From a virus (taxonomy: Duplodnaviria > Heunggongvirae > Uroviricota > Caudoviricetes), in IMG/VR virus record IMGVR_UViG_3300031998_000029, positions 15,666 through 79,665 of that record: 64,000 bases of DNA. The stretch is one strand, 5' to 3'. The notes below the pieces were generated by a model. The model had not been told where the DNA came from and did no database searches. It saw only the letters and a list, made by a program, of their open reading frames with translations. The translations under genes were made by a program, and so were the position numbers. This document shows positions 1-64,000 of this stretch, one piece after another (the stretch's first letter is position 1; the number at the start of each line of letters is the position of its first letter).

Positions 1-470
1 TCAAGCTCTCCAACGGACTCAGAAGTCTGGAAAATCAGAGGTATATTTATACAAGGTATGCAGACGATTTTCTGGTGTCCTCAAGATTCGATTTTGACTT
101 CAGAAAGATCGAGAAGTACATAGTCGACACGCTCCGGGGTTTCGGAGCGCCGTTCAGCATCAACTCGGAAAAGACAAGATACGGTTCTTCGTCCGGCAAA
201 AATTTCAATCTCGGACTCATGCTCAATAAGGACAACCAGATAACCGTGGGGCACAAGAAGAAAAGACAGTTACAGGCGATGCTCTCTTCGTATGTCATGG
301 ATAAAATGCACGGAAAGAGTTGGGAAAAGAACGACGTACAGGCCATGGAAGGCTATAGAAACTATTACCATATGGTGGAAGGAGAGGTGATAGACAGAAT
401 AGTACAGCATCTGAACGAGAAGTTCAGAGTAGACATCATGCAGATGATAAGAGAAGATTTGAAAGTTTGA
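1..470 (+). CDS. Reverse transcriptase, C-terminal ~155 aa (5' end outside window); group II intron-like / retroelement RT
   Basis: Frame starting nt 3 is open to 470 and reads ...KLSNGLRSLENQRYIYTRYADDFLVSSRFDFDF... (YADD box at nt 60-71), then INSEKT (motif 6), FNLGLML (motif 7, LG) and QAMEGYRNYY resembling the GWxNYY thumb/X-domain motif of group II intron maturases; the ORF-track entry 75..470 is the same frame. Confidence 0.7.
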   Translation, partial: KLSNGLRSLENQRYIYTRYADDFLVSSRFDFDFRKIEKYIVDTLRGFGAPFSINSEKTRYGSSSGKNFNLGLMLNKDNQITVGHKKKRQLQAMLSSYVMDKMHGKSWEKNDVQAMEGYRNYYHMVEGEVIDRIVQHLNEKFRVDIMQMIREDLKV

Positions 471-560
471 CAGATGCACCAATGATGATATTCCTTTTGG
501 AGTATGCTCTTCGCTGTCAGCAAGAGTAACGTAACGGCGGGGAAAAGCCGGATACTGCAG
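471..560 (+). ncRNA. Structured element copy A (shares 5' segment and CTCTY-C-GC-TGWCA-GC-RAGAG hairpin with copies at 1027 and 12291), directly 3' of RT stop
   Basis: cagatgcaccaatgatgat...gctcttcgctgtcagcaagagtaacgtaacgg aligns with copies B/C; hairpin stem shows compensatory change (ctctt/aagag vs ctctc/gagag). Confidence 0.35.
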
Positions 561-1026
561 CAGCAGCATCGCCAGGAACATGTAGACTCTAGCCGGAAAT
601 CCTCAACCCCATCCCGGGAATACCCAAGATTAATACAAGATACCCGGATCCAGCTACCGAATCTCCACCATATCCTGAAAAGAAATAGAGCGACACCCGT
701 CTACCAGGCTCGAACCAGCTCTGCCGAGCGACTCGGCGCCTGGCCTTCCGCCCGCCTCACCAGTTAGACATCACCAAGTTCGATTGAATGCAATGTCAGA
801 CAGAGAAAGGAAGCGACCTTTGATGTATACCAGGAAAACCAGAGACAGATGGGACATACTTACAAACTGGGGTTATGGCTGGGAATGCGAATACAGCGCA
901 TATTCACCCAAAGAAGCCAGACAGACTCTCAGGGACTACAGAGAAAACTCGTGCGGAAGATTTGCCGTTCGCATGGAAAAACATCGCGAGAGAATATTTG
1001 AATAAGTAACGAGAAATTTGATATTA

Positions 1027-1330
1027 ACCTACGATGCAGATTGATTGTCGCAAAACATACATAGCAATCGCTCTCCGCTGACAGCGAGAGTAACGAGATA
1101 ATACGGATTCGCCTTTACTTTCAGATCAGGCAGGCAGGAGCAGGATCAAAGAAAGATCCTGCCCGCCTGCCGATCAGGAAAGTAAGGGCTCTCTCCCGGC
1201 ATAAGCTTTTTATAACGTCGGATTAAGACGACGTTATAAAGCTTTTATGGATCGTAGGACAACACAGATCGAGTAGTGAGTATAAAGCCGTATCGAGTAT
1301 GCTGTGGCGTACAACCCTCGCATAGCGTCC
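1027..1330 (+). ncRNA. Structured ncRNA-like element copy B (ornate, multi-hairpin)
   Basis: acctacgatgcagattgattgt...caatcgctctccgctgacagcgagagtaacgagataatacggattcgcc, then an extended ~25 bp hairpin (gatcaggcaggcagg...cccgcctgccgatc) and a perfect 16 bp hairpin (aagctttttataacgtcg/cgacgttataaagctt), then conserved ttatggatcgtaggacaa; no ORF; homologous to 12291-12530. Confidence 0.45.
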
Positions 1331-1375
1331 GTACAACGCTCCGGGGTCGCAGCAGGAATTAGAGGTCTAGTGTAG

Positions 1376-1436
1376 CGGAAAAGCACGCCCCCGCAGACGG
1401 GGGATGGGTTAGGTTCGACTCCTGACGGTCTCGACC
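1376..1436 (+). ncRNA. tRNA-like 3' module lacking anticodon arm (D-arm-like, 6 bp variable-type hairpin cccccg/cggggg, T-arm ttagg-ttcgact-cctga, ...ACCA end)
   Basis: ggttcgactcc T-loop consensus and 3' gacca; no complementary 5' acceptor strand or 7-nt anticodon loop found. Confidence 0.3.
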
Positions 1437-1614
1437 AAAACGAAAATTCCTTAAAATTACAAAGATATGAAAAAGCAGCGTAAAACTAATGAAAGTATGG
1501 TCAGCAGAGTAGACCGCCGGTGAGATATGTACAGTCAAATCCGGCCGCTGTTCCCGTGGGTGAAAGTCCCACGGCTCGATTTCAATTAATACATAGGTAT
1601 GAGGTATTTGCAAA

Positions 1615-1827
1615 ATGAAAGCAACTGTTTCGCGTGTTTATGTCTTAATAAGACATCTCCCATTCGTAGGGGGACAGATTGAGGGAATCTTTTTGTCAAA
1701 CGACAGCGCTCTGAAGTGGCTGGAAGAACAAGTACAAAACGGCGAATGGTGCGCGTTTGATGCAAAGTATAATACCGAAATTAAAGAATGGGATGTCAAA
1801 GGAGGAAAATATGTTACGTTACGTTGA
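1615..1827 (+). CDS. hypothetical protein
   Basis: ORF track; first gene after long non-coding region; weak RBS. Confidence 0.4.
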   Translation: MKATVSRVYVLIRHLPFVGGQIEGIFLSNDSALKWLEEQVQNGEWCAFDAKYNTEIKEWDVKGGKYVTLR

Positions 1828-2299
1828 TATTCCAGATGGTAGATACAGCGGGTTGTGGTTCGACTCTGACCCCTGGAGGCTTACCGCAGAAGATCAGTGT
1901 TGGGACGCTGAAACCCTCCGTCAATTAAAAGAAGAGTATAATGTTGTATTTTGTACTGATGGAGACGGGGTCACCCCTATAATGGTTTCAAAAGAATGGG
2001 GAATAGTTCTTGGCTGTGAAGACGATGGTACTATCTATTTCAATCAAAAATACGGGCAGCCCGACATGTGTTTTTCTTTGGTGTGGGTAAAGCACTTCAT
2101 GGCAGATCTTAAGGAGGCATATAAGATGGGCGTTAAGGAACTGTGGGAAGAATTTGGAGATGTCCCCATGGATCCGGAAACGGAGTGCATAGAAAGCGAT
2201 TGGCGCAGCTTTCCAAAAGGCACGCACAGAGAAGATATTTGGCACTGGTTTGAAGAAGAGTTTGGGATCGAAGTACATACTCTGATGTACGGAGAATAA
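1811..2299 (+). CDS. hypothetical protein
   Basis: ORF 1757..2299 trimmed to ATG 1811 preceded by GGAGG at 1801-1805. Confidence 0.6.
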   Translation: MLRYVDIPDGRYSGLWFDSDPWRLTAEDQCWDAETLRQLKEEYNVVFCTDGDGVTPIMVSKEWGIVLGCEDDGTIYFNQKYGQPDMCFSLVWVKHFMADLKEAYKMGVKELWEEFGDVPMDPETECIESDWRSFPKGTHREDIWHWFEEEFGIEVHTLMYGE

Positions 2300-2327
2300 A
2301 ACACAACTGTATAGAGAGGAATTGTAT

Positions 2328-2500
2328 ATGACGGTCTATCTCATTTTTGACACAGTCCCCATCCATCGCGAGGTTGTCGGGGTTTTTTCTACCGAGCAGA
2401 AAGCGAGAGAGTGGCTTGACAGAGCATACGATGATTTTGGATGGACATACGGAGAAGTCAGCTCAGCAATTATCGAACCGTGGGTTGTTGACCTCGAATA
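2328..2500 (+). CDS. hypothetical small protein (57 aa)
   Basis: ATG after agagagga RBS; MTVYLIFDTVPIHREVVGVF...; below ORF-track size cutoff. Confidence 0.45.
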
Positions 2501-2536
2501 ATACTTAGAATAAAACATAACTTTGATGAGAAACTT

Positions 2537-2788
2537 ATGAATTATAAGATTGGAGACAAGATATTTTTTATAGGAATCCGTTGCAATATCAGCAAGCTAA
2601 TGGGAGATGTAGGCGACTGTAGTTGGTTTTGCCCAAAACAAGTTCCAGATTGTGAACGATACGTCTGTGAATGCGAGATTGGCAATCAGGCGGCTGCCGA
2701 CAGCTTTAATAATGACGATGACTCTTGTTATGCTTCACGAGCCGAAGCAGAAAGCGCGTTACGGAAGTTGCAACAGAAACATATTTGA
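2537..2788 (+). CDS. Cys-rich small protein (putative Zn-binding)
   Basis: CSWFCPKQVPDCERYVCECE cysteine cluster. Confidence 0.55.
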   Translation: MNYKIGDKIFFIGIRCNISKLMGDVGDCSWFCPKQVPDCERYVCECEIGNQAAADSFNNDDDSCYASRAEAESALRKLQQKHI

Positions 2789-2825
2789 TAATGCCCTATG
2801 ATTTAATAAGGAGATATGACAATGT

Positions 2826-3710
2826 ATGAGTGAGAATCCTTTTGAAGCAATAGCGAACATTTACAATTACGCCGTTGAAGAAGCGGATAAGTTGGGGTAT
2901 GCGAATACATTCAAGAAATGTGCAGAGCTTTTCTTTAAGGCTGTCAATGAAGAGAGCGCCTTGAGAGACAATCCGGTTCACTTTTCGGATGTCGAATATC
3001 TCGACGGATACTTCATTTTTGGCTCCGGCACGAACTCTGTGGTTCACTTCCATATAGATGAATGCCCGGGCTGGAAATTCGGCATTTGGTGGAATGTTCC
3101 AGAAGAAGGAAAATCATCTGTTTCCGGAGATTTCTTCGCTCAGTTTGAGGAAGCTATAGACAAGTTCAAGCCATCTGCATCCGAGATCAACGGGAAAATC
3201 AACATTGATCCTGATGGAAATTTCTCGGCTTCTGTATGGGGAGTATCAAGAGAAATCCGATTTATCCGAGATGAACCGTACCTTTCATTCTGCCGATCTT
3301 ATTGCTTCTGGGATTACAACACCGAGCATCATACACGAGAAGAAGCAGAGCAGGAATACAGAGAATATAGAGAGCGCAAAGATAATGAGTATAATTACAC
3401 AGCTCTGGTAGACGGTAAAATCCTGATGTTCGTGAGGGAAAAAGTTCTTCCAATATTTAAAAACGCAAGGATTGTAGACAGAGGTGATGGTTGGTCTCCA
3501 AGATATGATGTTGTTGCGCCTTTGAAGGACAATACAGACATTGTGAACAAGCGCGGCTGCTACAATTGGTTTGCTGAGGATGACGAAGAAGGTCAAAAGA
3601 TTATGGATGAATTCAATGTATTAATAAAAGAGGGTGAGGATTACGGAGATAAGTACGGGTTCTATTATTCTGCGCCCATCCACAGCAACATTGGGTTCTA
3701 TGAAGAATAA
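2826..3710 (+). CDS. hypothetical protein
   Basis: 294 aa ORF; RBS aaggagat upstream. Confidence 0.65.
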   Translation: MSENPFEAIANIYNYAVEEADKLGYANTFKKCAELFFKAVNEESALRDNPVHFSDVEYLDGYFIFGSGTNSVVHFHIDECPGWKFGIWWNVPEEGKSSVSGDFFAQFEEAIDKFKPSASEINGKINIDPDGNFSASVWGVSREIRFIRDEPYLSFCRSYCFWDYNTEHHTREEAEQEYREYRERKDNEYNYTALVDGKILMFVREKVLPIFKNARIVDRGDGWSPRYDVVAPLKDNTDIVNKRGCYNWFAEDDEEGQKIMDEFNVLIKEGEDYGDKYGFYYSAPIHSNIGFYEE

Positions 3711-3736
3711 AATCAACACTTGATAAGGAGAAAGCA

Positions 3737-4102
3737 ATGCGAAAATACATTGAAGCAGAAGCGGCGTTAAAAGCGGTCTGCAAAGATTGTGATATACGAC
3801 ATCCGTCTGAAAAAGATGAGTGCCCGTACAAGTTCACTGGTTGTATGGCGTTTTATAACGTATACGATATTCCTATTGCTGACGTGCAGGAAGTAAAGCA
3901 CGGAAAGTGGATTGAAAAGAAACACCTGATGCCGCTCGCTTTCGATATTTTTCCCCTTGATTTTGATAATTATGACGAGAAAATACATACTGAGTGGGTG
4001 TCATATTGGCATTGCTCGTTGTGCGACAATGAACAGAGTCGCAACATAAAGCCATCAGACAATTATTGTCCGCATTGCGGCGCAAAGATGGACTTGAAAT
4101 AA
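3737..4102 (+). CDS. Zn-ribbon protein
   Basis: CKDC...CPYKFTGC and C-terminal CSLC...CPHCGAKM. Confidence 0.6.
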   Translation: MRKYIEAEAALKAVCKDCDIRHPSEKDECPYKFTGCMAFYNVYDIPIADVQEVKHGKWIEKKHLMPLAFDIFPLDFDNYDEKIHTEWVSYWHCSLCDNEQSRNIKPSDNYCPHCGAKMDLK

Positions 4103-4130
4103 AACAATTATTGATATAAGAGGTGTAAAA

Positions 4131-4331
4131 ATGAACATCGTTAAACCTGGAAAACCTCAGAACAAAGGAGAGTTTCATTTTATCTGTGAAAAATGTGGGT
4201 GTGAATGGTATGCCGACAGGGGCGATAAAGGATTGGGAATATCGCCGCCCTGCTGCGAGTTTTATGCATACATGAGATGTCCAAATTGTCACTCAGAAAC
4301 TATAGACGAAAATCATAAAATAAAGCGTTGA
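4131..4331 (+). CDS. Zn-ribbon protein
   Basis: CEKCGC...CPNCHSE; RBS agaggtg. Confidence 0.55.
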   Translation: MNIVKPGKPQNKGEFHFICEKCGCEWYADRGDKGLGISPPCCEFYAYMRCPNCHSETIDENHKIKR

Positions 4332-4345
4332 TAGGAGCGATAAAG

Positions 4346-4576
4346 ATGTGCGGCAGCAACAATGGCAGGCATATTTGTGCCACCTGTTCTCATAGCGACG
4401 GATGCATGGCCGGGTTTTTTGATGACGACTGGTTTCCTGCGAATATGGAGAAAGTTATCGATAATCTCGACAATCATAGATATGATGATAAAAGGATAGC
4501 TATGAAAAAATTCCTTATTCAAGAATACCTGTACGACTATGACCGTCGAACATACATTGAAGTCGATGCGAGGTGA
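4346..4576 (+). CDS. hypothetical Cys/His-containing protein
   Basis: ORF 4328..4576 trimmed to ATG 4346 after aggag. Confidence 0.5.
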   Translation: MCGSNNGRHICATCSHSDGCMAGFFDDDWFPANMEKVIDNLDNHRYDDKRIAMKKFLIQEYLYDYDRRTYIEVDAR

Positions 4577-4582
4577 AAGACT

Positions 4583-5011
4583 GTGTTGTATAAAATAGTT
4601 CCTAAAAAACCTATTGCGTCAATCATCGACGCAGAGTCGCCGGACAGCGCAATAGATGCATTCGCTTGGAGTATGGACGACGACATGAATATTTATTTTG
4701 AAGCTGTTCCCGCAACCGACGCGGAAACAAAGGAGTTTGAAGAATCTAAGCAATCTTTTGCTACTCATCTCCGAATCTGCTCCGTCTGCGGGAGGCCGGT
4801 ATATGCCGGCATGACAAACGCGGATGGAAGTTTTTATGTCCACGAGGAATGCTTTGAGACATACATGAACGAGACTTATGGTGCGTGGTTTGAAGTCGAT
4901 GATGACGGCTGCGGCGGCTATTATATGGGTTGCGAACGTGAAGAACCTATCGGCCCCTATGCCACCGGCATCTTCTATACAGAGTGGGAAGACGAGGAGT
5001 TTGAAGAATAA
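4583..5011 (+). CDS. hypothetical protein with CxxC and acidic C-terminus
   Basis: GTG start after gaggtgaaaga; CSVCGRP...HEECFE. Confidence 0.6.
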   Translation: MLYKIVPKKPIASIIDAESPDSAIDAFAWSMDDDMNIYFEAVPATDAETKEFEESKQSFATHLRICSVCGRPVYAGMTNADGSFYVHEECFETYMNETYGAWFEVDDDGCGGYYMGCEREEPIGPYATGIFYTEWEDEEFEE

Positions 5012-5094
5012 TGTATATAAGAAAAACGCGAGACCGCTGAAAGGATGAAATTTGAGAAGAATAAAATCAACTTTTCATAACGGATGGTGTAGAT

Positions 5095-5481
5095 ATGGAG
5101 AATAAGATTGTAATACGACTTCCAAACGGTTATCACCTTGTTGCGGAACAGAATTCAGATCCCAACTATCTCAACGAAATATTTATCGGGATTTTGGACG
5201 AATATGGAGTGTGGCATCAAGACCTCGCCGTCGTAAGATGTGCATACGAAATAGACGATGAATTCCGCGTTCATTGGAAAGACGAGGAATTTGACGTTCT
5301 GGTGTATTCCGACGAGAACAACGAAGATTTCACACATGACTTCACAGTCGGACTGTATCATAAAGAAGATGGCTTAAATATTTGTGGAGAACATGGTTGT
5401 GACGGTTGCTTGTATCAGCATCACAACGATATTGATATATGCAAACAGGAAGCCGCAAGAAAGAATAAAATGACTTTTTGA
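5095..5481 (+). CDS. hypothetical protein
   Basis: ORF track, 128 aa. Confidence 0.6.
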
Positions 5482-5498
5482 TAAGGAGAATATTTATA

Positions 5499-5762
5499 GT
5501 GGCGAAATGTAAAGCATGCGGAAAAGAAATGCTGTCTGCCGTTGGTTGCACGTTCAATTTAATACAGATGGCAGACGGGAAAACAATTAAACGTCATAAG
5601 GTCGGCGACGAGGGGTGGTATGACAAAGGGCAGAGATGCGGTGACTGCGGTGCTTTATATGGTCATTATCATCACCCCGGATGCGACGTGGAGCGTTGCC
5701 CCGTTTGTGGAGGTCAGCTTATTAGTTGCTTTTGTGACATAACGAGCTATGTTAGGAAGTAA
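5499..5762 (+). CDS. Zn-finger protein (multiple CxxC)
   Basis: GTG 5499 after aaggagaa; AKCKACGK...CGDCG...CPVCGG. Confidence 0.55.
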
Positions 5763-5791
5763 AACCAATATTCGATAAGAGGTTTAGAAGG

Positions 5792-6103
5792 ATGATAAAA
5801 GAATTCATAAAGAATAAGTCCAAAATCATCGTCATTTGGGCGAAATACGATGATGCCCATACATACTTTACGGGCGATATTCCGACGAGCGCGGACGCGA
5901 TTGCTTCTATTCACCGTTTCGAGTCGGTCGAATCATTTTCAATGTATTGGCGTGCAATACGCGATTGCCCGGAAGATATGTGGTATTGGGTTCTTGTTGA
6001 AGAGAACGGGTGTCAAACCTGTATCTGTTCAGGAGCTTGCGATAGCGGTGACGAGGATGTCTTTGTTGAGTGTTTCGGCGCGGGATATTTTGAAGAAACA
6101 TAA
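5792..6103 (+). CDS. hypothetical protein
   Basis: ORF track; RBS agaagg. Confidence 0.55.
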   Translation: MIKEFIKNKSKIIVIWAKYDDAHTYFTGDIPTSADAIASIHRFESVESFSMYWRAIRDCPEDMWYWVLVEENGCQTCICSGACDSGDEDVFVECFGAGYFEET

Positions 6104-6130
6104 AACCTTGATTTGATAAAAGGAGAACTG

Positions 6131-6679
6131 ATGAGAAAGTTTATTTGTATTTTTCTAATGACTATGATGATTCTGTCTGTTATGTCTGGGTGTGACTTTG
6201 ACTCTGAGGAATTTGGGTCGGCATCGGATACGATCAGGACAAAGGAAGCAGCAAATATACTGCAATACAACCAGCCAACTCCGACCGATATTTCGTATTC
6301 GCTTGAACGATATAACCTAATACGCAGAACATACTGGGTAAACGGACAGAGGGAGAAAGCAAACTCTCTTCCTTGCGAAATAGAAAAGCCGCTCGGATAT
6401 ATAGTATTATTTTCCGGCAATGTTGTTGTCGGAAATTTTATTGTAGACGGCAAGGTTTCAAGCTTAAACAGTTTCCTTACCCCAGATAGTGAGTATTACT
6501 CCAGCAGTGCTATAAATAAGTGGCTTGCCGATGTAGATGGGTCGTATGGAACAAACGACAGTGGGATTTTCTTCTTTACTCCGGACGGCAAGTATATCGA
6601 ATGGAGCGGTGACTATCTTTATTCTGATATTCCGTTTGTGGTTGAATCGCCGGTTCTCAATATTGGAGATGGTAATTGA
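6131..6679 (+). CDS. putative lipoprotein (signal peptide with lipobox LSVMSGC)
   Basis: ATG 6131 after aaaggagaa; MRKFICIFLMTMMILSVMSGC. Confidence 0.6.
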   Translation: MRKFICIFLMTMMILSVMSGCDFDSEEFGSASDTIRTKEAANILQYNQPTPTDISYSLERYNLIRRTYWVNGQREKANSLPCEIEKPLGYIVLFSGNVVVGNFIVDGKVSSLNSFLTPDSEYYSSSAINKWLADVDGSYGTNDSGIFFFTPDGKYIEWSGDYLYSDIPFVVESPVLNIGDGN

Positions 6680-6680
6680 T

Positions 6681-7073
6681 ATGAAGAAACTCGGAATAGC
6701 AATAATAATAATTTTTGCAGTGATATTAATAGTCGTTTTCCCTATTTATTTTGGTGGAACTCCGACCGGCAGAGCAGCATGGAATAGTTGGTTTCACGAC
6801 GTTCAGAAGGCAGATGACACCACAAGTTACCATACAAAAAAGCAGGTAGAGGACGCTTGCCGTTCTATGATAGCGTCTTATAATTCAGACAGGTTAACAT
6901 ACGAGCAGTATAAAGATAGCGACAATGCCGTCAAGCAGGAATGGGCGGAGCAGGCGAAAATGAGAGCAAATAAAACCGCAAGTACATATAACAACTATAT
7001 TCTTAAAAACAGTTATGTTTGGAAGGGTAATGTTCCGGCAGATATTTATATGGAGCTTTCGTATATTAAATAA
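6681..7073 (+). CDS. membrane-anchored protein (N-terminal TM helix)
   Basis: ATG 6681 MKKLGIAIIIIFAVILIVVFPIYF; listed ORF 6537..7073 has a spurious N-terminal extension. Confidence 0.55.
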   Translation: MKKLGIAIIIIFAVILIVVFPIYFGGTPTGRAAWNSWFHDVQKADDTTSYHTKKQVEDACRSMIASYNSDRLTYEQYKDSDNAVKQEWAEQAKMRANKTASTYNNYILKNSYVWKGNVPADIYMELSYIK

Positions 7074-7098
7074 AACTCCAGATTGACGAGGTGAACAA

Positions 7099-7299
7099 AT
7101 GAAATATTGCGTAACGATTGTGAGAACTGGTTGTGTGTTCGTAAAAGCTAATAGCCCCGAAGAAGCAATGGATATTGCAGACCATCAAATAACTGATACT
7201 GTGAATTGGTCAGATGATTGGAATCCGACAGCCGCAGATGCCATAGAAGATGACATCTTTCCGGATTGTACATTCGTAAGCGAAAAGGCGTTTGAATAA
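7099..7299 (+). CDS. hypothetical small protein
   Basis: ORF track; RBS gaggtg. Confidence 0.45.
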   Translation: MKYCVTIVRTGCVFVKANSPEEAMDIADHQITDTVNWSDDWNPTAADAIEDDIFPDCTFVSEKAFE

Positions 7300-7326
7300 A
7301 ACAGTTTTTGATAAGAAGAGGCAATA

Positions 7327-7515
7327 ATGGATTTTCCAAATATGACTAAAGAAGAACTTTCTAAACAATTATATCAAGAGGTTTCATACTATAATGAGGA
7401 TTTAATGGGCTTATGCCAGATACTTGTAAAACAAGTCCCTCGGAAATATATATATAGAATAATTAGCAAAATGTATAGAGTGAGAAAGACTACTACTGAT
7501 AAAACCGGGATTTAA
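7327..7515 (+). CDS. hypothetical small protein
   Basis: ORF track. Confidence 0.45.
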   Translation: MDFPNMTKEELSKQLYQEVSYYNEDLMGLCQILVKQVPRKYIYRIISKMYRVRKTTTDKTGI

Positions 7516-7526
7516 CGAGGTGTTAA

Positions 7527-7868
7527 ATGAGAACAGGTAATATTCAAGCTAGCTTTACAATGAGTGTACCATATGATAACCCAGATAAAAATGGTGTGTC
7601 ATATAGTTATGAAGCTATCCAGAATGCGCTTTCTTCTGTGATAGTCCCATTACCAATTATAGTTTGTCCTAATAATGGAGATTCAATGATAATTGGAAAT
7701 ACAACTTGTAAGCCATATGCAATTCAGCATAATAAAAAAGAAAACATCATCGAATTCACGGTGGATGGTGTCATATATTTCGGAGGCACGGAATGCTTCG
7801 TGAATGAGATAGACGGTAATAAGACTATTACCGATTTTGAGATTGCAAATTTTGGCTTTTCAGAATAA
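7527..7868 (+). CDS. hypothetical protein
   Basis: ORF track; RBS gaggtg. Confidence 0.5.
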   Translation: MRTGNIQASFTMSVPYDNPDKNGVSYSYEAIQNALSSVIVPLPIIVCPNNGDSMIIGNTTCKPYAIQHNKKENIIEFTVDGVIYFGGTECFVNEIDGNKTITDFEIANFGFSE

Positions 7869-7951
7869 AAACCAATATCTGGCATATGAGAGATATGGGT
7901 GGTGTAAACCAACCGTCTCTTATATAAACAATACATATCAACTATCTAATA

Positions 7952-8137
7952 ATGCAGGAGGATAATATGACTTATGAGGTCTTAATGAGAATCTCGGCAG
8001 CCTACCGCAAAGTCGTCGATGCGGAAAACGAAGAAGAAGCAAAAGATATTGCGTGGGACGAAGGGGACTTTGGCGAAGCGTTTGACATTGACGGAGAGTT
8101 TGTTTCTTGTGTGCCAGTCACGGATACCGAGGTGTAA
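7952..8137 (+). CDS. hypothetical acidic small protein
   Basis: ORF track; RBS caggagga; alternative start ATG 7967. Confidence 0.4.
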   Translation: MQEDNMTYEVLMRISAAYRKVVDAENEEEAKDIAWDEGDFGEAFDIDGEFVSCVPVTDTEV

Positions 8138-8146
8138 TGATAGGTA

Positions 8147-8386
8147 ATGAGCGATAAACATATCAACAAGAAACTCTTTTTAAAAGACCTGAAATGGGTT
8201 CTCCGTCCATGTGTGGGGAGCAACTACGCAGATTGTATTGCGTCTGACGAAGATTTCTTTAACGATGTGATTCGGGATGTGGAAGAGACGAGCGCATGGG
8301 AAGACGAAGGCTGTTATAACGAAGATGATGTCCGTCTCGCGGTAGGCCGGGTTTTAATAGAACGATTAAACATAGCTTACTATTAA
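8147..8386 (+). CDS. hypothetical small protein
   Basis: ORF track. Confidence 0.45.
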   Translation: MSDKHINKKLFLKDLKWVLRPCVGSNYADCIASDEDFFNDVIRDVEETSAWEDEGCYNEDDVRLAVGRVLIERLNIAYY

Positions 8387-8396
8387 GGAGCTGCAT

Positions 8397-8789
8397 ATGA
8401 ACACAAGAATAGATTATTTGTACCGTGACGCAAGCAACTATAAAGCCTATAATTCCGTAGTGTTATCCGGGAAGATGTCCGCAGAAGACGCAGAGCGCAT
8501 TAGTAAGTGCTTGTGCGACGGTACATACTTTATACCGAGAGATGTCGGACTTCCCGAAATTCGAGTCTGCGGCTATCGTACCGATGACGACCACTGCTGG
8601 TTCGAGTGGGAAATAGGCGTCGACAAATATACCGGAGAAGCATTCGGATTTGAGCTTACCGAAGATAAGCCCACGGTGGGCATAAGAGTTTCTGAGCTTG
8701 TAAAAAACTTTGAAAGTGTAAAGAAATGGAACGAGACAAGCTGGATGGAAGACTACGAATATAAGTCATACGACCAGTTTTGTGAGTAA
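8397..8789 (+). CDS. hypothetical protein
   Basis: ORF track; RBS aaggag. Confidence 0.55.
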   Translation: MNTRIDYLYRDASNYKAYNSVVLSGKMSAEDAERISKCLCDGTYFIPRDVGLPEIRVCGYRTDDDHCWFEWEIGVDKYTGEAFGFELTEDKPTVGIRVSELVKNFESVKKWNETSWMEDYEYKSYDQFCE

Positions 8790-8853
8790 GCAATACAATA
8801 AAAGCGACGCAATATTTAAATGGGTGACGTGATAACAAAAAAGGATAAAGGCA

Positions 8854-9090
8854 ATGATTGAGATTGGAATGGTTTATACATTTGACACTCATGGCGGAGA
8901 TTCTACATGGAATGATAGAAGCGGAGAAAATGCGTTGTTGTTCGTCCGCTTACGGAAGATGAAGCAGATCTTTTTGATGTTGGTCAGATGTATCGCATCA
9001 GGTTTAGTGATGGCGTTGAAACGGATGCTTTTGAGGATGAACTTTCGTAAATTAGACAAACTTTCATTGGATGTTTTAAAGGAGTTATGA
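8854..9090 (+). CDS. hypothetical protein
   Basis: ORF track; composition atypical, could be non-coding. Confidence 0.3.
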   Translation: MIEIGMVYTFDTHGGDSTWNDRSGENALLFVRLRKMKQIFLMLVRCIASGLVMALKRMLLRMNFRKLDKLSLDVLKEL

Positions 9091-9091
9091 A

Positions 9092-9268
9092 ATGTATTCA
9101 GAAACAGATATAATTAAAAGTTTGAAAATTGCAAGCAGAGAAATCACGGATGACTGTTCTTGGAGCGGAGCGATTATATTGGCTGAAATAATTCTTGATA
9201 AGTCAGAAGATTCTATTATGGAAATGATCGATGATTTAAAAATAAAATTTGCAGAGGATGATAAATAA
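9092..9268 (+). CDS. hypothetical small protein (58 aa)
   Basis: ATG 9092 after aaaggag; below ORF-track cutoff. Confidence 0.4.
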   Translation: MYSETDIIKSLKIASREITDDCSWSGAIILAEIILDKSEDSIMEMIDDLKIKFAEDDK

Positions 9269-9744
9269 TGCCTACACCCGACTTTGTAAAAGCAAAACTC
9301 GACAAAGTGTACACGGACTCCGTACTGAGAAAAGAAATGTCGCCGAGCTCATGGGCTGGCGACGTCTCGTATATGCCGGTTGTCAGAATGAAAATGACAT
9401 GCGGAGGCGGGATGGGAGGATCTCAATGGTACGAATATATACAACGAGAATCGTTTTTCTCGGCCTGTTCTTTTGTTATAACAGCGGGCGGGAACTCATT
9501 TTCCCACCATCCGACGCTTGTTTCTGCGGCAGGAGACCACGGCATCATTCACGTCAAAACATGGGATAACAAAGATATCATTCTGAATACGGCTTATATG
9601 GTCAAAGCGGATTATTTTACGATAGCAACCGCAAATCTGTACAGCCAAAATCATAATTTTCCAATCGGAGTCTATGCTTTCAGCTATCTGATTCCGGACG
9701 GGCATACATTGACACTGTCTAACGAATGCAGACCGGTGATATAA
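9268..9744 (+). CDS. hypothetical protein
   Basis: ORF track, 158 aa, start overlaps previous stop (ATAATG). Confidence 0.55.
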   Translation: MPTPDFVKAKLDKVYTDSVLRKEMSPSSWAGDVSYMPVVRMKMTCGGGMGGSQWYEYIQRESFFSACSFVITAGGNSFSHHPTLVSAAGDHGIIHVKTWDNKDIILNTAYMVKADYFTIATANLYSQNHNFPIGVYAFSYLIPDGHTLTLSNECRPVI

Positions 9745-9941
9745 AACACATGAAAGAAATCAGGCTTAAATGGGACGATCTTAGCCCCACGGAAAAAGAA
9801 ATTGCAGTTAATAACTACAGAAGTATAAGAACGGTTGAAGAAGAAGCGGAGTGCAGCGAAGAGCGTGCGAGAAACGATACCCCATTTTGCAGGGGTTTTT
9901 ATAAGAACATGACGACCGGAGAGATTACGGTCGATATCTGA
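9726..9941 (+). CDS. hypothetical small protein
   Basis: ORF track; alternative start ATG 9750. Confidence 0.4.
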   Translation: MQTGDIKHMKEIRLKWDDLSPTEKEIAVNNYRSIRTVEEEAECSEERARNDTPFCRGFYKNMTTGEITVDI

Positions 9942-9972
9942 CTTAAGATCGATTATAAAGGAGAGGATATAT

Positions 9973-10224
9973 GTGTATGCAGTAGTGTTTACATACAGTT
10001 TTGACCACGACGTCGCTGTTTACCTTTACAAGACACAGGACGAAGCCGTACAGCATCTGGAAGATTATCTAAAAGAGAGATTCGCGCATGAAGCTACAGA
10101 CCAAAAGACCCACTACGGCATATCATTTGATATAAGCGAAGACGGTCTTTACGGTACATATAAGCAGCATTTTTTAGATCACATCGAAACTACCACGGTT
10201 AGGGTCGGGACGGTATACGATTAA
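9973..10224 (+). CDS. hypothetical protein
   Basis: GTG start after aaggagagga. Confidence 0.5.
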   Translation: MYAVVFTYSFDHDVAVYLYKTQDEAVQHLEDYLKERFAHEATDQKTHYGISFDISEDGLYGTYKQHFLDHIETTTVRVGTVYD

Positions 10225-10253
10225 CTCATGGAAACACAAAAGGAGTAATTAAT

Positions 10254-10823
10254 ATGGAGTTTATATTAAATTTATTGTTTGCAGCTTTGTGTGGAGCTAT
10301 GGTGGGGTTAGTATTCGGCACAGTTTTCTTTGTATATAGTCATCGACCAGCAAAAGATGAATTCGAAAATAACGACAGTAAATCACAAAGCGGCATTTTA
10401 GTAGATATCATGAGAGACGGAAAAAGAAGATTCGTTCCGTTTTACGATATCAAGTCCGGAGATTTCATAGCCTATCTGGGAGTGTTCGCGGGTGATGACG
10501 CGCATCAGAGCGGAGATGCATCATATGACGGATGGCTATTTTATGACAGTAACGGACTCAGTGTGTTTCCCGAAGATCTTGACGGAGACGTCCGCGACGA
10601 CAGAGAAGATAAATGGTTTGGGATAGTCCGGTGGTGTAACGAAGATATAGCATGTAAGATGGTATGCATGGGAATCACCCCTACAAAGAAAAGCATATTA
10701 GAGGTCAGGGATTTTTGCGAAAAGAATAAATCTTTCAATGATACAATGTGCAAAGCCGGTTGGGATATGATCGAAACGGCGATACGGGAATGCGATAAGG
10801 AGCGGAAATATGGAAGATTCTAA
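10254..10823 (+). CDS. membrane protein (N-terminal TM helix)
   Basis: MEFILNLLFAALCGAMVGLVFGTVFFVY; RBS aaggag. Confidence 0.6.
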   Translation: MEFILNLLFAALCGAMVGLVFGTVFFVYSHRPAKDEFENNDSKSQSGILVDIMRDGKRRFVPFYDIKSGDFIAYLGVFAGDDAHQSGDASYDGWLFYDSNGLSVFPEDLDGDVRDDREDKWFGIVRWCNEDIACKMVCMGITPTKKSILEVRDFCEKNKSFNDTMCKAGWDMIETAIRECDKERKYGRF

Positions 10824-10977
10824 TAATAATGTTGAAATAAACGTGTTTGATGTAGAGGAAATACATAATAACTGTACCGTTCAGATTCTCAAGAACAGCG
10901 TGACCGGAGAAACAAGCGTCGGATGGTGGGAAAATGAGTTCCCGCCCGCTGTTATAACAAAAGAACAGGCCGACTAA
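10809..10977 (+). CDS. hypothetical small protein (56 aa)
   Basis: ATG overlapping previous stop; fills gap. Confidence 0.35.
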
Positions 10978-10986
10978 GGAGGATAT

Positions 10987-11538
10987 ATGGGTTACTATGT
11001 GAACGCAGACGGGTTTATAACATTAAAGGAAGGCAAGTACGATAAGGAAATGCTCCTGGCTGTAAGAAATAAACTTAATAAAGCATTTGATGAATATGAC
11101 TGTGGCTCTAACGACGATATCCCTTACTATTCTTTCGGACTGTGCGGAAATTATTATGCAGACGAAGTGTGTAAAACGCTTGATGATGTAGCCGACATGG
11201 TCGGCAATTATATAACTGACGGGGAAGTACAGTTTTCCGGCGAAGATAGGGAATATTGGCGATTCGTATTTAAGAACGGTATGTGGATAGAGGAGCCGGG
11301 ACATGTCGTATATAACGAGGACGACCTTGCGACTCAATCCGACGTGGTTATAGAAGTATGCCCGCATTGCAGCAACGAGGTTGAGATGCGCTGGAATACA
11401 AAAGTTTCCGGGCTCAGAGCCTTTTGCCCCTTCTGCGGAAATAGGCTCATGCTGTGCAGCGAGTGCGACGGGATGATTGTCGGATGCGACTACGACTCCG
11501 ACTCCGATACCTGTAAATTTAGCAGACCCACATACTAA
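10987..11538 (+). CDS. hypothetical protein with C-terminal Zn-ribbon cluster
   Basis: RBS aaggagg; CPHCSNE...CPFCGNRLMLCSECDG. Confidence 0.6.
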   Translation: MGYYVNADGFITLKEGKYDKEMLLAVRNKLNKAFDEYDCGSNDDIPYYSFGLCGNYYADEVCKTLDDVADMVGNYITDGEVQFSGEDREYWRFVFKNGMWIEEPGHVVYNEDDLATQSDVVIEVCPHCSNEVEMRWNTKVSGLRAFCPFCGNRLMLCSECDGMIVGCDYDSDSDTCKFSRPTY

Positions 11539-11679
11539 ATAAATTAACCCGTCCATTGGGTATTGACAACAACGACGGGGTTACAATGTTTCTTTATAAA
11601 AGTCAAGTTCCGAAGCTATTAAAGGGATTCTTTTATACCGATATATAAAAAACACGAAAAAACAGAATGCCGCAGACCC

Positions 11680-11712
11680 ATTGGCGCTCAATGGGTCTGG
11701 GCTATTTTGATG
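11680..11712 (+). terminator. putative hairpin terminator / regulatory stem (cagacccattg-gcgct-caatgggtctg + ggctatttt)
   Basis: 11 bp perfect stem followed by T-rich tract; part of a motif repeated at 20444. Confidence 0.35.
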
Positions 11713-11795
11713 AGATGCTATAGTGTATGGTATTTCAGATAACGCAAAAAAACAGTTGTCTGTTATTTTATTCCAAAAAGAAAGGTGGTGCGACG

Positions 11796-11990
11796 ATGAT
11801 AAAGTCGGAACAGTTTCTCCTCATCATGAACGATTCGCTCGGTGCTGCTGCGGTCGGCGGAGCATTGGAGAACCTGATGCCAAACGCCGGTTTTATTGAC
11901 GACGTAAAGAGGCATATGGACGCCCGCAGAAAGTCTGCGTGCCGCAGAAACAGAGCATTTGCCGGACAAAAAGCACCGGCTCAGGCTTAA
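11796..11990 (+). CDS. hypothetical small protein
   Basis: ATG 11796 after aaaggtggtg; listed ORF 11727..11990 extended. Confidence 0.45.
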   Translation: MIKSEQFLLIMNDSLGAAAVGGALENLMPNAGFIDDVKRHMDARRKSACRRNRAFAGQKAPAQA

Positions 11991-12092
11991 ACACAACAAA
12001 CTGGTTTTCCTTTTAAGAAGCGCCCCGAAACCCATTGGGGCGCAGGGGATCGGGAGATTGTTTACAACCGCAAAGGTTGTAAACGGTTATAT

Positions 12093-12168
12093 CTGAACGT
12101 GGTGCAGTGGGTAGCACTCCTGATTTGGGATCAGGAAGTCGCAGGTTCAAATCCTGCCGTTCAGACCA
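12093..12168 (+). tRNA. tRNA-Pro (anticodon TGG)
   Basis: Cloverleaf by eye: acceptor ctgaacg/cgttcag, D gtgc/gcac, AC stem cctga/tcagg loop tttggga, T gcagg-ttcaaat-cctgc, encoded CCA. Confidence 0.85.
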
Positions 12169-12290
12169 CGGGCGAAGCGGTTACGCACTCTGCCCGGTCA
12201 TGGTCTCCTTTCTCTCCATAGCTCCTCCCGCCGCCGGACTTCCCGCGTGCGGGAGGGGCGCACTTATTTTCTATAAAGATAAAATTTATT

Positions 12291-12530
12291 ACCTACGATG
12301 CAGATTGATTGTTCAGATCACAACAATCGCTCTCCGCTGTCAGCGAGAGCAACAAGATGACACGGATTCGCCCTTGCCCTTCACCTCCGCGTCACTGCCG
12401 GGACGCAGGACGACCCGGCAGGGCGCGAGAGGAGAAGGCTCATACCGGCATAATCAGCGAAAACTCCATTATGGATCGTGGGACAATAAAAGTTCATACT
12501 CGGGCGGCTCGCAAGTCCCCGGGTTTTCAT
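12291..12530 (+). ncRNA. Structured ncRNA-like element copy C (homolog of 1027-1330)
   Basis: acctacgatgcagattgattgt...caatcgctctccgctgtcagcgagagcaacaagatgacacggattcgcc; long imperfect hairpin at the position of copy B's long hairpin but with different sequence (structural covariation); conserved ccggcataa[hairpin]ttatggatcgtgggacaa. Confidence 0.45.
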
Positions 12531-12605
12531 GCTGGCGTGGCTCAAAGGCAGAGCAACGCACTTGTAATGCGTAGGTTGTGGGTTCGATTCCCTCCGCCAG
12601 CTCCA
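12531..12605 (+). tRNA. tRNA-Thr (anticodon TGT)
   Basis: acceptor gctggcg/cgccagc, D gctc/gagc, AC acgca-cttgtaa-tgcgt, T-loop ttcgatt (one T-stem mismatch), CCA encoded. Confidence 0.75.
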
Positions 12606-12694
12606 TTGGCGCGGCGTAAAGGTTGGTTGCCGAGGCGAATATTTATAGCCAAAACTGTGGGAGACTGTTATTCCTGCCAAGTCGCGCCTTATTT

Positions 12695-12770
12695 GCCGAC
12701 ATAGCTCAGCAGGCAGAGCAGGCGCTTCGTAAGCGCAAGATTGCAGGTTCGATTCCTGCTGTCGGCTCCA
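12695..12770 (+). tRNA. tRNA-Thr (anticodon CGT)
   Basis: acceptor gccgaca/tgtcggc, D gctc/gagc, AC ggcgc-ttcgtaa-gcgca, T gcagg-ttcgatt-cctgc, CCA encoded. Confidence 0.8.
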
Positions 12771-12817
12771 ATTTTCAAACACACAGAAACACAAATAAAT
12801 CAGAAAGGAGAATTACA

Positions 12818-13009
12818 ATGGCTTACAGAATTGTACAAAAAGAATTTAACCCAAACACAGGCAAAAACCTCGTCGAAATCGTACTGGACAGCGATTCAGA
12901 TCTTTCGGAAGTCGGTACTGATTATTCCCCGGGCAGCATCGCGGTAGTGGCAGACTCCGGAGCTCCGTCATATATGCTGAATGCTTCAGAAGAATGGAAG
13001 GAGTTATAA
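12818..13009 (+). CDS. hypothetical small protein
   Basis: ATG 12818 after aaaggag; listed ORF 12623..13009 runs through the tRNA. Confidence 0.55.
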   Translation: MAYRIVQKEFNPNTGKNLVEIVLDSDSDLSEVGTDYSPGSIAVVADSGAPSYMLNASEEWKEL

Positions 13010-13010
13010 A

Positions 13011-13430
13011 ATGAGCGTTTTACGAGATATAGTCCGCGCAAAAATATTCGCGTCGGGCGGCGGGGGAGGCGGAAACGCCGTGCTTTCCGGCACGTTTATA
13101 GCGACTCAAAATACCGCATCGCACATAATCGAAGAGCTGATCGGATCGACTGTAACTCATTTTTTGATAACGGCCATGCCGTCACCCAGCGCAACAATCC
13201 AGTCTTCGGCACGTGCTTTCAGCGCCGGGTTTATCAACATGGAGGATACCATGAGCTTCTCTATTGGAACGAGTTCAAGCGGAACATCGGTTGCAGCCAT
13301 TAGAATAAAAGACACCGAGGATGAAAGCTTTTCGTTAGACAAGACGACGGGAGTTTTTAAGGTTGCCACGGGAACCGCCGGACTCGGGTATATTCTTGCC
13401 GGAATAACATATAAGTGGTTTGCTTGGTGA
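13011..13430 (+). CDS. hypothetical Gly/Ser/Thr-rich protein
   Basis: ATG 13011 after ggaaggag; GGGGGG tract. Confidence 0.55.
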   Translation: MSVLRDIVRAKIFASGGGGGGNAVLSGTFIATQNTASHIIEELIGSTVTHFLITAMPSPSATIQSSARAFSAGFINMEDTMSFSIGTSSSGTSVAAIRIKDTEDESFSLDKTTGVFKVATGTAGLGYILAGITYKWFAW

Positions 13431-13440
13431 GGTGGTGTAT

Positions 13441-13695
13441 ATGAGATATTATAAGACCGTTGAAAATGGATATATTACGTCTGTGGGAACAGGTCTCAGC
13501 GGGGAAGAAATCAGTATAACAGAATATAATAACCTGCTTTCCGTGATCGGCAATCGTCCACAGGACACATACGATACATGGTATCGCCTGCGTGAAGACC
13601 TTACATGGGAGTCGTATTCGGCTCCTGCGGCAGACCCCGATCCGGAAATAGACGCTTCAGAAGCGTTCGAGATTATTTTCGGAGGTGCTGAATGA
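13441..13695 (+). CDS. hypothetical protein
   Basis: ATG 13441 after gaggtgg. Confidence 0.5.
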   Translation: MRYYKTVENGYITSVGTGLSGEEISITEYNNLLSVIGNRPQDTYDTWYRLREDLTWESYSAPAADPDPEIDASEAFEIIFGGAE

Positions 13696-14114
13696 GATAC
13701 AGCCATGCTATAAAAATAAGAGATGTGATGCACAAGGCATCCGAATCTCTTTCCGATAACGATGCTTATGAAGCCATGGAGCTTATCGAAGACTGGAAGT
13801 CCGGCATTGAATACCCCGGCGAAAAACGATTAAGATACGGAAATGATCTGTATAAAACAAAGAGCGCACACCGTTCGCAGTCGGATTGGACTCCGGATAT
13901 CGCTACGTCGCTCTACGAAAAAATACCGGAACCGGGTCAGGGAGACAGCCCGAGCAGCCCAATTGCCTACAACGGCAACATGGCGCTCGAAAACGGAAAA
14001 TATTATTCTCAGTTTGAGATAACATATCTGTGTATCCGTGATACCGTAAATCCCGTATATAACAACCTCGCAGACCTTGTAGGTTTGTATGTAGAGGTAG
14101 TAAACCAAAACTAA
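13692..14114 (+). CDS. hypothetical protein
   Basis: ORF track; ATGA overlap with upstream gene. Confidence 0.55.
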   Translation: MRYSHAIKIRDVMHKASESLSDNDAYEAMELIEDWKSGIEYPGEKRLRYGNDLYKTKSAHRSQSDWTPDIATSLYEKIPEPGQGDSPSSPIAYNGNMALENGKYYSQFEITYLCIRDTVNPVYNNLADLVGLYVEVVNQN

Positions 14115-14128
14115 TAATTTAAATCATC

Positions 14129-14162
14129 CAAACCGGAGTTACAATACTCCGGTTTGTTTTTC
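14129..14162 (+). terminator. Rho-independent terminator
   Basis: aaccggagt-tacaat-actccggtt followed by tgtttttctc. Confidence 0.6.
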
Positions 14163-14171
14163 TCAAAATGA

Positions 14172-15275
14172 ATGGAAAGGAATGTCACAGTGCGAAAATT
14201 AGCAAGTATAAAGACGATCTCGGACATACTTCCGATTGAGGGCAAAGACAGGATCGTCCTGGCGCTCGTAGACGGATGGAGCGTCATTGTTAAGAAGGAC
14301 GAGTTTCAGGTCGGTGACAAGTGCGTTTATGTAGAAATAGATTCCGTAATGCCGGAGAAAGAAGAGTTCGAGTTTCTCAGGAAGGTAAACTTCAGAATTA
14401 AAACCATGAAGATGTCCGGGGTTTTATCGCAGGGTATCTGCTTCCCGTTAAGCATTCTTCCGAAGAAAGAGGACGGAGAATATGAGACAGAGGAAGATGT
14501 CACCGAAATACTCGGTATAAAGCAATATGAAAAGACGATGGATACAGAACCGCAGACAGCTCCGTGCAAGAAGGTTTCAAACAAGTATCCGCACTGGTTA
14601 ATGAGAATGGCATGGTTCAGAAAGCTGGTTCTTCCGAAGAAAAAGGCACGCGGCTTTCCGTCTTTCGTGTCCAAGACCGATGAAAGCAGGATCCAGAACA
14701 TGCCGTTCATCTTAAAAGATAAAAGAAAGTGGATTGCAACAGAAAAGATAGACGGACAAAGCGGTACTTTCTGCCTGGTCAGACATAAGTCCCGTCTGCC
14801 TTTTATAAAGGATAAGTTTGAGTACATAGTATGCTCCCGTAATTACAGAACCGACGACAAAAGCACGTCTTACTGGAAGGTATCTGACAGATATAACATC
14901 AGGGACGTTCTGGAAAAGCTGATCGGCGATAACGACTGGGTTGTGATTCAGGGCGAATGCATCGCTCCCAACGTCCAGGGCAACAAATACAAGGTCAAAG
15001 AGGCAGATCTGTATGTGTTCAATCTTATCTACCCGGACGGCAGAGTGGGATCACTTACCGCCAAGTATGCCTGTGAAGCTTTCGGTCTGAAATTTGTTCC
15101 GATAATTGAAACGGGATATATACTGCCGGATACCGTTAATGAAGTCCTTGAATATGCTCACGGACAGAGCATGATCGGAGACACCATAAGAGAGGGAATC
15201 GTGTTCAGAAGCATGGACGGCAGGCTGAGTTTCAAGGCGGTCGATCCGATTTTCCTTATGAAGTATGACGAATAA
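14172..15275 (+). CDS. ATP-dependent RNA ligase-like protein (Rnl5/DraRnl-like: N-terminal OB/tRNA-binding-like domain + nucleotidyltransferase domain)
   Basis: KxDG lysine-adenylylation motif in WIATEKIDGQSGTF; N-terminus VRKLASIKTISDILPIEGKDRIVLALVDGWSVIVKKDEFQVGDKCVYVEIDSVMP resembles OB/tRNA-binding domains. Confidence 0.6.
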   Translation: MERNVTVRKLASIKTISDILPIEGKDRIVLALVDGWSVIVKKDEFQVGDKCVYVEIDSVMPEKEEFEFLRKVNFRIKTMKMSGVLSQGICFPLSILPKKEDGEYETEEDVTEILGIKQYEKTMDTEPQTAPCKKVSNKYPHWLMRMAWFRKLVLPKKKARGFPSFVSKTDESRIQNMPFILKDKRKWIATEKIDGQSGTFCLVRHKSRLPFIKDKFEYIVCSRNYRTDDKSTSYWKVSDRYNIRDVLEKLIGDNDWVVIQGECIAPNVQGNKYKVKEADLYVFNLIYPDGRVGSLTAKYACEAFGLKFVPIIETGYILPDTVNEVLEYAHGQSMIGDTIREGIVFRSMDGRLSFKAVDPIFLMKYDE

Positions 15276-15906
15276 CGACAGTTCTATAAGCGTAAGAATT
15301 TTCGGGGTTCCGGAGAGGATGGATTGTATAAAAAAGAATCAGAAAATTCTCTCCGTTTCCGACGACCACATATTCATCGACTATGACCACGACGGCGTGA
15401 TTCCCACAGCGAAGCGTACGTGGTCAAAAGAAACGGACAAAGAGTTTACGATGGTTTTACAGGACGATATCGACCTTTGCGACAATTTTCTCAGCTATTG
15501 CAACAGGATAGTGAGAGCTCATCCTAATGAAATCATCGCTCTTTTTCCGGTTCAGTTTGTCCGACGTGTCCCGGAGAGCAGACTGCCGAAAAAGTCTCCA
15601 TATATTTCTACAAATACCTTGTCCGGATGCGGTGTCATTATGAGAACCGAATATGTTTCACCATGTTTGAATCGATGGACGGACGACAACGCTCTCGGAG
15701 ACGACACAAACATACAGAGATGGGCAAGAGAAAACAGCGTGGGCGTTCTCACCACAATACCTTCTCTCATTCAGCATATAGGAGATGTTTCGGTATTTCT
15801 GCCGGGGAGAGTTATCGGCAGAACAAAGTATTTTGAAAAAGACCCGAAGAATGTCGATTGGGATAATGGGTACGTCACACCGTGGACAAATATTATTGAA
15901 GATTGA
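15265..15906 (+). CDS. putative GT-A-like glycosyltransferase (DxD motif); function uncertain
   Basis: Solid 213 aa ORF; LQDDIDLCDNF DxD-like motif; no P-loop. Confidence 0.35.
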   Translation: MTNNDSSISVRIFGVPERMDCIKKNQKILSVSDDHIFIDYDHDGVIPTAKRTWSKETDKEFTMVLQDDIDLCDNFLSYCNRIVRAHPNEIIALFPVQFVRRVPESRLPKKSPYISTNTLSGCGVIMRTEYVSPCLNRWTDDNALGDDTNIQRWARENSVGVLTTIPSLIQHIGDVSVFLPGRVIGRTKYFEKDPKNVDWDNGYVTPWTNIIED

Positions 15907-15920
15907 GAGTGATTGAGTAT

Positions 15921-16373
15921 ATGAACAACCTGTGTTCGAAGTGCGGCAAGACAACGGCGAGGATCTATCCGGATCATACATGCCAGGGCTGCTATAATTA
16001 CTTCCATCAGGGCGGCACAGAGAATGAGCTGCCGAATAAAGGAGAGATAGTACGCGACAACCGTGGTTATGTGGTTTGTCACATATGCGGACGAGCCTAC
16101 AAACGTCTTGGTTCCCATGTCCGAGAGAGCCATGGCATGACTACGGCGGAGTACAAACAGGAATTTGGGCTCTGCAATAATGCAAAGACGACAGAGCCTG
16201 AGTATTCTCAGCATATGAGGGACTTGGCTTACGAAAACGGAATGCCGGAAAGACTGATCCGGTCTGGATACGCAACTCGCATTCGGAAGGGTGAACGCTA
16301 TAAAAGGCTTGGCAAGAAATCTCGTCTTCAGGAGTGCTTAGACCGCTCAAAAAGATATAAAAAGACGAAATAA
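15921..16373 (+). CDS. Ros/MucR-family C2H2 zinc-finger DNA-binding protein with N-terminal Zn ribbon
   Basis: CHICGRAYKRLGSHVRESHGMTTAEYKQEFGL matches the Ros/MucR signature CxxC...H...H.MTPxEYRxKWGL; N-terminal CSKCGK...CQGC. Confidence 0.6.
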   Translation: MNNLCSKCGKTTARIYPDHTCQGCYNYFHQGGTENELPNKGEIVRDNRGYVVCHICGRAYKRLGSHVRESHGMTTAEYKQEFGLCNNAKTTEPEYSQHMRDLAYENGMPERLIRSGYATRIRKGERYKRLGKKSRLQECLDRSKRYKKTK

Positions 16374-16397
16374 ATGTGAATAAAATTCGGGTTTTAT

Positions 16398-16466
16398 AAA
16401 ACGGTGGCGGAATAGGCAGACGCTTACGCCGTTAGGTTATGCGTGGTGCAAATACACGCCCGTTAA
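16398..16466 (+). ncRNA. tRNA-like element E1 (class-II-type D-arm TGGCGGAATAGGCAGACGC + T-arm-like gcgtg-gtgcaaata-cacgc + short acceptor-like stem; no anticodon arm)
   Basis: D-arm matches tRNA positions 8-26; paralog of element at 32492; lies in the 5' leader of the phosphoesterase gene. Confidence 0.35.
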
Positions 16467-16480
16467 AAAGGAGAGATAAT

Positions 16481-17236
16481 ATGATTTTCGTAACAGGCGA
16501 TTGTCACGCAGACTTCAGACGATTCTCCAAAGAGAATTTTCCTGAACAAAAAGAAATGACCAGAGACGACACGGTGATCGTGTGCGGGGATTTCGGTCTG
16601 TGGCATGATGCGCCCGGCGAGCAATGGTGGTTCAGATGGATAGAGGAAAAGCCGTTTACGCTGGTTTTTGCAGACGGCAACCATGAGAACTTCGACAGGC
16701 TGTACTCAAATGAATTCCCGGTGGTTGATTTTCACGGAGGAAAAGCTCACAAGATTCGAGAAAATCTATATCATCTGATGAGAGGATATATATTTGACTT
16801 CGAAGGCAAATCATTCTTTGTCTTCGGAGGAGCTCAGAGCCACGATATACAGGACGGAATCTTAGACAGAAGTGATTTTGAATCAGACGAAAGTTTCTTA
16901 AATACCGTTAAATCCTGGAATGAAAAAGGGAAATATTTCCGCATCAATCATATTTCGTGGTGGAAGCAGGAACTTCCCACACAGGACGAAATGGACTTCG
17001 GAATCAGCACTCTTAAGCAGCACGGCAATAAAGTTGACTTTGTAATATCCCACTGCTGTCCGCAGGAAATAGCGTCGATGAACGGGTATCACACCCCGGA
17101 CATACTGACTTCTTACTTCGATGGTATTGCAAGGCAGATCAAATTCGATAAGTGGTTTTTTGGGCACTATCATAATAACAACACAACATATTCAAAGTTC
17201 GTAATGCTGTACGAAAACATCGAAAGAATCTTATAA
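16481..17236 (+). CDS. calcineurin-like metallophosphoesterase
   Basis: ATG 16481 after aaaaggagag; motifs GDCHAD, GDFGLW, GNHE. Confidence 0.8.
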   Translation: MIFVTGDCHADFRRFSKENFPEQKEMTRDDTVIVCGDFGLWHDAPGEQWWFRWIEEKPFTLVFADGNHENFDRLYSNEFPVVDFHGGKAHKIRENLYHLMRGYIFDFEGKSFFVFGGAQSHDIQDGILDRSDFESDESFLNTVKSWNEKGKYFRINHISWWKQELPTQDEMDFGISTLKQHGNKVDFVISHCCPQEIASMNGYHTPDILTSYFDGIARQIKFDKWFFGHYHNNNTTYSKFVMLYENIERIL

Positions 17237-17244
17237 CATAAGAA

Positions 17245-17613
17245 ATGGAGTTTGATAGGGAATTATCAAAATATAAAAAGGAGACATTTTTCGTGAGTGA
17301 TATCTTGATTCGTGGCATGAGCTTGCCAAAAGAAGGATATCGGCAAGTCTTTATCACCGCAGAGGGCGAAGTTATTTGTTTTCCGACAACTCCGGCAAAC
17401 GGTGAAAGGCGGTACATGGCAGTCGAACTTCCGCCGCATGGGGATTTGATAGACAGATGCGACATTAAAAATAAAGAAATAACCATTGATTACGATGAAT
17501 GGGATGACACTTTTGAAGATGGGCTTTTGTTCGTTACTAATCTAATTGATGACGCACCCACCATCATTCCGGCAGATGAGGAGGCGAGGAATAATGGGAC
17601 TTACTACGACTGA
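17245..17613 (+). CDS. hypothetical protein
   Basis: ORF track. Confidence 0.5.
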   Translation: MEFDRELSKYKKETFFVSDILIRGMSLPKEGYRQVFITAEGEVICFPTTPANGERRYMAVELPPHGDLIDRCDIKNKEITIDYDEWDDTFEDGLLFVTNLIDDAPTIIPADEEARNNGTYYD

Positions 17614-17875
17614 ATATATAGAACTAGAAGCTGCGCTGAAACAAGCCGGGTTTGTACATGGAAAATGGGATGACAAATATATTAGTTCTGATAAACTGAA
17701 ATCCCTTCCCGTAGCTGATGTTCGTCCTGTGGTGCGGGGAGAGTGGGAAAGAGTGGGAAACACAGATCATTTTAAATGTACTTGTTGCAATAACATGATA
17801 TTGGCAACTTGGGATATGCCATCAGAATTGTTTAACTTCTGTCCGAATTGCGGCGCGGATATGCGAGGTGGATAA
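17594..17875 (+). CDS. hypothetical protein with C-terminal Zn ribbon
   Basis: ATG 17594 after gaggaggcgagga; CTCCNN...CPNCGA. Confidence 0.5.
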   Translation: MGLTTTEYIELEAALKQAGFVHGKWDDKYISSDKLKSLPVADVRPVVRGEWERVGNTDHFKCTCCNNMILATWDMPSELFNFCPNCGADMRGG

Positions 17876-18162
17876 TGGAAATTAAAGAAGCAATAGAATT
17901 GCTGGACAATCTGCTTGGGATGATTGAAGACAACCATGGCAACGATTATGACGAGGCTCTTCACATGGCAATCTCCGCGCTGGAGAAGCAAGCGCCGAAA
18001 AAACCGATAGGAGCAAAAAGATTTGCAGATTTGTATCTTGGTTTTTGCCCATCTTGTGGGGAAGGCAACTATTCAGAGTACGGCTTCTGCGGTAAATGTG
18101 GACAGGCTACCGACTGGGCGGAGGCGGCTGACGATGAAAGTATGTTTGAAAAGGAAGGCTGA
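17875..18162 (+). CDS. Zn-ribbon protein
   Basis: ATG 17875; CPSCGEG...CGKCGQ. Confidence 0.55.
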   Translation: MEIKEAIELLDNLLGMIEDNHGNDYDEALHMAISALEKQAPKKPIGAKRFADLYLGFCPSCGEGNYSEYGFCGKCGQATDWAEAADDESMFEKEG

Positions 18163-18164
18163 GA

Positions 18165-18293
18165 ATGACTGAATATGTCGAAGTATTGAGCGATATTGCA
18201 TACAGGATGGTCTGTCTTAGTGCAGAGTTAGGATTTATCGGTTTTGTACTTTTGTTATTACTATTGTTTAAGAACATGGGGGGCAAGAAGTAA
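18165..18293 (+). CDS. small hydrophobic peptide (42 aa)
   Basis: ATG after aaggaaggctgag; FIGFVLLLLLLF TM segment. Confidence 0.3.
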   Translation: MTEYVEVLSDIAYRMVCLSAELGFIGFVLLLLLLFKNMGGKK

Positions 18294-18294
18294 A

Positions 18295-18810
18295 ATGAAG
18301 AAAAAGTTTGTCAAAGGTACTTTTGAGCTTGATGTAGGCGTAACGGACTTGTCCGAATACGAAGAAAAGCACAGACAAATAATTACCAGATTGTTAAAGT
18401 GGGCTGAGTTTTTTGATGTGGCGATAATTTTGAGGACTTCAAATGATAATCATTATCTTTGTGAATATATGATTACCGGAGAAACGGCAAAATATTGTCT
18501 CAGTTTATATTCAGAGCTAAAGCAGATGTTAAAATCTGATTTCCCAAAATTTGAGACCTTATGGCAGGGCAGCGGCGACATCCTTTATATCCTAGATGAT
18601 ATGAAAGATCAGAACAAAAGGGGTGTAAATATGAGCAACTACGAAAGAGGGCGTTGGGATATGTTTGAGCTCCTGTCTTCAATCTGCTATGACAAACAGA
18701 TGTATTTTTTACAGGATGACGGCAGCGTTTATTCCAGATTATCAGGAGATTATTTATCGAGAGATAACGCAATTAAAGAATTTTGTGATTTACAGCACTG
18801 GAATTGGTAA
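18295..18810 (+). CDS. hypothetical protein
   Basis: ATG 18295 MKKKFVKGTF...; listed ORF 18244.. extended. Confidence 0.55.
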   Translation: MKKKFVKGTFELDVGVTDLSEYEEKHRQIITRLLKWAEFFDVAIILRTSNDNHYLCEYMITGETAKYCLSLYSELKQMLKSDFPKFETLWQGSGDILYILDDMKDQNKRGVNMSNYERGRWDMFELLSSICYDKQMYFLQDDGSVYSRLSGDYLSRDNAIKEFCDLQHWNW

Positions 18811-18856
18811 TATAAATGTGGTTTGAATACTGATTGAAATCATAGGTGAATAAAGT

Positions 18857-19033
18857 ATGACAAAACGTGAGATTAGCGAATGGATTGAAGCGCATGATGC
18901 GCAGAATTGGAGTGTAGACGAAATAGCTAAAGGGATTGTTTTAGATACCATCAATAATACATCCTTTGCAGAAGATACTTACCCCGGACTAAAAGATCAG
19001 TTAATTCACATGGTAATTAATTGGCACGATTAA
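18857..19033 (+). CDS. hypothetical small protein (58 aa)
   Basis: ATG after ggtgaataaagt; below ORF-track cutoff. Confidence 0.35.
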   Translation: MTKREISEWIEAHDAQNWSVDEIAKGIVLDTINNTSFAEDTYPGLKDQLIHMVINWHD

Positions 19034-19139
19034 AAATCAAATGGAGTTTTTGTGAAACTTATAGACAAGATTTGTTAAGCGCGGTTTGGGAGTGCATAAC
19101 CACATACATGGAAATGTAAGTCAAAAAGGGGGTCAAAGG

Positions 19140-19598
19140 ATGTTACATATAATCGAGGGTGATATTTTACTTTCAGATGCAGCGGCAATTTGTCATCAGG
19201 TTAATTGTCAAAACGTGATGGGTTCTGGCGTTGCTAAAGAACTCTATATAAAATGGCCGGAGGTCAAACAAAGGTATCATGAGTTCTGCAAAGGCAAAAA
19301 TCCGTATGATTTACTTGGCAAAGTTCAAGTCGTTGAACTTGACGAGTTCCCGGCCGGCAACAAGGTTGTTATAAACATCTTCGGGCAGCTTAATTTTGGA
19401 CGTCAGAAAGTTTGTTATACCGACTATAGCGCCCTTGATGAAGCATTCCAGAACCTTAACCGCCTCTGTGCCACTAAAAAAATAGCACTTCCCTACGGAT
19501 TCGGATGCGGTCTTGCCGGTGGAAATTGGAAGACAGTTGAGCGAATAATGCTAAAGCGCCTTTGGCTGCCCGAAGTATACATATATATGAAAGAGTAG
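19140..19598 (+). CDS. Macro domain protein (ADP-ribose binding / ADP-ribosyl hydrolase-like)
   Basis: ATG 19140 after aaagggggtcaaagg; MLHIIEGDILLSDAAAICHQVNCQNVMGSGVAKEL matches the macro-domain N-terminal signature. Confidence 0.7.
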   Translation: MLHIIEGDILLSDAAAICHQVNCQNVMGSGVAKELYIKWPEVKQRYHEFCKGKNPYDLLGKVQVVELDEFPAGNKVVINIFGQLNFGRQKVCYTDYSALDEAFQNLNRLCATKKIALPYGFGCGLAGGNWKTVERIMLKRLWLPEVYIYMKE

Positions 19599-19731
19599 AG
19601 TTTATGCCCGCCGAAATCTGCGGATTGCCGGTGAAAGACAGCCATTGCGGTGGTGTCACGAGTAGAGATGCGTTTTGAAAGTGTTTATTGCGAAAGGCGA
19701 AATCACTTATTAATTATAATGGAGGCGTTCT

Positions 19732-19935
19732 ATGAAAATCATTAAGATCGGCGACCCGTCTCGCCTGAAACAAATTAAACGATTCACCTGTAAACAGTGC
19801 GGCTGCATATTTGAAGCCGGTAAAGAAGAGTATAATTCCGGAATGCAGTATAACGAGATTTACTACATGTGTCGTTGTCCGACATGCGGGCGCACGGCAT
19901 ATAAGGGAGAAGGCGATGGTGACGATGAAGATTGA
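19732..19935 (+). CDS. Zn-ribbon protein
   Basis: CKQCGC...CRCPTCGR; RBS aatggagg. Confidence 0.5.
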   Translation: MKIIKIGDPSRLKQIKRFTCKQCGCIFEAGKEEYNSGMQYNEIYYMCRCPTCGRTAYKGEGDGDDED

Positions 19936-20104
19936 AATTGTGTCAGGTGTTGAAGGTTCTTGTCTGGTTGTAAATAATACCAGAATTTCCGGCCCGAAAC
20001 CGTGGGGAGGAGGAACGGTAATACATACGTGGGATCTTACACCGAAAGAAGTTGAAGAGCTTGCAAAAATATGTAACGAAACACTATCACATATGAAAGC
20101 GTGA
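19917..20104 (+). CDS. hypothetical small protein
   Basis: ATG overlapping previous stop; listed ORF 19811..20104. Confidence 0.4.
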
Positions 20105-20105
20105 T

Positions 20106-20387
20106 TTGATTATGGATATTATTATTAAAGACAGAGCTCATGGCAAAACTTCCGACCTTGTAAGGTCTTCCGCATACACCGGAATACCTATCGTGTGCCC
20201 AAGACCAGATTATATAAAAGATTGCGCGGAACAGCTCGGCATAGAGATTCCGGAGCCGATTCCGTATTACCAGTATGTCAATAAGTTGACATCTGCAAAG
20301 AAGGTTTATATTGACGAGCTTGATTTCTTTATCAGATATGCATTCGGTTCTGACGTTGAGTGCGTAACGATATCTCGAAACGAATAA
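20106..20387 (+). CDS. hypothetical protein
   Basis: ORF track. Confidence 0.5.
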   Translation: MIMDIIIKDRAHGKTSDLVRSSAYTGIPIVCPRPDYIKDCAEQLGIEIPEPIPYYQYVNKLTSAKKVYIDELDFFIRYAFGSDVECVTISRNE

Positions 20388-20443
20388 AGCAACGAGTGGT
20401 GTTCGCAAAAATGAAAAAACAAAATCCACGGATGCGCTGGGGC

Positions 20444-20486
20444 TCAATGGGTTTAAGCTAGTTTGATGAAAAACTATAGTGTACAT
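20444..20486 (+). promoter_or_regulatory. Conserved promoter-like motif (second copy of GCTCAATGGGTYT..TTTGATGA..CTATAGTGTA)
   Basis: Near-identical ~45 nt motif at 11689-11727 upstream of ORF 11796; here upstream of the iscS-like gene; TATAGT -10-like hexamer. Confidence 0.45.
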
Positions 20487-20499
20487 TTCTTTGGTGGTG

Positions 20500-21666
20500 A
20501 TGAAAATGATTTATTTAGATAACGCGGCAACGACCCAAATAGACCCGGAGGTTTTGGACGCTATGATGCCGTACCTGACCGACCAATACGGAAACGCGGG
20601 TACGCTGTACGAACTCGGCAGAAATGCTAAATCGGCAATAGACCGTGCGAGAGCGCAGGTCGCGGAGTTTGTCGGCGCCGCACCCGAACAGATAATCTTT
20701 ACTTCCGGCGGAACGGAAGCAAATAACATGGTGTTCTTTTCTCTGCGTGACTTTTTGAAAAAATCCAAAAAGACTCACATAATCTCGGCATACAACGAAC
20801 ACGACTCTGTTTTCGGAGCTGTGAGGGCGCTGTGCATGAAAGAAGATTTTTATTCTACTCTTTTACTTCCTGACTCACGAGGAGTAATCGACCCTGCGAA
20901 CCTACATAAATCCATACTCGACGACACCGGGCTTGTCTCAATAATGTATATGAACAATGAGACAGGCTCTGAAAACGACGTGTCTGAGATATCAAGGATT
21001 TGTTCGCAGAAAGATATACTATTCCATACGGACTGTGTACAGGCTGCGGGTAGCTGTGTGCTTAATGCAAAGGAAATCGGCTGTGATTTTATGTCTGTTT
21101 CTTCTCATAAAATACACGGCCCGAAGGGTGTGGGAGCTTTGTTTGTAAAGGACGCAAAGTATATCGCTCCAATGATATATGGCGGATCGGTTCAGGAATT
21201 TGGATTAAGGGGCGGAACCGAAAACGTTGCAGGAATAGTCGGATTTGGTAAGGCGTGTGAGCTCATGTCCAAACAGATCCACGAGATTGACATCCATAAC
21301 TCGGTGCTGAAGCAGCTTTTCTACTCAAATCTAAAGAACGAGCTTTCTGAGTACGGACTGGAGGACATACTGCACATCAACGGGGACACAGTGGTCAAGC
21401 ATGGGAAAACGATTAATGTCAGGTTTGACGATGTGGACGGAGAAACTCTGCTGGTGTTCCTTGACGCAAGGGGTGTCTGCGTTTCTTCGGGTTCTGCATG
21501 CAACAGCCATGAGTCCACTCCCAGTAGAGTGCTTTTATCTATGGGTATAGACCCGGAAGATGCCAGGAACTCAATCAGGGTATCGTTTTCAAAGTTCAAT
21601 ACAGAACACGAAGTGATGGAGGCTGCGGAAGTGGTCGCTTTGTGCGTAAGGATGCTGCATATATGA
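20500..21666 (+). CDS. iscS: cysteine desulfurase (NifS/IscS family, PLP-dependent class V aminotransferase)
   Basis: IYLDNAATTQ...FTSGGTEANN...SVSSHKIHGPKGVGALFV PLP-lysine motif. Confidence 0.85.
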   Translation: MKMIYLDNAATTQIDPEVLDAMMPYLTDQYGNAGTLYELGRNAKSAIDRARAQVAEFVGAAPEQIIFTSGGTEANNMVFFSLRDFLKKSKKTHIISAYNEHDSVFGAVRALCMKEDFYSTLLLPDSRGVIDPANLHKSILDDTGLVSIMYMNNETGSENDVSEISRICSQKDILFHTDCVQAAGSCVLNAKEIGCDFMSVSSHKIHGPKGVGALFVKDAKYIAPMIYGGSVQEFGLRGGTENVAGIVGFGKACELMSKQIHEIDIHNSVLKQLFYSNLKNELSEYGLEDILHINGDTVVKHGKTINVRFDDVDGETLLVFLDARGVCVSSGSACNSHESTPSRVLLSMGIDPEDARNSIRVSFSKFNTEHEVMEAAEVVALCVRMLHI

Positions 21667-21881
21667 AGATAAAGTATCCCAAAAACGAAACTGTCTGGCT
21701 GTCATACGCCAATAAAAAAGGAGAAACAATTTATATTCTTACCAGCAAGCCGGACAGAGACTATTACTTCCTTTACGAAGTAGACGCTCAAAGCGGAGAT
21801 ACTAAGAAACTCGGAAGGGCAAAATCTCCTATTGAGCTTGAGAACAAATTCGATGTAATATCCCACATGAACAGCAAATAA
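21642..21881 (+). CDS. hypothetical protein
   Basis: ORF track; overlaps upstream stop. Confidence 0.45.
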   Translation: MRKDAAYMKIKYPKNETVWLSYANKKGETIYILTSKPDRDYYFLYEVDAQSGDTKKLGRAKSPIELENKFDVISHMNSK

Positions 21882-21885
21882 AAAA

Positions 21886-21921
21886 TTCCCGACAAAAAAT
21901 AGTCGGGAATTTTCATCTTTT
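21886..21921 (+). terminator. Rho-independent terminator
   Basis: aattcccgac-aaaaaatag-tcgggaatt followed by ttcatctttt. Confidence 0.65.
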
Positions 21922-21987
21922 ATTTTGTATTTCCTTGCAATAGCATTTCTCAATAGTGTAAAATATATTTAAGAGAGGGGATGTATC

Positions 21988-22383
21988 ATGAGAAACGACT
22001 ATGACTTTGACACAGATTATATGTCCGAAGAAGAAATCGAGAGTTTGATTAACGAGGATGTCGATGAACTTGCTAAAGCTATCGAAATTGACGAAAGCAG
22101 AACTTCCATAATCAATCCTGCAAGGCTTAAAGAAATTCAAATCTCGTATAGCATCTTAAAACGAATAGCAAAATCAAAGGGCGTAAGAATTAAATGCGAT
22201 CTTTTCGAACCGTTTAACAGCGTTGGATGTATCTCTGTTATAGGTGAAGACATAATAATTAATCAACCTAAATGGTTTAATTATGTTTCAAATCTTGCGT
22301 CTAACATCGAAGTATATCCAAAAACAAATGGCACAGTTCAAATAAACTTTACATTTCATGGACTCACTAAACCTATAGAGTAA
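21988..22383 (+). CDS. hypothetical protein
   Basis: ORF track; RBS agagagggg. Confidence 0.55.
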   Translation: MRNDYDFDTDYMSEEEIESLINEDVDELAKAIEIDESRTSIINPARLKEIQISYSILKRIAKSKGVRIKCDLFEPFNSVGCISVIGEDIIINQPKWFNYVSNLASNIEVYPKTNGTVQINFTFHGLTKPIE

Positions 22384-22395
22384 AAGGAGAATATA

Positions 22396-22755
22396 ATGGG
22401 ACGAATTAACAGCTTTGATATAGTCAAGATGGTAACAGACGAAGCAAGTAAACAGTTCGGTCGTGCGTGGACTGTCAATAAAGACAAAGAGTCTGAGTTA
22501 AATGATGCTTGTAAGCGTATAGATGAGTTTGCGGAGAGGATAGACGCCGAGACTATAGAAGTAGAAGTTGATGACATCTCAATGGATATCATAATTTCTG
22601 TCTGTTGTTCGGATTTAATTGTAGACGAAAAAGACGATGTATTTTACGACATAGCTAAAAAATCCAAGGCGATGTTCTTTAGATGCGGAGAATTGAAAGA
22701 TACTTTAGATGTAGGTTTTATATTTTCGAAGATATGGGAAAGGTATCACGGATAA
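22396..22755 (+). CDS. hypothetical protein
   Basis: ORF track; RBS aaaggag. Confidence 0.55.
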   Translation: MGRINSFDIVKMVTDEASKQFGRAWTVNKDKESELNDACKRIDEFAERIDAETIEVEVDDISMDIIISVCCSDLIVDEKDDVFYDIAKKSKAMFFRCGELKDTLDVGFIFSKIWERYHG

Positions 22756-22756
22756 T

Positions 22757-22987
22757 ATGAACGACAGACGAAGAGCATTGTTAAAAAAAGCGATTGCCGC
22801 TCTTAATACTGCAGAGCAGTACATATCTACCGCGCTCGATCAGGAGCAGGAGTGTCTTGACAATCTTCCGGAGAACCTTGAGTCAAGCGAGAGATACGAA
22901 AAAATGGAATCTGCAGTCGAGAGTCTCGAAGAAGCGCTGGAAGATATCGACAACACCAGAACAAAAATAGAAGAAGCATCTGAATAG
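22757..22987 (+). CDS. acidic coiled-coil protein
   Basis: ORF track; ATAATG overlap. Confidence 0.5.
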   Translation: MNDRRRALLKKAIAALNTAEQYISTALDQEQECLDNLPENLESSERYEKMESAVESLEEALEDIDNTRTKIEEASE

Positions 22988-23018
22988 CAAATAAACTATA
23001 GAAATATAGGGGGCGGGA

Positions 23019-23624
23019 TTGATGTTGGATATTATGCTCGGTATCGCTCTTTGGGGAGTTGCTGGTGCTATATCAAAGAAGCAGGCGAGAGATGAAAAAA
23101 TCCGAAAGATGAAAGAAGAAAAGCGCAACGCTTACTTAGAAGAAATGACCAAGAACTTCCGTGCTTCAAAAGAGCTTGAGACAGAAGTGGAAGACTATAT
23201 AAGAAGCGGAAAGAATGTGTATGATATATATGAGACAATAGAAGATAATCTCTTAGAGGTTTTTGGGATCGAATATCCTAAACAATTCATGCTGCCCGGT
23301 ATAAAGGGATATCCGAGATATATGAGCGATGATCCTCAAAACCCGTTTTATTGGACAAAACATCTTTTGCTTTCTAAACAGGGAAAGATTGCTCAAAATG
23401 AATTTTACTCTGGGTTTCCTATTTCAAAAGGCGAGAACAAAGATTTATGCATAAAGATGGGTCGGCAAATAGAGCGAAACTTAATGAGCAACAACACGGG
23501 ACTAAGACTTATACTTAAGCCGGATTTTTCTTTTGGAGGAGCTCCAATTTATAATCCGGAAGGCAGCAAGATGATTCTTGATTTTTGGGCAAACACAACA
23601 GATCCAGAATGGAGGTTATGGTAA
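23019..23624 (+). CDS. membrane-anchored hypothetical protein (convergent with repressor)
   Basis: N-terminal MMLDIMLGIALWGVAGAI TM; RBS agggggcgggattg. Confidence 0.55.
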   Translation: MMLDIMLGIALWGVAGAISKKQARDEKIRKMKEEKRNAYLEEMTKNFRASKELETEVEDYIRSGKNVYDIYETIEDNLLEVFGIEYPKQFMLPGIKGYPRYMSDDPQNPFYWTKHLLLSKQGKIAQNEFYSGFPISKGENKDLCIKMGRQIERNLMSNNTGLRLILKPDFSFGGAPIYNPEGSKMILDFWANTTDPEWRLW

Positions 23625-23641
23625 GTCATTTTCATCCCGTC

Positions 23642-24439
23642 TTATTCGCCACAGACGAAGTAGTCCGGGGTAGATATTTTCTTCTCTAATATTACCCTGC
23701 CTAGACACCTGACAGATATATTACTATCTGCTCCGATGTATACATTCGTTTCTTTAAGCAAAGGGTTAGACGAAATCAAGGAAAGGTTTCTTGACGAGTC
23801 GATATAGTATTGCTTGCAATACATTGCTCCGTCGACATCAAATATTCCAACGTCCCCGATATTCATCGGGGCATTTTTCTCGACATACACGATATCTCCG
23901 TCGGATATATACGGAAGCATGCTGTCGCCCTGAATTCTTACGGCAAAATTCGCAGTTTCCGGGATACCGTTGTCGAAGGGGATCATTTCGAACTCATCGT
24001 TTTCCAAAGGAAAAGACGCGCCGGCAGCAGACGGTGTAGAATAGAGTGGTATGTATCTGCGAGTATCAGACTTTTTCCCTTTCGTCGAAGTCTTAAAGTC
24101 ACCCCTCTTTTTTTCAAGAGAGCAGACGGAGCTCACAATTTGTTTGCCCAACCTGTCCAGCAGTCTGTAGTCAAATAATAGTCTCAGTTCGTCTGTTGTT
24201 AATGACAGTTCGTCAAATCCATTGTTCTCTATGCCAAGAATATCGTCAACAGATACACCAAATACATGAGACAATGAGACCAGAGCGTCCAAAGACGGTT
24301 TCTTGGCGGCGGATTCCCAGTTTCTTATCGTAACAACAGACACACCGACCTTTCGACTGAGCTCATGCTGTGTCATTGAGGCGCGTTCTCTTAACATCCT
24401 GATTCTGTTACTCAACGTCATTTTGTTATTATCTCCCAA
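23642..24439 (-). CDS. CI/LexA-like phage repressor (XRE-family HTH + S24 peptidase domain)
   Basis: HTH QHELSRKVGVSVVTIRNWES; C-terminal GDSMLPYISDGDIVYVE with Ser and downstream YCKQYY Lys dyad. Confidence 0.85.
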   Translation of the reverse strand: MGDNNKMTLSNRIRMLRERASMTQHELSRKVGVSVVTIRNWESAAKKPSLDALVSLSHVFGVSVDDILGIENNGFDELSLTTDELRLLFDYRLLDRLGKQIVSSVCSLEKKRGDFKTSTKGKKSDTRRYIPLYSTPSAAGASFPLENDEFEMIPFDNGIPETANFAVRIQGDSMLPYISDGDIVYVEKNAPMNIGDVGIFDVDGAMYCKQYYIDSSRNLSLISSNPLLKETNVYIGADSNISVRCLGRVILEKKISTPDYFVCGE

Positions 24440-24725
24440 TAATTTATGATTGATTCTGCATTGACAAAATGATATGTATTATGTTATAGTTAGATAACAA
24501 AAGTTTCTGTAACAAACATTAACATAAACTGTTGTTTATGTCAAGAGTTACCATTAATTATAAGGAGGTTCATAAAATAAAAAAAAGACCGGGGCACATT
24601 TCTGCACCCCGGAGAGAGGAAAAGAGTTGTATTACTACAACCCCGGGGTTTATGTACACACACCCAAAACATAAACCCTATTGTAGTATAACATACTCTC
24701 CGTAAAAAATCAACGGAGGTATAAT
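24440..24725. promoter_or_regulatory. Lysogeny switch region: divergent promoters and operator-like inverted repeats
   Basis: ttgacaaaatgatatgtattatgttatagt (-35 TTGACA, 17 nt, -10-like), gttat...ataac half-sites, acaaaca...tgtttat inverted repeat, ccccgggg palindromes, between the repressor (-) and rightward operon (+). Confidence 0.6.
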
Positions 24726-25043
24726 GTGAAAATTTTATCTTTATCAGAATTCAAAGTTTTCTGCGACAAACAGGGCTATACACAGTACATCTACGACACT
24801 ACCAATCAATCATGGAAATCGAAGCTGTTTACATATAACGAGGTTTCAAGATATAATAAGGTGCAAGTATTACTATATCCGTATTATTATATCGGATTTA
24901 AGGGGCAGTCAAGCAGCATTTGTTTCAAATCGGTGAAGTATATTAGAATCCACGATGAAATAATAGGCACCGTTTTCGATATAGTATGCGGAGTTGAACA
25001 CGACCCCACAAGGGAAGTTGTGTATACTATGATCGCTGATTAA
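24726..25043 (+). CDS. hypothetical protein
   Basis: GTG start after aacggaggtataat; first gene of rightward operon. Confidence 0.45.
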   Translation: MKILSLSEFKVFCDKQGYTQYIYDTTNQSWKSKLFTYNEVSRYNKVQVLLYPYYYIGFKGQSSSICFKSVKYIRIHDEIIGTVFDIVCGVEHDPTREVVYTMIAD

Positions 25044-25136
25044 AAAAAATTTTTTATCATAATTTAAAATTTCCTTCTGTAAGCGGTTTTCTTATGTTAT
25101 AATATACTTATAACAGCAACGGAAGGAGCATATTAC

Positions 25137-25568
25137 TTGGACAGCAATTGCAGACACCCGAAAATAGGAGAAATCTATCTTATGCGCTTCGGCGGAAGCG
25201 GCAGCGAGCAGAGCGGATTGAGACCCGGGCTTGTTTTCCAGAACAATACGGGAAATCTCCACAGTCCGAACATAATTGCGCTGCCGCTGACAAGCGCCAT
25301 CAAAAAGACAGAGCAGCCTACCCATGTACTCATACCGTCCGACGAAACCGGGCTTCTTAAAGACAGCATTGTTCTCTGTGAAAACCCGGAAAGAATGTCT
25401 AAGGATAAGATCGGCGCTTACATAACGACGATCCCGGATAAGTATATGGGCGATGTCGCCGCAGCCAGTATAATTGCGTCTTCTGCAATTTCTTTCTTAG
25501 ATCAGGAGACACTTATAGACTTATGGCGCAAAGCGGTTTCTCTCAACGCAGTTCGAAAAACTGCGTGA
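25137..25568 (+). CDS. MazF/PemK-family toxin-like protein (CcdB/MazF fold)
   Basis: TTG start after ggaagga and a TGtTATAAT extended -10; KIGEIYLMRFGGSGSEQSGLRPGLVFQNN...IIALPLTSAIKK...VLIP matches the MazF/PemK N-terminal pattern. Confidence 0.55.
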   Translation: MDSNCRHPKIGEIYLMRFGGSGSEQSGLRPGLVFQNNTGNLHSPNIIALPLTSAIKKTEQPTHVLIPSDETGLLKDSIVLCENPERMSKDKIGAYITTIPDKYMGDVAAASIIASSAISFLDQETLIDLWRKAVSLNAVRKTA

Positions 25569-25591
25569 TACATATAAAAAGGAGGGCTGTT

Positions 25592-26539
25592 ATGTATAAT
25601 GCTGTTTTAAAAGAGGAGTTTATAAAAACCCAAACAAGTGTCTCCGTAAGAACCGCATATAAACATCTGTTTGAAGCCATAGAGAAATTTGAAAGAGAGT
25701 GGGGCGCAGATATCTGCACAAGAACGCCGGAGGAACTCAGACCGGTAATGGATGATATATTGGGTGTGACCAGATACGGCAACAGAATGAGAACCGGTCT
25801 CTTAAAAAAGTACGCTTTATGGTGTATGGAAAACAATGTCCCCGGGGCTTGCAAGGGCGTTTTTGAAGTCGATCTGTCAAACGTAAGTAAGATGCGGACA
25901 CAGACCGTTAAAAACCCCGCACACCTGCAAGCTTATCTTAACGTCCTGTTTGGCCCGGAAAAAGACGAAGGAACAGACAACGCATTAAGATGCTTTTTCT
26001 GGCTTGCCTACGGAGGATTGCTTGAAGAAGATGCCATCAAGGTAACAGCAAAAGATGTAGACCTTGTGAATATGGTGTTTAGATTCAACGGTGAAGAGTA
26101 TCCCATATACAGAGAGGCGGTACCGTGTTTTAGGAACTGTGCGACGTTGACTCAGTTTGCTTTAAAATACCGTAACGGAACCGTATATAAAGACAGATGC
26201 CTCGGAGACAGTTTGTTAAGGCGTACCTCCTTTCCAGATAAGGATATAGTAGGAATAAGATCTCAGGTTTCAAAAGCAGTCACTACAGCATATAAGTCCG
26301 GCAAAACCGATATATGTCTGAGCTACTTTAAGGCGTGGCTGTCCGGAGTGTTTTATCGGACATACATTGCCGAGAGTATGGGCATAGCTCCGGACTTTAC
26401 AAACCCGGTCGCAAAACTGATGCAGAACATATCATACTCTCTGGATAACACAAGGGCGTCCATTAGCTCGTACCGAAATTATAAGGCAAAATGGTACTTA
26501 AACGATTATGAACAATGGAAAACAACGCTGATAGTATAA
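25592..26539 (+). CDS. hypothetical protein; degenerate tyrosine-recombinase-like fold (box I Arg replaced)
   Basis: NALRCFFWLAYGGLLEEDAIKVTAKDVDL resembles integrase box I but TG-R is GG-L; no HxxR box II. Confidence 0.3.
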   Translation: MYNAVLKEEFIKTQTSVSVRTAYKHLFEAIEKFEREWGADICTRTPEELRPVMDDILGVTRYGNRMRTGLLKKYALWCMENNVPGACKGVFEVDLSNVSKMRTQTVKNPAHLQAYLNVLFGPEKDEGTDNALRCFFWLAYGGLLEEDAIKVTAKDVDLVNMVFRFNGEEYPIYREAVPCFRNCATLTQFALKYRNGTVYKDRCLGDSLLRRTSFPDKDIVGIRSQVSKAVTTAYKSGKTDICLSYFKAWLSGVFYRTYIAESMGIAPDFTNPVAKLMQNISYSLDNTRASISSYRNYKAKWYLNDYEQWKTTLIV

Positions 26540-26624
26540 TCTAATCCTTGACAATCAGGAGCCTGCACAGACAGGCTTCTTATTTTGATTTTAAAATATT
26601 ATTTTAACCCATGTTATAATATAT

Positions 26625-26699
26625 CGGGATGTCGCCAAGCGGTAAGGCACGGGATTTTGGCTCCCGCATTCGTCGGTTCGAACCCGACCATCCCAGCCA
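26625..26699 (+). tRNA. tRNA-Gln (anticodon TTG) with C1:A72 mismatch
   Basis: Close to Firmicutes tRNA-Gln: D gcc-aagcggtaa-ggc, AC cggga-ttttggc-tcccg, T gtcgg-ttcgaac-ccgac, acceptor cgggatg/catccca, G73, CCA encoded; preceded by tataat. Confidence 0.75.
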
Positions 26700-26728
26700 A
26701 GGCATAGCCTACAAAAGAATAGAAAGGG

Positions 26729-27304
26729 ATGATCAGATGGATGGATAACAAAGAAAGATTTCTGTCTCTTTGCGCAGACATAAAGCGAGAGGGGGTAGAA
26801 GAGCTTCTCTCCTGGCTCGGGAAGAGCGACTTTTTCATTTGTCCTGCAAGCACAAGATTTCACGGAGCATATCAAGGCGGACTCCTGGAACACTCTCTGA
26901 ACGTATATGATGAGCTGAGAAGGCTTCTTACAGTATACCCGGAGATCAATGTTCCCGAGGAGTCCATAATAATCTGCGCATTGTTTCATGACTTATGCAA
27001 GGTAAATATGTATGGGTCTGAAAAGCGCAACAGAAAGAACGAGAGAGGACAATGGGAAACATACGATGCTTATACGATCCAGGAAAAATTTTGTTTCGGC
27101 GGACACGGAAGTAAATCGGTTTTTATCATTCAGCAGTTTATGAAACTGACGCCGGAAGAAGCAGTGGCGATTAACTGCCACATGTCCGCATTCGACGAAA
27201 ATAAGTATGTCGGCAACGCCTATGAGCAGTTTCCTTTTGCATGGCTGCTCTCGGCAGCGGATCAATCAGCAACCTATATAAAGGAATCCAAAGCTAATAC
27301 ATAA
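26729..27304 (+). CDS. HD-domain phosphohydrolase
   Basis: H...HD motif: FHGAYQGGLLEHSLNV ... ALFHDLCK. Confidence 0.6.
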   Translation: MIRWMDNKERFLSLCADIKREGVEELLSWLGKSDFFICPASTRFHGAYQGGLLEHSLNVYDELRRLLTVYPEINVPEESIIICALFHDLCKVNMYGSEKRNRKNERGQWETYDAYTIQEKFCFGGHGSKSVFIIQQFMKLTPEEAVAINCHMSAFDENKYVGNAYEQFPFAWLLSAADQSATYIKESKANT

Positions 27305-27319
27305 CTAACGGAGGAGTAA

Positions 27320-28021
27320 ATGGCTGAAGAAAAACTCAATCTTTATCAAAAACTTGCAAAAATCAGAGCGATAGCCGACGTAGTGGCCAAGGATAAGAAA
27401 GGTTACAACTATAACTATGCCGATATCATAACTATCCTGGCAAAAGTAACCGGCGGCATGAAGAAGTACGGAGTGACGCTTATTCCGTCTGTCGTACCGG
27501 GTACGGGCAATGTTTCTCAGAATGTAATAGTCAATACGAAGTTTGACAAGACCGGCAAACCGTATGAACAGACAGCTTCGGAAATGGTGGTGACCGCAGA
27601 TATGGTGTTCAGGTGGGTAAACGAAGACGATCCGAGCGAGTTTATCGACGTCCCGTGGTTTCTTACCGGCTCACAGGGAGACCCGTCTCAGGCTTTTGGT
27701 TCCGGTATTACATACTGCACGAGATACTTCCTTACAAGCTACTTCCAGATAGCGCAGGCGGACACAGACCCCGACGACTACCGAAGTAAGCAGAAGGCGG
27801 CGGAAGAATCTGAAAACAGGGCGGTCGCAGAGAGCATAATAAGCGAGCTTGATGTTCTGGTAAGAAACTACCTTGCAGATAATCAGGGCAAATCGGAAGA
27901 CGTCAAACAGCTTATGTCCAGATATGCCAAGAACGGTAATTATAAAAGCATTAGAGAACCGATGCTTGCGTCCAAACTTCTTGAGGATTTCAAGACGAGG
28001 TTCATAAACAGTAATAATTAA
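27320..28021 (+). CDS. erf: ERF-family single-strand annealing protein
   Basis: N-terminus LNLYQKLAKIRAIADVVAKDKKGYNYNYADIITIL typical of Erf; acidic C-terminus. Confidence 0.8.
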   Translation: MAEEKLNLYQKLAKIRAIADVVAKDKKGYNYNYADIITILAKVTGGMKKYGVTLIPSVVPGTGNVSQNVIVNTKFDKTGKPYEQTASEMVVTADMVFRWVNEDDPSEFIDVPWFLTGSQGDPSQAFGSGITYCTRYFLTSYFQIAQADTDPDDYRSKQKAAEESENRAVAESIISELDVLVRNYLADNQGKSEDVKQLMSRYAKNGNYKSIREPMLASKLLEDFKTRFINSNN

Positions 28022-28044
28022 ATCGGAAGAAAGGGGAATTTACT

Positions 28045-28422
28045 TTGGGATTCAGAAATAACAGTTATGCCGTTGTTTGGTCAACCGAAACGGTTTCGGA
28101 CACTTTGACCAAGGGAAGAATAAGCATAAGCAGAAAGAATAAGCAGACCGGAGAATACGAACAGGACTTCGGAGGATTCGTTAGTTTTATAGGAAGCGCC
28201 TGTGCGAAGAAAGCATCGCAGTTAAAAGAAAAGGATCGTATAAAACTTGGAGACGTCGATGTTTCCAATAAGTATGACAAGGAAAGAAACACGACATACA
28301 CAAACTTTAAGATATTCAGTTTTGAACTCGCCGATGAGCCGGCCGGATCACGCTCAGCGAACACAGAGCCGCAGCCGTCAGTAGACTCCGGTGAGATTGA
28401 CGATGAAGACCTTCCGTTCTAA
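28045..28422 (+). CDS. ssb: single-stranded DNA-binding protein
   Basis: TTG start after aaagggga; OB-fold-sized, C-terminal acidic tail DDEDLPF. Confidence 0.8.
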   Translation: MGFRNNSYAVVWSTETVSDTLTKGRISISRKNKQTGEYEQDFGGFVSFIGSACAKKASQLKEKDRIKLGDVDVSNKYDKERNTTYTNFKIFSFELADEPAGSRSANTEPQPSVDSGEIDDEDLPF

Positions 28423-28434
28423 TAGGACGAACAG

Positions 28435-29211
28435 ATGAGCGAGGCGATCTATCGACCACTTATAGACGATATGACGTGGAGCTACAGCAGAGTAGAGTGC
28501 TTCAATGATTGTCCTTATCGATGGTTCTTGACATATATCTGCAAGGAAAGCGGTGTTCCGCAGTTTTACAGCTCTTACGGTACTTTCATTCATAAACTAA
28601 TCGAACAGTATTATCGCGGAGAGATCACAAAGGAAGAGATGCATCTGAGATTTCTGATTGATTTCAGCAAAGAGGTACAAGGAGTCCGACCGAAAGAAAG
28701 CACCGTAAAAAAATACATAGAGCAGGGAAATGAATACCTGAAAGGGTTTGAGCCGTTCCCGTTTGATATGATAGACGTCGAATCCAGAGTGGAATTTGAC
28801 ATAGACGGCATTCCTTTTGTGGGAATCATCGATTATATCGGCGAAAAAGACGGAGATATATATATTGTCGACAACAAATCCAGAGATCTTAGGCCAAGAA
28901 GTGGTCGAAAAACACCCACACAGAACGATAAAGATCTGGATGATACTCTTCGACAACTGTATATTTATTCAACTGCTGTAAAACAGAAATACGGAAAGTT
29001 TCCGAGAGCACTATGTTTGAACTGTTTCAGAACCGGAGTGTTTATAAAAGAGCAATTTGATGAGCAGAAATACAACGAAGCAATCGAGTGGGCGAAGACG
29101 AGCATTGAAAGAATAAAGAACGCAGACGAGTTCTATCCGAATGTAGAATTCTTCGGTTGTCAATATATATGCAATCACTACAGCGACTGCTGTTACTGGC
29201 AGGGGAGGTGA
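28435..29211 (+). CDS. PD-(D/E)XK exonuclease, Cas4/RecB-like with C-terminal Cys cluster
   Basis: GIIDYIGE...IYIVDNKS (D...D-x-K) and C-terminal CLNC...CQYICNHYSDCC; adjacent to erf/ssb. Confidence 0.65.
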   Translation: MSEAIYRPLIDDMTWSYSRVECFNDCPYRWFLTYICKESGVPQFYSSYGTFIHKLIEQYYRGEITKEEMHLRFLIDFSKEVQGVRPKESTVKKYIEQGNEYLKGFEPFPFDMIDVESRVEFDIDGIPFVGIIDYIGEKDGDIYIVDNKSRDLRPRSGRKTPTQNDKDLDDTLRQLYIYSTAVKQKYGKFPRALCLNCFRTGVFIKEQFDEQKYNEAIEWAKTSIERIKNADEFYPNVEFFGCQYICNHYSDCCYWQGR

Positions 29212-29223
29212 TAAGAGTTTACT

Positions 29224-30555
29224 ATGCCGAGAGGTGATTTTAGCAGTTTATCAAGCGAATCCGGGATTATAGCATCGCTCATACATAACCCCGAGCTCAT
29301 ATATCATTCAGAAAACCTGCTGCCGACACACTTCAGTAACTACGATAACAGATGCGTGTACGCTGCAATAGGGGAACTTGTAAAGAAGGGAATAACTTCC
29401 GTTGATCCCTACAACATTATAGAAGTTTTGAACTCGTCCACGGCTACAAAGAAGTATGCTGAGAACCTGACGGTAGAAAAACTCTTCGAGCTTATAGAGG
29501 TAAGCGATCTTCTCGCCAGAAACTCGGTAGAAGAATACAAACTTCTTGCAAATAACGTTCTTGATGCCGCGCTTCGACGAGACATGTATCAGGGTCTGCA
29601 GAAATGCATGAATATATGCATGGATGAAAACCAGCAGGATATACAGCAACAGGTTTATCAGGTAATCGACGAAACAATCTCGTCGTATTCGTCTGCGGAA
29701 GACGTACCGGCTTACTCCGACGTCGTTGACGGGCTCTGGGACGAGATAAAAGCGAGACAGGAACAAGGATACTCCGGCATCCCGTTCAAATTCCCGGCGC
29801 TTAACGATTATGTGACCGGAGAACGTGGAGAGCTTATCATTTTCGGAGCTCAACAGAAGGTGGGCAAGAGCATAATGCTTTTAAATGTGGCGGTGGATCT
29901 GCTGAGGCAGGGTTACTCGGTTTTATATATAGATTCCGAGCTCTCTACAAGACTTTTTACCGCAAGGCTTCTTGCTCATCTCTCCGGGGTGTCATACCGT
30001 GATCTCACATCCGGACATTACAGTAAAGAGGACGAAGAGAAGATCCTGGCATCAAAAGAATGGGTAAAAACAAAGAAGCTTACACACGTTTACATGCCGT
30101 TTTTTGATCAGCAGAGTATTTTTTCTCTTACAAAGAAGGTCGACCACAAACAGGGCATCGACGTTATCATAATCGATTATTTTAAGTCTACCGGCAACGA
30201 AATGGACGCTTATCAGACATACGCTGCAATGGGCAGATGCGTTGATCTGGTTAAAAATGAGATAGCCGGAGACATGAATGTGGTTGCAATAGGCGCAGCT
30301 CAGGCAACCATAAATAATAAGCTTGCAGACTCCGCAAAAATAGCCAGAAATGCATCCACGATAATAATGCTTGTGGATAAGACCCCGGAAGAAATAGAAG
30401 CTGACGGCGTGGAGTGCGGAAATAAGAAGATGATAGTCACAGTAAACAGAAACGGTGCTCAAATGGCGCCCGGAGAATACATAGACCTGATGTTTGACGG
30501 CGATCATATTTCTTATGAGCAAGCAAAGCAGCATATACCGCAGTCTCCGTTCTGA
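29224..30555 (+). CDS. replicative DNA helicase (DnaB-like)
   Basis: Walker A GAQQKVGKS, DnaB-type RecA-like domain IIIDYFKS...; 443 aa. Confidence 0.8.
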   Translation: MPRGDFSSLSSESGIIASLIHNPELIYHSENLLPTHFSNYDNRCVYAAIGELVKKGITSVDPYNIIEVLNSSTATKKYAENLTVEKLFELIEVSDLLARNSVEEYKLLANNVLDAALRRDMYQGLQKCMNICMDENQQDIQQQVYQVIDETISSYSSAEDVPAYSDVVDGLWDEIKARQEQGYSGIPFKFPALNDYVTGERGELIIFGAQQKVGKSIMLLNVAVDLLRQGYSVLYIDSELSTRLFTARLLAHLSGVSYRDLTSGHYSKEDEEKILASKEWVKTKKLTHVYMPFFDQQSIFSLTKKVDHKQGIDVIIIDYFKSTGNEMDAYQTYAAMGRCVDLVKNEIAGDMNVVAIGAAQATINNKLADSAKIARNASTIIMLVDKTPEEIEADGVECGNKKMIVTVNRNGAQMAPGEYIDLMFDGDHISYEQAKQHIPQSPF

Positions 30556-30569
30556 TATGGGGTGAAAAC

Positions 30570-31559
30570 ATGCGAATAGAAGATCTCTTGAACTCCATAG
30601 ACGCAGTCGAGTTTCTTTCTCAGTATACGGATTTAAAAGAAGAGAACGGAGAATACTGGGGAATCAGTCCACTGTCAAATCCGCCCGAAAAAACACCTTC
30701 TTTTTCTGTTAGAAAAGAAACGGGGAAGTTCTATTGCTTTTCAACCGGCATCGGAGGCTCGCTAATAACGTTTTTAAAATATTATCACGGCATTTCGGCG
30801 TCGGAAGCAATAGAAATGCTCAAAAAGTACGCCGGTGTAGACGGAGAAGTCTTTGTACCAAGAGAAAAAATGGCCGCAACTATAGTTTGCAAGCAGTTTT
30901 CAAGGCCGACACATCTGCAAAAGACGTCGAAAGCCGTGATTTTGCCCGACAATTACATGGAGCGGTATGAAAAAACGGATGAAAAGCTCTCCGTCTGGGA
31001 AAATGAGGGTATTTCAAGAGCTTCTTTGGATAGATTTCAGGTATACTACGATAGTTTCTCGGACAGGCTTGTATATCCCATAAGAAATATGGACGGAAAG
31101 ATAGTAAATGTGGGCGGGAGAACGCTTGATCCAATGTGGAAAGAGAAAAAACAGCGTAAATACTGTTATTTTCACTCTTGGGGCACTATTGAGACTATCT
31201 ATGGGGTTCCTGAAAACCTTGAATATATCAAACAGAAGAAAGAAGTCATTCTTTTTGAGGGATGCAAGAGTGTTTTGCTTGCCGACACATGGGGCATACG
31301 CAATACAGGAGCGATTTTAACCAGTCATCTTTCGCCATCTCAGTTGAAAATACTTGCCAAACTCGGCTGCAGAGTGGTTTTTGCGCTCGACAAGGATGTT
31401 CGTGTCCGCGACGACCATAATATCGCAAAACTAAAGCAATTTGTTAATGTTGAGTATCTATGGGACAGCGGAGATCTGCTCGACGACAAAGACGCGCCTG
31501 TAGATAAAGGCATAGAGGTTTTTCAAAATCTATACGAACATCGTCTTAAATATAGATAA
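30570..31559 (+). CDS. DNA primase (DnaG-like, degenerate Zn finger + TOPRIM)
   Basis: KTPSFSVRKETGKFYCFSTGIGGSLITF zinc-finger-region homologue; TOPRIM ILFEGCKSVLLAD...VFALDKD. Confidence 0.7.
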   Translation: MRIEDLLNSIDAVEFLSQYTDLKEENGEYWGISPLSNPPEKTPSFSVRKETGKFYCFSTGIGGSLITFLKYYHGISASEAIEMLKKYAGVDGEVFVPREKMAATIVCKQFSRPTHLQKTSKAVILPDNYMERYEKTDEKLSVWENEGISRASLDRFQVYYDSFSDRLVYPIRNMDGKIVNVGGRTLDPMWKEKKQRKYCYFHSWGTIETIYGVPENLEYIKQKKEVILFEGCKSVLLADTWGIRNTGAILTSHLSPSQLKILAKLGCRVVFALDKDVRVRDDHNIAKLKQFVNVEYLWDSGDLLDDKDAPVDKGIEVFQNLYEHRLKYR

Positions 31560-31583
31560 ATTCAATGAATAAAAGGAGTTTTC

Positions 31584-32435
31584 ATGTCTAACAAAAATCT
31601 AATCAAAACAACCATAGCTATTACTTGTATAGTGCTTGCCATCATATTTTTCGCAAGCTGCTCTGTCGTTGTCGGTGCAGGACACACCGGAGTAGTTTCG
31701 ACATTTGGCCGCATCAGTTCCGATGTGCTTCAGGAGGGTTTCCATTTGAAAGCTCCCTGGCAGAGAGTTCAGAAGATGGACAACCGTATCGTCAAGCTTG
31801 AAGTCGCAACAGAAGCTTTTAGTTCAGACCTTCAGACAGTTTCGGTTAATCTCGCTGTTAATTATAGAGTGGACACCACCATGTCCTACTATATTATCAA
31901 GAATGTCGGTAAGCACTTCGAGGATGTTTTGATTACGCCGACTGTAAACGAAGTTCTCAAGTCTATTATTGCACACTACACGGCAGAGCAGTCGATAACC
32001 AATCGTGTCACTATCTCAGAATCCATTATTGAAGGATTAAACGGCAAGCTCAATCAAAACGGTATCTATGTATCCGATATAAACATCATTGACTTTGATT
32101 TCAGTGATACATATATTCAGGCAATCGAAGCCAAGCAGGTTGCAGAACAGCAGAAGCTGAAGGCGTTGATTGAGCAGGAGCAGCTCACCATGGAAAAGAG
32201 CGCTCAGGCAGAACGAGATATTATCGCAGCGGAAGCGGCGCTTGAAGTTTCTAAAATTGAGGCAGAAGCAGTTGAGTTCGCGGGCAGAAAAGAAGCCGCC
32301 GCGAACAAAGCGATTGCCGAAAGTATCACGCCGGAGCTTGTAGAGTATTACAAAATCCAGAGATGGGATGGCGCGTTACCTCATATCACGGGTATGGACA
32401 CCATTATCACCATGTCTGAAACTGATAAGCAGTAG
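31584..32435 (+). CDS. SPFH/band-7 (prohibitin/HflC-like) membrane protein
   Basis: N-terminal TM, SPFH core and C-terminal coiled coil AEQQKLKALIEQEQ... Confidence 0.7.
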   Translation: MSNKNLIKTTIAITCIVLAIIFFASCSVVVGAGHTGVVSTFGRISSDVLQEGFHLKAPWQRVQKMDNRIVKLEVATEAFSSDLQTVSVNLAVNYRVDTTMSYYIIKNVGKHFEDVLITPTVNEVLKSIIAHYTAEQSITNRVTISESIIEGLNGKLNQNGIYVSDINIIDFDFSDTYIQAIEAKQVAEQQKLKALIEQEQLTMEKSAQAERDIIAAEAALEVSKIEAEAVEFAGRKEAAANKAIAESITPELVEYYKIQRWDGALPHITGMDTIITMSETDKQ

Positions 32436-32491
32436 GAGGTGGTAAAAATGTACAGCGGCAACGGTAATCCGGCATACCCGCTTGAGTAATA

Positions 32492-32606
32492 AATGCGGTG
32501 GTGGAATAGGTAGACGCTTAGTAAATGCATAAAAAGGCGTAAAGGAGCCGGAAATCTGGCGAGTGCAAGCAAAAGCATATGTGTGGTGCAAATCCACATC
32601 CGCATT
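32492..32606 (+). ncRNA. tRNA-like element E2 (perfect 7 bp acceptor aatgcgg/ccgcatt, class-II D-arm TGGTGGAATAGGTAGACGC, T-arm tgtgg-tgcaaat-ccaca; aberrant ~65 nt core, no canonical anticodon arm)
   Basis: Paralog of E1 at 16398; possible tRNA pseudogene, interrupted tRNA or tRNA-mimic RNA. Confidence 0.4.
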
Positions 32607-32979
32607 TTCTAAATATAGATTTATTTATGGAGATGATCGCATTCTTTATTATTCTGACGCGGCTTTAAGGTACGCAGTTGATAGGTGCCTAGAACGTGAC
32701 CGTTATATAGTCGGCATCACGGTACCCTGGGGGAAGAGAAACGAAGTTTCTGAAAAACTGCTCTCAATGGCAAAGAACGTTGCCAGATATCGTACAACAA
32801 ACTTCCGATTTGAAATAATGTTTGAGAATGGGAGTATAATTCAGTATTTTCCTCCCTCTGAAGAAAGTCGTGGACGTGCGTTACACCTACTGATTGTTAG
32901 TAAAGACATAGATGACGATCTGTTACGAGATGTATTTATACCAATGGAACGAAGATATTATAAAAACGATGTTTTATAA
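32563..32979 (+). CDS. hypothetical protein (start uncertain; overlaps tRNA-like element)
   Basis: No in-frame ATG before ~32767; may be shorter or non-coding at the 5' end. Confidence 0.3.
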   Translation: MQAKAYVWCKSTSAFSKYRFIYGDDRILYYSDAALRYAVDRCLERDRYIVGITVPWGKRNEVSEKLLSMAKNVARYRTTNFRFEIMFENGSIIQYFPPSEESRGRALHLLIVSKDIDDDLLRDVFIPMERRYYKNDVL

Positions 32980-32989
32980 GGAGAGACAA

Positions 32990-33427
32990 ATGAGCAAAAT
33001 TTACCTTGCACATCCCATTACGGGATTAAACACGAAAAATGTATTTGATTATTATGATGGAATTTCCTATGCGTTAGAGGAGAGGCATATCATTTATTCT
33101 CCAATGACTGGGAAAGACTATCTGCGAAACGAAACGACCATGCAGAAAAGCTATGAAGATTATCCAATTAGCACAGGACACGCAATCTTCGAGCGAGATA
33201 TGTGGATGGTGTCATCTGCCGACATTGTTCTTTGCGACTTCACAGGAGCGCAGACCGTTTCTATTGGATGTTGCTTTGAAATGGCAGTGGCGGCGAAACT
33301 TGGCAAACACACAATTGTTGTTATGGAGGACGGAAATCCACATGACCACCGCTTTATACGTGAAGCCGCTGATATTGTATTTCCTACAATAGAGGATGCA
33401 ATCGCTTATATCAAATTATTGCCTTAA
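32990..33427 (+). CDS. nucleoside 2-deoxyribosyltransferase-like family protein
   Basis: ATG 32990 after aaggagag; MSKIYLAHPITG... and catalytic-Glu region SIGCCFEMAVAAKLGKHTIVV resemble the NDT family. Confidence 0.5.
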   Translation: MSKIYLAHPITGLNTKNVFDYYDGISYALEERHIIYSPMTGKDYLRNETTMQKSYEDYPISTGHAIFERDMWMVSSADIVLCDFTGAQTVSIGCCFEMAVAAKLGKHTIVVMEDGNPHDHRFIREAADIVFPTIEDAIAYIKLLP

Positions 33428-33516
33428 ATCATGGGTTTTATAGAGTAATAAAACGATGGTTTTATAGAAAGTAAGAAGGAGGCGGTTTTATAGAACGAAA
33501 AGCATTATGTTTAGTA

Positions 33517-34017
33517 ATGACCACAATACTCTTGATTTTAATATGTGTAACCATTCCAGTTAACGCAAGAGCGGACTTTGCTCCGAGACACATAATGTTT
33601 GAAGAAAACTTAGTGTGCGGTGTTCCGCTGAGAGAAAAGAAAGACTTCTCGGAAGAGGAGCAGATCAAATCAACACCTTATAATATATGGGTTACGCCTG
33701 AAGCTCCCGTAAAAGATAGGGAAGGGATGACATATTTAGGCTGGTATAGAATTACAGGATACGACACCTGTATTGCATGCTGTGGAAAGACGGACGGAAT
33801 TACGGCGTCTGGCACGAACGCATCTGTCGGACGTACCTGTGCAGCCGCCAGGAATTTACCATTCGGTACAGTGATTTACATAGAAGGAATCGGATATAGA
33901 ACGGTCGAAGATCGCGGAGGTGGCGTAAACGGTAATCATATAGATGTATTGTGTGCAAACCACGACGACTGTTATGCGATAACCGGATACGCGAATGTTT
34001 GGATTGTAGAAGAATAA
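33517..34017 (+). CDS. secreted 3D-domain protein (MltA-like lytic transglycosylase domain)
   Basis: Signal peptide MTTILLILICVTIPVNARA; YRITGYDTCIACCGKTDGITASGT...VEDRGGGVNGNHIDV matches the 3D-domain pattern. Confidence 0.65.
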   Translation: MTTILLILICVTIPVNARADFAPRHIMFEENLVCGVPLREKKDFSEEEQIKSTPYNIWVTPEAPVKDREGMTYLGWYRITGYDTCIACCGKTDGITASGTNASVGRTCAAARNLPFGTVIYIEGIGYRTVEDRGGGVNGNHIDVLCANHDDCYAITGYANVWIVEE

Positions 34018-34097
34018 AAGCGTACAGCTTTATCATGACTTAGAAAGGAGGATGGAGTTGTGCGCACATAAAACTTATAAGTCTCTCCTTCTGAAGA

Positions 34098-34832
34098 TTG
34101 AGAGTATTAGTAGCTTGCGAAGAAAGTCAAACAATTTGCAAGGCATTTCGAGAACTGGGACACGAAGCATATAGTTGCGATATTCAAGACTGTTCCGGAG
34201 GGCATTCGGAATGGCATATAAAAGGCGACGTGTTGCAGATACTTAATCCAAATCATCAATACATGCCCGGATACGACTGGTATGGATTTAAATTCAGAAC
34301 AATGGATGGATTGTTGCATTGTATAGAAGGAAAATGGGATTTGATTATCGCACATCCACCATGCACCTATATAACTGCCGCCGGAGCTTGCAGAATGTAC
34401 CCGACAAAAGGCAATATAGATCAGCAAAGACTTAAAAAAGCATTAGAGGCCAAAGAGTTCTTTATGAAGTTTTGGAATGCGGATTGTCCGAATATTTGTA
34501 TTGAAAATCCAAGGCCACTTAAGGTGGTGGGTTTACCTGTTGAATCACAACGAATACAACCATACGAGCACGGAGAACCATGGAGTAAGCTCACTTACCT
34601 TTGGATAAAAGGACAACTCCCGTTGCTACGGCCATCTAAAATAATGACTGAATATAAACCATACATATCATGCGGGACGAGCCGAAATAAAGGAAACCCG
34701 GACAAAGCCGGCTTTAGCCGCAGCGGAGGAGCTCAAAAAGTCAGAAGCAAAACATTCCCCGGCGTTGCGAAAGCGATGGCCGAGCAATGGAGTAAGATAG
34801 ACACTTTACAATTTACAGATATAAAAGTGTGA
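34098..34832 (+). CDS. hypothetical protein
   Basis: 244 aa ORF; has an HPPC tetrapeptide but no other methyltransferase motifs. Confidence 0.5.
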   Translation: MRVLVACEESQTICKAFRELGHEAYSCDIQDCSGGHSEWHIKGDVLQILNPNHQYMPGYDWYGFKFRTMDGLLHCIEGKWDLIIAHPPCTYITAAGACRMYPTKGNIDQQRLKKALEAKEFFMKFWNADCPNICIENPRPLKVVGLPVESQRIQPYEHGEPWSKLTYLWIKGQLPLLRPSKIMTEYKPYISCGTSRNKGNPDKAGFSRSGGAQKVRSKTFPGVAKAMAEQWSKIDTLQFTDIKV

Positions 34833-34900
34833 AAAATGACAGTAAAATTCCAAGAATAATGTGATGTCGGAAAGGAGGAGTGTAAATAAAGTCTTATATA

Positions 34901-37900
34901 ATGTACCACTGTCACACGGAATATAGTCTGCTTGATAGCTGCGCCAAATATACTGAATACTTAGACTTGGCAAAACGAGACGGCTCAAAAGCCATATCAT
35001 TCAGCGAACATGGAAAACCGATGAATTGGACGGAGAAGTGGGCGGCATGCAAAAAAGTCGGCATGCGATATATACACTCGGTAGAAATCTATCTTACCGA
35101 GTCTCTTGAGGAAAAAGTCCGCGATAATTACCACACGGTATTGATGGCTAGAAATATGGACGGCGTACAAGAACTCAACTCTTTGGTGAGCAAATCCTGT
35201 GACGAAGATCATTTCTATTATACAAACAGAATAAGCTTCGACGAGTTTTTGGGGATGTCCGAAAACATTATATCGACTAGCGCTTGTCTGGCGTCGCCGT
35301 TGAATAAGCTCCCCGACGACCATCCGAGGTATATGGAACTCGCTCGAAAGTATGACTTTCTCGAAGTCCAAGCTCATAATCATCCTGAGCAGATCGAATT
35401 TAACAAGCGTCTCGCAAAACTTTCAAAACAAATCGGGAAACCGTTGATTGCGGGAACAGATACGCATAGCCCGAGCAAATATAAAGCCGAGTGCAGATCA
35501 GCTCTACTTTCTGCAAAACACAAATCATACGGCGATGAAGATGCTTTCGACCTTACATATAAAACATACGATGAGCTTGCGGAAATGTTCCGCAGACAAG
35601 GGGCTTTGTCAGAAGAGGATTATGTAACAGCTATCGAAAACACCAACCTCCTTTACGACATGACAGAAGATATCGAGTTAGATACTTCTATAAAATACCC
35701 GATACTCTATGGCTCTAGAGAAGCCGATTCACAGAAGTTTACTGAGACAGTCGAACGACTGTTTAAAGAAAAGCTTGACAAGGGTATTATTCCAAAAAGT
35801 CAGGAGCAAGCTTTCCGAGTTGCCATTGACGAAGAGATGCGGGTTTTTCAAAAGCTGCATATGGACGGGTTCATGCTCTCGATGAGCGAAATAATCAGAT
35901 GGTGTAAAGAGCAAGGAATGGCGATAGGAACCGCAAGAGGTTCTGTAGGCGGTTCAAGAGTCGCTTATGTGACCGATATCATAGATTTGAATCCCGAAAC
36001 ATGGCACACAGTATTCTCGCGCTTCGCAAATGAATACCGAGAAGAAATCGGTGATATTGATATTGACTGCGTTGAATCTGATAGACCGGCAATTTTCAAA
36101 TATATTACCGGACGATTCGGTACGGATAAGACAGCGCGTGTTGCATCGTTCGGCACAATGCAGGCAAAGGGAGTTATCGATGATGTTGGGAGACATCTTG
36201 CGATCAAATGGAAAGAGTCACATCCGAACAATGAGGATAACCCGTGGTCTTTGCCGAACATTGCAAAAATAAAAACCGAGTTTGATTCAGATCCGGAAAA
36301 GACCAAGCAAAAGTATCCGGAACTCTTCTATTATTTCGACGGTTTGTTCGACACAAAAATATCTCAGTCAGTGCATCCGGCGGGAATGGTAATTAGTCCG
36401 ATCACACTTGCCGACAATTTTGGGGTGTTTGATAAGGATAATGAAAACTGTCTGATGCTTGATATGGAAAACATTCACGACTTTACCGGTCTTGCCAAGT
36501 ATGATTTTCTTATTTTGAAAACAGTTCAGGTAATACGTGATACTTGTCGTTATCTTAATGCCCCATATCCACAAACCCACGAAATAAACTGGGATGATGA
36601 AAATGTGTGGAAAGACATGGTAAGAAGCCCTTCGGGTATATTCCAGTTCGAAGGCAGTTTTGCATTCGACAGTTTGAAAAAGTTTAAACCCAAAAGTATT
36701 TTTGATATGTCAATAGTTACCGCCTGTATACGTCCGTCAGGATCGTCGTATAGAGAACAGCTCCTTGCAAGAGTTCCACATAAAAACCCATCAGAACTCA
36801 TTGATAAACTACTTTCGGACAACCTTGGATATCTAATATATCAGGAAGACACCATCAAGTTTTTACAGGAGATATGTGGGCTTTCAGGAAGCGAAAGCGA
36901 TAACATACGCAGAGCAATCGGGCGAAAACAAAAGGAAAGGCTCGACGCGGCTCTCCCATCAATACTCGAGGGTTATTGCAGAAAGTCGCCGCAGCCACGA
37001 GAGACTGCCGAAAGCGAAGCAAAAGAGTTTCTTCAGATAATCGAAGACAGCGCCAGCTATCAATTTGGTTATAACCATAGCGTTGCGTATTGTCTTCTCG
37101 GATATCTTTGTGCCTATTACCGCTATCATCATCCGATAGAATTTATAACGTCATTTTTGAACAACGCGGCGAACGAAGACGATATCAGAAACGGAACTGA
37201 ATACGCAAGTCGGGTAGGCATCAAGATCACGATGCCCAAATGGGGGCTGTCGAAAAGTGAATACTTTTTCGACAGGGACAAAAACATCATCGCAAAGGGT
37301 CTGACTTCAATAAAGTACATGAGCGACGGTATTGCGGAAGACCTGTACAATCTCGCTCATCAGAATACATACACTACATTCATGGACGTTCTCTTTGATC
37401 TTGACAAAAAGACTTCGCTTAACACAAGGCAACTTGACATTCTTATCAAGCTTGACTTCTTCTCGGAGTTTGGAAATCAGCGCGAGTTGCTTCGCATAAC
37501 GGATATGTTTTATGAAACTTTCAAAAAGGGCGAAGTAAAAAAACTCAGCAAAGAAAAGGTTGATGGCACTCCGCTTGAGCCTATAGTCAAAAAATACTCC
37601 ATCGGTGTGACAAAGTCGGGGGGCGTTGCCAAGAGCTACACGATACTCGATGTGACGTCCATCCTGCGAGAAGTTGAAAAGGCAATCAAAGATATCCACA
37701 TGGACGACCTTGGAGATGTTTTAAAGGTCAAAAACTTTGTCGATGTCATGGGGTATGCCGGATATGTTTCCGGTAAAGAAGAAGACAGAAGAAAACTGTA
37801 TGTAATGGATGTATTCCCTGTGTGCAGAAAAAGAGACGGAAAGCAGTTCGCTTATTCAATCATAACGAAGTCGATAGGCAGCGGGAAAGAAGCGAGGTTC

Positions 37901-38023
37901 ACTGTTTACAACAGGGTTTACAACACAAATCCTATAAAGGAAGGAGATATCGTGTATTGTAAGTCATACGAAAGAGACGGGTCGTATTTCAGAATGACTG
38001 AATTCGACAAAATCTATTGTTAG
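34901..38023 (+). CDS. dnaE: DNA polymerase III alpha subunit-like replicative polymerase (DnaE-type, N-terminal PHP domain)
   Basis: MYHCHTEYSLLDSCAKY PHP motif; 1040 aa; RBS aaaggagg. Confidence 0.85.
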   Translation: MYHCHTEYSLLDSCAKYTEYLDLAKRDGSKAISFSEHGKPMNWTEKWAACKKVGMRYIHSVEIYLTESLEEKVRDNYHTVLMARNMDGVQELNSLVSKSCDEDHFYYTNRISFDEFLGMSENIISTSACLASPLNKLPDDHPRYMELARKYDFLEVQAHNHPEQIEFNKRLAKLSKQIGKPLIAGTDTHSPSKYKAECRSALLSAKHKSYGDEDAFDLTYKTYDELAEMFRRQGALSEEDYVTAIENTNLLYDMTEDIELDTSIKYPILYGSREADSQKFTETVERLFKEKLDKGIIPKSQEQAFRVAIDEEMRVFQKLHMDGFMLSMSEIIRWCKEQGMAIGTARGSVGGSRVAYVTDIIDLNPETWHTVFSRFANEYREEIGDIDIDCVESDRPAIFKYITGRFGTDKTARVASFGTMQAKGVIDDVGRHLAIKWKESHPNNEDNPWSLPNIAKIKTEFDSDPEKTKQKYPELFYYFDGLFDTKISQSVHPAGMVISPITLADNFGVFDKDNENCLMLDMENIHDFTGLAKYDFLILKTVQVIRDTCRYLNAPYPQTHEINWDDENVWKDMVRSPSGIFQFEGSFAFDSLKKFKPKSIFDMSIVTACIRPSGSSYREQLLARVPHKNPSELIDKLLSDNLGYLIYQEDTIKFLQEICGLSGSESDNIRRAIGRKQKERLDAALPSILEGYCRKSPQPRETAESEAKEFLQIIEDSASYQFGYNHSVAYCLLGYLCAYYRYHHPIEFITSFLNNAANEDDIRNGTEYASRVGIKITMPKWGLSKSEYFFDRDKNIIAKGLTSIKYMSDGIAEDLYNLAHQNTYTTFMDVLFDLDKKTSLNTRQLDILIKLDFFSEFGNQRELLRITDMFYETFKKGEVKKLSKEKVDGTPLEPIVKKYSIGVTKSGGVAKSYTILDVTSILREVEKAIKDIHMDDLGDVLKVKNFVDVMGYAGYVSGKEEDRRKLYVMDVFPVCRKRDGKQFAYSIITKSIGSGKEARFTVYNRVYNTNPIKEGDIVYCKSYERDGSYFRMTEFDKIYC

Positions 38024-38032
38024 GAGGTAAAA

Positions 38033-38404
38033 ATGCCGATGGGATATTTTTACAATGATTTTATTACCAGTAGCACAAGCGGGTCTATAAGGATACCCGG
38101 GAATGGGACGCCCCCGATCCTAATCCGCCCCATGGAACCGCCTATTACCGTAACGTTGAGCAGCAGCAACGTGGATCTCTCCGACTATTATAATGAGTTG
38201 ATGAAGACATATAATGATGAACTTATTTATAATGAGTTGATGAAGAAAGATAATGATGAACTTATTCGGATATATGGCAATGCGTTTGATAACTTCTACT
38301 GCGAGAAAAGAATTTTTTCAATTAAGGAAGACGACCCAGACGAAGCAACGGAAAACGACGGTCTGGATGAGTTTCTGAGATCGTTCAAAATAATCCCGGA
38401 ATAA
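38033..38404 (+). CDS. hypothetical protein
   Basis: ORF track; RBS taggaggt. Confidence 0.5.
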   Translation: MPMGYFYNDFITSSTSGSIRIPGNGTPPILIRPMEPPITVTLSSSNVDLSDYYNELMKTYNDELIYNELMKKDNDELIRIYGNAFDNFYCEKRIFSIKEDDPDEATENDGLDEFLRSFKIIPE

Positions 38405-38427
38405 ATATTTTAATTTGAGAGGTATAT

Positions 38428-38631
38428 ATGAAGGCAGAAAACAAATGCAGTATGTGCGGTAAAACATTCGATATTTGGGATGAGCAGGAGGATTTTTCGA
38501 TAGAAAAACAGTTGGGCTACGGAACAAAGTACGACGGACACAGAGTAAGCGTACGGTTATGCTGCGAGTGTATGGAAAAAATCATAGATCAGTGCAAGAT
38601 CTCTCCTTTGGGTGAACGCATATGGGAGTAG
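38428..38631 (+). CDS. Zn-ribbon protein
   Basis: CSMCGK...CCECMEK. Confidence 0.5.
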   Translation: MKAENKCSMCGKTFDIWDEQEDFSIEKQLGYGTKYDGHRVSVRLCCECMEKIIDQCKISPLGERIWE

Positions 38632-39164
38632 AGATTCTGAAACACCCGACCGAAGACGACTGGATACTTTGTAAAAAATGCACGCTTGTAACCATATCCA
38701 AGGATTCTAACACCCCGCCGACAAGCGAATGGAAGGTTAAGCTCTTAAAAGCAAACCATTCTCCGATACGAACGCTGCAGTTCTGTTTCAGACTTACTGA
38801 TATACCTTACTGGGTCTCGGTGCATCTTGCGCGACATGTTCATGCAACACCGTTCGTATCTACGCAAAGAAACGACCGTCAAAATAAATATGACCGCGCA
38901 AACGCACCGCAGGACGCCCCTGTTACTATGTGCTGGTATATGAATGCTGAAGAGCTTATAACGGTTGCTCATAAGAGGCTGTGTATGCTTGCGGCCAAAG
39001 AAACCAGGGATATAGTCAGAGAAATATGCGACAGAGTGATAGAAACAAACCCGGAGTTTGAGAGTCTGCTCGTTCCGAACTGTGTTTATCGCGGAGGAAT
39101 CTGTGATGAATTCAATTGTTGCGGGAAGAACAGACAGTACAGAAAAAAGGAGGCGGATGATTGA
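38622..39164 (+). CDS. ThyX-like (flavin-dependent thymidylate synthase fold) protein, short/divergent
   Basis: IRTLQFCFRLTDIPYWVSVHLARHVHATPFVSTQRNDRQNKY aligns with the ThyX core [30 protein letters not shown]; third Arg of RHR is Val; 180 aa. Confidence 0.55.
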   Translation: MGVEILKHPTEDDWILCKKCTLVTISKDSNTPPTSEWKVKLLKANHSPIRTLQFCFRLTDIPYWVSVHLARHVHATPFVSTQRNDRQNKYDRANAPQDAPVTMCWYMNAEELITVAHKRLCMLAAKETRDIVREICDRVIETNPEFESLLVPNCVYRGGICDEFNCCGKNRQYRKKEADD

Positions 39165-39694
39165 GAGTTTTAGCAATATCCGGACATGCTCAGAACGGAA
39201 AAGACACCATAGCCGGTCTGCTTGCAAGTGAATTGCAAGCCAGAGGGCTAAGAGTGCTGATAGCACATTATGCGGATCTGCTGAAATACATATGCAGAAC
39301 GTTTTTCGGCTGGGACGGAAATAAAGACGAAAACGGAAGACACATCCTACAGTATGTGGGAACCGACGTTATCAGGAAACAGTCTCCTGATTTCTGGGTC
39401 GATTTTATATCTTCAATCCTAAAGTATTTCGGAGATAACTGGGATTACTGCATAATCCCAGATTCGAGATTTCCGAACGAAATAGACAAACTGAAATCTG
39501 ACGGGTTTGATGTTACTCATTTAAGGGTTGTAAGAAGCAACTTTATAAGCCCATTAACCGAGGAACAACAAATGCACCCATCTGAAACCGCGCTCGACGA
39601 TATAAAAGCGGACTTTTATATAGAGAACAACGGAAGCATAGCAGATCTTAAATCAAAGATAGAAGCATGGGTGGAGGAAAATGTTTATGAGTAA
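39161..39694 (+). CDS. deoxynucleoside monophosphate kinase (T4 gp1-like)
   Basis: P-loop ISGHAQNGKDT; LQYVGTDVIR and YCIIPDSRFPNEID...VTHLRVVR match T4 gp1 blocks. Confidence 0.75.
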   Translation: MRVLAISGHAQNGKDTIAGLLASELQARGLRVLIAHYADLLKYICRTFFGWDGNKDENGRHILQYVGTDVIRKQSPDFWVDFISSILKYFGDNWDYCIIPDSRFPNEIDKLKSDGFDVTHLRVVRSNFISPLTEEQQMHPSETALDDIKADFYIENNGSIADLKSKIEAWVEENVYE

Positions 39695-40331
39695 ACGAAG
39701 CAGACTTAAAAGGAGTAATGTTGAAATTGACCTTGAACGTCTTCTTGTGGAGAACGGATTCGTTGACGAGTATTACTATCTCGATGCTCTTAAGCAACGG
39801 AAGCTTTTTCTGGAAGAAGAAATCAGTCAAGAGACAGTTTCCGAGATAGTAAAACACATTTTAAGATTCAACAAGGAGGACGAAGCAATCCCCGTAGCGG
39901 AGAGAAAACCCATTATATTATATCTCTCTTCCAACGGCGGAGATGTCGATCCGGGTTTTGAATTAATAGACGTAATCTTACACAGCAAGACGCCGGTTTA
40001 CACAGTAAATCTCGGATACTGGTACAGCATGGGATTCCTTATCGGAATCGCAGGACACAAGAGATATGCGTCTTCCAATTCCAAATGTCTTATGCACGAC
40101 GGCTCTCAGTTTATTTACAACAGCGGGTCTAAGGTACAAGATCAGTTGGAGTTTCAGAAGAAGATCGAGGCGCGTGTAAAACGTCATGTTCTTAACTGCA
40201 GTAAATTAACCGAAGAGGAATACAACGGCAAACTCCGGGTAGAGTGGTATCTGTTCGCAGACGAAGCAAAGGAAAAAGGATTCATAGATTATATTATCGG
40301 CGAAGACTGCGAACTTGACGAAATCATTTGA
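39681..40331 (+). CDS. ClpP-like serine protease (S14 family)
   Basis: ILYLSSNGGDVDPGFELIDVI...LGYWYSMGFLIGIAG...CLMHDGS parallels the ClpP Ser/His blocks. Confidence 0.7.
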   Translation: MFMSKRSRLKRSNVEIDLERLLVENGFVDEYYYLDALKQRKLFLEEEISQETVSEIVKHILRFNKEDEAIPVAERKPIILYLSSNGGDVDPGFELIDVILHSKTPVYTVNLGYWYSMGFLIGIAGHKRYASSNSKCLMHDGSQFIYNSGSKVQDQLEFQKKIEARVKRHVLNCSKLTEEEYNGKLRVEWYLFADEAKEKGFIDYIIGEDCELDEII

Positions 40332-40339
40332 GGAGTTAT

Positions 40340-41053
40340 ATGGCTACAAAGAAGAAACAAACGACGGACTCTTCGTCTCCCGAAGCTCCGCGAGAAATAG
40401 AAAGAGATTTATTCTACGGCCTTTATTTAGACGACGAACAGCTTGCGTTTGCAAACGCGATCTGGAATCCCGATATAGATATAGTTTTCTGTAATTCATG
40501 CGCCGGTACGGGCAAAACAACAATAGCTACAGGGGTTGCAAATCTTCTCGTTCAATATAAATTCTTCGACAATATTGTTTATATCATGTCGCCTTATGGC
40601 GAGAAGAAACAAGGGTGGCTTCCCGGAACAATTACAGAGAAGTCCTCGGTATATTTTGAAGCCTTTTATCAAGCTCTCATGAACTGCGACATCAATCCGC
40701 ACACATCCGTAAATACGGAAAGCATGGTTAATCAGAAGAACGGGACGGGATTTATAACCTGTATTACCGACACATTCCTTCGCGGAACCAACCTTGACAA
40801 CGTGGTTGTCATTGTCGATGAAGCACAGAATTATACCGTTCCGCAACTCAAGAAAGTTCTTACGCGAATCGGCAAAAAAGCAAAAGTAATAGTCATAGGT
40901 CACGAACTTCAGTGCGATCTTGACGATAACAAAGTAAGCGGATTTATAAAGTATATCGAACACTTCAGAGATAAAGAACGCGCCGCAGTATGTTCGCTTT
41001 CCACCAATCACAGAGGATGGATAAGTCAGCATGCGGACGAGCTTGAGGGGTAG
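40340..41053 (+). CDS. phoH: PhoH-like ATPase
   Basis: Walker A CAGTGKTT, Walker B VIVDEAQN; ATG 40340 after ggagttat. Confidence 0.8.
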   Translation: MATKKKQTTDSSSPEAPREIERDLFYGLYLDDEQLAFANAIWNPDIDIVFCNSCAGTGKTTIATGVANLLVQYKFFDNIVYIMSPYGEKKQGWLPGTITEKSSVYFEAFYQALMNCDINPHTSVNTESMVNQKNGTGFITCITDTFLRGTNLDNVVVIVDEAQNYTVPQLKKVLTRIGKKAKVIVIGHELQCDLDDNKVSGFIKYIEHFRDKERAAVCSLSTNHRGWISQHADELEG

Positions 41054-41275
41054 GTGAGAAGTATGACGCCTATGCAAGCAATTAAGGCAAAGTGCGCCGA
41101 GTGTTCAGAGTCCGCAAGAGAGGTAAAATATTGCCCTGTAAAAGACTGCGCTCTATATCCTTTCAGACTGGGACGCAACCCAAACATAAAGCGAAGTTAT
41201 ACAGAGGAACAAAAGCAGGAAATGAGAGACAGGCTCGCCGCTGCCAGAGACGCGAAAATCGCCAAGGAACAGTAA
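41054..41275 (+). CDS. Zn-finger-containing small protein
   Basis: CAECSES...CPVKDC. Confidence 0.45.
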   Translation: MRSMTPMQAIKAKCAECSESAREVKYCPVKDCALYPFRLGRNPNIKRSYTEEQKQEMRDRLAAARDAKIAKEQ

Positions 41276-41393
41276 CAAACCATTAGCAAAAGTCTAATGG
41301 AATCTCTCATGACTTAAAAACCTTGCGTACTGATATTATCAGACAAACCTACATAAAACATAGCGAAATATCTAATGAAAAGGGGACGAAAAA

Positions 41394-41957
41394 ATGAAAG
41401 CGTTAACGGTACTTGTGGATATGGATGACGTTCTTGAAAACCTGTGCGACACCTGGCTCTCTGTGCTAAACGAGCGTCACGGGACAAGCGTTGGCGTAGA
41501 AGATATACAAGAATGGGATATAACAAAGTTTTTCCCATCACTTACAAGAAAGGAAGTTTTTCGTCCCCTTGAAGAAAAGGATACATGGATCAGGGTAAAA
41601 CCCTGTCAGGGAGCCTGTGAGTATACAAAGAAAATGATTGAAGACGGGCATAGAGTTATTGTCGTAACCGCTTCAAATCCCGGTTCGAAGGCTGTGAGTT
41701 ATAAATTTAAATATGTACTGTTTAAATACTTCCCGCATTTTTCATATAAAGATGTGGTAATCGCCACTCAAAAACAGCTTATAAAGGGCGATGTTTTAAT
41801 TGACGACAATCCTGCTAATCTGGAAAATGCGGATTACTTCGGTATACTTGTCAACAGACCACACAACCGGAACTATAAAATACAATCAGGCAGGATGAAG
41901 CGTGCGGACACATGGGATGAAATTTACCGTCTCATCTGCAAGCTCGCACAGGATTAA
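41394..41957 (+). CDS. 5'(3')-deoxyribonucleotidase (HAD superfamily)
   Basis: N-terminal VLVDMDDVLEN DxDx(V/T) motif. Confidence 0.65.
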   Translation: MKALTVLVDMDDVLENLCDTWLSVLNERHGTSVGVEDIQEWDITKFFPSLTRKEVFRPLEEKDTWIRVKPCQGACEYTKKMIEDGHRVIVVTASNPGSKAVSYKFKYVLFKYFPHFSYKDVVIATQKQLIKGDVLIDDNPANLENADYFGILVNRPHNRNYKIQSGRMKRADTWDEIYRLICKLAQD

Positions 41958-41968
41958 AGGAGTGATTT

Positions 41969-42178
41969 ATGAGAGAGATTATATTGTACTCGACGCACTG
42001 CCCCAGGTGCTGGGTGCTTGAACGCAAGCTCAACGATAAAGGAGTGTCTTATAATACAGTAGACTCTGAAGAAGAGATACTCTCGATGGGAATTGAAGAG
42101 GTTCCGGTTCTGAGCGTTGACGGTGAGCTCATGGAGTTTTCAAAGGCAGTGCAGTGGGTGAACGCTTTGGAGGAATAA
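41969..42178 (+). CDS. nrdH: NrdH-like glutaredoxin
   Basis: CPRC redox motif in a 69 aa thioredoxin-fold protein, directly upstream of nrdD. Confidence 0.7.
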   Translation: MREIILYSTHCPRCWVLERKLNDKGVSYNTVDSEEEILSMGIEEVPVLSVDGELMEFSKAVQWVNALEE

Positions 42179-44098
42179 ATGAACATCAACATAGACTTAA
42201 AGCGGAATTTCGTTAATGCATATAACGCAATGCAGAGCCAGTACGGAGAAGAAATGGCCGCGTTAAATGGATTTTCCGGCAATCAGCTTAGCTACACAGA
42301 CTTTATAGATAATTTTATTGACTCGGACACAGTGGCGGATGCATCTGTGGACGGCAATGCAAATGTTGGGCAAAAGGATATAGTTACTCTCGTGAATGAA
42401 ATGCCTAAGCCCCACCAAAAGCTTCTTGCTTTTAATAAAGTTTTCTACGAAATAAATAAAAAATATGGATTCAAGGCCGCAAACGACTGGCTCAAGAACG
42501 AATGGGACGGTCATTTATACATGCATGACGCCAATACATGCACATTCGTTTCGTATTGCTTTGCTTATGATCTGAAAGATCTGGCAGAAAAAGGTCTGTT
42601 CTTTATTGAAAACTTTAACTACGAACCGCCGAAACACCTTACAACATTCATAGACTTCGTCAAAGAGTATGTATCGTACTGTTCCAACAGAACAAGCGGT
42701 GCGGTAGGTCTGCCAAACATAATTCCTTACATGTATTATTTCTGGAGCAGAGACGTCAAAAGAGGATATTTTACTGAGACGCCAGAGAAATATGCAAAGC
42801 AGAACATTCAACGAGTGTTATATGCTCTTAACCAGCCGTATACAAGGAACGGCATTCAAAGCGCTTTTACGAATTTTTCGATATTTGATCATCCTTATCT
42901 TGAGGCTTTATTCGGAGGTTCTGTGTTCCCAGACGGAACATACATGATAGACGAAATAGAGGGCATAATGAGTTTCCAAAAAATGTACCTGGAAACGATG
43001 TCTGAAATTCGTGCGAAGAATATGATGACCTTCCCTGTCAATTCCATTTCGTTACTGAGACAGAACGGTAAGTTTGTAGACGAGGAGTTTGCCAGATATG
43101 CGTGCGAGCATAATCGCAAGTGGAACGACAGCAACTTATTTATAGACTCTTCAGTAACAAGCCTGTCCAACTGCTGCCGTTTGAAATCAAATATTGAAGA
43201 CCTCGGATATTTTAATTCCATTGGAGGTACAGCACTTAAGGTAGGATCGGTAAAAGTAAGCACCGTTAATCTTGCAAGACTCGCTCTTGAAAACAGAACA
43301 GAGACAGAGTATATAGATGCGCTTAAGAAGATCGTGTGGTTAGATATGCAGGCTCTTGACTGCGTAAGAAGTATTATCCATCGCAATGTCGATAAGGGCT
43401 TACTTAAAAACTTCTCTCTCGGGTTAATAGACTTTGAACATCTTTATAATACAATAGGATTCATTGGCATATACGAGACAATGAAGACGTTCGGATATAC
43501 TCGTGTAGACGAACTTGGCAACACTTATTATACGGAAGACGCAGAAAGATTCGGCAAGATGATATTTGATACATTACACGAGGTAAAGGCCGAGTTTGCA
43601 AGAGATAAAGACTATCAAATTAATTGCGAACAGATACCCGGTGAAACCGCAGCCGCAAAATTAATGAAAAAGGATATGTTCTTTTATCCGAACTCAGTAG
43701 TTAGAGATCTGCCGTTATATGGAAATCAGTTCATACCCCTTGGCATCAAAACTACCTTACAGGAGAGAATACGTATTGCTGCAATGTTTGACAGATTTTG
43801 TAATGGAGGCAGTATACTTCATGCAAATATTGAAGCTCCTTTCAGTACACCTGAGCAGGCGTGGGACATGCTTAACTATATCGCCGATCAGGGCGTTACA
43901 TATTTTGCATTCAATACTAAGATTCAGGCGTGTAAGCACAATCACGCATTCTTCGGAAAGGTTTGTCCAGAGTGCGGAGAACCCGTGCATACTGAATATA
44001 CGAGAATAGTTGGCTTCTATACCCCCATCAAAACTTATTCAAAAGAAAGAAAGGCAGAATACTTAATGCGAGAGTGGGAGAACTTAAATGCTGATTAA
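42179..44098 (+). CDS. nrdD: anaerobic ribonucleoside-triphosphate reductase (class III)
   Basis: 639 aa; C-terminal Cys cluster CKHNH...CPECGEP and glycyl-radical-like TRIVGFYTP. Confidence 0.85.
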   Translation: MNINIDLKRNFVNAYNAMQSQYGEEMAALNGFSGNQLSYTDFIDNFIDSDTVADASVDGNANVGQKDIVTLVNEMPKPHQKLLAFNKVFYEINKKYGFKAANDWLKNEWDGHLYMHDANTCTFVSYCFAYDLKDLAEKGLFFIENFNYEPPKHLTTFIDFVKEYVSYCSNRTSGAVGLPNIIPYMYYFWSRDVKRGYFTETPEKYAKQNIQRVLYALNQPYTRNGIQSAFTNFSIFDHPYLEALFGGSVFPDGTYMIDEIEGIMSFQKMYLETMSEIRAKNMMTFPVNSISLLRQNGKFVDEEFARYACEHNRKWNDSNLFIDSSVTSLSNCCRLKSNIEDLGYFNSIGGTALKVGSVKVSTVNLARLALENRTETEYIDALKKIVWLDMQALDCVRSIIHRNVDKGLLKNFSLGLIDFEHLYNTIGFIGIYETMKTFGYTRVDELGNTYYTEDAERFGKMIFDTLHEVKAEFARDKDYQINCEQIPGETAAAKLMKKDMFFYPNSVVRDLPLYGNQFIPLGIKTTLQERIRIAAMFDRFCNGGSILHANIEAPFSTPEQAWDMLNYIADQGVTYFAFNTKIQACKHNHAFFGKVCPECGEPVHTEYTRIVGFYTPIKTYSKERKAEYLMREWENLNAD

Positions 44099-44564
44099 AG
44101 GAATCATAGACGAAGACTTTGTAAATTATAGAATACCATCAATGTTCATCAATACTGCCTTCTGTGATTTTAAATGCGAAAAAGAAAGCGGGGTTCGCTG
44201 TTGCCAAAACAGCGACCTCGCTCACCAAAAATGTATTAATCTTGATACAGACGCAATCATTCAGAGATATTTAGATAATCACATAACGAGAGCGATCTGC
44301 TTCGGAGGACTCGAACCTTTCGAGCAGTACGATGAACTGCTTGAGTTTGTAGCTAAATTCAGGAATGGGTATGATTGCAACGATCCGATTGTAATATACA
44401 CCGGCTACAATAAAACCGAGATTTCATTTCAGGTAGAGATGCTCAGATTATACGGCAACATCATCATAAAGTTCGGACGCTTTATTCCGAATCAGGAGTC
44501 GCACTACGACGAAGTGCTCGGCGTTAATCTCGCCTCCCTAAATCAATACGCAGAAAAACTGTAA
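44088..44564 (+). CDS. nrdG: anaerobic RNR activating protein-like (radical SAM, atypical Cys spacing)
   Basis: 158 aa directly after nrdD; FCDFKCEKESGVRCC cluster rather than canonical CxxxCxxC. Confidence 0.5.
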   Translation: MLIKGIIDEDFVNYRIPSMFINTAFCDFKCEKESGVRCCQNSDLAHQKCINLDTDAIIQRYLDNHITRAICFGGLEPFEQYDELLEFVAKFRNGYDCNDPIVIYTGYNKTEISFQVEMLRLYGNIIIKFGRFIPNQESHYDEVLGVNLASLNQYAEKL

Positions 44565-44578
44565 TCTAGGAGTAAAAA

Positions 44579-44776
44579 ATGCATATCAAAGTTAATCCAG
44601 ATGAAGAGTATGTCCGCGAGGTCAGAAAGAAATTAAAGGATAATAGCGGATATTGCCCCTGTAAGCTCAAGAAAACACCCGAAACAAAATGTATATGTAA
44701 AGAGTTTACCGACATGTGTGAACGCGGAGAAAGCGGCATGTGCGGCTGCGGTTTATACATAGCAACAAAGGAATGA
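44579..44776 (+). CDS. ferredoxin:thioredoxin-reductase catalytic-subunit-like Cys protein (CPC..CIC..C..CGC)
   Basis: CPCKLKKTPETKCICKEFTDMCERGESGMCGCG resembles the FTR-C CPC-Xn-CPC-Xn-CHC Fe-S/disulfide motif. Confidence 0.4.
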   Translation: MHIKVNPDEEYVREVRKKLKDNSGYCPCKLKKTPETKCICKEFTDMCERGESGMCGCGLYIATKE

Positions 44777-44789
44777 ACGGAGGGTTATA

Positions 44790-45227
44790 TTGAAGATTAA
44801 ACTTAAAAAGTTAAGAGAAGATGCCGTCATGCCTATTCGCGGATCTAAGCATGCCGCCGGAGCAGACTTATACGCATGTCCCGAAGAGCAGATTATTATA
44901 ATACCCCCTAATGAAACAGTCAAAATACCAACAGGAATCGCAATAGAAACGCCGAGAGGTTATTTCGGGGCTATAGTTGCGAGAAGCGGTCTTGCGACTA
45001 ACTTTGGATTACGCCCCGCAAATTGTATAGGCGTGTTGGATGAAGATTACCGTGGGGAAGTGATAGTTGCTCTGCATAACGACTCCAAGGCAGACCGGGA
45101 AATACGCAAGGGTGATAGAATCGCACAGCTTGTTATGATGCCGTATCTGCCCATAGAATTTGTGGAGGCGGATGAGCTTAGCGAAACAGTCAGGGGCGAG
45201 GGGGGATTTGGTTCGACGGGAAAGTAA
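44790..45227 (+). CDS. dut: dUTP diphosphatase
   Basis: AGADL, RSGLA, GVLDEDYRGE, RIAQLV, GGFGSTG dUTPase motifs. Confidence 0.95.
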   Translation: MKIKLKKLREDAVMPIRGSKHAAGADLYACPEEQIIIIPPNETVKIPTGIAIETPRGYFGAIVARSGLATNFGLRPANCIGVLDEDYRGEVIVALHNDSKADREIRKGDRIAQLVMMPYLPIEFVEADELSETVRGEGGFGSTGK

Positions 45228-45277
45228 AGTATATAACCGAGAATAGTGGATATAATTGTAGCGAAGGTGATAATGAT

Positions 45278-45415
45278 ATGATCGTTAGCTGTTCAATAAA
45301 CGGCGTGCAAATGAGTATTGAAGAAATAAAGAAGATCAAAATCCACTCGGAAGTTATAGATCGCGCGGTTGAGTCAGTAAATAAAAAACTGAGAAAGCCC
45401 GCAATTCCTTGTTGA
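45278..45415 (+). CDS. possible small ORF (45 aa)
   Basis: ATG after gaaggtga. Confidence 0.2.
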   Translation: MIVSCSINGVQMSIEEIKKIKIHSEVIDRAVESVNKKLRKPAIPC

Positions 45416-45440
45416 GCCATTTCTAACATGGTATAATATA

Positions 45441-45473
45441 GGCAGGGCTTAACAGCTCTGCCTTATTTTTTTA
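45441..45473 (+). terminator. Rho-independent terminator (preceded by TGgTATAAT extended -10-like box at 45426-45434)
   Basis: ggcag-ggcttaacagct-ctgcc + ttattttttta. Confidence 0.6.
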
Positions 45474-45491
45474 TACAAAAGAAGGTGTGAT

Positions 45492-46913
45492 GTGGCAAAA
45501 TCAAAAATGAGAAAACCAAAAGAGACCAAAGCTACGGAGAGGGTTGTGATAGCTAAATACATCAGAGTGTCAACAGACAAACAAAGAGAAGAGGGTTACT
45601 CTGTTGATATTCAAAAAGAAAGACTGGACAGTTATGCAAGATCTCTCTTTCCGGAATCAACATACGATGTCGAATACAGGGAATATGTTGATGACGGGTT
45701 TAGCGGCGGTTCCCTTGAAAGACCACAAATGACGCAACTCATTGAAGATGTTAAAAACGGAGTAATAACCCATGTCATTGTAATGAAACTCGACAGGTTA
45801 AGCAGATCGCAGAAAGACACGCTTTATTTGATTGAGGATATATTCCTCCCAAATAACGTGGCATTTATTTCGATGGGGGAGAGCTTTAACACAGACACTC
45901 CTTTCGGAAGAGCCGTTGTAGGAATACTATCTGTGTTCGCTCAGCTCGAACGAGAGAACATTTTTGAGCGAACACGCAGCGGAATGCAGAAGAGAGTAGA
46001 GCTCGGCTACTGGCCGGGAGGAGGCGCCATTCCCTTCGGTTACGATTACGACGCCAATCAGGGCATACTCATTCCCAACGGAAACGCCGACACAGTACGC
46101 ACTGTGTTCGAACTGTATACAAGAGGTTATTCGGCTCAGTATATAGCCAATCTTCTAGGACTTAAGTACGATAAGCTCGTAAACAATATACTGACTAGGA
46201 AAACATATACCGGTGCAATTGTCTATAATAGCATAGAGTATAAAGGAAAACATCAGCCGATTATCTCAGAAGAGTTGTATGAGAAAGTACAGGCGATGAT
46301 TCAGGACAGATCATCAAAAAGGTTTGTTTCAGCAACGACCAACCTGCTTACCGGCATGGTATACTGCGGCAGATGCGGAGCAAAGATGCGATATATCAAA
46401 TGGGGCAAGCACGGAAGGTCGAGATTGATGTGCTACTCACAGGAAAAGTCCAAACCATATCTTGTCAAAGACCCTGACTGCGAAAATGAAAAGCCTTGGG
46501 CGGACGATGTAGAAGACACCGTAATTAAACTACTTTTCGAACGAGCGCATGTCAACGAATGTAATAATACGAATGAAGAACAGGCCGACCCGGTTAAGAT
46601 GCTTCAGTCCCAAAGAGTTTCCCTTGTCAACAAACTAAAAAGACTATATATTATCTACGCAGAAGGCGACGATGCTATTACACAAGTCATAAACGAGACA
46701 AAGGAAGAAGTAGCGAAAATAGAAAAGAGAATCGAAGGAGAGATTGCTAAGAGAGCGACCACTATTATCGAGCAAGACATTCAAGAGAAACTGTCCTCTC
46801 TCGAAGAATCGTGGCAATATTTAGATGTATCAGAAAAACAAAATATAGTCCGATCTCTTATAAACAAAGTCACGATAACCGGACATCGTATTCACATTGA
46901 TTTCAAAATTTAA
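45492..46913 (+). CDS. large serine recombinase (phage integrase)
   Basis: N-terminal resolvase domain YIRVSTDKQ (catalytic Ser), DDGFSGG, KLDRLSRS; large C-terminal Cys-containing domain; 473 aa. Confidence 0.9.
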   Translation: MAKSKMRKPKETKATERVVIAKYIRVSTDKQREEGYSVDIQKERLDSYARSLFPESTYDVEYREYVDDGFSGGSLERPQMTQLIEDVKNGVITHVIVMKLDRLSRSQKDTLYLIEDIFLPNNVAFISMGESFNTDTPFGRAVVGILSVFAQLERENIFERTRSGMQKRVELGYWPGGGAIPFGYDYDANQGILIPNGNADTVRTVFELYTRGYSAQYIANLLGLKYDKLVNNILTRKTYTGAIVYNSIEYKGKHQPIISEELYEKVQAMIQDRSSKRFVSATTNLLTGMVYCGRCGAKMRYIKWGKHGRSRLMCYSQEKSKPYLVKDPDCENEKPWADDVEDTVIKLLFERAHVNECNNTNEEQADPVKMLQSQRVSLVNKLKRLYIIYAEGDDAITQVINETKEEVAKIEKRIEGEIAKRATTIIEQDIQEKLSSLEESWQYLDVSEKQNIVRSLINKVTITGHRIHIDFKI

Positions 46914-46983
46914 AATGTACTCGACATCAGATAGTCATTCCGATGACTGTCACATGTCGAGAAAGGCAAATGAGGTACAGATC

Positions 46984-47637
46984 ATGACAAGAAAAGCTGC
47001 TCTGTTAGAAGCCATAGAAATTATCAAAACAATAGAAATTAATCCAGAACATAAAGAGATCCTACTCAAAAAGTTACAATCATGCGCCGACGATCTGCCC
47101 TATAATAAATGGACGAAGGAAAGCATATTTGACGCATTCGATCAGTTTATCGAAGAACATCACCGCAATATCTCAGTCCGCGATATGGACTCTTACGGAC
47201 TGCCGCCCCGATGTGCGATAATGAGGGAGTTCGGAATGACGGGCGCAGAATTCAGAGATACTTACTATCCGCTTGAACCTATATCAAGGATTTATTACGA
47301 CCCAGATCTCATTGCAAAGTTTAAAGAAGAATACATCCGATGTGGAGCAAACACAAAACAAGAATTTGATATACTTCGTAACAGGTCAATACCAAACAGC
47401 GCGACGATATTAAGACGCACAGGAATCAAATCTTGGAGGCTTCTGCTATACATCGCTAACATAAAGAAACCTGTTCCGCCGAAAGAACATACACAGTTTG
47501 AGATAACATATCACTCAGACCAACTTGATAAAATGCAAGCAATCAACAGATTTAATCTATTGCCCGATGAAGAACGAACAATAGAGAATTTACAAAAGAT
47601 GCTCGAACGGCGTATTGAGCATATATACACAGCGTAA
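46984..47637 (+). CDS. hypothetical protein downstream of integrase (possible directionality factor)
   Basis: ATG 46984 after gaggtacag; listed ORF 46897..47637. Confidence 0.45.
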   Translation: MTRKAALLEAIEIIKTIEINPEHKEILLKKLQSCADDLPYNKWTKESIFDAFDQFIEEHHRNISVRDMDSYGLPPRCAIMREFGMTGAEFRDTYYPLEPISRIYYDPDLIAKFKEEYIRCGANTKQEFDILRNRSIPNSATILRRTGIKSWRLLLYIANIKKPVPPKEHTQFEITYHSDQLDKMQAINRFNLLPDEERTIENLQKMLERRIEHIYTA

Positions 47638-47643
47638 AAAAAA

Positions 47644-47670
47644 GGCTCACGACATCAAAATCGTGAGCCT
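47644..47670. terminator. bidirectional Rho-independent terminator between convergent operons
   Basis: aaaaaaa-ggctcacga-catcaaaa-tcgtgagcc-tatattttt. Confidence 0.7.
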
Positions 47671-47707
47671 ATATTTTTACCTTGTGTCTATATTCTCAAA
47701 TGAACAC

Positions 47708-48097
47708 TTAGTGCAACAGTCCGATAAGAGCAGCAATGACTGCGGTAACAACAGTTGTGCACGCCGCTGTGATAACAGCTATTCTTACTGAGTTATAATT
47801 ATGTACAGCTTGTTTACTGGGAGCGTTTTCAACTTCTGAAATCTTCTCAGTAAGTTTACGGTCTGTTTCTTGGAGTGCTCGTCCCTGTTCCTCCACCTTT
47901 TCTTTGGTGTCTTTGACCGTCTCTTCAATGGTTCCAAGACGCTGGGCTATTACCTCAACGGATGTTGCTATTTTGTATATTGCCTTTTGGTCGGTTTTAA
48001 TATCCCGGATCTCGGCTTCCGCATTGTCGAGCCGGTGTGAATTGCTTTTGGCGCGTTGATCTGTTTCAATAAGCATGATTCTTTCTTGATCAGTCAT
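47708..48097 (-). CDS. XhlA-like lysis-associated membrane protein
   Basis: Coiled-coil N-terminus and single C-terminal TM AVITAACTTVVTAVIAALIGLL; last gene of lysis cassette. Confidence 0.5.
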   Translation of the reverse strand: MTDQERIMLIETDQRAKSNSHRLDNAEAEIRDIKTDQKAIYKIATSVEVIAQRLGTIEETVKDTKEKVEEQGRALQETDRKLTEKISEVENAPSKQAVHNYNSVRIAVITAACTTVVTAVIAALIGLLH

Positions 48098-48100
48098 CGA

Positions 48101-48463
48101 TTACTCCTCCGTCACATGACAATCTGCGACGACGGCGGCAATAGCACCATTTGTTTGGATGAGTTCCTTCATCTGTGCTAAAGCGTCATCGACATATTCG
48201 CTGAACTGTGCAAACGAAATAACTCTAACAAGCCAAGGAAATCTTTCGCAGAACTTATCGTACACGGCGGAGAGCTTGAGTTTGCCGGTGCCCGACCCAA
48301 ATTCTTTTTCAGCCAAAAGAACGGCCTGAAGCAGCCAGCCTAAAATCATGTTGTAACGCTCCTCGGAGTTTAATCTTATAAACTTAATTAAAGAAATGGC
48401 TCCGCCGCAAACAAAAATGATTATGCAGGTTATCCAATACCAATTGTTTAATATAAAATCCAT
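48101..48463 (-). CDS. putative holin
   Basis: N-terminal TM NWYWITCIIIFVCGGAISLIKF; position in lysis cassette. Confidence 0.5.
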   Translation of the reverse strand: MDFILNNWYWITCIIIFVCGGAISLIKFIRLNSEERYNMILGWLLQAVLLAEKEFGSGTGKLKLSAVYDKFCERFPWLVRVISFAQFSEYVDDALAQMKELIQTNGAIAAVVADCHVTEE

Positions 48464-48476
48464 TCCTACACCTCTC

Positions 48477-48797
48477 TTATATTGGGGGACTGACCACGTC
48501 CGTATCCAACTCTTTGAAATTATTTGCTTTAGCGGTCTCGAAAGTGATTCCGCCTTCTGAATGGTCAGACTGTGCGAGCTTTAAATAAAACGAACAGACG
48601 GTTCCGTGCGCTGCCCATGGCAAACCAACCATAGAGCTGATCCATGGCAATGAACCCATATACCCTTTATAGATGCAGTAAAAAGCCAGAAGAAATCCGC
48701 CTGTCGTTACGATCCAAAGAAGCGACCGTATGTCCGATACTAGCTTTTTGGAGTAATCTATTTTCTTTTTCTTCTTTTTGCTCTTGCCGTTTGCCAT
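48477..48797 (-). CDS. putative holin / membrane protein
   Basis: Lys-rich N-terminus, two hydrophobic segments; directly downstream of endolysin. Confidence 0.45.
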   Translation of the reverse strand: MANGKSKKKKKKIDYSKKLVSDIRSLLWIVTTGGFLLAFYCIYKGYMGSLPWISSMVGLPWAAHGTVCSFYLKLAQSDHSEGGITFETAKANNFKELDTDVVSPPI

Positions 48798-48798
48798 A

Positions 48799-49731
48799 TT
48801 ATTTGTCTTCCGTCAGTCCTTTGCTGATTTCACGAAGAGACAAAATAAGCTTGTCTATAACCTCTTTGACGCTCTGGGGAGAGTCGGAGCCGTCGGGTTT
48901 TATATTCTTTTCCATCCAGGCGGCAAGTCTGTACATGAGAGTGATAAACTGCTCGCGTGTAATAAAGGACGGCCACATATAATTCGGCTCACCGTTAATA
49001 CTCTCTCCATTGCCGTAAATCAGACTATTCTTAATAGCCCAATTCCGCGCTTCCGCACTATAAGGGCTTGCGTCGTTGTTTTGTAAAGATTTAAGATAAG
49101 TTGTAAACATCTCGGCAAACTTTTCGTTTGTCATATCTTCATCCTCTCCTTCTTCCGTGCCGGTGGTATCCGTATAGTCTACCCAGGGGATAAGCCCCCA
49201 CTTAGTCCATTGCCTTGCGTTATACCCGGGCTTTTCTCCGATATTCTTGACGGCGGTTATCTGCACCCCGTCCTTCCAGATCGGCGTGCATTCTACGCCC
49301 AGTCCGTTTCCGATATATACACCGATGTGTCCGCTGCACCAGAGCGCGGCACCTATCGGGATATCTGCTTTGAAATTCGTAGTCACGCCCTTGCAAAGCT
49401 GTATCATGCCATCCGCAGATACGTCGGGAACTTTGTTAGAAGCGTATTTTGCGCCGCCATATGTGGCGGAACGGTCGCCATTCCACCCCCAGAGTATGGC
49501 TTTAATAAGATTAACGCAATCAAAACCCCAATAGTTTTTGTTTACAAGAGTATTGAACTTATCTTTTTTAGCCTGAGTGTACCAATTAGGATACTGTGCA
49601 GCCTTGCTTGCAATAATTGAGGGGGTGACCGGCGAACCAACACACCCCCACATATACACCGTATTATAATTCTTTGCTATATCGAGACACTTTGCCACCA
49701 ATTCTTTGGCGTTCATTTTAATTCCTCCCAA
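48799..49731 (-). CDS. endolysin (Cys-peptidase/amidase-like catalytic domain + C-terminal wall-binding region)
   Basis: VYMWGCVG...GFDCVNLIKAILWG resembles the NlpC/P60 / amidase_5 catalytic Cys region; acidic linker; adjacent to holins. Confidence 0.6.
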   Translation of the reverse strand: MGGIKMNAKELVAKCLDIAKNYNTVYMWGCVGSPVTPSIIASKAAQYPNWYTQAKKDKFNTLVNKNYWGFDCVNLIKAILWGWNGDRSATYGGAKYASNKVPDVSADGMIQLCKGVTTNFKADIPIGAALWCSGHIGVYIGNGLGVECTPIWKDGVQITAVKNIGEKPGYNARQWTKWGLIPWVDYTDTTGTEEGEDEDMTNEKFAEMFTTYLKSLQNNDASPYSAEARNWAIKNSLIYGNGESINGEPNYMWPSFITREQFITLMYRLAAWMEKNIKPDGSDSPQSVKEVIDKLILSLREISKGLTEDK

Positions 49732-49753
49732 ACAAAAGTTGGTTTAGCCTGTT

Positions 49754-50617
49754 TTAAGTTGCATCAGGAGTGACAGAATAAACATTTTTCTCTGCGGTAA
49801 ATGTACCCATACCAGGTATAGCTTCCACATATTGTAAACATATCGTTGTAAAATGTAACTTACTATCGCTATAATTTATGCCACCGCTAAAATACGCATA
49901 AGAAGTCGAGCCAATAGACGACGACGCATCGATTACTTTGTCGAGCATATAATACTCCGGATTTTCAGACCCCGACGGAATATATTTAAGAACGACCGCC
50001 TTTCCGTTTCTGGCTGCGGAGTTTATATCACCTATTGTGGGCGTCCCTGTTGCCGTCTCTGTCATTGATGTACTCCCTGCGGTTCCGCTTGTTTGTGTAA
50101 AGGTGACAGTACAAACAGTGTTTGTAGCGGCCGTGATTTGCTCTGCGGTCACGGTATGATCAGAACGGACGCTAATAGCGATAAACGACATGTCTCCGGT
50201 AGTTCTCGGATATCCTGACGGGTCAGACAGTACGGCGCGATATGTACTCAGATAAGTCATCATATCCATAACGTCTCTGGGTTCCGCAATGGCGCTAGAC
50301 GACACCATTAGATTTGTGTATCTGAAGATTACAACACTGCCGGAGTTATAAGCTTCGTCTATCTCTTCATATGTCTTGTCCGCGCTATAGCTGGTGGTAC
50401 CCGATTGTGATATAGTTACAAGAAAAGTACCGGAACTATCGACGGACTCCTCTTCTGATCCGTCCTCGGACATTGCATCGAGCCTATCTGCGATTTTCAG
50501 CATAAGCTCCTCTTCGGTATTTGCGGCTACCGGAGGAGTCATAGTTTCAAGACTGACGTCTTCTCCGGCAATTTTTGCAAGTAATATTTTCTGACGAGTA
50601 TTAAGATTATTGTTCAT
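49754..50617 (-). CDS. tail-associated protein, paralog of 50740-51639
   Basis: N-terminal ~47 aa nearly identical to neighbour (KILLAKIAGEDVSLETMTPPVA...), divergent Ser/Thr-rich C-terminus. Confidence 0.5.
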   Translation of the reverse strand: MNNNLNTRQKILLAKIAGEDVSLETMTPPVAANTEEELMLKIADRLDAMSEDGSEEESVDSSGTFLVTISQSGTTSYSADKTYEEIDEAYNSGSVVIFRYTNLMVSSSAIAEPRDVMDMMTYLSTYRAVLSDPSGYPRTTGDMSFIAISVRSDHTVTAEQITAATNTVCTVTFTQTSGTAGSTSMTETATGTPTIGDINSAARNGKAVVLKYIPSGSENPEYYMLDKVIDASSSIGSTSYAYFSGGINYSDSKLHFTTICLQYVEAIPGMGTFTAEKNVYSVTPDAT

Positions 50618-50739
50618 TTAACGCCTCCTAAAAAATAATTCCCCATACATAAGAAATGTGCAGGGCTGGTATATTCGGATATTGGTTTGCCTTCCTTGTA
50701 ATAGAAGCTGTGACCAGAGAACCGACATATTCGTGTTTA

Positions 50740-51639
50740 TTACGACACCGTACATACCAGGTAGCCCGTTTCGGCGTCGGTATGGAATTCAAACTCGGAG
50801 TCTCCTGACATTGACGTAAATTTTGCATAATTGTTCTCCGGATGATCATAGTCGTAGTTGTAGATTTCTGTGCATCGATAAATGTCAACCGAATATACAT
50901 TAGTGCTATGGTTGTAAATGCGAAGTATGAACAACACCATATTATTAGAATTGAGCATGGTGTCTACAACATCAGTTAAAGTTTTATCAAGAGTAATTTT
51001 ATTTAATGTAAAATCTGGATATCCGCTAGTGTCAACATCCGTATTACAAAAAGAAAAATGAGGCTTTTGAAAAGGCAGCGCATCCGAAAGTTCTCTTATA
51101 TATAATGAGCTAAACTCTGATTCGGGATGAATAAGTTGAAAAGAAAATGTATAAGTATTTCCAGGGACGAAGGTTGCATCCATAAAATAATCAAAATGAG
51201 CGTAATCCGGCTCCCCGTCCTCCCCTTGGACAAACAGCAAGGTGCCACAGCGCAAACCAACATAACCTACATTGTCAGAAATATGAACGGTTGCACTGTC
51301 ACTGGCATCATTTACTTTATAAGTAACAATGTCGCCATCCTCTGGGTATGGAACCTCAAAATGATAATCCGCAACAGGCACATCGCCAATTTCATATCGA
51401 TAAGATACTGTCGTTGAAGCCTTAATAACCACTTCCTCCGATGCATATGTGCCTTCTTGGTATTTATATCCTGTTTGTTCAATACCAGCGGGTATATTAT
51501 CAAGTCTCTCGGCAATCTCAAGCATAAGCTTTTCCTCGGGGCTTGTAGCGACTGGTGGTGTCATGGTTTCAAGACTCACATCCTTGCCCGCTAACTTAGC
51601 GAGTAAGACCTGCCAACGGGTTTTAATGCTTTCTGTCAT
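50740..51639 (-). CDS. tail-associated protein, paralog of 49754-50617
   Basis: Shared N-terminus (WQVLLAKLAGKDVSLETMTPPVA...), unrelated C-terminal domain. Confidence 0.5.
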   Translation of the reverse strand: MTESIKTRWQVLLAKLAGKDVSLETMTPPVATSPEEKLMLEIAERLDNIPAGIEQTGYKYQEGTYASEEVVIKASTTVSYRYEIGDVPVADYHFEVPYPEDGDIVTYKVNDASDSATVHISDNVGYVGLRCGTLLFVQGEDGEPDYAHFDYFMDATFVPGNTYTFSFQLIHPESEFSSLYIRELSDALPFQKPHFSFCNTDVDTSGYPDFTLNKITLDKTLTDVVDTMLNSNNMVLFILRIYNHSTNVYSVDIYRCTEIYNYDYDHPENNYAKFTSMSGDSEFEFHTDAETGYLVCTVS

Positions 51640-51712
51640 ATAAATACCTCCTAAAATAATAATGCCCGCGCATAAGAATGCGCGGGTTATGGCAATTTCT
51701 TAAACTCTATTA

Positions 51713-54700
51713 TTACAACGCTGAGCCCGGGTTCAGCATGAATCCGGAGATAAGGCGCCCGATGTGTTCAAACCCGTTATAATACGGGAAGGGATTTATG
51801 CCGTCATATGGCTCAAAATACTGATGTCGATTATATTGATTAAATCCGCAGGCACGATATAAGTCAAAGCAGGGTATCTGATAATCCTCTGTCGCCATTT
51901 CACGTAAGGCGTCGCAGTATTCTTTCAAAGTTTTATTCTCTGAATTCTGCTGAGTATTCGAATCGGTATATGAAACAACTCCAGACGGATTGTTTTCAGT
52001 ATATTCATCCCACCATCTCCATAAGGGCGTTACAAATATTATTTTGATATGTGGATATGCGCCGAGTATATATAAGATTACAGAACGAGTTGCGCTTAAC
52101 ATAGAAGACGTGACGCTTGTGGGGCCGCTAGGATTGTCAATGGGAATATTCCCGAGCCAGTCATTACCGCCATAATTGATAACAATGTAATCAACGGTAT
52201 TCCAGTCCAACGCCTTAAGCATTGACAACTTGTATTGAACATAATTGGTTTCCGTGCCCCACCACTTAATATCGTTATAGTCGGAAGATGATACGCCAGA
52301 CTCAATCCTAGTCCAATTGCCGTCATATATAGATGCGGCCAGGGAAGCCATTGAAAGCCAGCGGTGTACGCCGGTATAGCTCATGTTGGTGTTGCCGAAT
52401 CCCGCGTTTATCACATTCAGTCCGGTGAACTTCGCAATATACGACGGATAGTCGTACGGAGTGTAATAGTCTCCAAGAACAGAATCTCCGAAGAAAACTG
52501 CTGTCTTCCCCGACAATATTCCTTTAGCGCCGACCAGCTCATCGTTACCAAACAGAGATTCATGATCCATCTCGCCGGAAACAGTGATAATTCCGGAGCC
52601 TTTCGCAACATTAACACCCGAGATAATTCCGATGGCCGCCTTGGTGCCCCAACTGACGCGCTCTTGAGCAAGTTCATACTCCACTGTTACCGGTGAGTCG
52701 TTGGTGTTCTCGTACTGAAGGAAATCCTGGAAGTCTGCCAGCTTTTCTGCGTTCGTTGTTCCGGAAGCATTGTAACAGAAAATATATTGTTGCCCGGTCG
52801 CAGATAATCCACACGTATTATAACTGGCATGATCATATCCGTTCCTTGCCGCTATAAAGTGACTGCATCTACTTAAGCCGGACGCAACGCCATACCCGTA
52901 GGTATAATCAGATGGTATTGTATATTTGAATATCGTAAGCCCTTGGCTGTTTGTATCTACAGCGAAATTGCTCATTTCATCATTTGAGCCGCTGAAAACG
53001 ATCTTGCCAAACGTTTCCGCCAACCTGCCGGTGCTCCAATTATATAAACCCTCGGACACATCAGGCAGTGTTTTAGAAAAACTGTCGGTGTTGACGGATA
53101 AGTTGACTGTGGTAACGGGTACAAAGGGTCTTACGTTTCGGTTGTTTGTTGCAGGCGATACTGCTATTGGGTCTGGGTTCGGAAGCCCCACACCGGTCTG
53201 CCTGCTTTTGATTTTTGTTGTAATTATCGGTATTGATTTCGGAGTATATTTAACGGTCGTGCCCGTTATTTGATATTCATATTCTTTGGGTATCAATCCA
53301 CCGTCTTCTCCGACCCGCAGAGGCTTTCCAGCGTTGACCTCGCCCTGATTTTTATCAACTTTATCAAACAGTGTTTTTATTACGCTTTCGTCGTTTGTCC
53401 ACTGAAACCCGTAATACTCCGATGTCGATACAACGTGAGGTAAAACATATCTCGGATTTACGGTTACATACGGTCGTATATTTTGATTAAATGCCGCTCT
53501 GGTAGCTTCGCTTGAAACATAATACCAACTCGTGCTTTGCCCATCCGTATCATACCTTAGTGTAATTCTGTCTGCGTCAATATTGCATCCGCTTCCGACA
53601 TATATTATATTATATCCGCCTGTCTGGGTCGTGCCCAACTGATCCATTCTGATATATTTCCCAGATGGCAGGTTGCAGTTAGATATGTGAAGTTTCGCAT
53701 CTAATATAGTTCGGAAAGATATATATTGAAGATCTGAGCTGGAATCAAAGGTACAGTGATCTAAGAAGATGTTTGGATGGGTATTAGAATCATCTCCGAT
53801 ATAAAAAGCAGAATTATTCCAGTTTGCATCGTTCGCCGGCGTTAAATCCCCAATATATGATCCCGATCTGACCGTGGCGTTTTGAACCATCGCCGTATTT
53901 CCTGCGCCGCCAAAATAAAAACCGCCATGACCCCTTGCCTGGTATATGCCGCCGTCAACATACAGATTTCCATTATTGTTGACAGCGCTATGCAGTCCGT
54001 TAACATTTATCCCTTTTAGATACGTAACAGAACCGTCGCCGGTATTAATTCCTATTATGTACTGGTTTCTACTATCGCCGGAGTTTGGATATCGAGCGTC
54101 TACAGAAATGGTCGTTTGTGAGTCGGTGCTCTCAACCGTCAATCTTCCCTGATAGTTGAATATTCCATATGTTCTTGAATTTCCGTATATGTAGGTTTCT
54201 GTTTCCGAATCCCATCGGCCTGTGTACTTCGCGCTGATATTGCATCCTCGTATTACGGCAGCTCCACGGCTCATTAGATATGCGCCAACTACATAATATG
54301 TATTGCTGTCGTTTTCATCATAATAGCTTGAAACTATAGAAATATCACAATTCTCCACCAGTATATTTCCGCTTTGCACCAAAAACGTCATGGCCTGTCT
54401 GCAGTTGGCAGTTATAGAATATGTCCCGCCATAGACGCGCAATTCAGACGAATCGGATGGCGACTGAGCATTGGTTCCCCAGCGAAACAATTCCGCCGCA
54501 CCATTAGCCGAGGTTATATTACTCATAACGACTGCGCTATTTGTGGTACTGCCATCAATCGTAACGTTCGCAACTGATGATGTCTCGCGCCTTATAAGTC
54601 CGGCAGGAGATGTAACAGTGATCGTATATCCGGCAAGGTCTATAACAATATCTACGGCGGGGGAGCAGGTGCGCGTCTCGGTATAACTAGAGAGAAGGGT

Positions 54701-55279
54701 CATCCTTGTACTTCCGTTTATATGAGTCTCTACGCGCACTTTTGCATCGGCGCTTGTTTCAGCAACGTCCGTTCCTTTGGAAAAACTTGCGTTCGCATCA
54801 TCTACAGCATCGTATAGACTCTTATAGAATAATACGGGCTTAAAGCTAGGCTGAGGGGAAAGTTCTCCGTCCTCACCGACTTCCATTATCTTTCTGTAAT
54901 TCTCCGCGCCCTGATTCGCGTCAAGCTTACTAGAAACGTCTACATCCTGAAGCGCAGTATCCGCTAATGCAAGACTGTCCTGAACATCTTGAGCCAGATC
55001 ATTCCTTTGTATATTGGTCAAATTGAGGGTGATGACAGCGTCCGGAATGTCTACTCCGCCGGACTGAAGTTTTAATTCTCCGGTTTCGGTATCGAAACTA
55101 AAGCCGTCTGCTTTGCCGCCAACCGATGTATTGAGCGCTTTGACGGCACGGTCAATGATTCGCATATTTGAATCGACCTGTGTGCCGTTCATCAGCAAAC
55201 GCCAGTCTAGGAAGGACATTGAGGTTTCAAGCGCATCAGTAAGCGCGAGACCTAAAAAATCTGTACTACTTGTACTCAT
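51713..55279 (-). CDS. tail spike/fibre protein with right-handed beta-helix repeats and C-terminal SGNH/GDSL esterase domain
   Basis: 1188 aa; beta-helix block GGIYQARGHGGFYFGGAGNTAMVQNATVRSG shared with ORF 55340-57244; C-terminal FFGDSVLGDYY (block I GDS), INYGGNDW (block III), DGINP (block V). Confidence 0.7.
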   Translation of the reverse strand: MSTSSTDFLGLALTDALETSMSFLDWRLLMNGTQVDSNMRIIDRAVKALNTSVGGKADGFSFDTETGELKLQSGGVDIPDAVITLNLTNIQRNDLAQDVQDSLALADTALQDVDVSSKLDANQGAENYRKIMEVGEDGELSPQPSFKPVLFYKSLYDAVDDANASFSKGTDVAETSADAKVRVETHINGSTRMTLLSSYTETRTCSPAVDIVIDLAGYTITVTSPAGLIRRETSSVANVTIDGSTTNSAVVMSNITSANGAAELFRWGTNAQSPSDSSELRVYGGTYSITANCRQAMTFLVQSGNILVENCDISIVSSYYDENDSNTYYVVGAYLMSRGAAVIRGCNISAKYTGRWDSETETYIYGNSRTYGIFNYQGRLTVESTDSQTTISVDARYPNSGDSRNQYIIGINTGDGSVTYLKGINVNGLHSAVNNNGNLYVDGGIYQARGHGGFYFGGAGNTAMVQNATVRSGSYIGDLTPANDANWNNSAFYIGDDSNTHPNIFLDHCTFDSSSDLQYISFRTILDAKLHISNCNLPSGKYIRMDQLGTTQTGGYNIIYVGSGCNIDADRITLRYDTDGQSTSWYYVSSEATRAAFNQNIRPYVTVNPRYVLPHVVSTSEYYGFQWTNDESVIKTLFDKVDKNQGEVNAGKPLRVGEDGGLIPKEYEYQITGTTVKYTPKSIPIITTKIKSRQTGVGLPNPDPIAVSPATNNRNVRPFVPVTTVNLSVNTDSFSKTLPDVSEGLYNWSTGRLAETFGKIVFSGSNDEMSNFAVDTNSQGLTIFKYTIPSDYTYGYGVASGLSRCSHFIAARNGYDHASYNTCGLSATGQQYIFCYNASGTTNAEKLADFQDFLQYENTNDSPVTVEYELAQERVSWGTKAAIGIISGVNVAKGSGIITVSGEMDHESLFGNDELVGAKGILSGKTAVFFGDSVLGDYYTPYDYPSYIAKFTGLNVINAGFGNTNMSYTGVHRWLSMASLAASIYDGNWTRIESGVSSSDYNDIKWWGTETNYVQYKLSMLKALDWNTVDYIVINYGGNDWLGNIPIDNPSGPTSVTSSMLSATRSVILYILGAYPHIKIIFVTPLWRWWDEYTENNPSGVVSYTDSNTQQNSENKTLKEYCDALREMATEDYQIPCFDLYRACGFNQYNRHQYFEPYDGINPFPYYNGFEHIGRLISGFMLNPGSAL

Positions 55280-55339
55280 GTATCCTCCTTTGTGTATTTA
55301 TAAATCTATTTAATTTACACATAAGTCGTATTGTATGGG

Positions 55340-57244
55340 TCACGACTGAGACCCGTAGTTTTCTCCGGTATACACCAGATGTTCTTCTATTTTTGCTGTA
55401 TCTCGTGTCAACGTCTCATTTGCTCTTGGTGTATATTGCACGTCATCTGCAAGCACAATATCCGACCACTCCACGCCATTATTCCAGTATCTGGCGGTAC
55501 GCATGTATATCTTGTCCGCCCTTAATGTGGACGTGTTAGTGTCGTACAGGTTGCAGTTTTCGCCGATATAAATCATATTATAATCATCTGGTGTATCGGG
55601 GTAAGTGTATATCCGTCCTTGCGGATCATAATCTCTCAGAAGCTGGTCTATGCGCACAAACTTACCGTCCGGAATATTTGTATTTGAAATGTAGAGCTTA
55701 CATTTCCGGCTTCGTTTAAACGAGACAAAGTCCGTACCAGCTCTGCCGCTGAGAATGCAATTATCCATATAAACAGTTGGGTTTACTACATCTGTAAGAT
55801 TCCATGTAAAATAGAAAGATACATAATTAAGAGATAACCCCGGGGGCATCAGGCTTCCCTGATAATCTCCATCTCTAAGAGTAGCGTTTCTTACATGCGC
55901 AACCGTGTTTACACCGCCGAAAACAAATCCGCCATGAGCAATTGCCTCATATATACCGCCATCTACGTTAGTGGTACCCATATCAAATACACCGGAGTTT
56001 ACTCCGGTAATATGGCAATCCTTCAAATTTAAAACGCTTGCGGAATTATGGTTGAGAATGCCATAAGTAGAAGCGCACACGCCCTCCTCATAGTAAGGTG
56101 CGTCAACAAAGATTCTGGTTCCGTCTGCGGTAACATTACTGCCGATATTCCAAACGCCGAGCGTATATGCATCACCCGATCCGGTATATCTAGTGTCTAT
56201 ATTACAGTCCTTAAGACTTATAGGATCGCTATTGTAGGCAAGAACCCCCGCAAATTGTGAACTCACAGCCGAACCGGATCCCCTGACAACAATATTGCAG
56301 CTATCTAAGTTTATTGACCCGCCGGCAATTGCATAAAAAGCGGCTCCAAAAGAACTTTCACCAAATAAAGAGTATTTTCCGCCAACTATCTTTAGTGTAG
56401 CATTGTCGTTTCCGGTATATCTCCAATACGCCAACATGAGCGCGGCATTCGGGCTTCTGAGTTCAACCTCACTTCCTGTCGTTTGACCGTTGATAGTGAC
56501 ATCTATGGCTGTGCTGCTGTCGTAGCTGATAAACCGCGCCGCAGTGGTGCTTATTTTATGTCCTGCAAGATCAAGAGAAAAACTTACCTGTGGCGTTATT
56601 ATTTCTGTCTCTCCGCAGTCGTCCAAGAGTTGCATACTTACCTGACTGCCGGTATTATCGACAACGACTTTTGCAGACTCGGCACTTGCAGTAGATCCTC
56701 TGGCAAATCCGTTATTCATGTCGGTCACAGCCTCATATAAACTCGGATAATAGTAATACGGGTCGTTTATGATCGTGGTAACTTTAGAAGTTGCGAGAAC
56801 CAGACGACTGGATGCAGGATCTCCCTGAGAACCTCCGAATGTCATGCTGTCAACTATCCCGAGCATATAAGGATCAAGTTCTCCAAGCGTGGTGCCCATA
56901 AGTGAGCCGGCGCTCGAACTTGCAATGCCGATCAGGATAGACTTTATCGTACCGACAAGCTCGCCCGAAAGGTTCAGGTATCCCGCAATGTCTTCTATGC
57001 TTACCGCCTTGCCCGTAGTCAAGATGGAGCTACTGTTAAGCACAAGCCTCGATATGTCGGGATATACATATACTTGTCCCTCTACGGGTATATCACCACC
57101 GGTGCCAACGCTTATGATAAAAGGAAATTGGATTGAAGACTTCCCAAGCCCAAAAGGAAATGTGATAGACTTACTGCTAAGTATAAACGGGACGGAATGT
57201 GTGTTATCACGCATTATAAAGGGGAATGATATTGTCTTCATCAA
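55340..57244 (-). CDS. tail spike protein (beta-helix), paralog of the N-terminal/middle part of 51713-55279
   Basis: 634 aa; shared blocks YPSLYEAVTDMNNGF / YKSLYDAVDDANASF and GGIYEAIAHGGFVFGGVNTVAHVRNATLRDG. Confidence 0.6.
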   Translation of the reverse strand: MMKTISFPFIMRDNTHSVPFILSSKSITFPFGLGKSSIQFPFIISVGTGGDIPVEGQVYVYPDISRLVLNSSSILTTGKAVSIEDIAGYLNLSGELVGTIKSILIGIASSSAGSLMGTTLGELDPYMLGIVDSMTFGGSQGDPASSRLVLATSKVTTIINDPYYYYPSLYEAVTDMNNGFARGSTASAESAKVVVDNTGSQVSMQLLDDCGETEIITPQVSFSLDLAGHKISTTAARFISYDSSTAIDVTINGQTTGSEVELRSPNAALMLAYWRYTGNDNATLKIVGGKYSLFGESSFGAAFYAIAGGSINLDSCNIVVRGSGSAVSSQFAGVLAYNSDPISLKDCNIDTRYTGSGDAYTLGVWNIGSNVTADGTRIFVDAPYYEEGVCASTYGILNHNSASVLNLKDCHITGVNSGVFDMGTTNVDGGIYEAIAHGGFVFGGVNTVAHVRNATLRDGDYQGSLMPPGLSLNYVSFYFTWNLTDVVNPTVYMDNCILSGRAGTDFVSFKRSRKCKLYISNTNIPDGKFVRIDQLLRDYDPQGRIYTYPDTPDDYNMIYIGENCNLYDTNTSTLRADKIYMRTARYWNNGVEWSDIVLADDVQYTPRANETLTRDTAKIEEHLVYTGENYGSQS

Positions 57245-57253
57245 GACACCCCT

Positions 57254-57661
57254 TTATGTAACAGTCTGGTAATCCGACAGTGTAATTTTCAGAGACTCAG
57301 CAGCTATTGTAACTGTGGTGTTGCTTTCTATAGTTCTTGCTTCGTCAAGTAGTCCGGCGGACAGCAAATGTGCTCCCGACCCGCTGCCGTCAAACAAAAC
57401 CCAATATCTGGCTTTATGATCCGAGTCAAACCATGTGGCCGTACTCTGCGGGAATGAAAGTGCGGCGGTATTTTTCACCATACCGTTAGACGGTTGAGAA
57501 AATGCTAGGATCTGCACTCTGGAGTAGGCGCCGCCGGAAGGTTCGCTGACTCCCGTTCCGCCAGCTACTGGCAATGTACTCGACAGGCCGAGCCAGAATT
57601 GACCGGAGCTATTAGTATAGGCTGTACTCATGATGGAGTTAATCCAGTATGTACTGTTCAT
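57254..57661 (-). CDS. hypothetical tail-associated protein
   Basis: ORF track; position between tail genes. Confidence 0.5.
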   Translation of the reverse strand: MNSTYWINSIMSTAYTNSSGQFWLGLSSTLPVAGGTGVSEPSGGAYSRVQILAFSQPSNGMVKNTAALSFPQSTATWFDSDHKARYWVLFDGSGSGAHLLSAGLLDEARTIESNTTVTIAAESLKITLSDYQTVT

Positions 57662-57678
57662 AAATCCAGTCCTTTCTT

Positions 57679-58071
57679 TTATCGATTATTATTCGCTTTA
57701 ATATAAATATGACCCTGGCATACCCTTGCAGCCTCGTTAGACACCGCTTCAATCTGGTATATGTATTTCCCACGAAGATCTTTGGTGTCATTCCGGGCAA
57801 AATCAAAGAAAACCAGAGCCCCTCCGTCTGTAGAAATTCTCACCTCTCCCTGCTTTGTGAGGCTGGGGGAGACAGCAACAGAACTGTCTCCGAGCCCAGA
57901 CGTAACGCCGAGAGGCGTCAGGGTTAAAGTGAACGAATATAAAGAAGCATCTTCTGTGTCATACGGAGAGCGGTCTTCATTTAGCAAAGGTATTTCCCAG
58001 GGGGTAGTATCGCCCCCATAAATTTCTAAGTCGGGGAGGCGTTCAATACAAAAATAAAATTTATCTTTCAT
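57679..58071 (-). CDS. hypothetical tail-associated protein
   Basis: ORF track. Confidence 0.5.
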   Translation of the reverse strand: MKDKFYFCIERLPDLEIYGGDTTPWEIPLLNEDRSPYDTEDASLYSFTLTLTPLGVTSGLGDSSVAVSPSLTKQGEVRISTDGGALVFFDFARNDTKDLRGKYIYQIEAVSNEAARVCQGHIYIKANNNR

Positions 58072-58073
58072 AA

Positions 58074-58874
58074 TCAGACCCCCACATTTATAGGAAACTC
58101 ACAGAATATTCTTAATATACCGTGTCCTGTTACAGTTAGGTAGTTGTCGCCTTTCACCAATCTGAAAAACTTCAGGTTGGAATTTGGATATAGGTTCAGC
58201 CCCGCATTGTTTGTGATTATACCGGCATTGTTGTCGATACAGATGGACGAAACCGCATTGGGAATGTTTTCAAACTTGAACAGCCTGTTATTGTCTGATC
58301 GGTTAAGTATAGAGAACTCCTCTCCGGGCTGAAGGATCTCAAGCTTCGGCATGTAGTATCCATGGTGGCTGCTTTCATTATAGAAAACAATTGGGGTAGC
58401 TCCGTTAATCTCATACTCGAAAGTCTGCGGATAAAGATATGCGTACTGGCTGTCGCATTCTATCTTGGCCTGAAAAGCCCAGGGTATCATTTCAAATTCT
58501 ATAATATCCAGCTTGGTCACGATGCACCGATATCTGACGTATGACAAATCTTCCTGTTCAACTTCTAGCCATAAGTATTTATCATATCCCGTCAGCCATG
58601 TAGCTATCGCGTCCATTTCATACCGGTCTAAGTATTTTCTTTCGTCAATCCTGTGCTGATTAACACCGAACACCATAGTGTGTTCCAGTTTATTGTTGTT
58701 CTTAGTACCATAAAACAATGGTTTCCATCGACTCGCAAGCTTGTCTTCCACAGGAGTGACTGTACTTGCGAACGTACCGGCGCCCTGAGTATGACTTTCG
58801 ATATCATATATCATAAGATCGAAGTCGTCGCATGGAGTCCCGTTAAATATAAATGATTTGCCCCAAAAAGCCAA
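58074..58874 (-). CDS. tail component (possible distal tail / baseplate protein)
   Basis: 266 aa; position and size only. Confidence 0.35.
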   Translation of the reverse strand: MAFWGKSFIFNGTPCDDFDLMIYDIESHTQGAGTFASTVTPVEDKLASRWKPLFYGTKNNNKLEHTMVFGVNQHRIDERKYLDRYEMDAIATWLTGYDKYLWLEVEQEDLSYVRYRCIVTKLDIIEFEMIPWAFQAKIECDSQYAYLYPQTFEYEINGATPIVFYNESSHHGYYMPKLEILQPGEEFSILNRSDNNRLFKFENIPNAVSSICIDNNAGIITNNAGLNLYPNSNLKFFRLVKGDNYLTVTGHGILRIFCEFPINVGV

Positions 58875-58908
58875 AACCGCACCTCCTTTCTATGAATATA
58901 TCCAAGAT

Positions 58909-59121
58909 TTATTCTTCTTTCAGCATGGGAGTAGCAACATTGCACTGACTCAACATGCCGATTGTTTCATTCAGTATCTGATAGCATCCGACAAGACTTG
59001 TAGCGTTTTTAATGCCCGCGACATTAATGCCGTCCAAAGCCTTGGCCACCGCGTCTATGCGCTGAATTATTCCGTTTTTAAAAGACTCGTCGAATACAAT
59101 CTTGTTAACTGTGTTTTCCAT
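58909..59121 (-). CDS. hypothetical small protein
   Basis: ORF track; RBS aaaggag. Confidence 0.4.
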   Translation of the reverse strand: MENTVNKIVFDESFKNGIIQRIDAVAKALDGINVAGIKNATSLVGCYQILNETIGMLSQCNVATPMLKEE

Positions 59122-59132
59122 AATATCTCCTT

Positions 59133-61154
59133 TTATACAAATATTTTAGGCACGGCGACACGCCATGCAGATCCGTCGTAAACGTAGGGTGTTGCGTTAT
59201 GCCACGATCCGTTGTAGTAAATTTTACACACAACAGAGCCCGCATCACTTCCACCGCCGCCCGAACCGTCCGGAGGTACAACATATAATTCCAGTCTTCC
59301 TGCATCGGTGCCTCTTACGCATCTAAACCATAAATAATACGTTTGTCCTGCTCTGACAGGGAAGCTGATGTTGAGATTCCTTGGCTGTCCGAATAAGTTG
59401 TCGTAATATATATACGAAACCGGACTTCCTTCATAGAGGTTATACATATTGTCGGTACCAACATAGCCGCAAGTTGCAAGATCTCCTGTAGTATAAAACT
59501 GTGCCGTCCCTGAATAAGCAAATCTGACATTTAATCTGTATAGATCAAACTGTTCCATGTCTACCGCGCCGTAGAACAGCGTCGTTAGAGCATCGGGCGC
59601 CACGCGAGGCTGGAGCGTCCATGGAGTATTTTCGTCTCCCTGATCGGGTATCCCGTCCCCTGGAGCAATAATCTGTATATCGAATACTCCGCCGGACTCT
59701 CCATACCGGAAGCACTTATACCAGAAATAGTATTCGGTTCCCGCCGTGACGTTTGCCGATATCTCAAGACCGCTTCCGTCTAACGACTGATTTTCAGCAG
59801 TATATAGCGAATGAAGGGGGAATCCGTCGTATAAATCGCAGTATTCAAAATCATATAAATAGTCATTGTTCTGGGAAACTACATAACCCACGCATCCGTT
59901 ATGATAGGTTGTGGAGACAATTTGAAATTTTGCCACACCCGATGTCTCAAATACAAACCTCCTGTATCCTATTTCAAAGGGCACCAGTTCGTGTTGATAT
60001 CTAAAAATCTCGTCTTCTGACAACACCGGAACCACAGTAGAATAGCGGCTTATACTCCACTCTTCGTGACGCAGAGGTGAAATTTCAACAGTAGTTGTTC
60101 CGCTTGCGTTGGCAGATTTTGGTCTCACCCAAAAGTGATAGGTATATCCATGTATTACATATATGTTGTATAGGAAATGATTTCCGTCACCGCTCACAGA
60201 CATATCTTCAAGGCTTTCCGCGTTGTATGGAATGCCCGTGGATCTATCAAATGTGGTGTTCCCTTCCATTGTAACAAATCCCACAGTCTCAAGGTCTGGC
60301 TCTCCGTCTCCTTCTAGCCCGTTATAACTAAAGAAAGAAACTCGCCCGTCCTCAGTAGCGGTGAATGTAATTTTCTGAATCTCACAAACTCCAAGAGATA
60401 TATAGTTTATTTGAGAATAGTCGCGTATCTCGATAAACATTTCACTCTTGGCTGTCCAATTCATCGCGGGAGTGTCTATGTGTGCCACGCACGACCCAGA
60501 CCAGGAAACACATTTATACCAGAAATAATATGTCGTATTCGTATCAACATTTATACTGATGCGAAAATTTCTTCCGTCTCCCGAGTTTTCATCGTAATAT
60601 ATGTAGCTGGCCGGTTCGCCGTTTCCATTGCTGAAGTCGGGCGTGGTGCCGACAAATCCGCAGGTGTCTATGTCTCCGGTGGTATAAAAAACAGCCTGTC
60701 CTGAAACATCAAATCTGCATTTGATACATCTCACATCTTCCGAGCCAAGGCTGACGCTTTGCGTATAATTCGTATACAGAGGAGAATTGCTCAGGTCTGT
60801 CGTCGTCAACCGCCAGTTTCCGATTATTTCGGGAAGAGGTTCGCCTCCTCCTTGCCCTCCGCCTCCGGATCCGCCGCCTCCTTCGCCGCCTCCGCCGGAC
60901 GTGTTTGTTATTGTTATTGAAAACTCTCCGGATGCCAGTTCATGCCACAATCTGCACCAGAAATAATATGTGCCCGGCTCCAGTGTATGCGTAATGTCAA
61001 AATTTCCGGTGGCCGGGGTGTCCGATACCACAAGATCGGTAGGCACGCTGGTATCTACATCAAAGTTATTGCTTGTAGAAATATACCCGTATACATGTTT
61101 TGTGCCGGTAGAGTAATACCTGACAGTACGGCTCGATCCCACAACTACCGGCAT
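59133..61154 (-). CDS. tail fibre/receptor-binding protein with four internal repeats and Gly-rich linker
   Basis: 673 aa; ~100 aa repeat recurring 4x (FYTTGD[IL].TCG[FY]VGT...YIYYD...YY[FL]W[YF][KR]C); linker GGGGEGGGGSGGGGQGGGEP. Confidence 0.6.
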   Translation of the reverse strand: MPVVVGSSRTVRYYSTGTKHVYGYISTSNNFDVDTSVPTDLVVSDTPATGNFDITHTLEPGTYYFWCRLWHELASGEFSITITNTSGGGGEGGGGSGGGGQGGGEPLPEIIGNWRLTTTDLSNSPLYTNYTQSVSLGSEDVRCIKCRFDVSGQAVFYTTGDIDTCGFVGTTPDFSNGNGEPASYIYYDENSGDGRNFRISINVDTNTTYYFWYKCVSWSGSCVAHIDTPAMNWTAKSEMFIEIRDYSQINYISLGVCEIQKITFTATEDGRVSFFSYNGLEGDGEPDLETVGFVTMEGNTTFDRSTGIPYNAESLEDMSVSGDGNHFLYNIYVIHGYTYHFWVRPKSANASGTTTVEISPLRHEEWSISRYSTVVPVLSEDEIFRYQHELVPFEIGYRRFVFETSGVAKFQIVSTTYHNGCVGYVVSQNNDYLYDFEYCDLYDGFPLHSLYTAENQSLDGSGLEISANVTAGTEYYFWYKCFRYGESGGVFDIQIIAPGDGIPDQGDENTPWTLQPRVAPDALTTLFYGAVDMEQFDLYRLNVRFAYSGTAQFYTTGDLATCGYVGTDNMYNLYEGSPVSYIYYDNLFGQPRNLNISFPVRAGQTYYLWFRCVRGTDAGRLELYVVPPDGSGGGGSDAGSVVCKIYYNGSWHNATPYVYDGSAWRVAVPKIFV

Positions 61155-61274
61155 GCAATATATCTCCCAATAGTTTAAATCAGACTCAAGATATATATCT
61201 TCCTGAATAGATTGATCCAGAGTGCGCCATACCGATGATTCCCTTTTTACCCAGCTAATATGACATCACCCCTT

Positions 61275-64000
61275 TTATATCTGGAAAAATAATTGGCCTG
61301 TAACCGGGTTGGATGGCAGGTCGCTACTGCTTCCAAAATTTTCACCATAAGTCAAAGTAATGCTGTTCATCAAATTTATATCAGATATATATATTAAACC
61401 TGCTGCACTTATCGACATATTACCGGACGATTCAATTTTCAACGCGACACCATTTAAAGTAGTAAGAAAGACTCTCTCAGCCGCTTCAGACGTAGTTCCG
61501 CTGCCCTGATTATCATAGCTTAAATATCCGATCCTGTCGCCAAGAATGACGTTTCCTGTGTTATTATCTAAAGTACATCCGTTATAAATATAATAAGCCG
61601 CGCCGTCATCGGCTCCCTGCCCCGTAGCATAATATTTACCTCCGTAAATCTGCGGAGAGAGTATTTTGGCTGCATCAATATGTGAGCTTTTAATATACCC
61701 TGGTACCTGGACTGAATTCGCCGCAGTAATTGCTTGATTCGCTGCGGATAACGCCTGACCCGCCGAAGTCAGCGCACTATTTGCCGTATTTTGAGCATTT
61801 GCCGCAGCCGTGCCTATAGCGCTTACAGACTCCTGAAGTTCAGAAACAATTCCGTCGGTATCTATGTCGCTCCAGCTAATACTCGACCCGGGGCCGAGCG
61901 TAATGTTGCCGCGCATGGTTATATTTCCATCTCCGTCAATAACCAGAGTATTTTGACCTGTATCATCGTTATGAATCACAAGCCCTTTAAGATCAAGATA
62001 ACCCGGAAGGAATTGCCCGCTACTATTGGTCATCGCCCTTCCGCTGCCGTCAATAAAAGTGGCGCCTTTGACCGTCCCGGAAAACGTACCGCTACTTGCG
62101 TATAATTGACCGGAACTGCTAACTTCGAACGGGTGCCTTCCATCTACTTCTTCCCCGATTGCTATAGAACCACCGGTAATGCTTCCGGAGAACGAACCGG
62201 TAGCGCCCGAAAGCTCTCCCGAAAATGTTCCGGTAGCCGCCGACAGTGTTCCCGAAAACGTACCATCGCAGCCCTGAAGCGTGCCCTTTATATAAACATT
62301 GCCGTTTGTATCTACCCAAAACTTGGCATGTCCGTCCGTATTCCAGACTTCGTTTCCGTTATTGTCCAAAGTCACGATGGATCCGGCGCTGTCTACACTG
62401 CCTATTCCGAAGCCCAGGTTCGGATCGAGGATGATTTGACGAGCAGAGCTTGAAAGCGTAAACTTTGCGTTATATAACGAAGCCCCGCTGCCGTCGACCC
62501 TAAAGGACATGTTACTTCCGTCCGGCTTGGTGCTTTCGATTATTAAATTCTGTCCGGCGACCATCGTGCCGACAATATATGGGGCTGCTATTCCGTAAGC
62601 AAATCCCGTCGGATTACCGGCAAACTGCAGGTTGGGATCAAATATTTTACCAATCGCCATCTTTGCTGTCGCCCAGTTATCTTCCGTAAAAGCCACCATA
62701 CTGTTAACAAGCCAGATCTCTTCTGGTTCATAAGCGGTATGAGTGCTGTCAGTCCATTTCCTGATTCTTATACCGGTGTCATCAAAAGAACTCGCCTGTT
62801 CGCCGGATGACATGATGCTGTTTTTCGCGACGTCTACCGCCGAGTCGATGAACTCTTTTATCTTTGACGAAGCGCCGCTGTCAACAAACGATGAGTAAAC
62901 TCCGTTCTTATAGTTTAGTGTTTTGCCAAAAGAAACGCTCTTATCTAAAAGCTTTGTGAGCTTGAATGAACGGTCGAACGAGGTATACGCGCTGCTGAAT
63001 TCAATAGAAAAAGAAGACGGGTCTTCATAGTTGATATGAACGCCGATAACATACGGCTGAAGAATCTCGTCGTTTATATTAAGATATATCTTTTTGCCAA
63101 GAGATAACTGCTGGTTGAATATGGCGAACTCTTCGAGGCTTAAAAAGTTTGCGCTCTTAACGGTGAAATTATATGTCGGGCTCGCGTGTTCATATAAAAC
63201 CCCCTGCCCATATTCATACAACTCCCACTCAATTTGATGCTGTTCGTAATTCGTAACTTCCTGAGTAAAGAACAGTCTTCCATCTTCTACGGTGAATACC
63301 GCGCCGATTTCACTGTGGGATGAGATTGAGCGCACCCCCGTAAGGGTCAGATTGCCGGAAGGAAAATATGAATCGCCGACGTGTCCGTTTGTTAAATACG
63401 CGGTAAATACATAATCCCCGTCCGATTGTTCGGATAATACCGCGCTGACTATATATCCCGAGAATGTATCAAAACTTATGAATCCGCCAGAGAAAGAATA
63501 TGTATCGTATTCTCCGTCAACATACGAAACAAGAGAATCCGCAATCGTAATCTCTGCATTTTCCACAGCGGTATTCAGATCCGTACTGTCATACGTAGCA
63601 ACTGTCTGAGCAACGAACGTACTGTCCTGAACGGTATCTTCAATAAAATACCTGTTAAGTATTGCCATTTCTTCGGCTGTAAAGAAATTTTCAAAAGCCA
63701 CCTGAGCGTTAATGTTTCTAAGATCATTAAGCAACCCCGCTGCCTGAGCCTTTAGCTCCTCTACCATCGCAGACCTTGAATCGATTTCAAAATGCATGGC
63801 AGATATCTGACTATTAATGTCGTCGAGATTTTCCTGTGTGTTTATACCCTGCGAGATGCCCTGTATGATAACGGCCTGCACATTTTCAAGGGAAGACAGC
63901 TCTGCTTCCGAGTCGGAAATTCCGGCCTGTTCCGTAAGTATCTGAAGAACCTTTACATTGTACGCGACCGTCGTATTGTAATAGTTGCTCTGAGCAGACT
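61275..64000 (-). CDS. large tail fibre-like structural protein (N-terminus outside window)
   Basis: Reading frame stays open from 63881 to the window end (...SAQSNYYNTTVAYNVKVLQILTEQAGISDSEAELSSLENVQAVIIQG...); Gly/Ser/Thr repeats GTFSGTLSAATGTFSGELSGATGSFSGS. Confidence 0.6.
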   Translation of the reverse strand, partial: SAQSNYYNTTVAYNVKVLQILTEQAGISDSEAELSSLENVQAVIIQGISQGINTQENLDDINSQISAMHFEIDSRSAMVEELKAQAAGLLNDLRNINAQVAFENFFTAEEMAILNRYFIEDTVQDSTFVAQTVATYDSTDLNTAVENAEITIADSLVSYVDGEYDTYSFSGGFISFDTFSGYIVSAVLSEQSDGDYVFTAYLTNGHVGDSYFPSGNLTLTGVRSISSHSEIGAVFTVEDGRLFFTQEVTNYEQHQIEWELYEYGQGVLYEHASPTYNFTVKSANFLSLEEFAIFNQQLSLGKKIYLNINDEILQPYVIGVHINYEDPSSFSIEFSSAYTSFDRSFKLTKLLDKSVSFGKTLNYKNGVYSSFVDSGASSKIKEFIDSAVDVAKNSIMSSGEQASSFDDTGIRIRKWTDSTHTAYEPEEIWLVNSMVAFTEDNWATAKMAIGKIFDPNLQFAGNPTGFAYGIAAPYIVGTMVAGQNLIIESTKPDGSNMSFRVDGSGASLYNAKFTLSSSARQIILDPNLGFGIGSVDSAGSIVTLDNNGNEVWNTDGHAKFWVDTNGNVYIKGTLQGCDGTFSGTLSAATGTFSGELSGATGSFSGSITGGSIAIGEEVDGRHPFEVSSSGQLYASSGTFSGTVKGATFIDGSGRAMTNSSGQFLPGYLDLKGLVIHNDDTGQNTLVIDGDGNITMRGNITLGPGSSISWSDIDTDGIVSELQESVSAIGTAAANAQNTANSALTSAGQALSAANQAITAANSVQVPGYIKSSHIDAAKILSPQIYGGKYYATGQGADDGAAYYIYNGCTLDNNTGNVILGDRIGYLSYDNQGSGTTSEAAERVFLTTLNGVALKIESSGNMSISAAGLIYISDINLMNSITLTYGENFGSSSDLPSNPVTGQLFFQI

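Follow-up and report, generated by a model that had tools for sequence, protein, structure and literature searches.

A stand-alone phage macrodomain protein of the glutamine type and its candidate role in counter-defense

A gene for a stand-alone macrodomain protein lies at positions 19140..19598 (+ strand) of the window, the 64-kb stretch of phage DNA that we analyzed. Judging from its sequence, the product is very probably an active ADP-ribosyl C1''-hydrolase of the ALC1 class. Because tested members of this family disarm two NAD+/ADP-ribose defenses, the gene is a plausible counter-defense gene, and counter-defense of some kind is probably its job. More tentatively, we propose that the protein may be a nucleic-acid de-ADP-ribosylase in the manner of T4 Tk.4 (AdfM) and SCO6735.

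The gene, its setting, and the fold of its product

The open reading frame starts with ATG and encodes 152 amino acids plus a stop codon; the protein begins MLHIIEGDILLSDAAAICHQVNCQNVMGSGVAKEL. The sequence itself shows a Shine-Dalgarno-like AGGGGG (19127..19132, + strand) 7 nt 5' of the ATG, and gene calling done independently on a metagenomic contig of identical sequence gave the same 152-residue product. A consensus scan around the gene found no convincing promoter or terminator specific to it, and megablast against deposited phages found no nucleotide similarity.

That the product is a stand-alone macro domain, as the earlier note had it, is borne out: the boundaries of the open reading frame are exact, and Pfam, PHROG, profile-to-PDB searches, and the AF2 model with Foldseek all agree. 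The Pfam Macro family (PF01661) matches with 26.1 bits (gathering cutoff 22) and is covered from profile position 2 to 118 of 118, PHROG 335 matches with E = 1.5e-37, and the PADLOC model for DarG matches with E = 1.7e-17. The AF2 model (pLDDT 94.4) has the three-layer alpha/beta/alpha macro fold, and a Foldseek search with it returned 221 PDB matches at E ≤ 1e-3, of which the top 50 listed are macrodomains or engineered hydrolases on a macrodomain-like fold. The macro-domain assignment is far above chance, and the protein has no second domain. Weak PDB matches to the ryanodine-receptor R12 domain (E ~ 0.09) fall short of significance, and the fold is plainly that of a macrodomain.

The content of the window supports the earlier claim that the gene is phage-encoded. 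The window contains a block of small genes on one strand, five tRNA genes, a CI-like repressor, genes for replication and nucleotide metabolism, and a large block on the opposite strand, and the macrodomain gene is part of an accessory block that lies upstream of the repressor/replication module. The hosts are presumed to be Oscillospiraceae-like Clostridia. On the same strand are an RNA ligase (14172..15275; PHA02142 OB domain plus RNA_ligase, PHROG 968), a metallophosphoesterase (16439..17236; PHROG 1649) that is kept upstream of the macro gene in the relatives L002, L004, and L019, and a NifS/IscS-like cysteine desulfurase (20479..21666; Aminotran_5).

Class and predicted active site

By sequence profile and predicted structure, the protein is a member of the ALC1-like class (TARG1/DarG/SCO6735/Poa1p) and of its glutamine subtype, the "Gln-type" of SCO6735 and BT1257, in which Q83 stands in for the catalytic lysine. 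A profile built from 39 homologs matched, among PDB chains, BT1257 (1e-23), SCO6735 (1e-19), Mycobacterium tuberculosis (Mtb) DarG (6e-18), Poa1p (6e-15), Thermus aquaticus (Taq) DarG (2.5e-14), and TARG1 (4e-11), with MacroD-like viral macrodomains at 1e-5 or worse. Foldseek returned the same set of BT1257, SCO6735, DarG, Poa1p, and TARG1 (TM 0.75–0.81). No chains of MacroD1/2, Af1521, or YmdB were among the PDB sequence matches at E ≤ 0.01, and the NCBIfam PRK00431-type model scored 12.6 bits against a cutoff of 246. The profile and fold rankings thus lead us to reject an O-acetyl-ADP-ribose deacetylase of the MacroD/Af1521/YmdB type.

DarG is the top single-sequence PDB match (6.7e-11) and the top Foldseek match. 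Both DarG (Mtb 5M3I; T. aquaticus 5M31/5M3E) and PhiKZ gp104 share the fold and an N22-type asparagine with our protein, but their catalytic lysine (PTKK/PTKD) and LGxxNGGLD loop are absent from it. DarG, which is about 330–400 residues in full length, further carries a DarT-binding domain at its C terminus, and darT lies next to its gene. The phage protein has neither: the NCBIfam DarG model scored 54.9 bits against a cutoff of 250 and was matched only at positions 2–135 of 338, and no neighbor, these being small proteins without family matches, has a DarT/DUF4433 Pfam match. We therefore reject a bona fide DarG antitoxin. Of the three classes that the earlier note had offered, MacroD and Af1521 fall away, and what stands is the TARG1/DarG/SCO6735 class without DarG in the strict sense.

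Four elements of the predicted ADP-ribose site are recognizable by alignment (all + strand). The HxxN motif, H19-Q20-V21-N22 (19194..19205), corresponds to H24/N27 of SCO6735 and N22 of DarG (PMC9411070, PMC13309987), and N22 is invariant in the 39 homologs. The first phosphate-binding loop, MGSGVAK, includes G28-S29-G30 (19221..19229); both glycines are invariant, and the position of S29 is taken by K34 in SCO6735 and by a lysine in DarG. The invariant Q83 (19386..19388), in an F-G-Q motif, aligns with the catalytic lysines K84 of TARG1 and K80 of DarG; its counterpart in SCO6735 is Q85, which is essential there (PMC9411070). Finally, the second diphosphate-binding loop, GCGLAGGxW (G122 to W130, here GCGLAGGNW; 19503..19529), also occurs in SCO6735 (as GCGLAGGTW), in BT1257, and in Adpp from the Vibrio phages Luma and Gary. 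Overall, H19, N22, G28, G30, Q83, and G122–W130 are invariant or nearly so across the 39 homologs. Neither residue of the TARG1 dyad (Lys84/Asp125) is present.

Tested relatives, gene neighborhoods, and candidate roles

In the role that we tentatively favor, the protein, as an enzyme of the glutamine subtype, would bind ADP-ribose and cleave the group on C1'' of the distal ribose. A host DarT2-type ADP-ribosyltransferase would ADP-ribosylate thymine (possibly uracil) on single-stranded phage nucleic acid, and the phage protein would strip the ADP-ribose from these bases, so that phage replication and expression would go on. Its target would be the lesion itself, not the toxin protein. There are precedents among its relatives. 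SCO6735 strips DNA of the thymine-linked ADP-ribose made by DarT and rescues cells from DarT, and its Q85A and Q85E variants are inactive (PMC9411070); it also removes uracil-ADP-ribose from RNA (PMC13036486). Deletion of tk.4 sensitizes T4 to DarTG2, which is solely genetic evidence (preprint 10.1101/2025.11.20.689424), and another phage macrodomain, the AdfM of PhiKZ (gp104), takes DarT2-added ADP-ribose off DNA.

SCO6735 (PDB 5E3B) and BT1257 (2FG1/2AFC) resemble the window protein in size, in standing alone, in having Gln for Lys, and in the HxxN motif and GCGLAGGxW loop, but they are only 27–29% identical to it, have WGKG rather than MGSG in the first loop, and are encoded by bacterial chromosomes rather than by a phage. 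T4 Tk.4 is likewise a stand-alone phage macrodomain (~155 residues) of the Gln type (YTQ) without NARP1 linkage, and T4-like phages are among the tblastn matches of the window protein. Tk.4 is 29% identical to it over 139 residues (E = 1e-10, 43.1 bits) and differs in the second loop (GAGIGKGNW), in its neighbors (vs/regB/tk, as opposed to RNA-repair genes and NifS), in phage group, and in host phylum. In favor of a role like that of AdfM, the window gene stands alone as Tk.4 does and lies in a nucleic-acid repair island (the RNA ligase and metallophosphoesterase, or Thg1-RlaP-CCA in relatives). Against it, Lys34, which positions DNA in SCO6735, is replaced by Ser29. Near the position of K89, the other DNA-positioning lysine of SCO6735, the window protein has R88 and K90.

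Also counting against this role is that another relative with a different function is as similar. The Adpp of Vibrio phage Gary is an ADPR-1''-phosphate phosphatase that feeds NARP1 against aRES (preprint 10.64898/2026.01.28.702374). As a stand-in for the validated Gary protein we used Luma gp177 (98.7% identity between the two). It is 31% identical to the window protein (E = 3e-14, 52.8 bits), as compared with 29% for Tk.4 or SCO6735, and it shares the GQ motif (FGQ/YGQ), the second-loop motif (GCGLAGGDW in Luma gp177), and the PHROG-type "phosphatase" annotation. Because the window protein is ~30% identical to each, sequence cannot pick among the roles of SCO6735, AdfM, and Adpp. Moreover, Tk.4 and Adpp are 35% identical, above the identity of either to the window protein, and are sisters in a rough neighbor-joining tree (with Luma gp177 as the Adpp type), so sequence and this tree cannot separate these two roles. 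A variant second loop, GC(H)RGG, is not diagnostic of the Adpp role either, because it occurs in only part of the macrodomains from NAD operons and is missing from the validated Adpp. The earlier proposal of an anti-DarT factor thus holds up as far as homology goes (the TARG1/DarG/SCO6735 class, the SCO6735 signature, and the similarity to Tk.4), but not in the sense of DarG, given Gln for Lys and no DarT-binding domain or darT, and it had missed that the equally close Gary Adpp has another role. For its other suggestion, hydrolysis of ADP-ribose-derived defense signals, the demonstrated cases (cADPR isomers) are of RyR-domain proteins, not macrodomains (PMC13232231); the phage RyR-domain cADPR glycosidases are a separate family.

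To look at gene neighborhoods, we used a sample of 174 loci of the macro family, which form 117 sequence groups, and counted NAD-salvage genes within 3.5 kb. Such genes are near the macro gene in 25 of the 117 groups (21%), and the NAMPT-like and NadE genes mostly abut it directly. The most recurrent neighbors of the family are thus NAD-salvage genes and not DNA-repair genes, which again counts against a role like that of AdfM. Many of the NAD-associated macrodomains are 36–46% identical to the window protein and so are closer to it than Tk.4 is. In the window's own clade, none of the nine groups has an NAD-salvage gene within 3.5 kb; the neighbors there are tRNA-repair genes and the NifS-like desulfurase, which is syntenic throughout the clade and recurs near the macro gene in 10 of the 117 groups. 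NifS-like desulfurases are sulfur donors for tRNA thiolation. In the nearest relatives (64–66% identity), the macro gene lies directly 3' of Thg1-RlaP-CCA-adding enzyme on the same strand, with a 16-nt overlap between it and the CCA-enzyme gene in L004. In L099 the macro gene is still surrounded by NifS, RlaP, and CCA, though their order has changed, and Thg1 or RlaP adjoins unrelated macrodomains in L101, L087, L063, and L089. A putative tRNA-repair module would thus start with Rnl plus metallophosphoesterase, or with Thg1-RlaP-CCA-adding enzyme, and continue with the macro gene and the NifS-like desulfurase. We also considered NADAR adjacency as a sign of an anti-DarT island and rejected it: NADAR neighbors occur in five groups, and the signal is ambiguous because two of these lie within NAD operons.

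These neighborhoods bear on two alternatives. If the protein acted as Adpp does, it would take the phosphate off the ADPR-1''-phosphate that RES-domain NAD+ phosphorylases such as aRES make, and from the resulting ADP-ribose a phage or host reconstitution pathway such as NARP1 would rebuild NAD+. Besides the shared motifs and the NAD-salvage neighbors of its relatives, it is consistent with this role that Osterman et al. report a Macro gene in 15% of NARP1 operons and demonstrate the conversion of ADPR-1P to ADPR, that a NifS-like gene occurs together with NadE in three other groups, that PHROG 335 is labeled "phosphatase," and that one of the best structural matches is Poa1p (Foldseek TM 0.81). 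Poa1p belongs to the same class but has a long insertion and no GQ motif or GCGLAGG loop (FGGSSHG and NSGI(F)GVPW instead). The published system, however, needs all three genes and Adpp by itself is insufficient. The Adpp gene is flanked by Adps and Namat, and the window gene has no such neighbors: tblastn of the NAMPT-like, Prs-like, NadE, and PncA neighbor proteins from the 174 loci found no homologs of Adps/Prs, Namat/NAMPT, NadE, or PncA in the 64-kb window, and the Pfam matches agree. Together with the lack of NAD-salvage neighbors in the window's clade, this makes the Adpp role doubtful for the window protein, although the ~51 kb of the ~115-kb phage genome outside the window could hold NARP1. 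A place in a phage tRNA-repair island seems unlikely as well. There, the macrodomain would take ADP-ribose off damaged or modified RNA (for example, uracil-ADP-ribose, which both SCO6735 and TARG1 hydrolyze in RNA), or it would clear the ADP-ribose-1''-phosphate or Appr>p produced by a Tpt1/KptA-type 2'-phosphotransferase, as in yeast tRNA splicing with Poa1p. The arrangements described above argue for such a role (Thg1/RlaP/CCA-type neighbors in 8 of the 117 groups), as does the block that the gene shares with the RNA ligase, the metallophosphoesterase, the NifS-like desulfurase, and the five tRNA genes, and bacterial Thg1-PNK-Macro-RNA ligase operons were noted in 2010 (PMC2904730). On the other hand, the clustering of accessory genes in large phages has causes other than a common function, 7% co-occurrence over a distance of a few kb does not clearly exceed chance, and Thg1, RlaP, and CCA are absent from the window itself. 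SCO6735 is inactive toward 5'-phosphate-linked ADP-ribose on RNA. Among the larger ORFs outside the minus-strand block, Pfam matches for 10987–47600 and for the ten largest ORFs of 1–14000 included no Tpt1/KptA or phage ADP-ribosyltransferase. We know of no bacterial defense that ADP-ribosylates tRNA uracils. The most specific version, in which the macrodomain is part of a tRNA-repair module and removes ADP-ribose from RNA bases (e.g., uracil-ADP-ribose in tRNA) placed there by an RNA-directed ADP-ribosyltransferase defense, seems quite unlikely.

Two other explanations do not involve the neighborhood. The protein might strip off mono-ADP-ribose that a host or phage ADP-ribosyltransferase has put on Asp/Glu of proteins, or it might deacylate the O-acyl-ADP-ribose made by sirtuins, as TARG1/OARD1 does. 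Protein-linked ADP-ribose is hydrolyzed by both TARG1 and SCO6735, and the OARD1 class is named for its O-acyl-ADP-ribose deacylase activity (PDB names). However, the protein-directed mechanism of TARG1 uses the Lys84/Asp125 dyad that is missing here, and the Pfam-scanned parts of the window yielded no gene for an ADP-ribosyltransferase or a sirtuin. We know of no phage precedent for such a role, and we consider it very unlikely. Lastly, the protein could be a non-catalytic binder of ADP-ribose that soaks up or reads ADPR-derived molecules. Pure-reader macrodomains do exist, the macro domain of type II Thoeris ThsA binds His-ADPR, and phage sponges are known for ADPR-derived signals. This seems extremely improbable because neither the glutamine that is essential for catalysis in SCO6735 nor any of the active-site signature varies across the family, and because the relatives that were tested are enzymes.

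Macrodomains in phage counter-defense

Counter-defense by phage macrodomains has been shown just recently (2025–2026), in two ways: AdfM counters DarTG2, whereas Adpp works with NARP1 to counter aRES. The gene described here would add a member from a gut Clostridia-type phage to this known family; it is not a new kind of system. Proteins with the AdfM and Adpp roles are more alike than are most members of the family, so annotation pipelines cannot distinguish them by sequence. If the protein is promiscuous for C1''-linked ADP-ribose, then one small gene could blunt several defenses that are based on NAD+ or ADP-ribose. The value of the locus is modest, and its tRNA-repair neighborhood is the sole feature that could open new ground: if the gene does have a role there, phage RNA repair would gain tRNA de-ADP-ribosylation as a new branch.

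A stand-alone macrodomain of the ALC1-like class

The macro gene (19140-19598, + strand) begins with an ATG that has a Shine-Dalgarno-like AGGGGG 7 nt upstream on the same strand, and it encodes a protein of 152 amino acids whose N-terminus, as read from the sequence, agrees with the one quoted in the earlier note. A longer frame with a TTG start at 19086 is not needed (on a metagenomic contig of identical sequence, the gene call gives the same 152 amino acids). The protein matches the whole Pfam Macro profile (26.1 bits, threshold 22), PHROG 335 (E = 1.5e-37), and the PADLOC DarG model (E = 1.7e-17). An AlphaFold2 model built on 39 homologues has a mean pLDDT of 94.4. The start codon and length, the Pfam and PHROG matches, and the model bear out the description of this ORF as a stand-alone macrodomain.

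In a single-sequence search against PDB sequences, the top match was the macrodomain of M. tuberculosis DarG (E = 6.7e-11), followed by BT1257, SCO6735, Poa1p, and T. aquaticus DarG. A profile from an alignment of 39 diverse homologues (A1) matched BT1257 (E = 1e-23), SCO6735 (1e-19), M. tuberculosis DarG (6e-18), Poa1p (6e-15), T. aquaticus DarG (2.5e-14), TARG1 (4e-11), and alphavirus nsP3 macrodomains (about 1e-5). Foldseek with the AlphaFold2 model found the same set of proteins (TM 0.75-0.81). Because the profile order and Foldseek agree, we place the protein in the ALC1-like (TARG1/DarG) class. So, of the MacroD, DarG-like, and Af1521-like options raised in the earlier note, DarG's class holds, and MacroD/Af1521 and DarG proper do not. 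As to DarG proper, the protein reaches 54.9 bits with the NCBIfam DarG equivalog, whose cutoff is 250, and matches only the macro part of that model; it has no C-terminal domain, and there is no darT among its neighbours; and Gln83 aligns with the catalytic lysine of TARG1 (K84) and DarG (K80).

Gln83 is part of an F-G-Q motif that is invariant in A1. Together with HxxN (H19, N22) and the GCGLAGGxW loop (122-130), it makes up the signature of SCO6735 and BT1257. In SCO6735, the equivalent Gln85 is essential and the Lys/Asp dyad of TARG1 is absent (PMC9411070). SCO6735 frees DNA of the thymine-linked ADP-ribose that DarT attaches and shields cells from DarT (PMC9411070); it also removes uracil-linked ADP-ribose from RNA (PMC13036486) and is inactive on 5'-phosphate-linked ADP-ribose (PMC11833690). 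The window protein is clearly an intact macrodomain of the ALC1 class, and its Gln-type active site (Gln in place of the catalytic Lys) is fully conserved.

Phage relatives and their neighbours

A tblastn search of 50,697 deposited phage genomes turned up relatives in 1303 of them, all at below 60% identity (the best, at 44%, is in Geobacillus virus E3). These are annotated as 'phosphatase', as 'macro domain protein', or as hypothetical, and their phages include T4-like, FelixO1-like, PAK_P1-like, and SPbeta-like phages and many Vibrio phages. The family certainly includes members with proven counter-defence activity. In T4, tk.4 was the single gene required on a DarTG2 host in a transposon screen, and a clean knockout made T4 sensitive to DarTG2; the gene was named adfM, for anti-DarT factor, macrodomain (preprint 10.1101/2025.11.20.689424). 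Tk.4 aligns with 139 residues of the window protein (29% identity, E = 1e-10) and is likewise Gln-type (YTQ). PhiKZ gp104, also called AdfM, strips DarT2 ADP-ribose off DNA and shields chimalliviruses (PMC13309987), but it is Lys-type and near DarG (34%), and its resemblance to the window protein is marginal. In Vibrio phage Gary, the gene for the Macro protein Adpp lies between Adps and Namat, and Adpp turns ADPR-1''-phosphate, which the RES-domain defence aRES produces, into ADPR; this lets the NAD+ reconstitution pathway NARP1 rebuild NAD+ (preprint 10.64898/2026.01.28.702374). Vibrio phage Luma gp177, which is 98.7% identical to Gary Adpp and has the same three-gene arrangement, is 31% identical to the window protein (E = 3e-14) and has the same GQ motif and the same GCGLAGGxW loop, as GCGLAGGDW. 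At 35% identity, Tk.4 and the Adpp-type protein resemble each other more than either resembles the window protein, and a rough NJ tree pairs them as sisters. Thus, similarity cannot pick between the two demonstrated roles. It is reasonable to infer that the chemistry these relatives share is the displacement of a substituent at C1'' of the distal ribose.

Our survey of gene neighbourhoods drew on 80 IMG/VR loci and 80 genome loci with relatives, collapsed at 80% macro identity into 117 groups. ORFs lying up to 3.5 kb from a macro gene were called and clustered, and Pfam was used to annotate the clusters that recurred most. A NAMPT-like phosphoribosyltransferase (21/117 groups) and the NAD synthase NadE (19/117) mostly adjoin the macro gene; a Prs-like phosphoribosyl-pyrophosphokinase (15/117), an isochorismatase/PncA-like protein (11/117), and a metallophosphoesterase (9/117) also recur. 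At least one NAD gene was present in 25 groups (21%), and the typical order is PncA, Prs-like, NAMPT-like, macro, NadE. The survey independently recovers, and extends, the published association of NARP1 with Macro proteins. In Bacillota phages and prophages, these genes, sometimes with NADAR, recur as an operon of five to six genes (L060, L077, L079, L145, L147, L171, L123, and L124; macro at about 6001-8450), which is longer than the three-gene NARP1-AP (Adps-Adpp-Namat); that PncA and NadE are among its genes hints at a deamidated (nicotinate) route to NAD+.

Other neighbours were seen as well. An ATP-dependent DNA ligase gene directly adjoins the macro gene in 9/117 groups (survey cluster 6; L058, L070, L082, L084, L135, L139, and others), six of which also have NAD-salvage genes; if a defence drains NAD+, such a ligase would sidestep the host's NAD+-dependent ligase. 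A RelA/SpoT-like 'GTP pyrophosphokinase' gene lies within about 3 kb in 7 groups (cluster 9; L138, L141, L150, L110, L115, and Bacillus phage FADO, L011, 2446-5471), and FADO has a NADAR (COG3236) gene two genes 5' of macro. Band_7/SPFH proteins are close to macro in 7 other groups (cluster 8), usually inside NAD-gene islands; the window's own (31584-32435, +) sits in the replication module, 12 kb from macro. NifS-like desulfurases neighbour macro in 10/117 groups (4 with tRNA-repair genes, 3 with NadE).

Gene order in the window and its close relatives

The accessory block begins with an RNA ligase (PHA02142 OB + RNA_ligase; 14172-15275, +), followed by a glucosyltransferase-like and a Ros/MucR-like protein, a metallophosphoesterase (16439-17236, +), several small zinc-ribbon or no-family proteins, and the macro gene. 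Three small genes then precede a NifS/IscS-like cysteine desulfurase (20479-21666, +; Aminotran_5 E = 2e-81; PHROG 12787, 'unknown function'), which is syntenic with macro across the whole window clade and may serve tRNA thiolation or Fe-S supply. The order metallophosphoesterase, macro, NifS, repressor is kept in the closest relatives (L002, L004, and L019, 64-66% identity). There, genes for Thg1-like, RlaP, and CCA-adding/HD enzymes lie immediately 5' of macro on the same strand, with a 16-nt overlap between the CCA-enzyme and macro genes in L004. RlaP and Thg1-like proteins function in tRNA end repair (PMC12776372; PMC2904730). The toolkits vary: the window has the four genes from RNA ligase to phosphoesterase (14172-17236, +), whereas L002 (3343-6674) and L004 (3809-7016) have the tRNA-repair genes inserted between phosphoesterase and macro. 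Such genes flank macro in 8/117 groups (7%), of which 4 are in the window clade (L099 in rearranged order) and 4 are unrelated.

The window is phage-like, with small genes in a long block on the + strand, large genes in one on the minus strand, and five tRNAs: Leu-CAG (1362-1433), Pro-UGG (12093-12168), Thr-UGU (12531-12605), Thr-CGU (12695-12770), and Gln-UUG (26625-26699). Three of these cluster about 7 kb 5' of macro. A reverse transcriptase gene (Pfam RVT_1, 384 aa) spans the left edge (1-470, +; 196-1350 in L180). A lysogeny-type switch (23642-26539) comprises a CI-like HTH and peptidase S24 repressor (23642-24439, -), a strong, near-consensus divergent promoter (24461-24490), a PemK-family toxin gene (25137-25568) with no obvious antitoxin call adjoining, and an MrpR-like recombinase (25523-26539). 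Also encoded are ERF, PDDEXK, DnaB, DnaG, a PolIII-alpha-type polymerase, NrdD/G, ThyX, and a large serine recombinase. The identical macro protein occurs on metagenomic contigs of up to 115 kb, and among genome-borne relatives the nearest (47-55%) come from Oscillospiraceae/Clostridiales MAGs and Flavonifractor, the next from many Paenibacillus, Bacillus, and Brevibacillus genomes. To judge by its repressor, serine recombinase, and anaerobic ribonucleotide reductase, this is probably a temperate phage of an anaerobic member of the Bacillota.

Candidate roles

The role that we rank first, tentatively, is like that of AdfM and SCO6735: the enzyme would take ADP-ribose off thymine, and perhaps uracil, of phage nucleic acid that a DarT2-type enzyme had modified. 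We favour it because the macro gene stands alone, like tk.4, because the surrounding island repairs nucleic acids, and because NARP1 partners are absent from the sequence examined. A role like that of Adpp is doubtful and ranks second. The NAD context is strong across the family, and the macros with NAD genes are closer relatives of the window protein. However, Adpp is of no use without its NARP1 partners (preprint 10.64898/2026.01.28.702374), and tblastn with every such neighbour protein as query found no NAMPT-like, Prs-like, NadE, or PncA homologue in the 64-kb window; nor were there NAD genes within 3.5 kb of macro in any of the nine groups of the window clade. About 51 kb of a roughly 115-kb phage lie beyond the window and might hold NARP1.

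A link to RNA repair, which we consider unlikely and rank third, draws support from the operonic association with Thg1-RlaP-CCA in the closest relatives and from the activity on uracil-linked ADP-ribose known in the class, but there is no Tpt1 and no ART among the Pfam hits for 10987-47600 and for the ten largest ORFs of 1-14000, and no known defence ADP-ribosylates tRNA. De-ADP-ribosylation of proteins or deacylation of O-acyl-ADP-ribose seems quite improbable, and a non-catalytic binder more improbable still. The earlier note had also suggested hydrolysis of ADP-ribose-derived defence signals; for cyclic ADPR, this is demonstrated for RyR-domain proteins and not for macrodomains (PMC13232231). 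The anti-defence interpretation of the earlier note stands in part.

Counter-defence macrodomains of phages are already on record (AdfM, Adpp), and the window protein departs from them in neither architecture nor catalytic signature. The one feature that may offer some novelty is how tightly the gene is linked to those for tRNA repair in the window clade.

Follow-up and report, generated by a model that had tools for sequence, protein, structure and literature searches.

The region from 38428 to 45463 on the plus strand of the analysed phage DNA (64,000 nucleotides in total, the window) is on balance best explained as a deoxynucleotide-supply operon, in which a short ThyX-like protein, here called mini-ThyX, most likely serves the dTTP supply line as a divergent putative thymidylate synthase with a four-cysteine (Cys4) site. 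Judged by sequence, mini-ThyX belongs to a large, unstudied and shortened ThyX branch carrying this extra site, and we lean towards regarding it as a hairpin-less derivative of a deep four-Cys ThyX branch. The operon was tightly packed and closed by a terminator-like hairpin, and its genes followed the order listed in Table 1. The gene content given in the original prediction was recovered throughout, at the positions given there and with significant family matches, the match of the NrdH-like redoxin being weak.

Table 1. Features of the operon and two further genes of the window.
Feature	Coordinates	Strand	Evidence or remark
67-aa Cys-rich small protein (CxxC...CCxC)	38428..38631	+	phrog_5435 E 3.5e-5
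Mini-ThyX, 180 aa, ThyX fold	38622..39164	+	Pfam Thy1 33.6 bits, partial (cutoff 24.8)
T4 gp1-type deoxynucleoside monophosphate kinase (DNMK)	39161..39694	+	PF21448 59.3 bits; phrog_139 E 1.7e-36
ClpP-family serine protease homologue	39681..40331	+	PF00574 E 8.7e-26
PhoH-like P-loop ATPase	40328..41053	+	PF02562 E 3.6e-32; phrog_170 E 3.8e-50
73-aa protein without family match	41054..41275	+	homologues in only 2 related loci
NT5C-type 5'(3')-deoxyribonucleotidase	41394..41957	+	PF06941 E 4.6e-30
NrdH/glutaredoxin-like redoxin (CPRC)	41969..42178	+	Glutaredoxin 22.3 bits (cutoff 22.9, just under); phrog_22 E 2.5e-6
NrdD, anaerobic (class III) ribonucleotide reductase	42179..44098	+	PF13597 E 1.4e-86
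NrdG, radical-SAM activase of NrdD	44088..44564	+	Fer4_12 E 1.2e-7; phrog_626 'anaerobic RNR small subunit'
65-aa Cys-rich protein (CPC...CIC...C...CGC), conserved downstream of NrdG	44579..44776	+	phrog_38239 E 3e-12
Trimeric dUTPase	44790..45227	+	PF00692 E 2.8e-28
Terminator-like hairpin (10-bp stem, T run)	45440..45463	+	ends operon, serine recombinase gene next
Cysteine desulfurase (NifS/DndA/IscS-like)	20479-21666		Aminotran_5 E 2e-81
Deoxyribosyltransferase-like protein	32912-33427		PF05014 36.2 bits (cutoff 28.8)

The gene of the 67-aa Cys-rich protein, for which the Pfam scan gave no match, overlapped the start of the mini-ThyX gene by 10 nt, and the DNMK gene used a TTG start which lay 7 nt downstream of AAGGAGG and overlapped the mini-ThyX stop codon; the mini-ThyX gene was translationally coupled on both sides. 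The assignment of the kinase to the gp1 type, made in the original prediction, held in the family scan and in the comparison with T4 gp1 (PDB 1DEK, E 9.5e-10, P-loop aligned). The closest solved structures of NT5C were 5'(3')-deoxyribonucleotidases (PDB 3BWV and mitochondrial dNT-2, E 1e-8 to 1e-9). Homologues of the 65-aa Cys-rich protein were present in 11 of 83 related loci, and the protein had no match in Pfam or the PDB. Elsewhere in the window, the predicted cysteine desulfurase and nucleoside deoxyribosyltransferase-like protein were both confirmed by family matches, the PDB match of the latter reaching only E 0.034; the predicted DxD glycosyltransferase (15265-15906) scored 19.1 bits, below the cutoff of 27, and was not supported.

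The structure prediction that had been proposed was carried out for mini-ThyX. The AF2 model (pLDDT 80) was compared with the PDB by Foldseek, and the top matches were all ThyX structures (probability 1.0, TM 0.55-0.66). The Pfam Thy1 match was confined to residues 92-144, and the NCBI ThyX equivalog TIGR02170 was missed widely (27.8 bits, cutoff 87.9). The protein is truly divergent within the ThyX fold and shorter than canonical ThyX, as had been claimed. The signature motif was FCFRLTDIPYWVSVHLARHVHATPFVSTQR, and the reported replacement of the third Arg of RHR by Val was real. Across 100 family representatives and the query, the eight commonest residues at this position included I, V, H, F, L and E, so the change is a family trait and no lesion; over the family as a whole a hydrophobic residue or His stands here.

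The mini family profile was aligned to T. maritima ThyX with an E of 6e-4, which matched H46 to H53, R71-H72 to R78-H79, N108 to N163 and R119 to R174 (mini-ThyX residue first). The S/T81-x-R83 pair stood at +10 and +12 from R71, as in ThyX, and was conserved in 100% and 99% of sequences. The dUMP contacts of ThyX include the first RHR arginine, both named residues of S-x-R (Ser and Arg) and the equivalent of R174, and the third Arg of RHR helps to hold the FAD phosphates (PMC6514825); all four dUMP contacts were retained in mini-ThyX. Compared with canonical ThyX (PF02511 Thy1, TIGR02170; T. maritima TM0449, H. pylori ThyX, PBCV-1 A674R), the fold, the HxxP-type His (H46), the R-H start of the signature, the S/T-x-R spacing, N108 and R119 were shared, as was the genomic company of dUTPase and ribonucleotide reductase. 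In contrast, mini-ThyX was about 40 to 120 residues shorter and had lost, besides the third Arg, the Tyr lid after S-x-R (Asn/Asp instead), R165 (Glu/Gln instead) and a helical hairpin about 50 aa long; where T. maritima has residues about 91-146, mini-ThyX has 8. Which residue corresponds to T. maritima R147 was uncertain, and hhalign together with an L-P anchor placed R92 at R143 instead.

What mini-ThyX had gained was a C-terminal tail absent from canonical ThyX, with three invariant cysteines and a fourth in the R174 helix (C121, C154, C161 and C167, spaced C-x32-C-x6-C-x5-C). The four cysteines are probably the ligands of a metal centre (Zn or Fe-S), which would tie the tail to the active-site helix. 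They were invariant in 99-101 of 101 mini sequences and in all 120 sequences checked of a second, long form. This long Cys4 ThyX clade occurs in gut Clostridia and their phages (examples P0349 and P0290) and carries the NCBI name 'FAD-dependent thymidylate synthase' in MAGs of Ruminococcaceae and Clostridia. The two families aligned by hhalign at 97.7% (E 1.5e-12) with the cysteine columns in register, and they shared the R-x-R-x-C helix and the tail P-x-C-x-Y-x-G-x-C-P-E-x3-C-G; the C-P dipeptide after the third cysteine was a feature of the long form and of 42% of the mini forms. Unlike mini-ThyX, the long form retained the hairpin and the Tyr after S-x-R, and it gave a full-length Pfam Thy1 match (125 bits), yet it also fell below the TIGR02170 cutoff (65-68 against 87.9). 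Its signature read T-H-L/I, so that both RHR arginines were lost. Besides phages, it occurred in bacterial chromosomes, as a single gene whose surroundings were plainly bacterial and which followed immediately on the gene of a small MazG-type NTP pyrophosphatase. At 90% identity the mini family formed more than 3000 clusters, and at 50% it formed 987; its members came mostly from phage contigs and were uniform in length and invariant residues. No published assay of any protein from the mini or the long Cys4 branch was found in the literature.

In relatives anchored on ClpP, a conserved order was revealed: 67-aa protein, slot, DNMK (in some), ClpP, PhoH, NT5C, NrdH, NrdD and NrdG, with the ClpP-PhoH pair kept. 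The slot held mini-ThyX, long Cys4 ThyX (as in the related phage L096) or phrog_6721, and two slot types were not found in one locus among about 137 loci. The 67-aa protein was the conserved upstream neighbour: homologues stood ahead of the slot in 13 of 83 loci, and likewise in many of the loci anchored on ClpP. The unannotated phage family phrog_6721 (at least 8000 sequences) had a predicted ThyX fold and in sister phages lay, like mini-ThyX, with the 67-aa protein on one side and DNMK/ClpP on the other; it differed in lacking the Cys4 site and in its signature (ERYHF-DFVSSQSTMHR), and showed no match in Pfam or NCBIfam and no significant similarity to the mini family in profile comparison. 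A ThyX-fold family so different in the slot could mean diversified chemistry, not equivalence. Replacement of canonical ThyX itself was found in crAss-like phages: gp54 of crAss001, directly after HicA (gp55), is a canonical ThyX (TIGR02170 98.2 bits, cutoff 87.9), and in its relative cr116_1 this position, a short distance past the HicA orthologue (78% identity), was taken by mini-ThyX, with no other thymidylate synthase within 100 kb. Across the 83 IMG/VR loci, the neighbours of mini-ThyX were NrdD (34), PolIII alpha (33), dUTPase (30), NT5C (23-28), ClpP (23) and primase (21).

Within the operon, NrdD activated by NrdG would reduce ribonucleoside triphosphates, perhaps with reducing power from the NrdH-like redoxin; dUTPase would convert dUTP to dUMP, mini-ThyX would convert dUMP to dTMP, presumably with a flavin, and the gp1-type kinase would take dTMP (and dGMP) on towards the triphosphate by phosphorylation. 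NT5C may trim or rebalance the dNMP pool. Neither ThyA nor canonical ThyX was found in the window or in the flanks, and among about 45 window ORFs scanned against Pfam the only thymidylate-synthase match was to the mini-ThyX gene itself. The TIGR02170 failures of both Cys4 forms, the changed FAD, lid and R165 positions, the missing hairpin and the slot shared with phrog_6721 count against a role in dTTP supply. A plain dTTP supply has no obvious need of a nucleotidase next to a thymidylate synthase.

It is possible, though we consider it unlikely, that mini-ThyX is a pyrimidine C5-modifying enzyme with another product, in which case the phage DNA would carry a non-canonical pyrimidine. The product could be 5-hydroxymethyl-dUMP, if water captured the exocyclic methylene intermediate, or a methylated dCMP or UMP; the modified nucleotide would then be the substrate of the gp1-type kinase, and NT5C and dUTPase would exclude dTMP and dUTP. 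T4 gp1 is a kinase handling hm-dCMP, mitochondrial dNT-2, one of the nearest solved relatives of NT5C, prefers dUMP and dTMP, and in hmU phages and PBS2 a dTMP nucleotidase excludes T. The remodelled active site (R80, Tyr lid, R165 and hairpin lost, Cys4 gained), the score below the equivalog cutoff and the swapping of three ThyX-fold families in one slot, a turnover of a kind known from arms-race genes, also favour this possibility. Precedents are the ThyX paralogue PolB, a UMP methylase (PMC5954106), and a divergent Thy1-family protein of phage SP-15, for which hm-dUMP synthase activity is a proposal only (PMC5977210).

However, the characterised phage nucleotide-level hydroxymethylases are all of the ThyA family (PMC8989533), and tblastn found no ThyA-family hydroxymethylase in the window or the 83 loci. 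Known modified-pyrimidine systems (T4 gp42/gp1/gp56 for hm-dC, SPO1-type dUMP hydroxymethylase plus dTMPase, and 5-hmdU hypermodification, PMC8989533) resemble the present operon, where gp1-type kinase, dUTPase, deoxynucleotidase and a C5-transferase-like enzyme stand together, but they employ ThyA-family hydroxymethylases, a dedicated dCTPase or dTTPase, and glycosyl- or phospho-transferases, none of which was found here; no supported glycosyltransferase or other hypermodification enzyme was present among the ORFs scanned. DNMK adjoined mini-ThyX in only 16-18 of the 83 loci (about 20%), and both the replacement of canonical ThyX in crAss-like phages and the single chromosomal gene of the homologous long form count against this possibility. 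To our knowledge, pool-level base replacement is a trait of virulent phages, as the modified-pyrimidine phages are, whereas the window contains lysogeny genes (S24 repressor, recombinases). Cultured carriers of the mini family include Clostridium phage vB_CtyS-FA67 and Thomasclavelia phage TR-TP1. The carriers TR-TP1 and BS-TP1 are described as temperate (PMC12694917), all detected carriers came from anaerobic gut settings, and the phage is probably a large, temperate one of anaerobic gut bacteria. The nucleotide operon, the divergent ThyX-like protein and the gp1-type kinase of the original interpretation stood, and its link to hypermodified pyrimidines, with no ThyA-type hydroxymethylase and a failed glycosyltransferase, gained no specific support. 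Nothing found in the window points specifically to exotic DNA bases, and the operon is otherwise an ordinary one, suited to nucleotide supply without oxygen.

Rather improbable, in our estimate, is a reading of the Cys4 ThyX-fold proteins as uracil methylases with a different electron supply or substrate class. In strict anaerobes, the flavin might receive electrons from ferredoxin or flavodoxin through a [4Fe-4S] cluster. Alternatively, the substrate might be uracil in a polynucleotide (DNA or tRNA) instead of free dUMP, the site being opened by the missing hairpin and Tyr lid. The invariance of the cysteines, the C-P dipeptide, the anaerobic gut carriers with NrdD/NrdG alongside and the loss of the residues holding the ADP part of FAD (R80, R165) would fit, but the cysteine spacing matched no standard Fe-S or zinc motif among those compared, and a zinc site with a purely structural role accounts for it just as well. 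The phage encodes a NifS-like cysteine desulfurase, but it lies 17 kb from mini-ThyX, and a desulfurase gene within 8 kb was seen in just 1 of the 83 loci. The retention of the nucleotide-holding residues S/T81, R83, R119 and R71 favours a mononucleotide substrate. Finally, a decayed, non-functional thymidylate synthase remnant, suggested by the short protein, the Pfam match over only 53 residues and the lost signature arginine, is scarcely credible, being contradicted by the family-wide conservation of length and invariant residues over 987 clusters, and by the confident model and the translational coupling on both sides.

Open reading frame listing and family scans bore out the gene content that the original prediction had assigned to the operon. 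The operon reading frames on the plus strand overlap or almost abut, and the class III ribonucleotide reductase system is complete, with both NrdD and NrdG present. The assignment of a T4 gp1-type dNMP kinase (DNMK) was upheld by a family score above the cutoff and by the P-loop GHAQNGKDT, which aligned with GVKRSGKDT in the comparison with 1DEK; the TTG start of this gene lies 7 nt 3' of AAGGAGG and overlaps the stop codon of the ThyX-like gene. The 65-aa Cys-rich protein encoded after NrdG was considered as a ferredoxin:thioredoxin reductase catalytic subunit, which could feed the NrdH-like redoxin, from its resemblance by eye, but no Pfam or PDB match supported this idea. Primase, DnaB, ERF recombinase and a PD-(D/E)XK nuclease are also encoded 5' of the operon, and on the minus strand, genes for tail proteins and a lysin follow beyond 47.7 kb. 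These surrounding genes mark the region as the replication and nucleotide module of a large phage that carries lysogeny genes. DNA similarity to known phages was restricted to a single weak 166-bp match, so the phage has no close annotated relative. An SPFH/Band 7 protein is encoded in the replication module (31584-32435, plus strand), and the Bacteroides phage crAss001 has one too (gp91).

Features of the operon, its surroundings and the tRNA genes in the window
Feature	Position (nt)	Strand	Evidence or remarks
tRNA-Leu (CAG)	1362-1433	+	
tRNA-Pro (TGG)	12093-12168	+	
tRNA-Thr (TGT)	12531-12605	+	
tRNA-Thr (CGT)	12695-12770	+	
HTH + S24-peptidase repressor	23642-24439	-	lysogeny-type kit, divergent orientation
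MazF toxin	25137-25568	+	lysogeny-type kit
Tyrosine-recombinase-like protein	25523-26539	+	MrpR N-terminal domain; lysogeny-type kit
tRNA-Gln (TTG)	26625-26699	+	
DNA polymerase III alpha	34901-38023		upstream of operon
67-aa Cys-rich, zinc-ribbon-like protein	38428-38631	+	phrog_5435; CxxC...CCxC; overlaps start of ThyX-like gene
ThyX-like protein (mini-ThyX)	38622-39164	+	Thy1 match
T4 gp1-type dNMP kinase	39161-39694	+	PF21448 59.3 bits (cutoff 27.1); phrog_139, E 1.7e-36; PDB 1DEK, E 9.5e-10
ClpP homologue	39681-40331	+	
PhoH	40328-41053	+	
73-aa protein	41054-41275	+	no assigned family
NT5C deoxyribonucleotidase	41394-41957	+	closest structures are 5'(3')-deoxyribonucleotidases
NrdH-like redoxin	41969-42178	+	
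NrdD	42179-44098	+	PF13597, E 1.4e-86
NrdG, radical-SAM activase	44088-44564	+	Fer4_12; phrog_626
65-aa Cys-rich protein	44579-44776	+	phrog_38239; CPC...CIC...C...CGC; in 11 related loci
dUTPase	44790-45227	+	
Strong terminator-like hairpin	45440-45463		closes operon ahead of serine recombinase gene
Large serine recombinase	45492-46913	+	directly after operon terminator; lysogeny-type kit

The 180-aa mini-ThyX matched Pfam Thy1 with 33.6 bits (cutoff 24.8) over just 53 of the 191 model positions, and scored 27.8 bits against TIGR02170, the equivalog of canonical ThyX (flavin-dependent thymidylate synthase), for which the cutoff is 87.9. Direct search of the PDB with the single sequence gave no ThyX match, and only the family profile reached T. 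maritima ThyX (E 6e-4). PHROGs contained no family for the protein, and none of its sequence clusters bore an informative name. The AF2 model (pLDDT 80) matched ThyX throughout the best 50 PDB matches listed (probability 1.0, TM 0.52-0.66, 12-17% identity), and it also matched ThyX in the viral structure library BFVD. On the basis of this model, mini-ThyX is predicted to have the ThyX fold.

The HMMER profile alignment paired H46, R71-H72, N108 and R119 of mini-ThyX with H53, R78-H79, N163 and R174 of T. maritima ThyX. The signature region reads R71-H72-V73-H-A-T76-P-F-V-S-T81-Q-R83, which departs from the full RHRxxSxxxxSxR signature and retains its opening R-H, the S/T and the final R. The Val reported in place of the third Arg was found at V73, and the change is family-wide, with I, V, H, F, L, E, Y and T as the eight commonest residues, together making up 92 of 101 sequences. 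S/T81 and R83, at +10 and +12 from R71 as S88 and R90 are from R78, were conserved in 101 and 100 of the 101 sequences respectively. In the structures of the canonical enzyme, the RHR motif holds the phosphates and ribityl of FAD, and the dUMP contacts are the leading Arg of RHR, the counterpart of R174, both the Ser and the Arg of S-x-R, an Arg further upstream and a lid-forming Tyr (PMC6514825). Four of these six dUMP contacts are present in mini-ThyX (R71, T81, R83 and R119, the last as aligned by HMMER). The Tyr-lid position is N84, with Asn/Asp across the family, H68 is found in the segment 4-8 residues before R71 where no Arg occurs, and the R165 equivalent in the family is Gln/Glu. Mini-ThyX lacks the helical hairpin that separates S-x-R-Y from the P-R-E/A-R segment in the canonical enzyme, its place being taken by 8 residues (84-91, without predicted helices) versus about 56. 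Four cysteines were gained (hereafter Cys4): C121 follows R119 by two residues, and C154, C161 and C167 are in the C-terminal tail. They were invariant in 99-101 of the 101 sequences. Equivalence of R92 to T. maritima R147, proposed by spacing, is doubtful, as hhalign through a longer homologue and the L-P anchor placed R92 at R143. Conservation ruled out a pseudogene.

Mini-ThyX is no oddity and belongs to a large family: over 3000 clusters at 90% identity were relatives, and a full HMMER scan gave 987 clusters at 50% identity, mostly of 170-220 aa. Almost every copy that could be traced came from a phage contig. A single mini-ThyX peptide pattern matched 508 IMG/VR loci, and just 5 MAG contigs were found among 185,579 species genomes with a narrow pattern that samples the cellular distribution poorly. 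Ten GenBank phage records carry the gene, annotated as hypothetical or as ThyX; the carriers include Clostridium phages FA67 and FA70, Thomasclavelia phages TR-TP1 and TP2, Bacteroides phage BS-TP1 and the crAss-like phage cr116_1. The neighbours in 83 related loci included NrdD (34), PolIII alpha (33), dUTPase (30) and NT5C (28). Searches of the literature turned up no work on ThyX proteins that carry Cys4 or are shortened, nor any base-composition data for the cultured carriers.

Among crAss-like phages, mini-ThyX in cr116_1 was found in the place that canonical ThyX has in crAss001. The gp54 of crAss001 is a canonical ThyX carrying FVRHRVFSFAQESTRY, with 98.2 bits against TIGR02170 (cutoff 87.9), and its gene is located between the HicA gene gp55, which it directly follows, and the RNA polymerase genes. 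The phage cr116_1 belongs to the subfamily of crAss001, and in it four small ORFs separate the HicA orthologue (78% identity) from a 188-aa mini-ThyX with RHE and Cys4, after which comes the RNA polymerase gene. Neither ThyA nor canonical ThyX was detected by tblastn in cr116_1 (100 of 101 kb searched) or in the whole genome of FA67, and neither was detected in the window or the 83 related loci.

A set of 40 related phage loci anchored on the neighbouring ClpP gene revealed the conserved order 67-aa protein, ThyX-fold slot, (146-aa protein), DNMK, ClpP, PhoH, NT5C, NrdH, NrdD and NrdG. The slot was occupied by mini-ThyX in 6 of the 40 loci. In locus L096 (5726-6451) it held a 241-aa protein matching Pfam Thy1 over its full length with 125 bits, in which the hairpin and the Tyr are present, W-Y-T-H-L replaces RHR, and the cysteine pattern is that of mini-ThyX. 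In eight loci (L095, L097, L099, L100, L101, L105, L109 and L124, at about 5300-6500 in each) it held a 200-250-aa protein of phrog_6721, an unannotated phage family without a Pfam match. In 10 of the 40 loci, which between them cover all three ThyX-fold types, the 67-aa Cys-rich protein was encoded directly 5' of the slot, and it may regulate the slot protein or act as its partner. Many relatives also encode a conserved 144-152-aa protein between the slot and DNMK/ClpP (L095 6035-6475, L098 6005-6451, L100-L102 and L105), which had no Pfam or PHROG match and is absent from the window. In L128, where no ThyX-fold gene was found, the slot after the 67-aa protein is taken by a 528-aa protein (4813-6399) whose motifs (FxGxG, ENV) resemble those of DNA cytosine-C5 methyltransferases.

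The long Cys4 ThyX family gave 6596 matches, and all 120 sequences inspected combined T-H-L/I with Cys4; the proteins in L096 and L135 are 225-241 aa long with W-Y-T-H-L/I in place of RHR. Scores against TIGR02170 were 65-68 bits, under the cutoff, and NCBI names some members from Ruminococcaceae and Clostridia MAGs "FAD-dependent thymidylate synthase". In L135 the gene (8001-8678) is in a bacterial chromosome, directly 3' of a 103-aa MazG-type gene. One member, with a small MazG gene directly before it, is on a 264-kb contig with ABC transporters, a GGDEF protein, CobW and PPK2, neighbours that place it in a bacterial chromosome. Comparison of the mini and long families by hhalign (97.7%, E 1.5e-12) aligned all four cysteine columns, which indicated that the mini form either derives from this Clostridial ThyX branch as a phage version without the hairpin or is its sister, and that the Cys4 site is a trait of the branch. 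The phrog_6721 family, despite a ThyX-like look by eye, gave no significant hhalign match to the mini family, and none of its at least 8000 relatives has a Pfam domain. Its AlphaFold model (pLDDT 82) matched ThyX structures with Foldseek probability 1.0 and TM 0.50-0.62, and the predicted fold is thus that of ThyX. HMMs of the three families over about 137 loci and the window, covering 7-10 kb on each side, never found two ThyX-fold types together. These results showed that gut phages rotate three ThyX-fold families, one of them unannotated with thousands of members, through one slot.

The operon is an ordinary one, and its ThyX-like gene represents a new form within a known enzyme family, clearly related by descent to cellular ThyX. 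The swapping within the slot, the replacement in crAss-like phages and the chromosomal homologue suggested one conserved job, the obvious one being dTMP formation from dUMP, and the genomic company of NrdD, PolIII alpha, dUTPase and NT5C fits this job. If mini-ThyX converts dUMP to dTMP, then NrdDG, dUTPase, mini-ThyX and the gp1-type kinase would form a complete anaerobic route to dTDP. We consider that this supply route has slightly better than an even chance of being the role of the operon; caution is due to the changed cofactor contacts, the unexplained cysteines and the neighbouring NT5C, which simple supply does not need.

The original prediction had noted that these genes, together with others elsewhere in the window, resemble the enzyme complement of phages with hypermodified pyrimidines. 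The only precedents for this reading are hypothetical or come from other contexts (SP-15 gp130, PMC5977210; PolB, PMC5954106), the usual hallmarks were missing and the proposal was not supported. The known route to modified pyrimidines in phages runs through ThyA-type hydroxymethylases (PMC8989533), and none was found by tblastn with E. coli ThyA (E <= 1) in the window and the 83 related loci, nor did any window ORF scanned match the Pfam family Thymidylat_synt. Pfam scans of about 45 window ORFs gave no supported DNA glycosyltransferase or other post-replicative tailoring enzyme, and the glycosyltransferase suggested at 15265-15906 scored 19.1 bits for Glyco_tranf_2_3, below the cutoff of 27. 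Moreover, the kinase is linked to the ThyX-like gene in just about one-fifth of loci, and the setting is temperate, with a repressor and recombinases within the window; TR-TP1 and BS-TP1 have also been described as temperate (PMC12694917). A modified product is improbable. It is similarly unlikely that the three slot-swapping families, which are deeply divergent, are not all plain thymidylate synthases, in which case at least the mini Cys4 form may carry a metal or Fe-S centre and may make another C5-substituted pyrimidine nucleotide (such as hm-dUMP) or use another substrate, and the gp1-type kinase and NT5C would channel the product into phage DNA. Slightly less likely still is an Fe-S cluster bound by the cysteines to deliver electrons in anaerobes, or an active site that, being opened, accepts another class of substrate. 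The NifS-like gene of the phage is suggestive but lies distant from mini-ThyX.

ThyX is a drug target and the textbook "alternative" essential enzyme, and its RHR signature and size are treated as defining. Here, a very large branch, represented by thousands of sequences from Clostridia and gut phages, has dropped part of this signature and added four invariant cysteines, and in its phage version a quarter of the protein is deleted as well. Should these proteins be active thymidylate synthases, the branch would define the minimal ThyX core and might include a variant adapted to anaerobic life that depends on a metal or is linked to ferredoxin; otherwise, the proteins would be candidates for novel nucleotide chemistry in gut phages that are abundant. 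The at least 8000 unannotated phage proteins of phrog_6721 gain a predicted fold and a likely role. Although incidental, the rotation of three families through one slot may prove to be the most useful finding of the analysis.

Two further genes had been cited in favour of base modification. The cysteine desulfurase (NifS/IscS/DndA-like; 20479-21666, plus strand) was solid in family searches, with 377 bits for NifS and 332 for DndA, all under the equivalog cutoffs; it could contribute to Fe-S assembly for NrdG, and possibly for the Cys4 ThyX, or to sulfur modification. The deoxyribosyltransferase-like protein scored above its own Pfam cutoff and was otherwise weak, and it could not be placed closer to DNPH1-type dNMP hydrolases than to transferases. 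In addition, an RNA ligase (PHA02142 OB domain and RNA_ligase; 14172-15275), a metallophosphoesterase (phrog_1649; 16439-17236) and a Macro-domain protein (19086-19598) are clustered on the plus strand, which suggests RNA repair or counter-defence functions.
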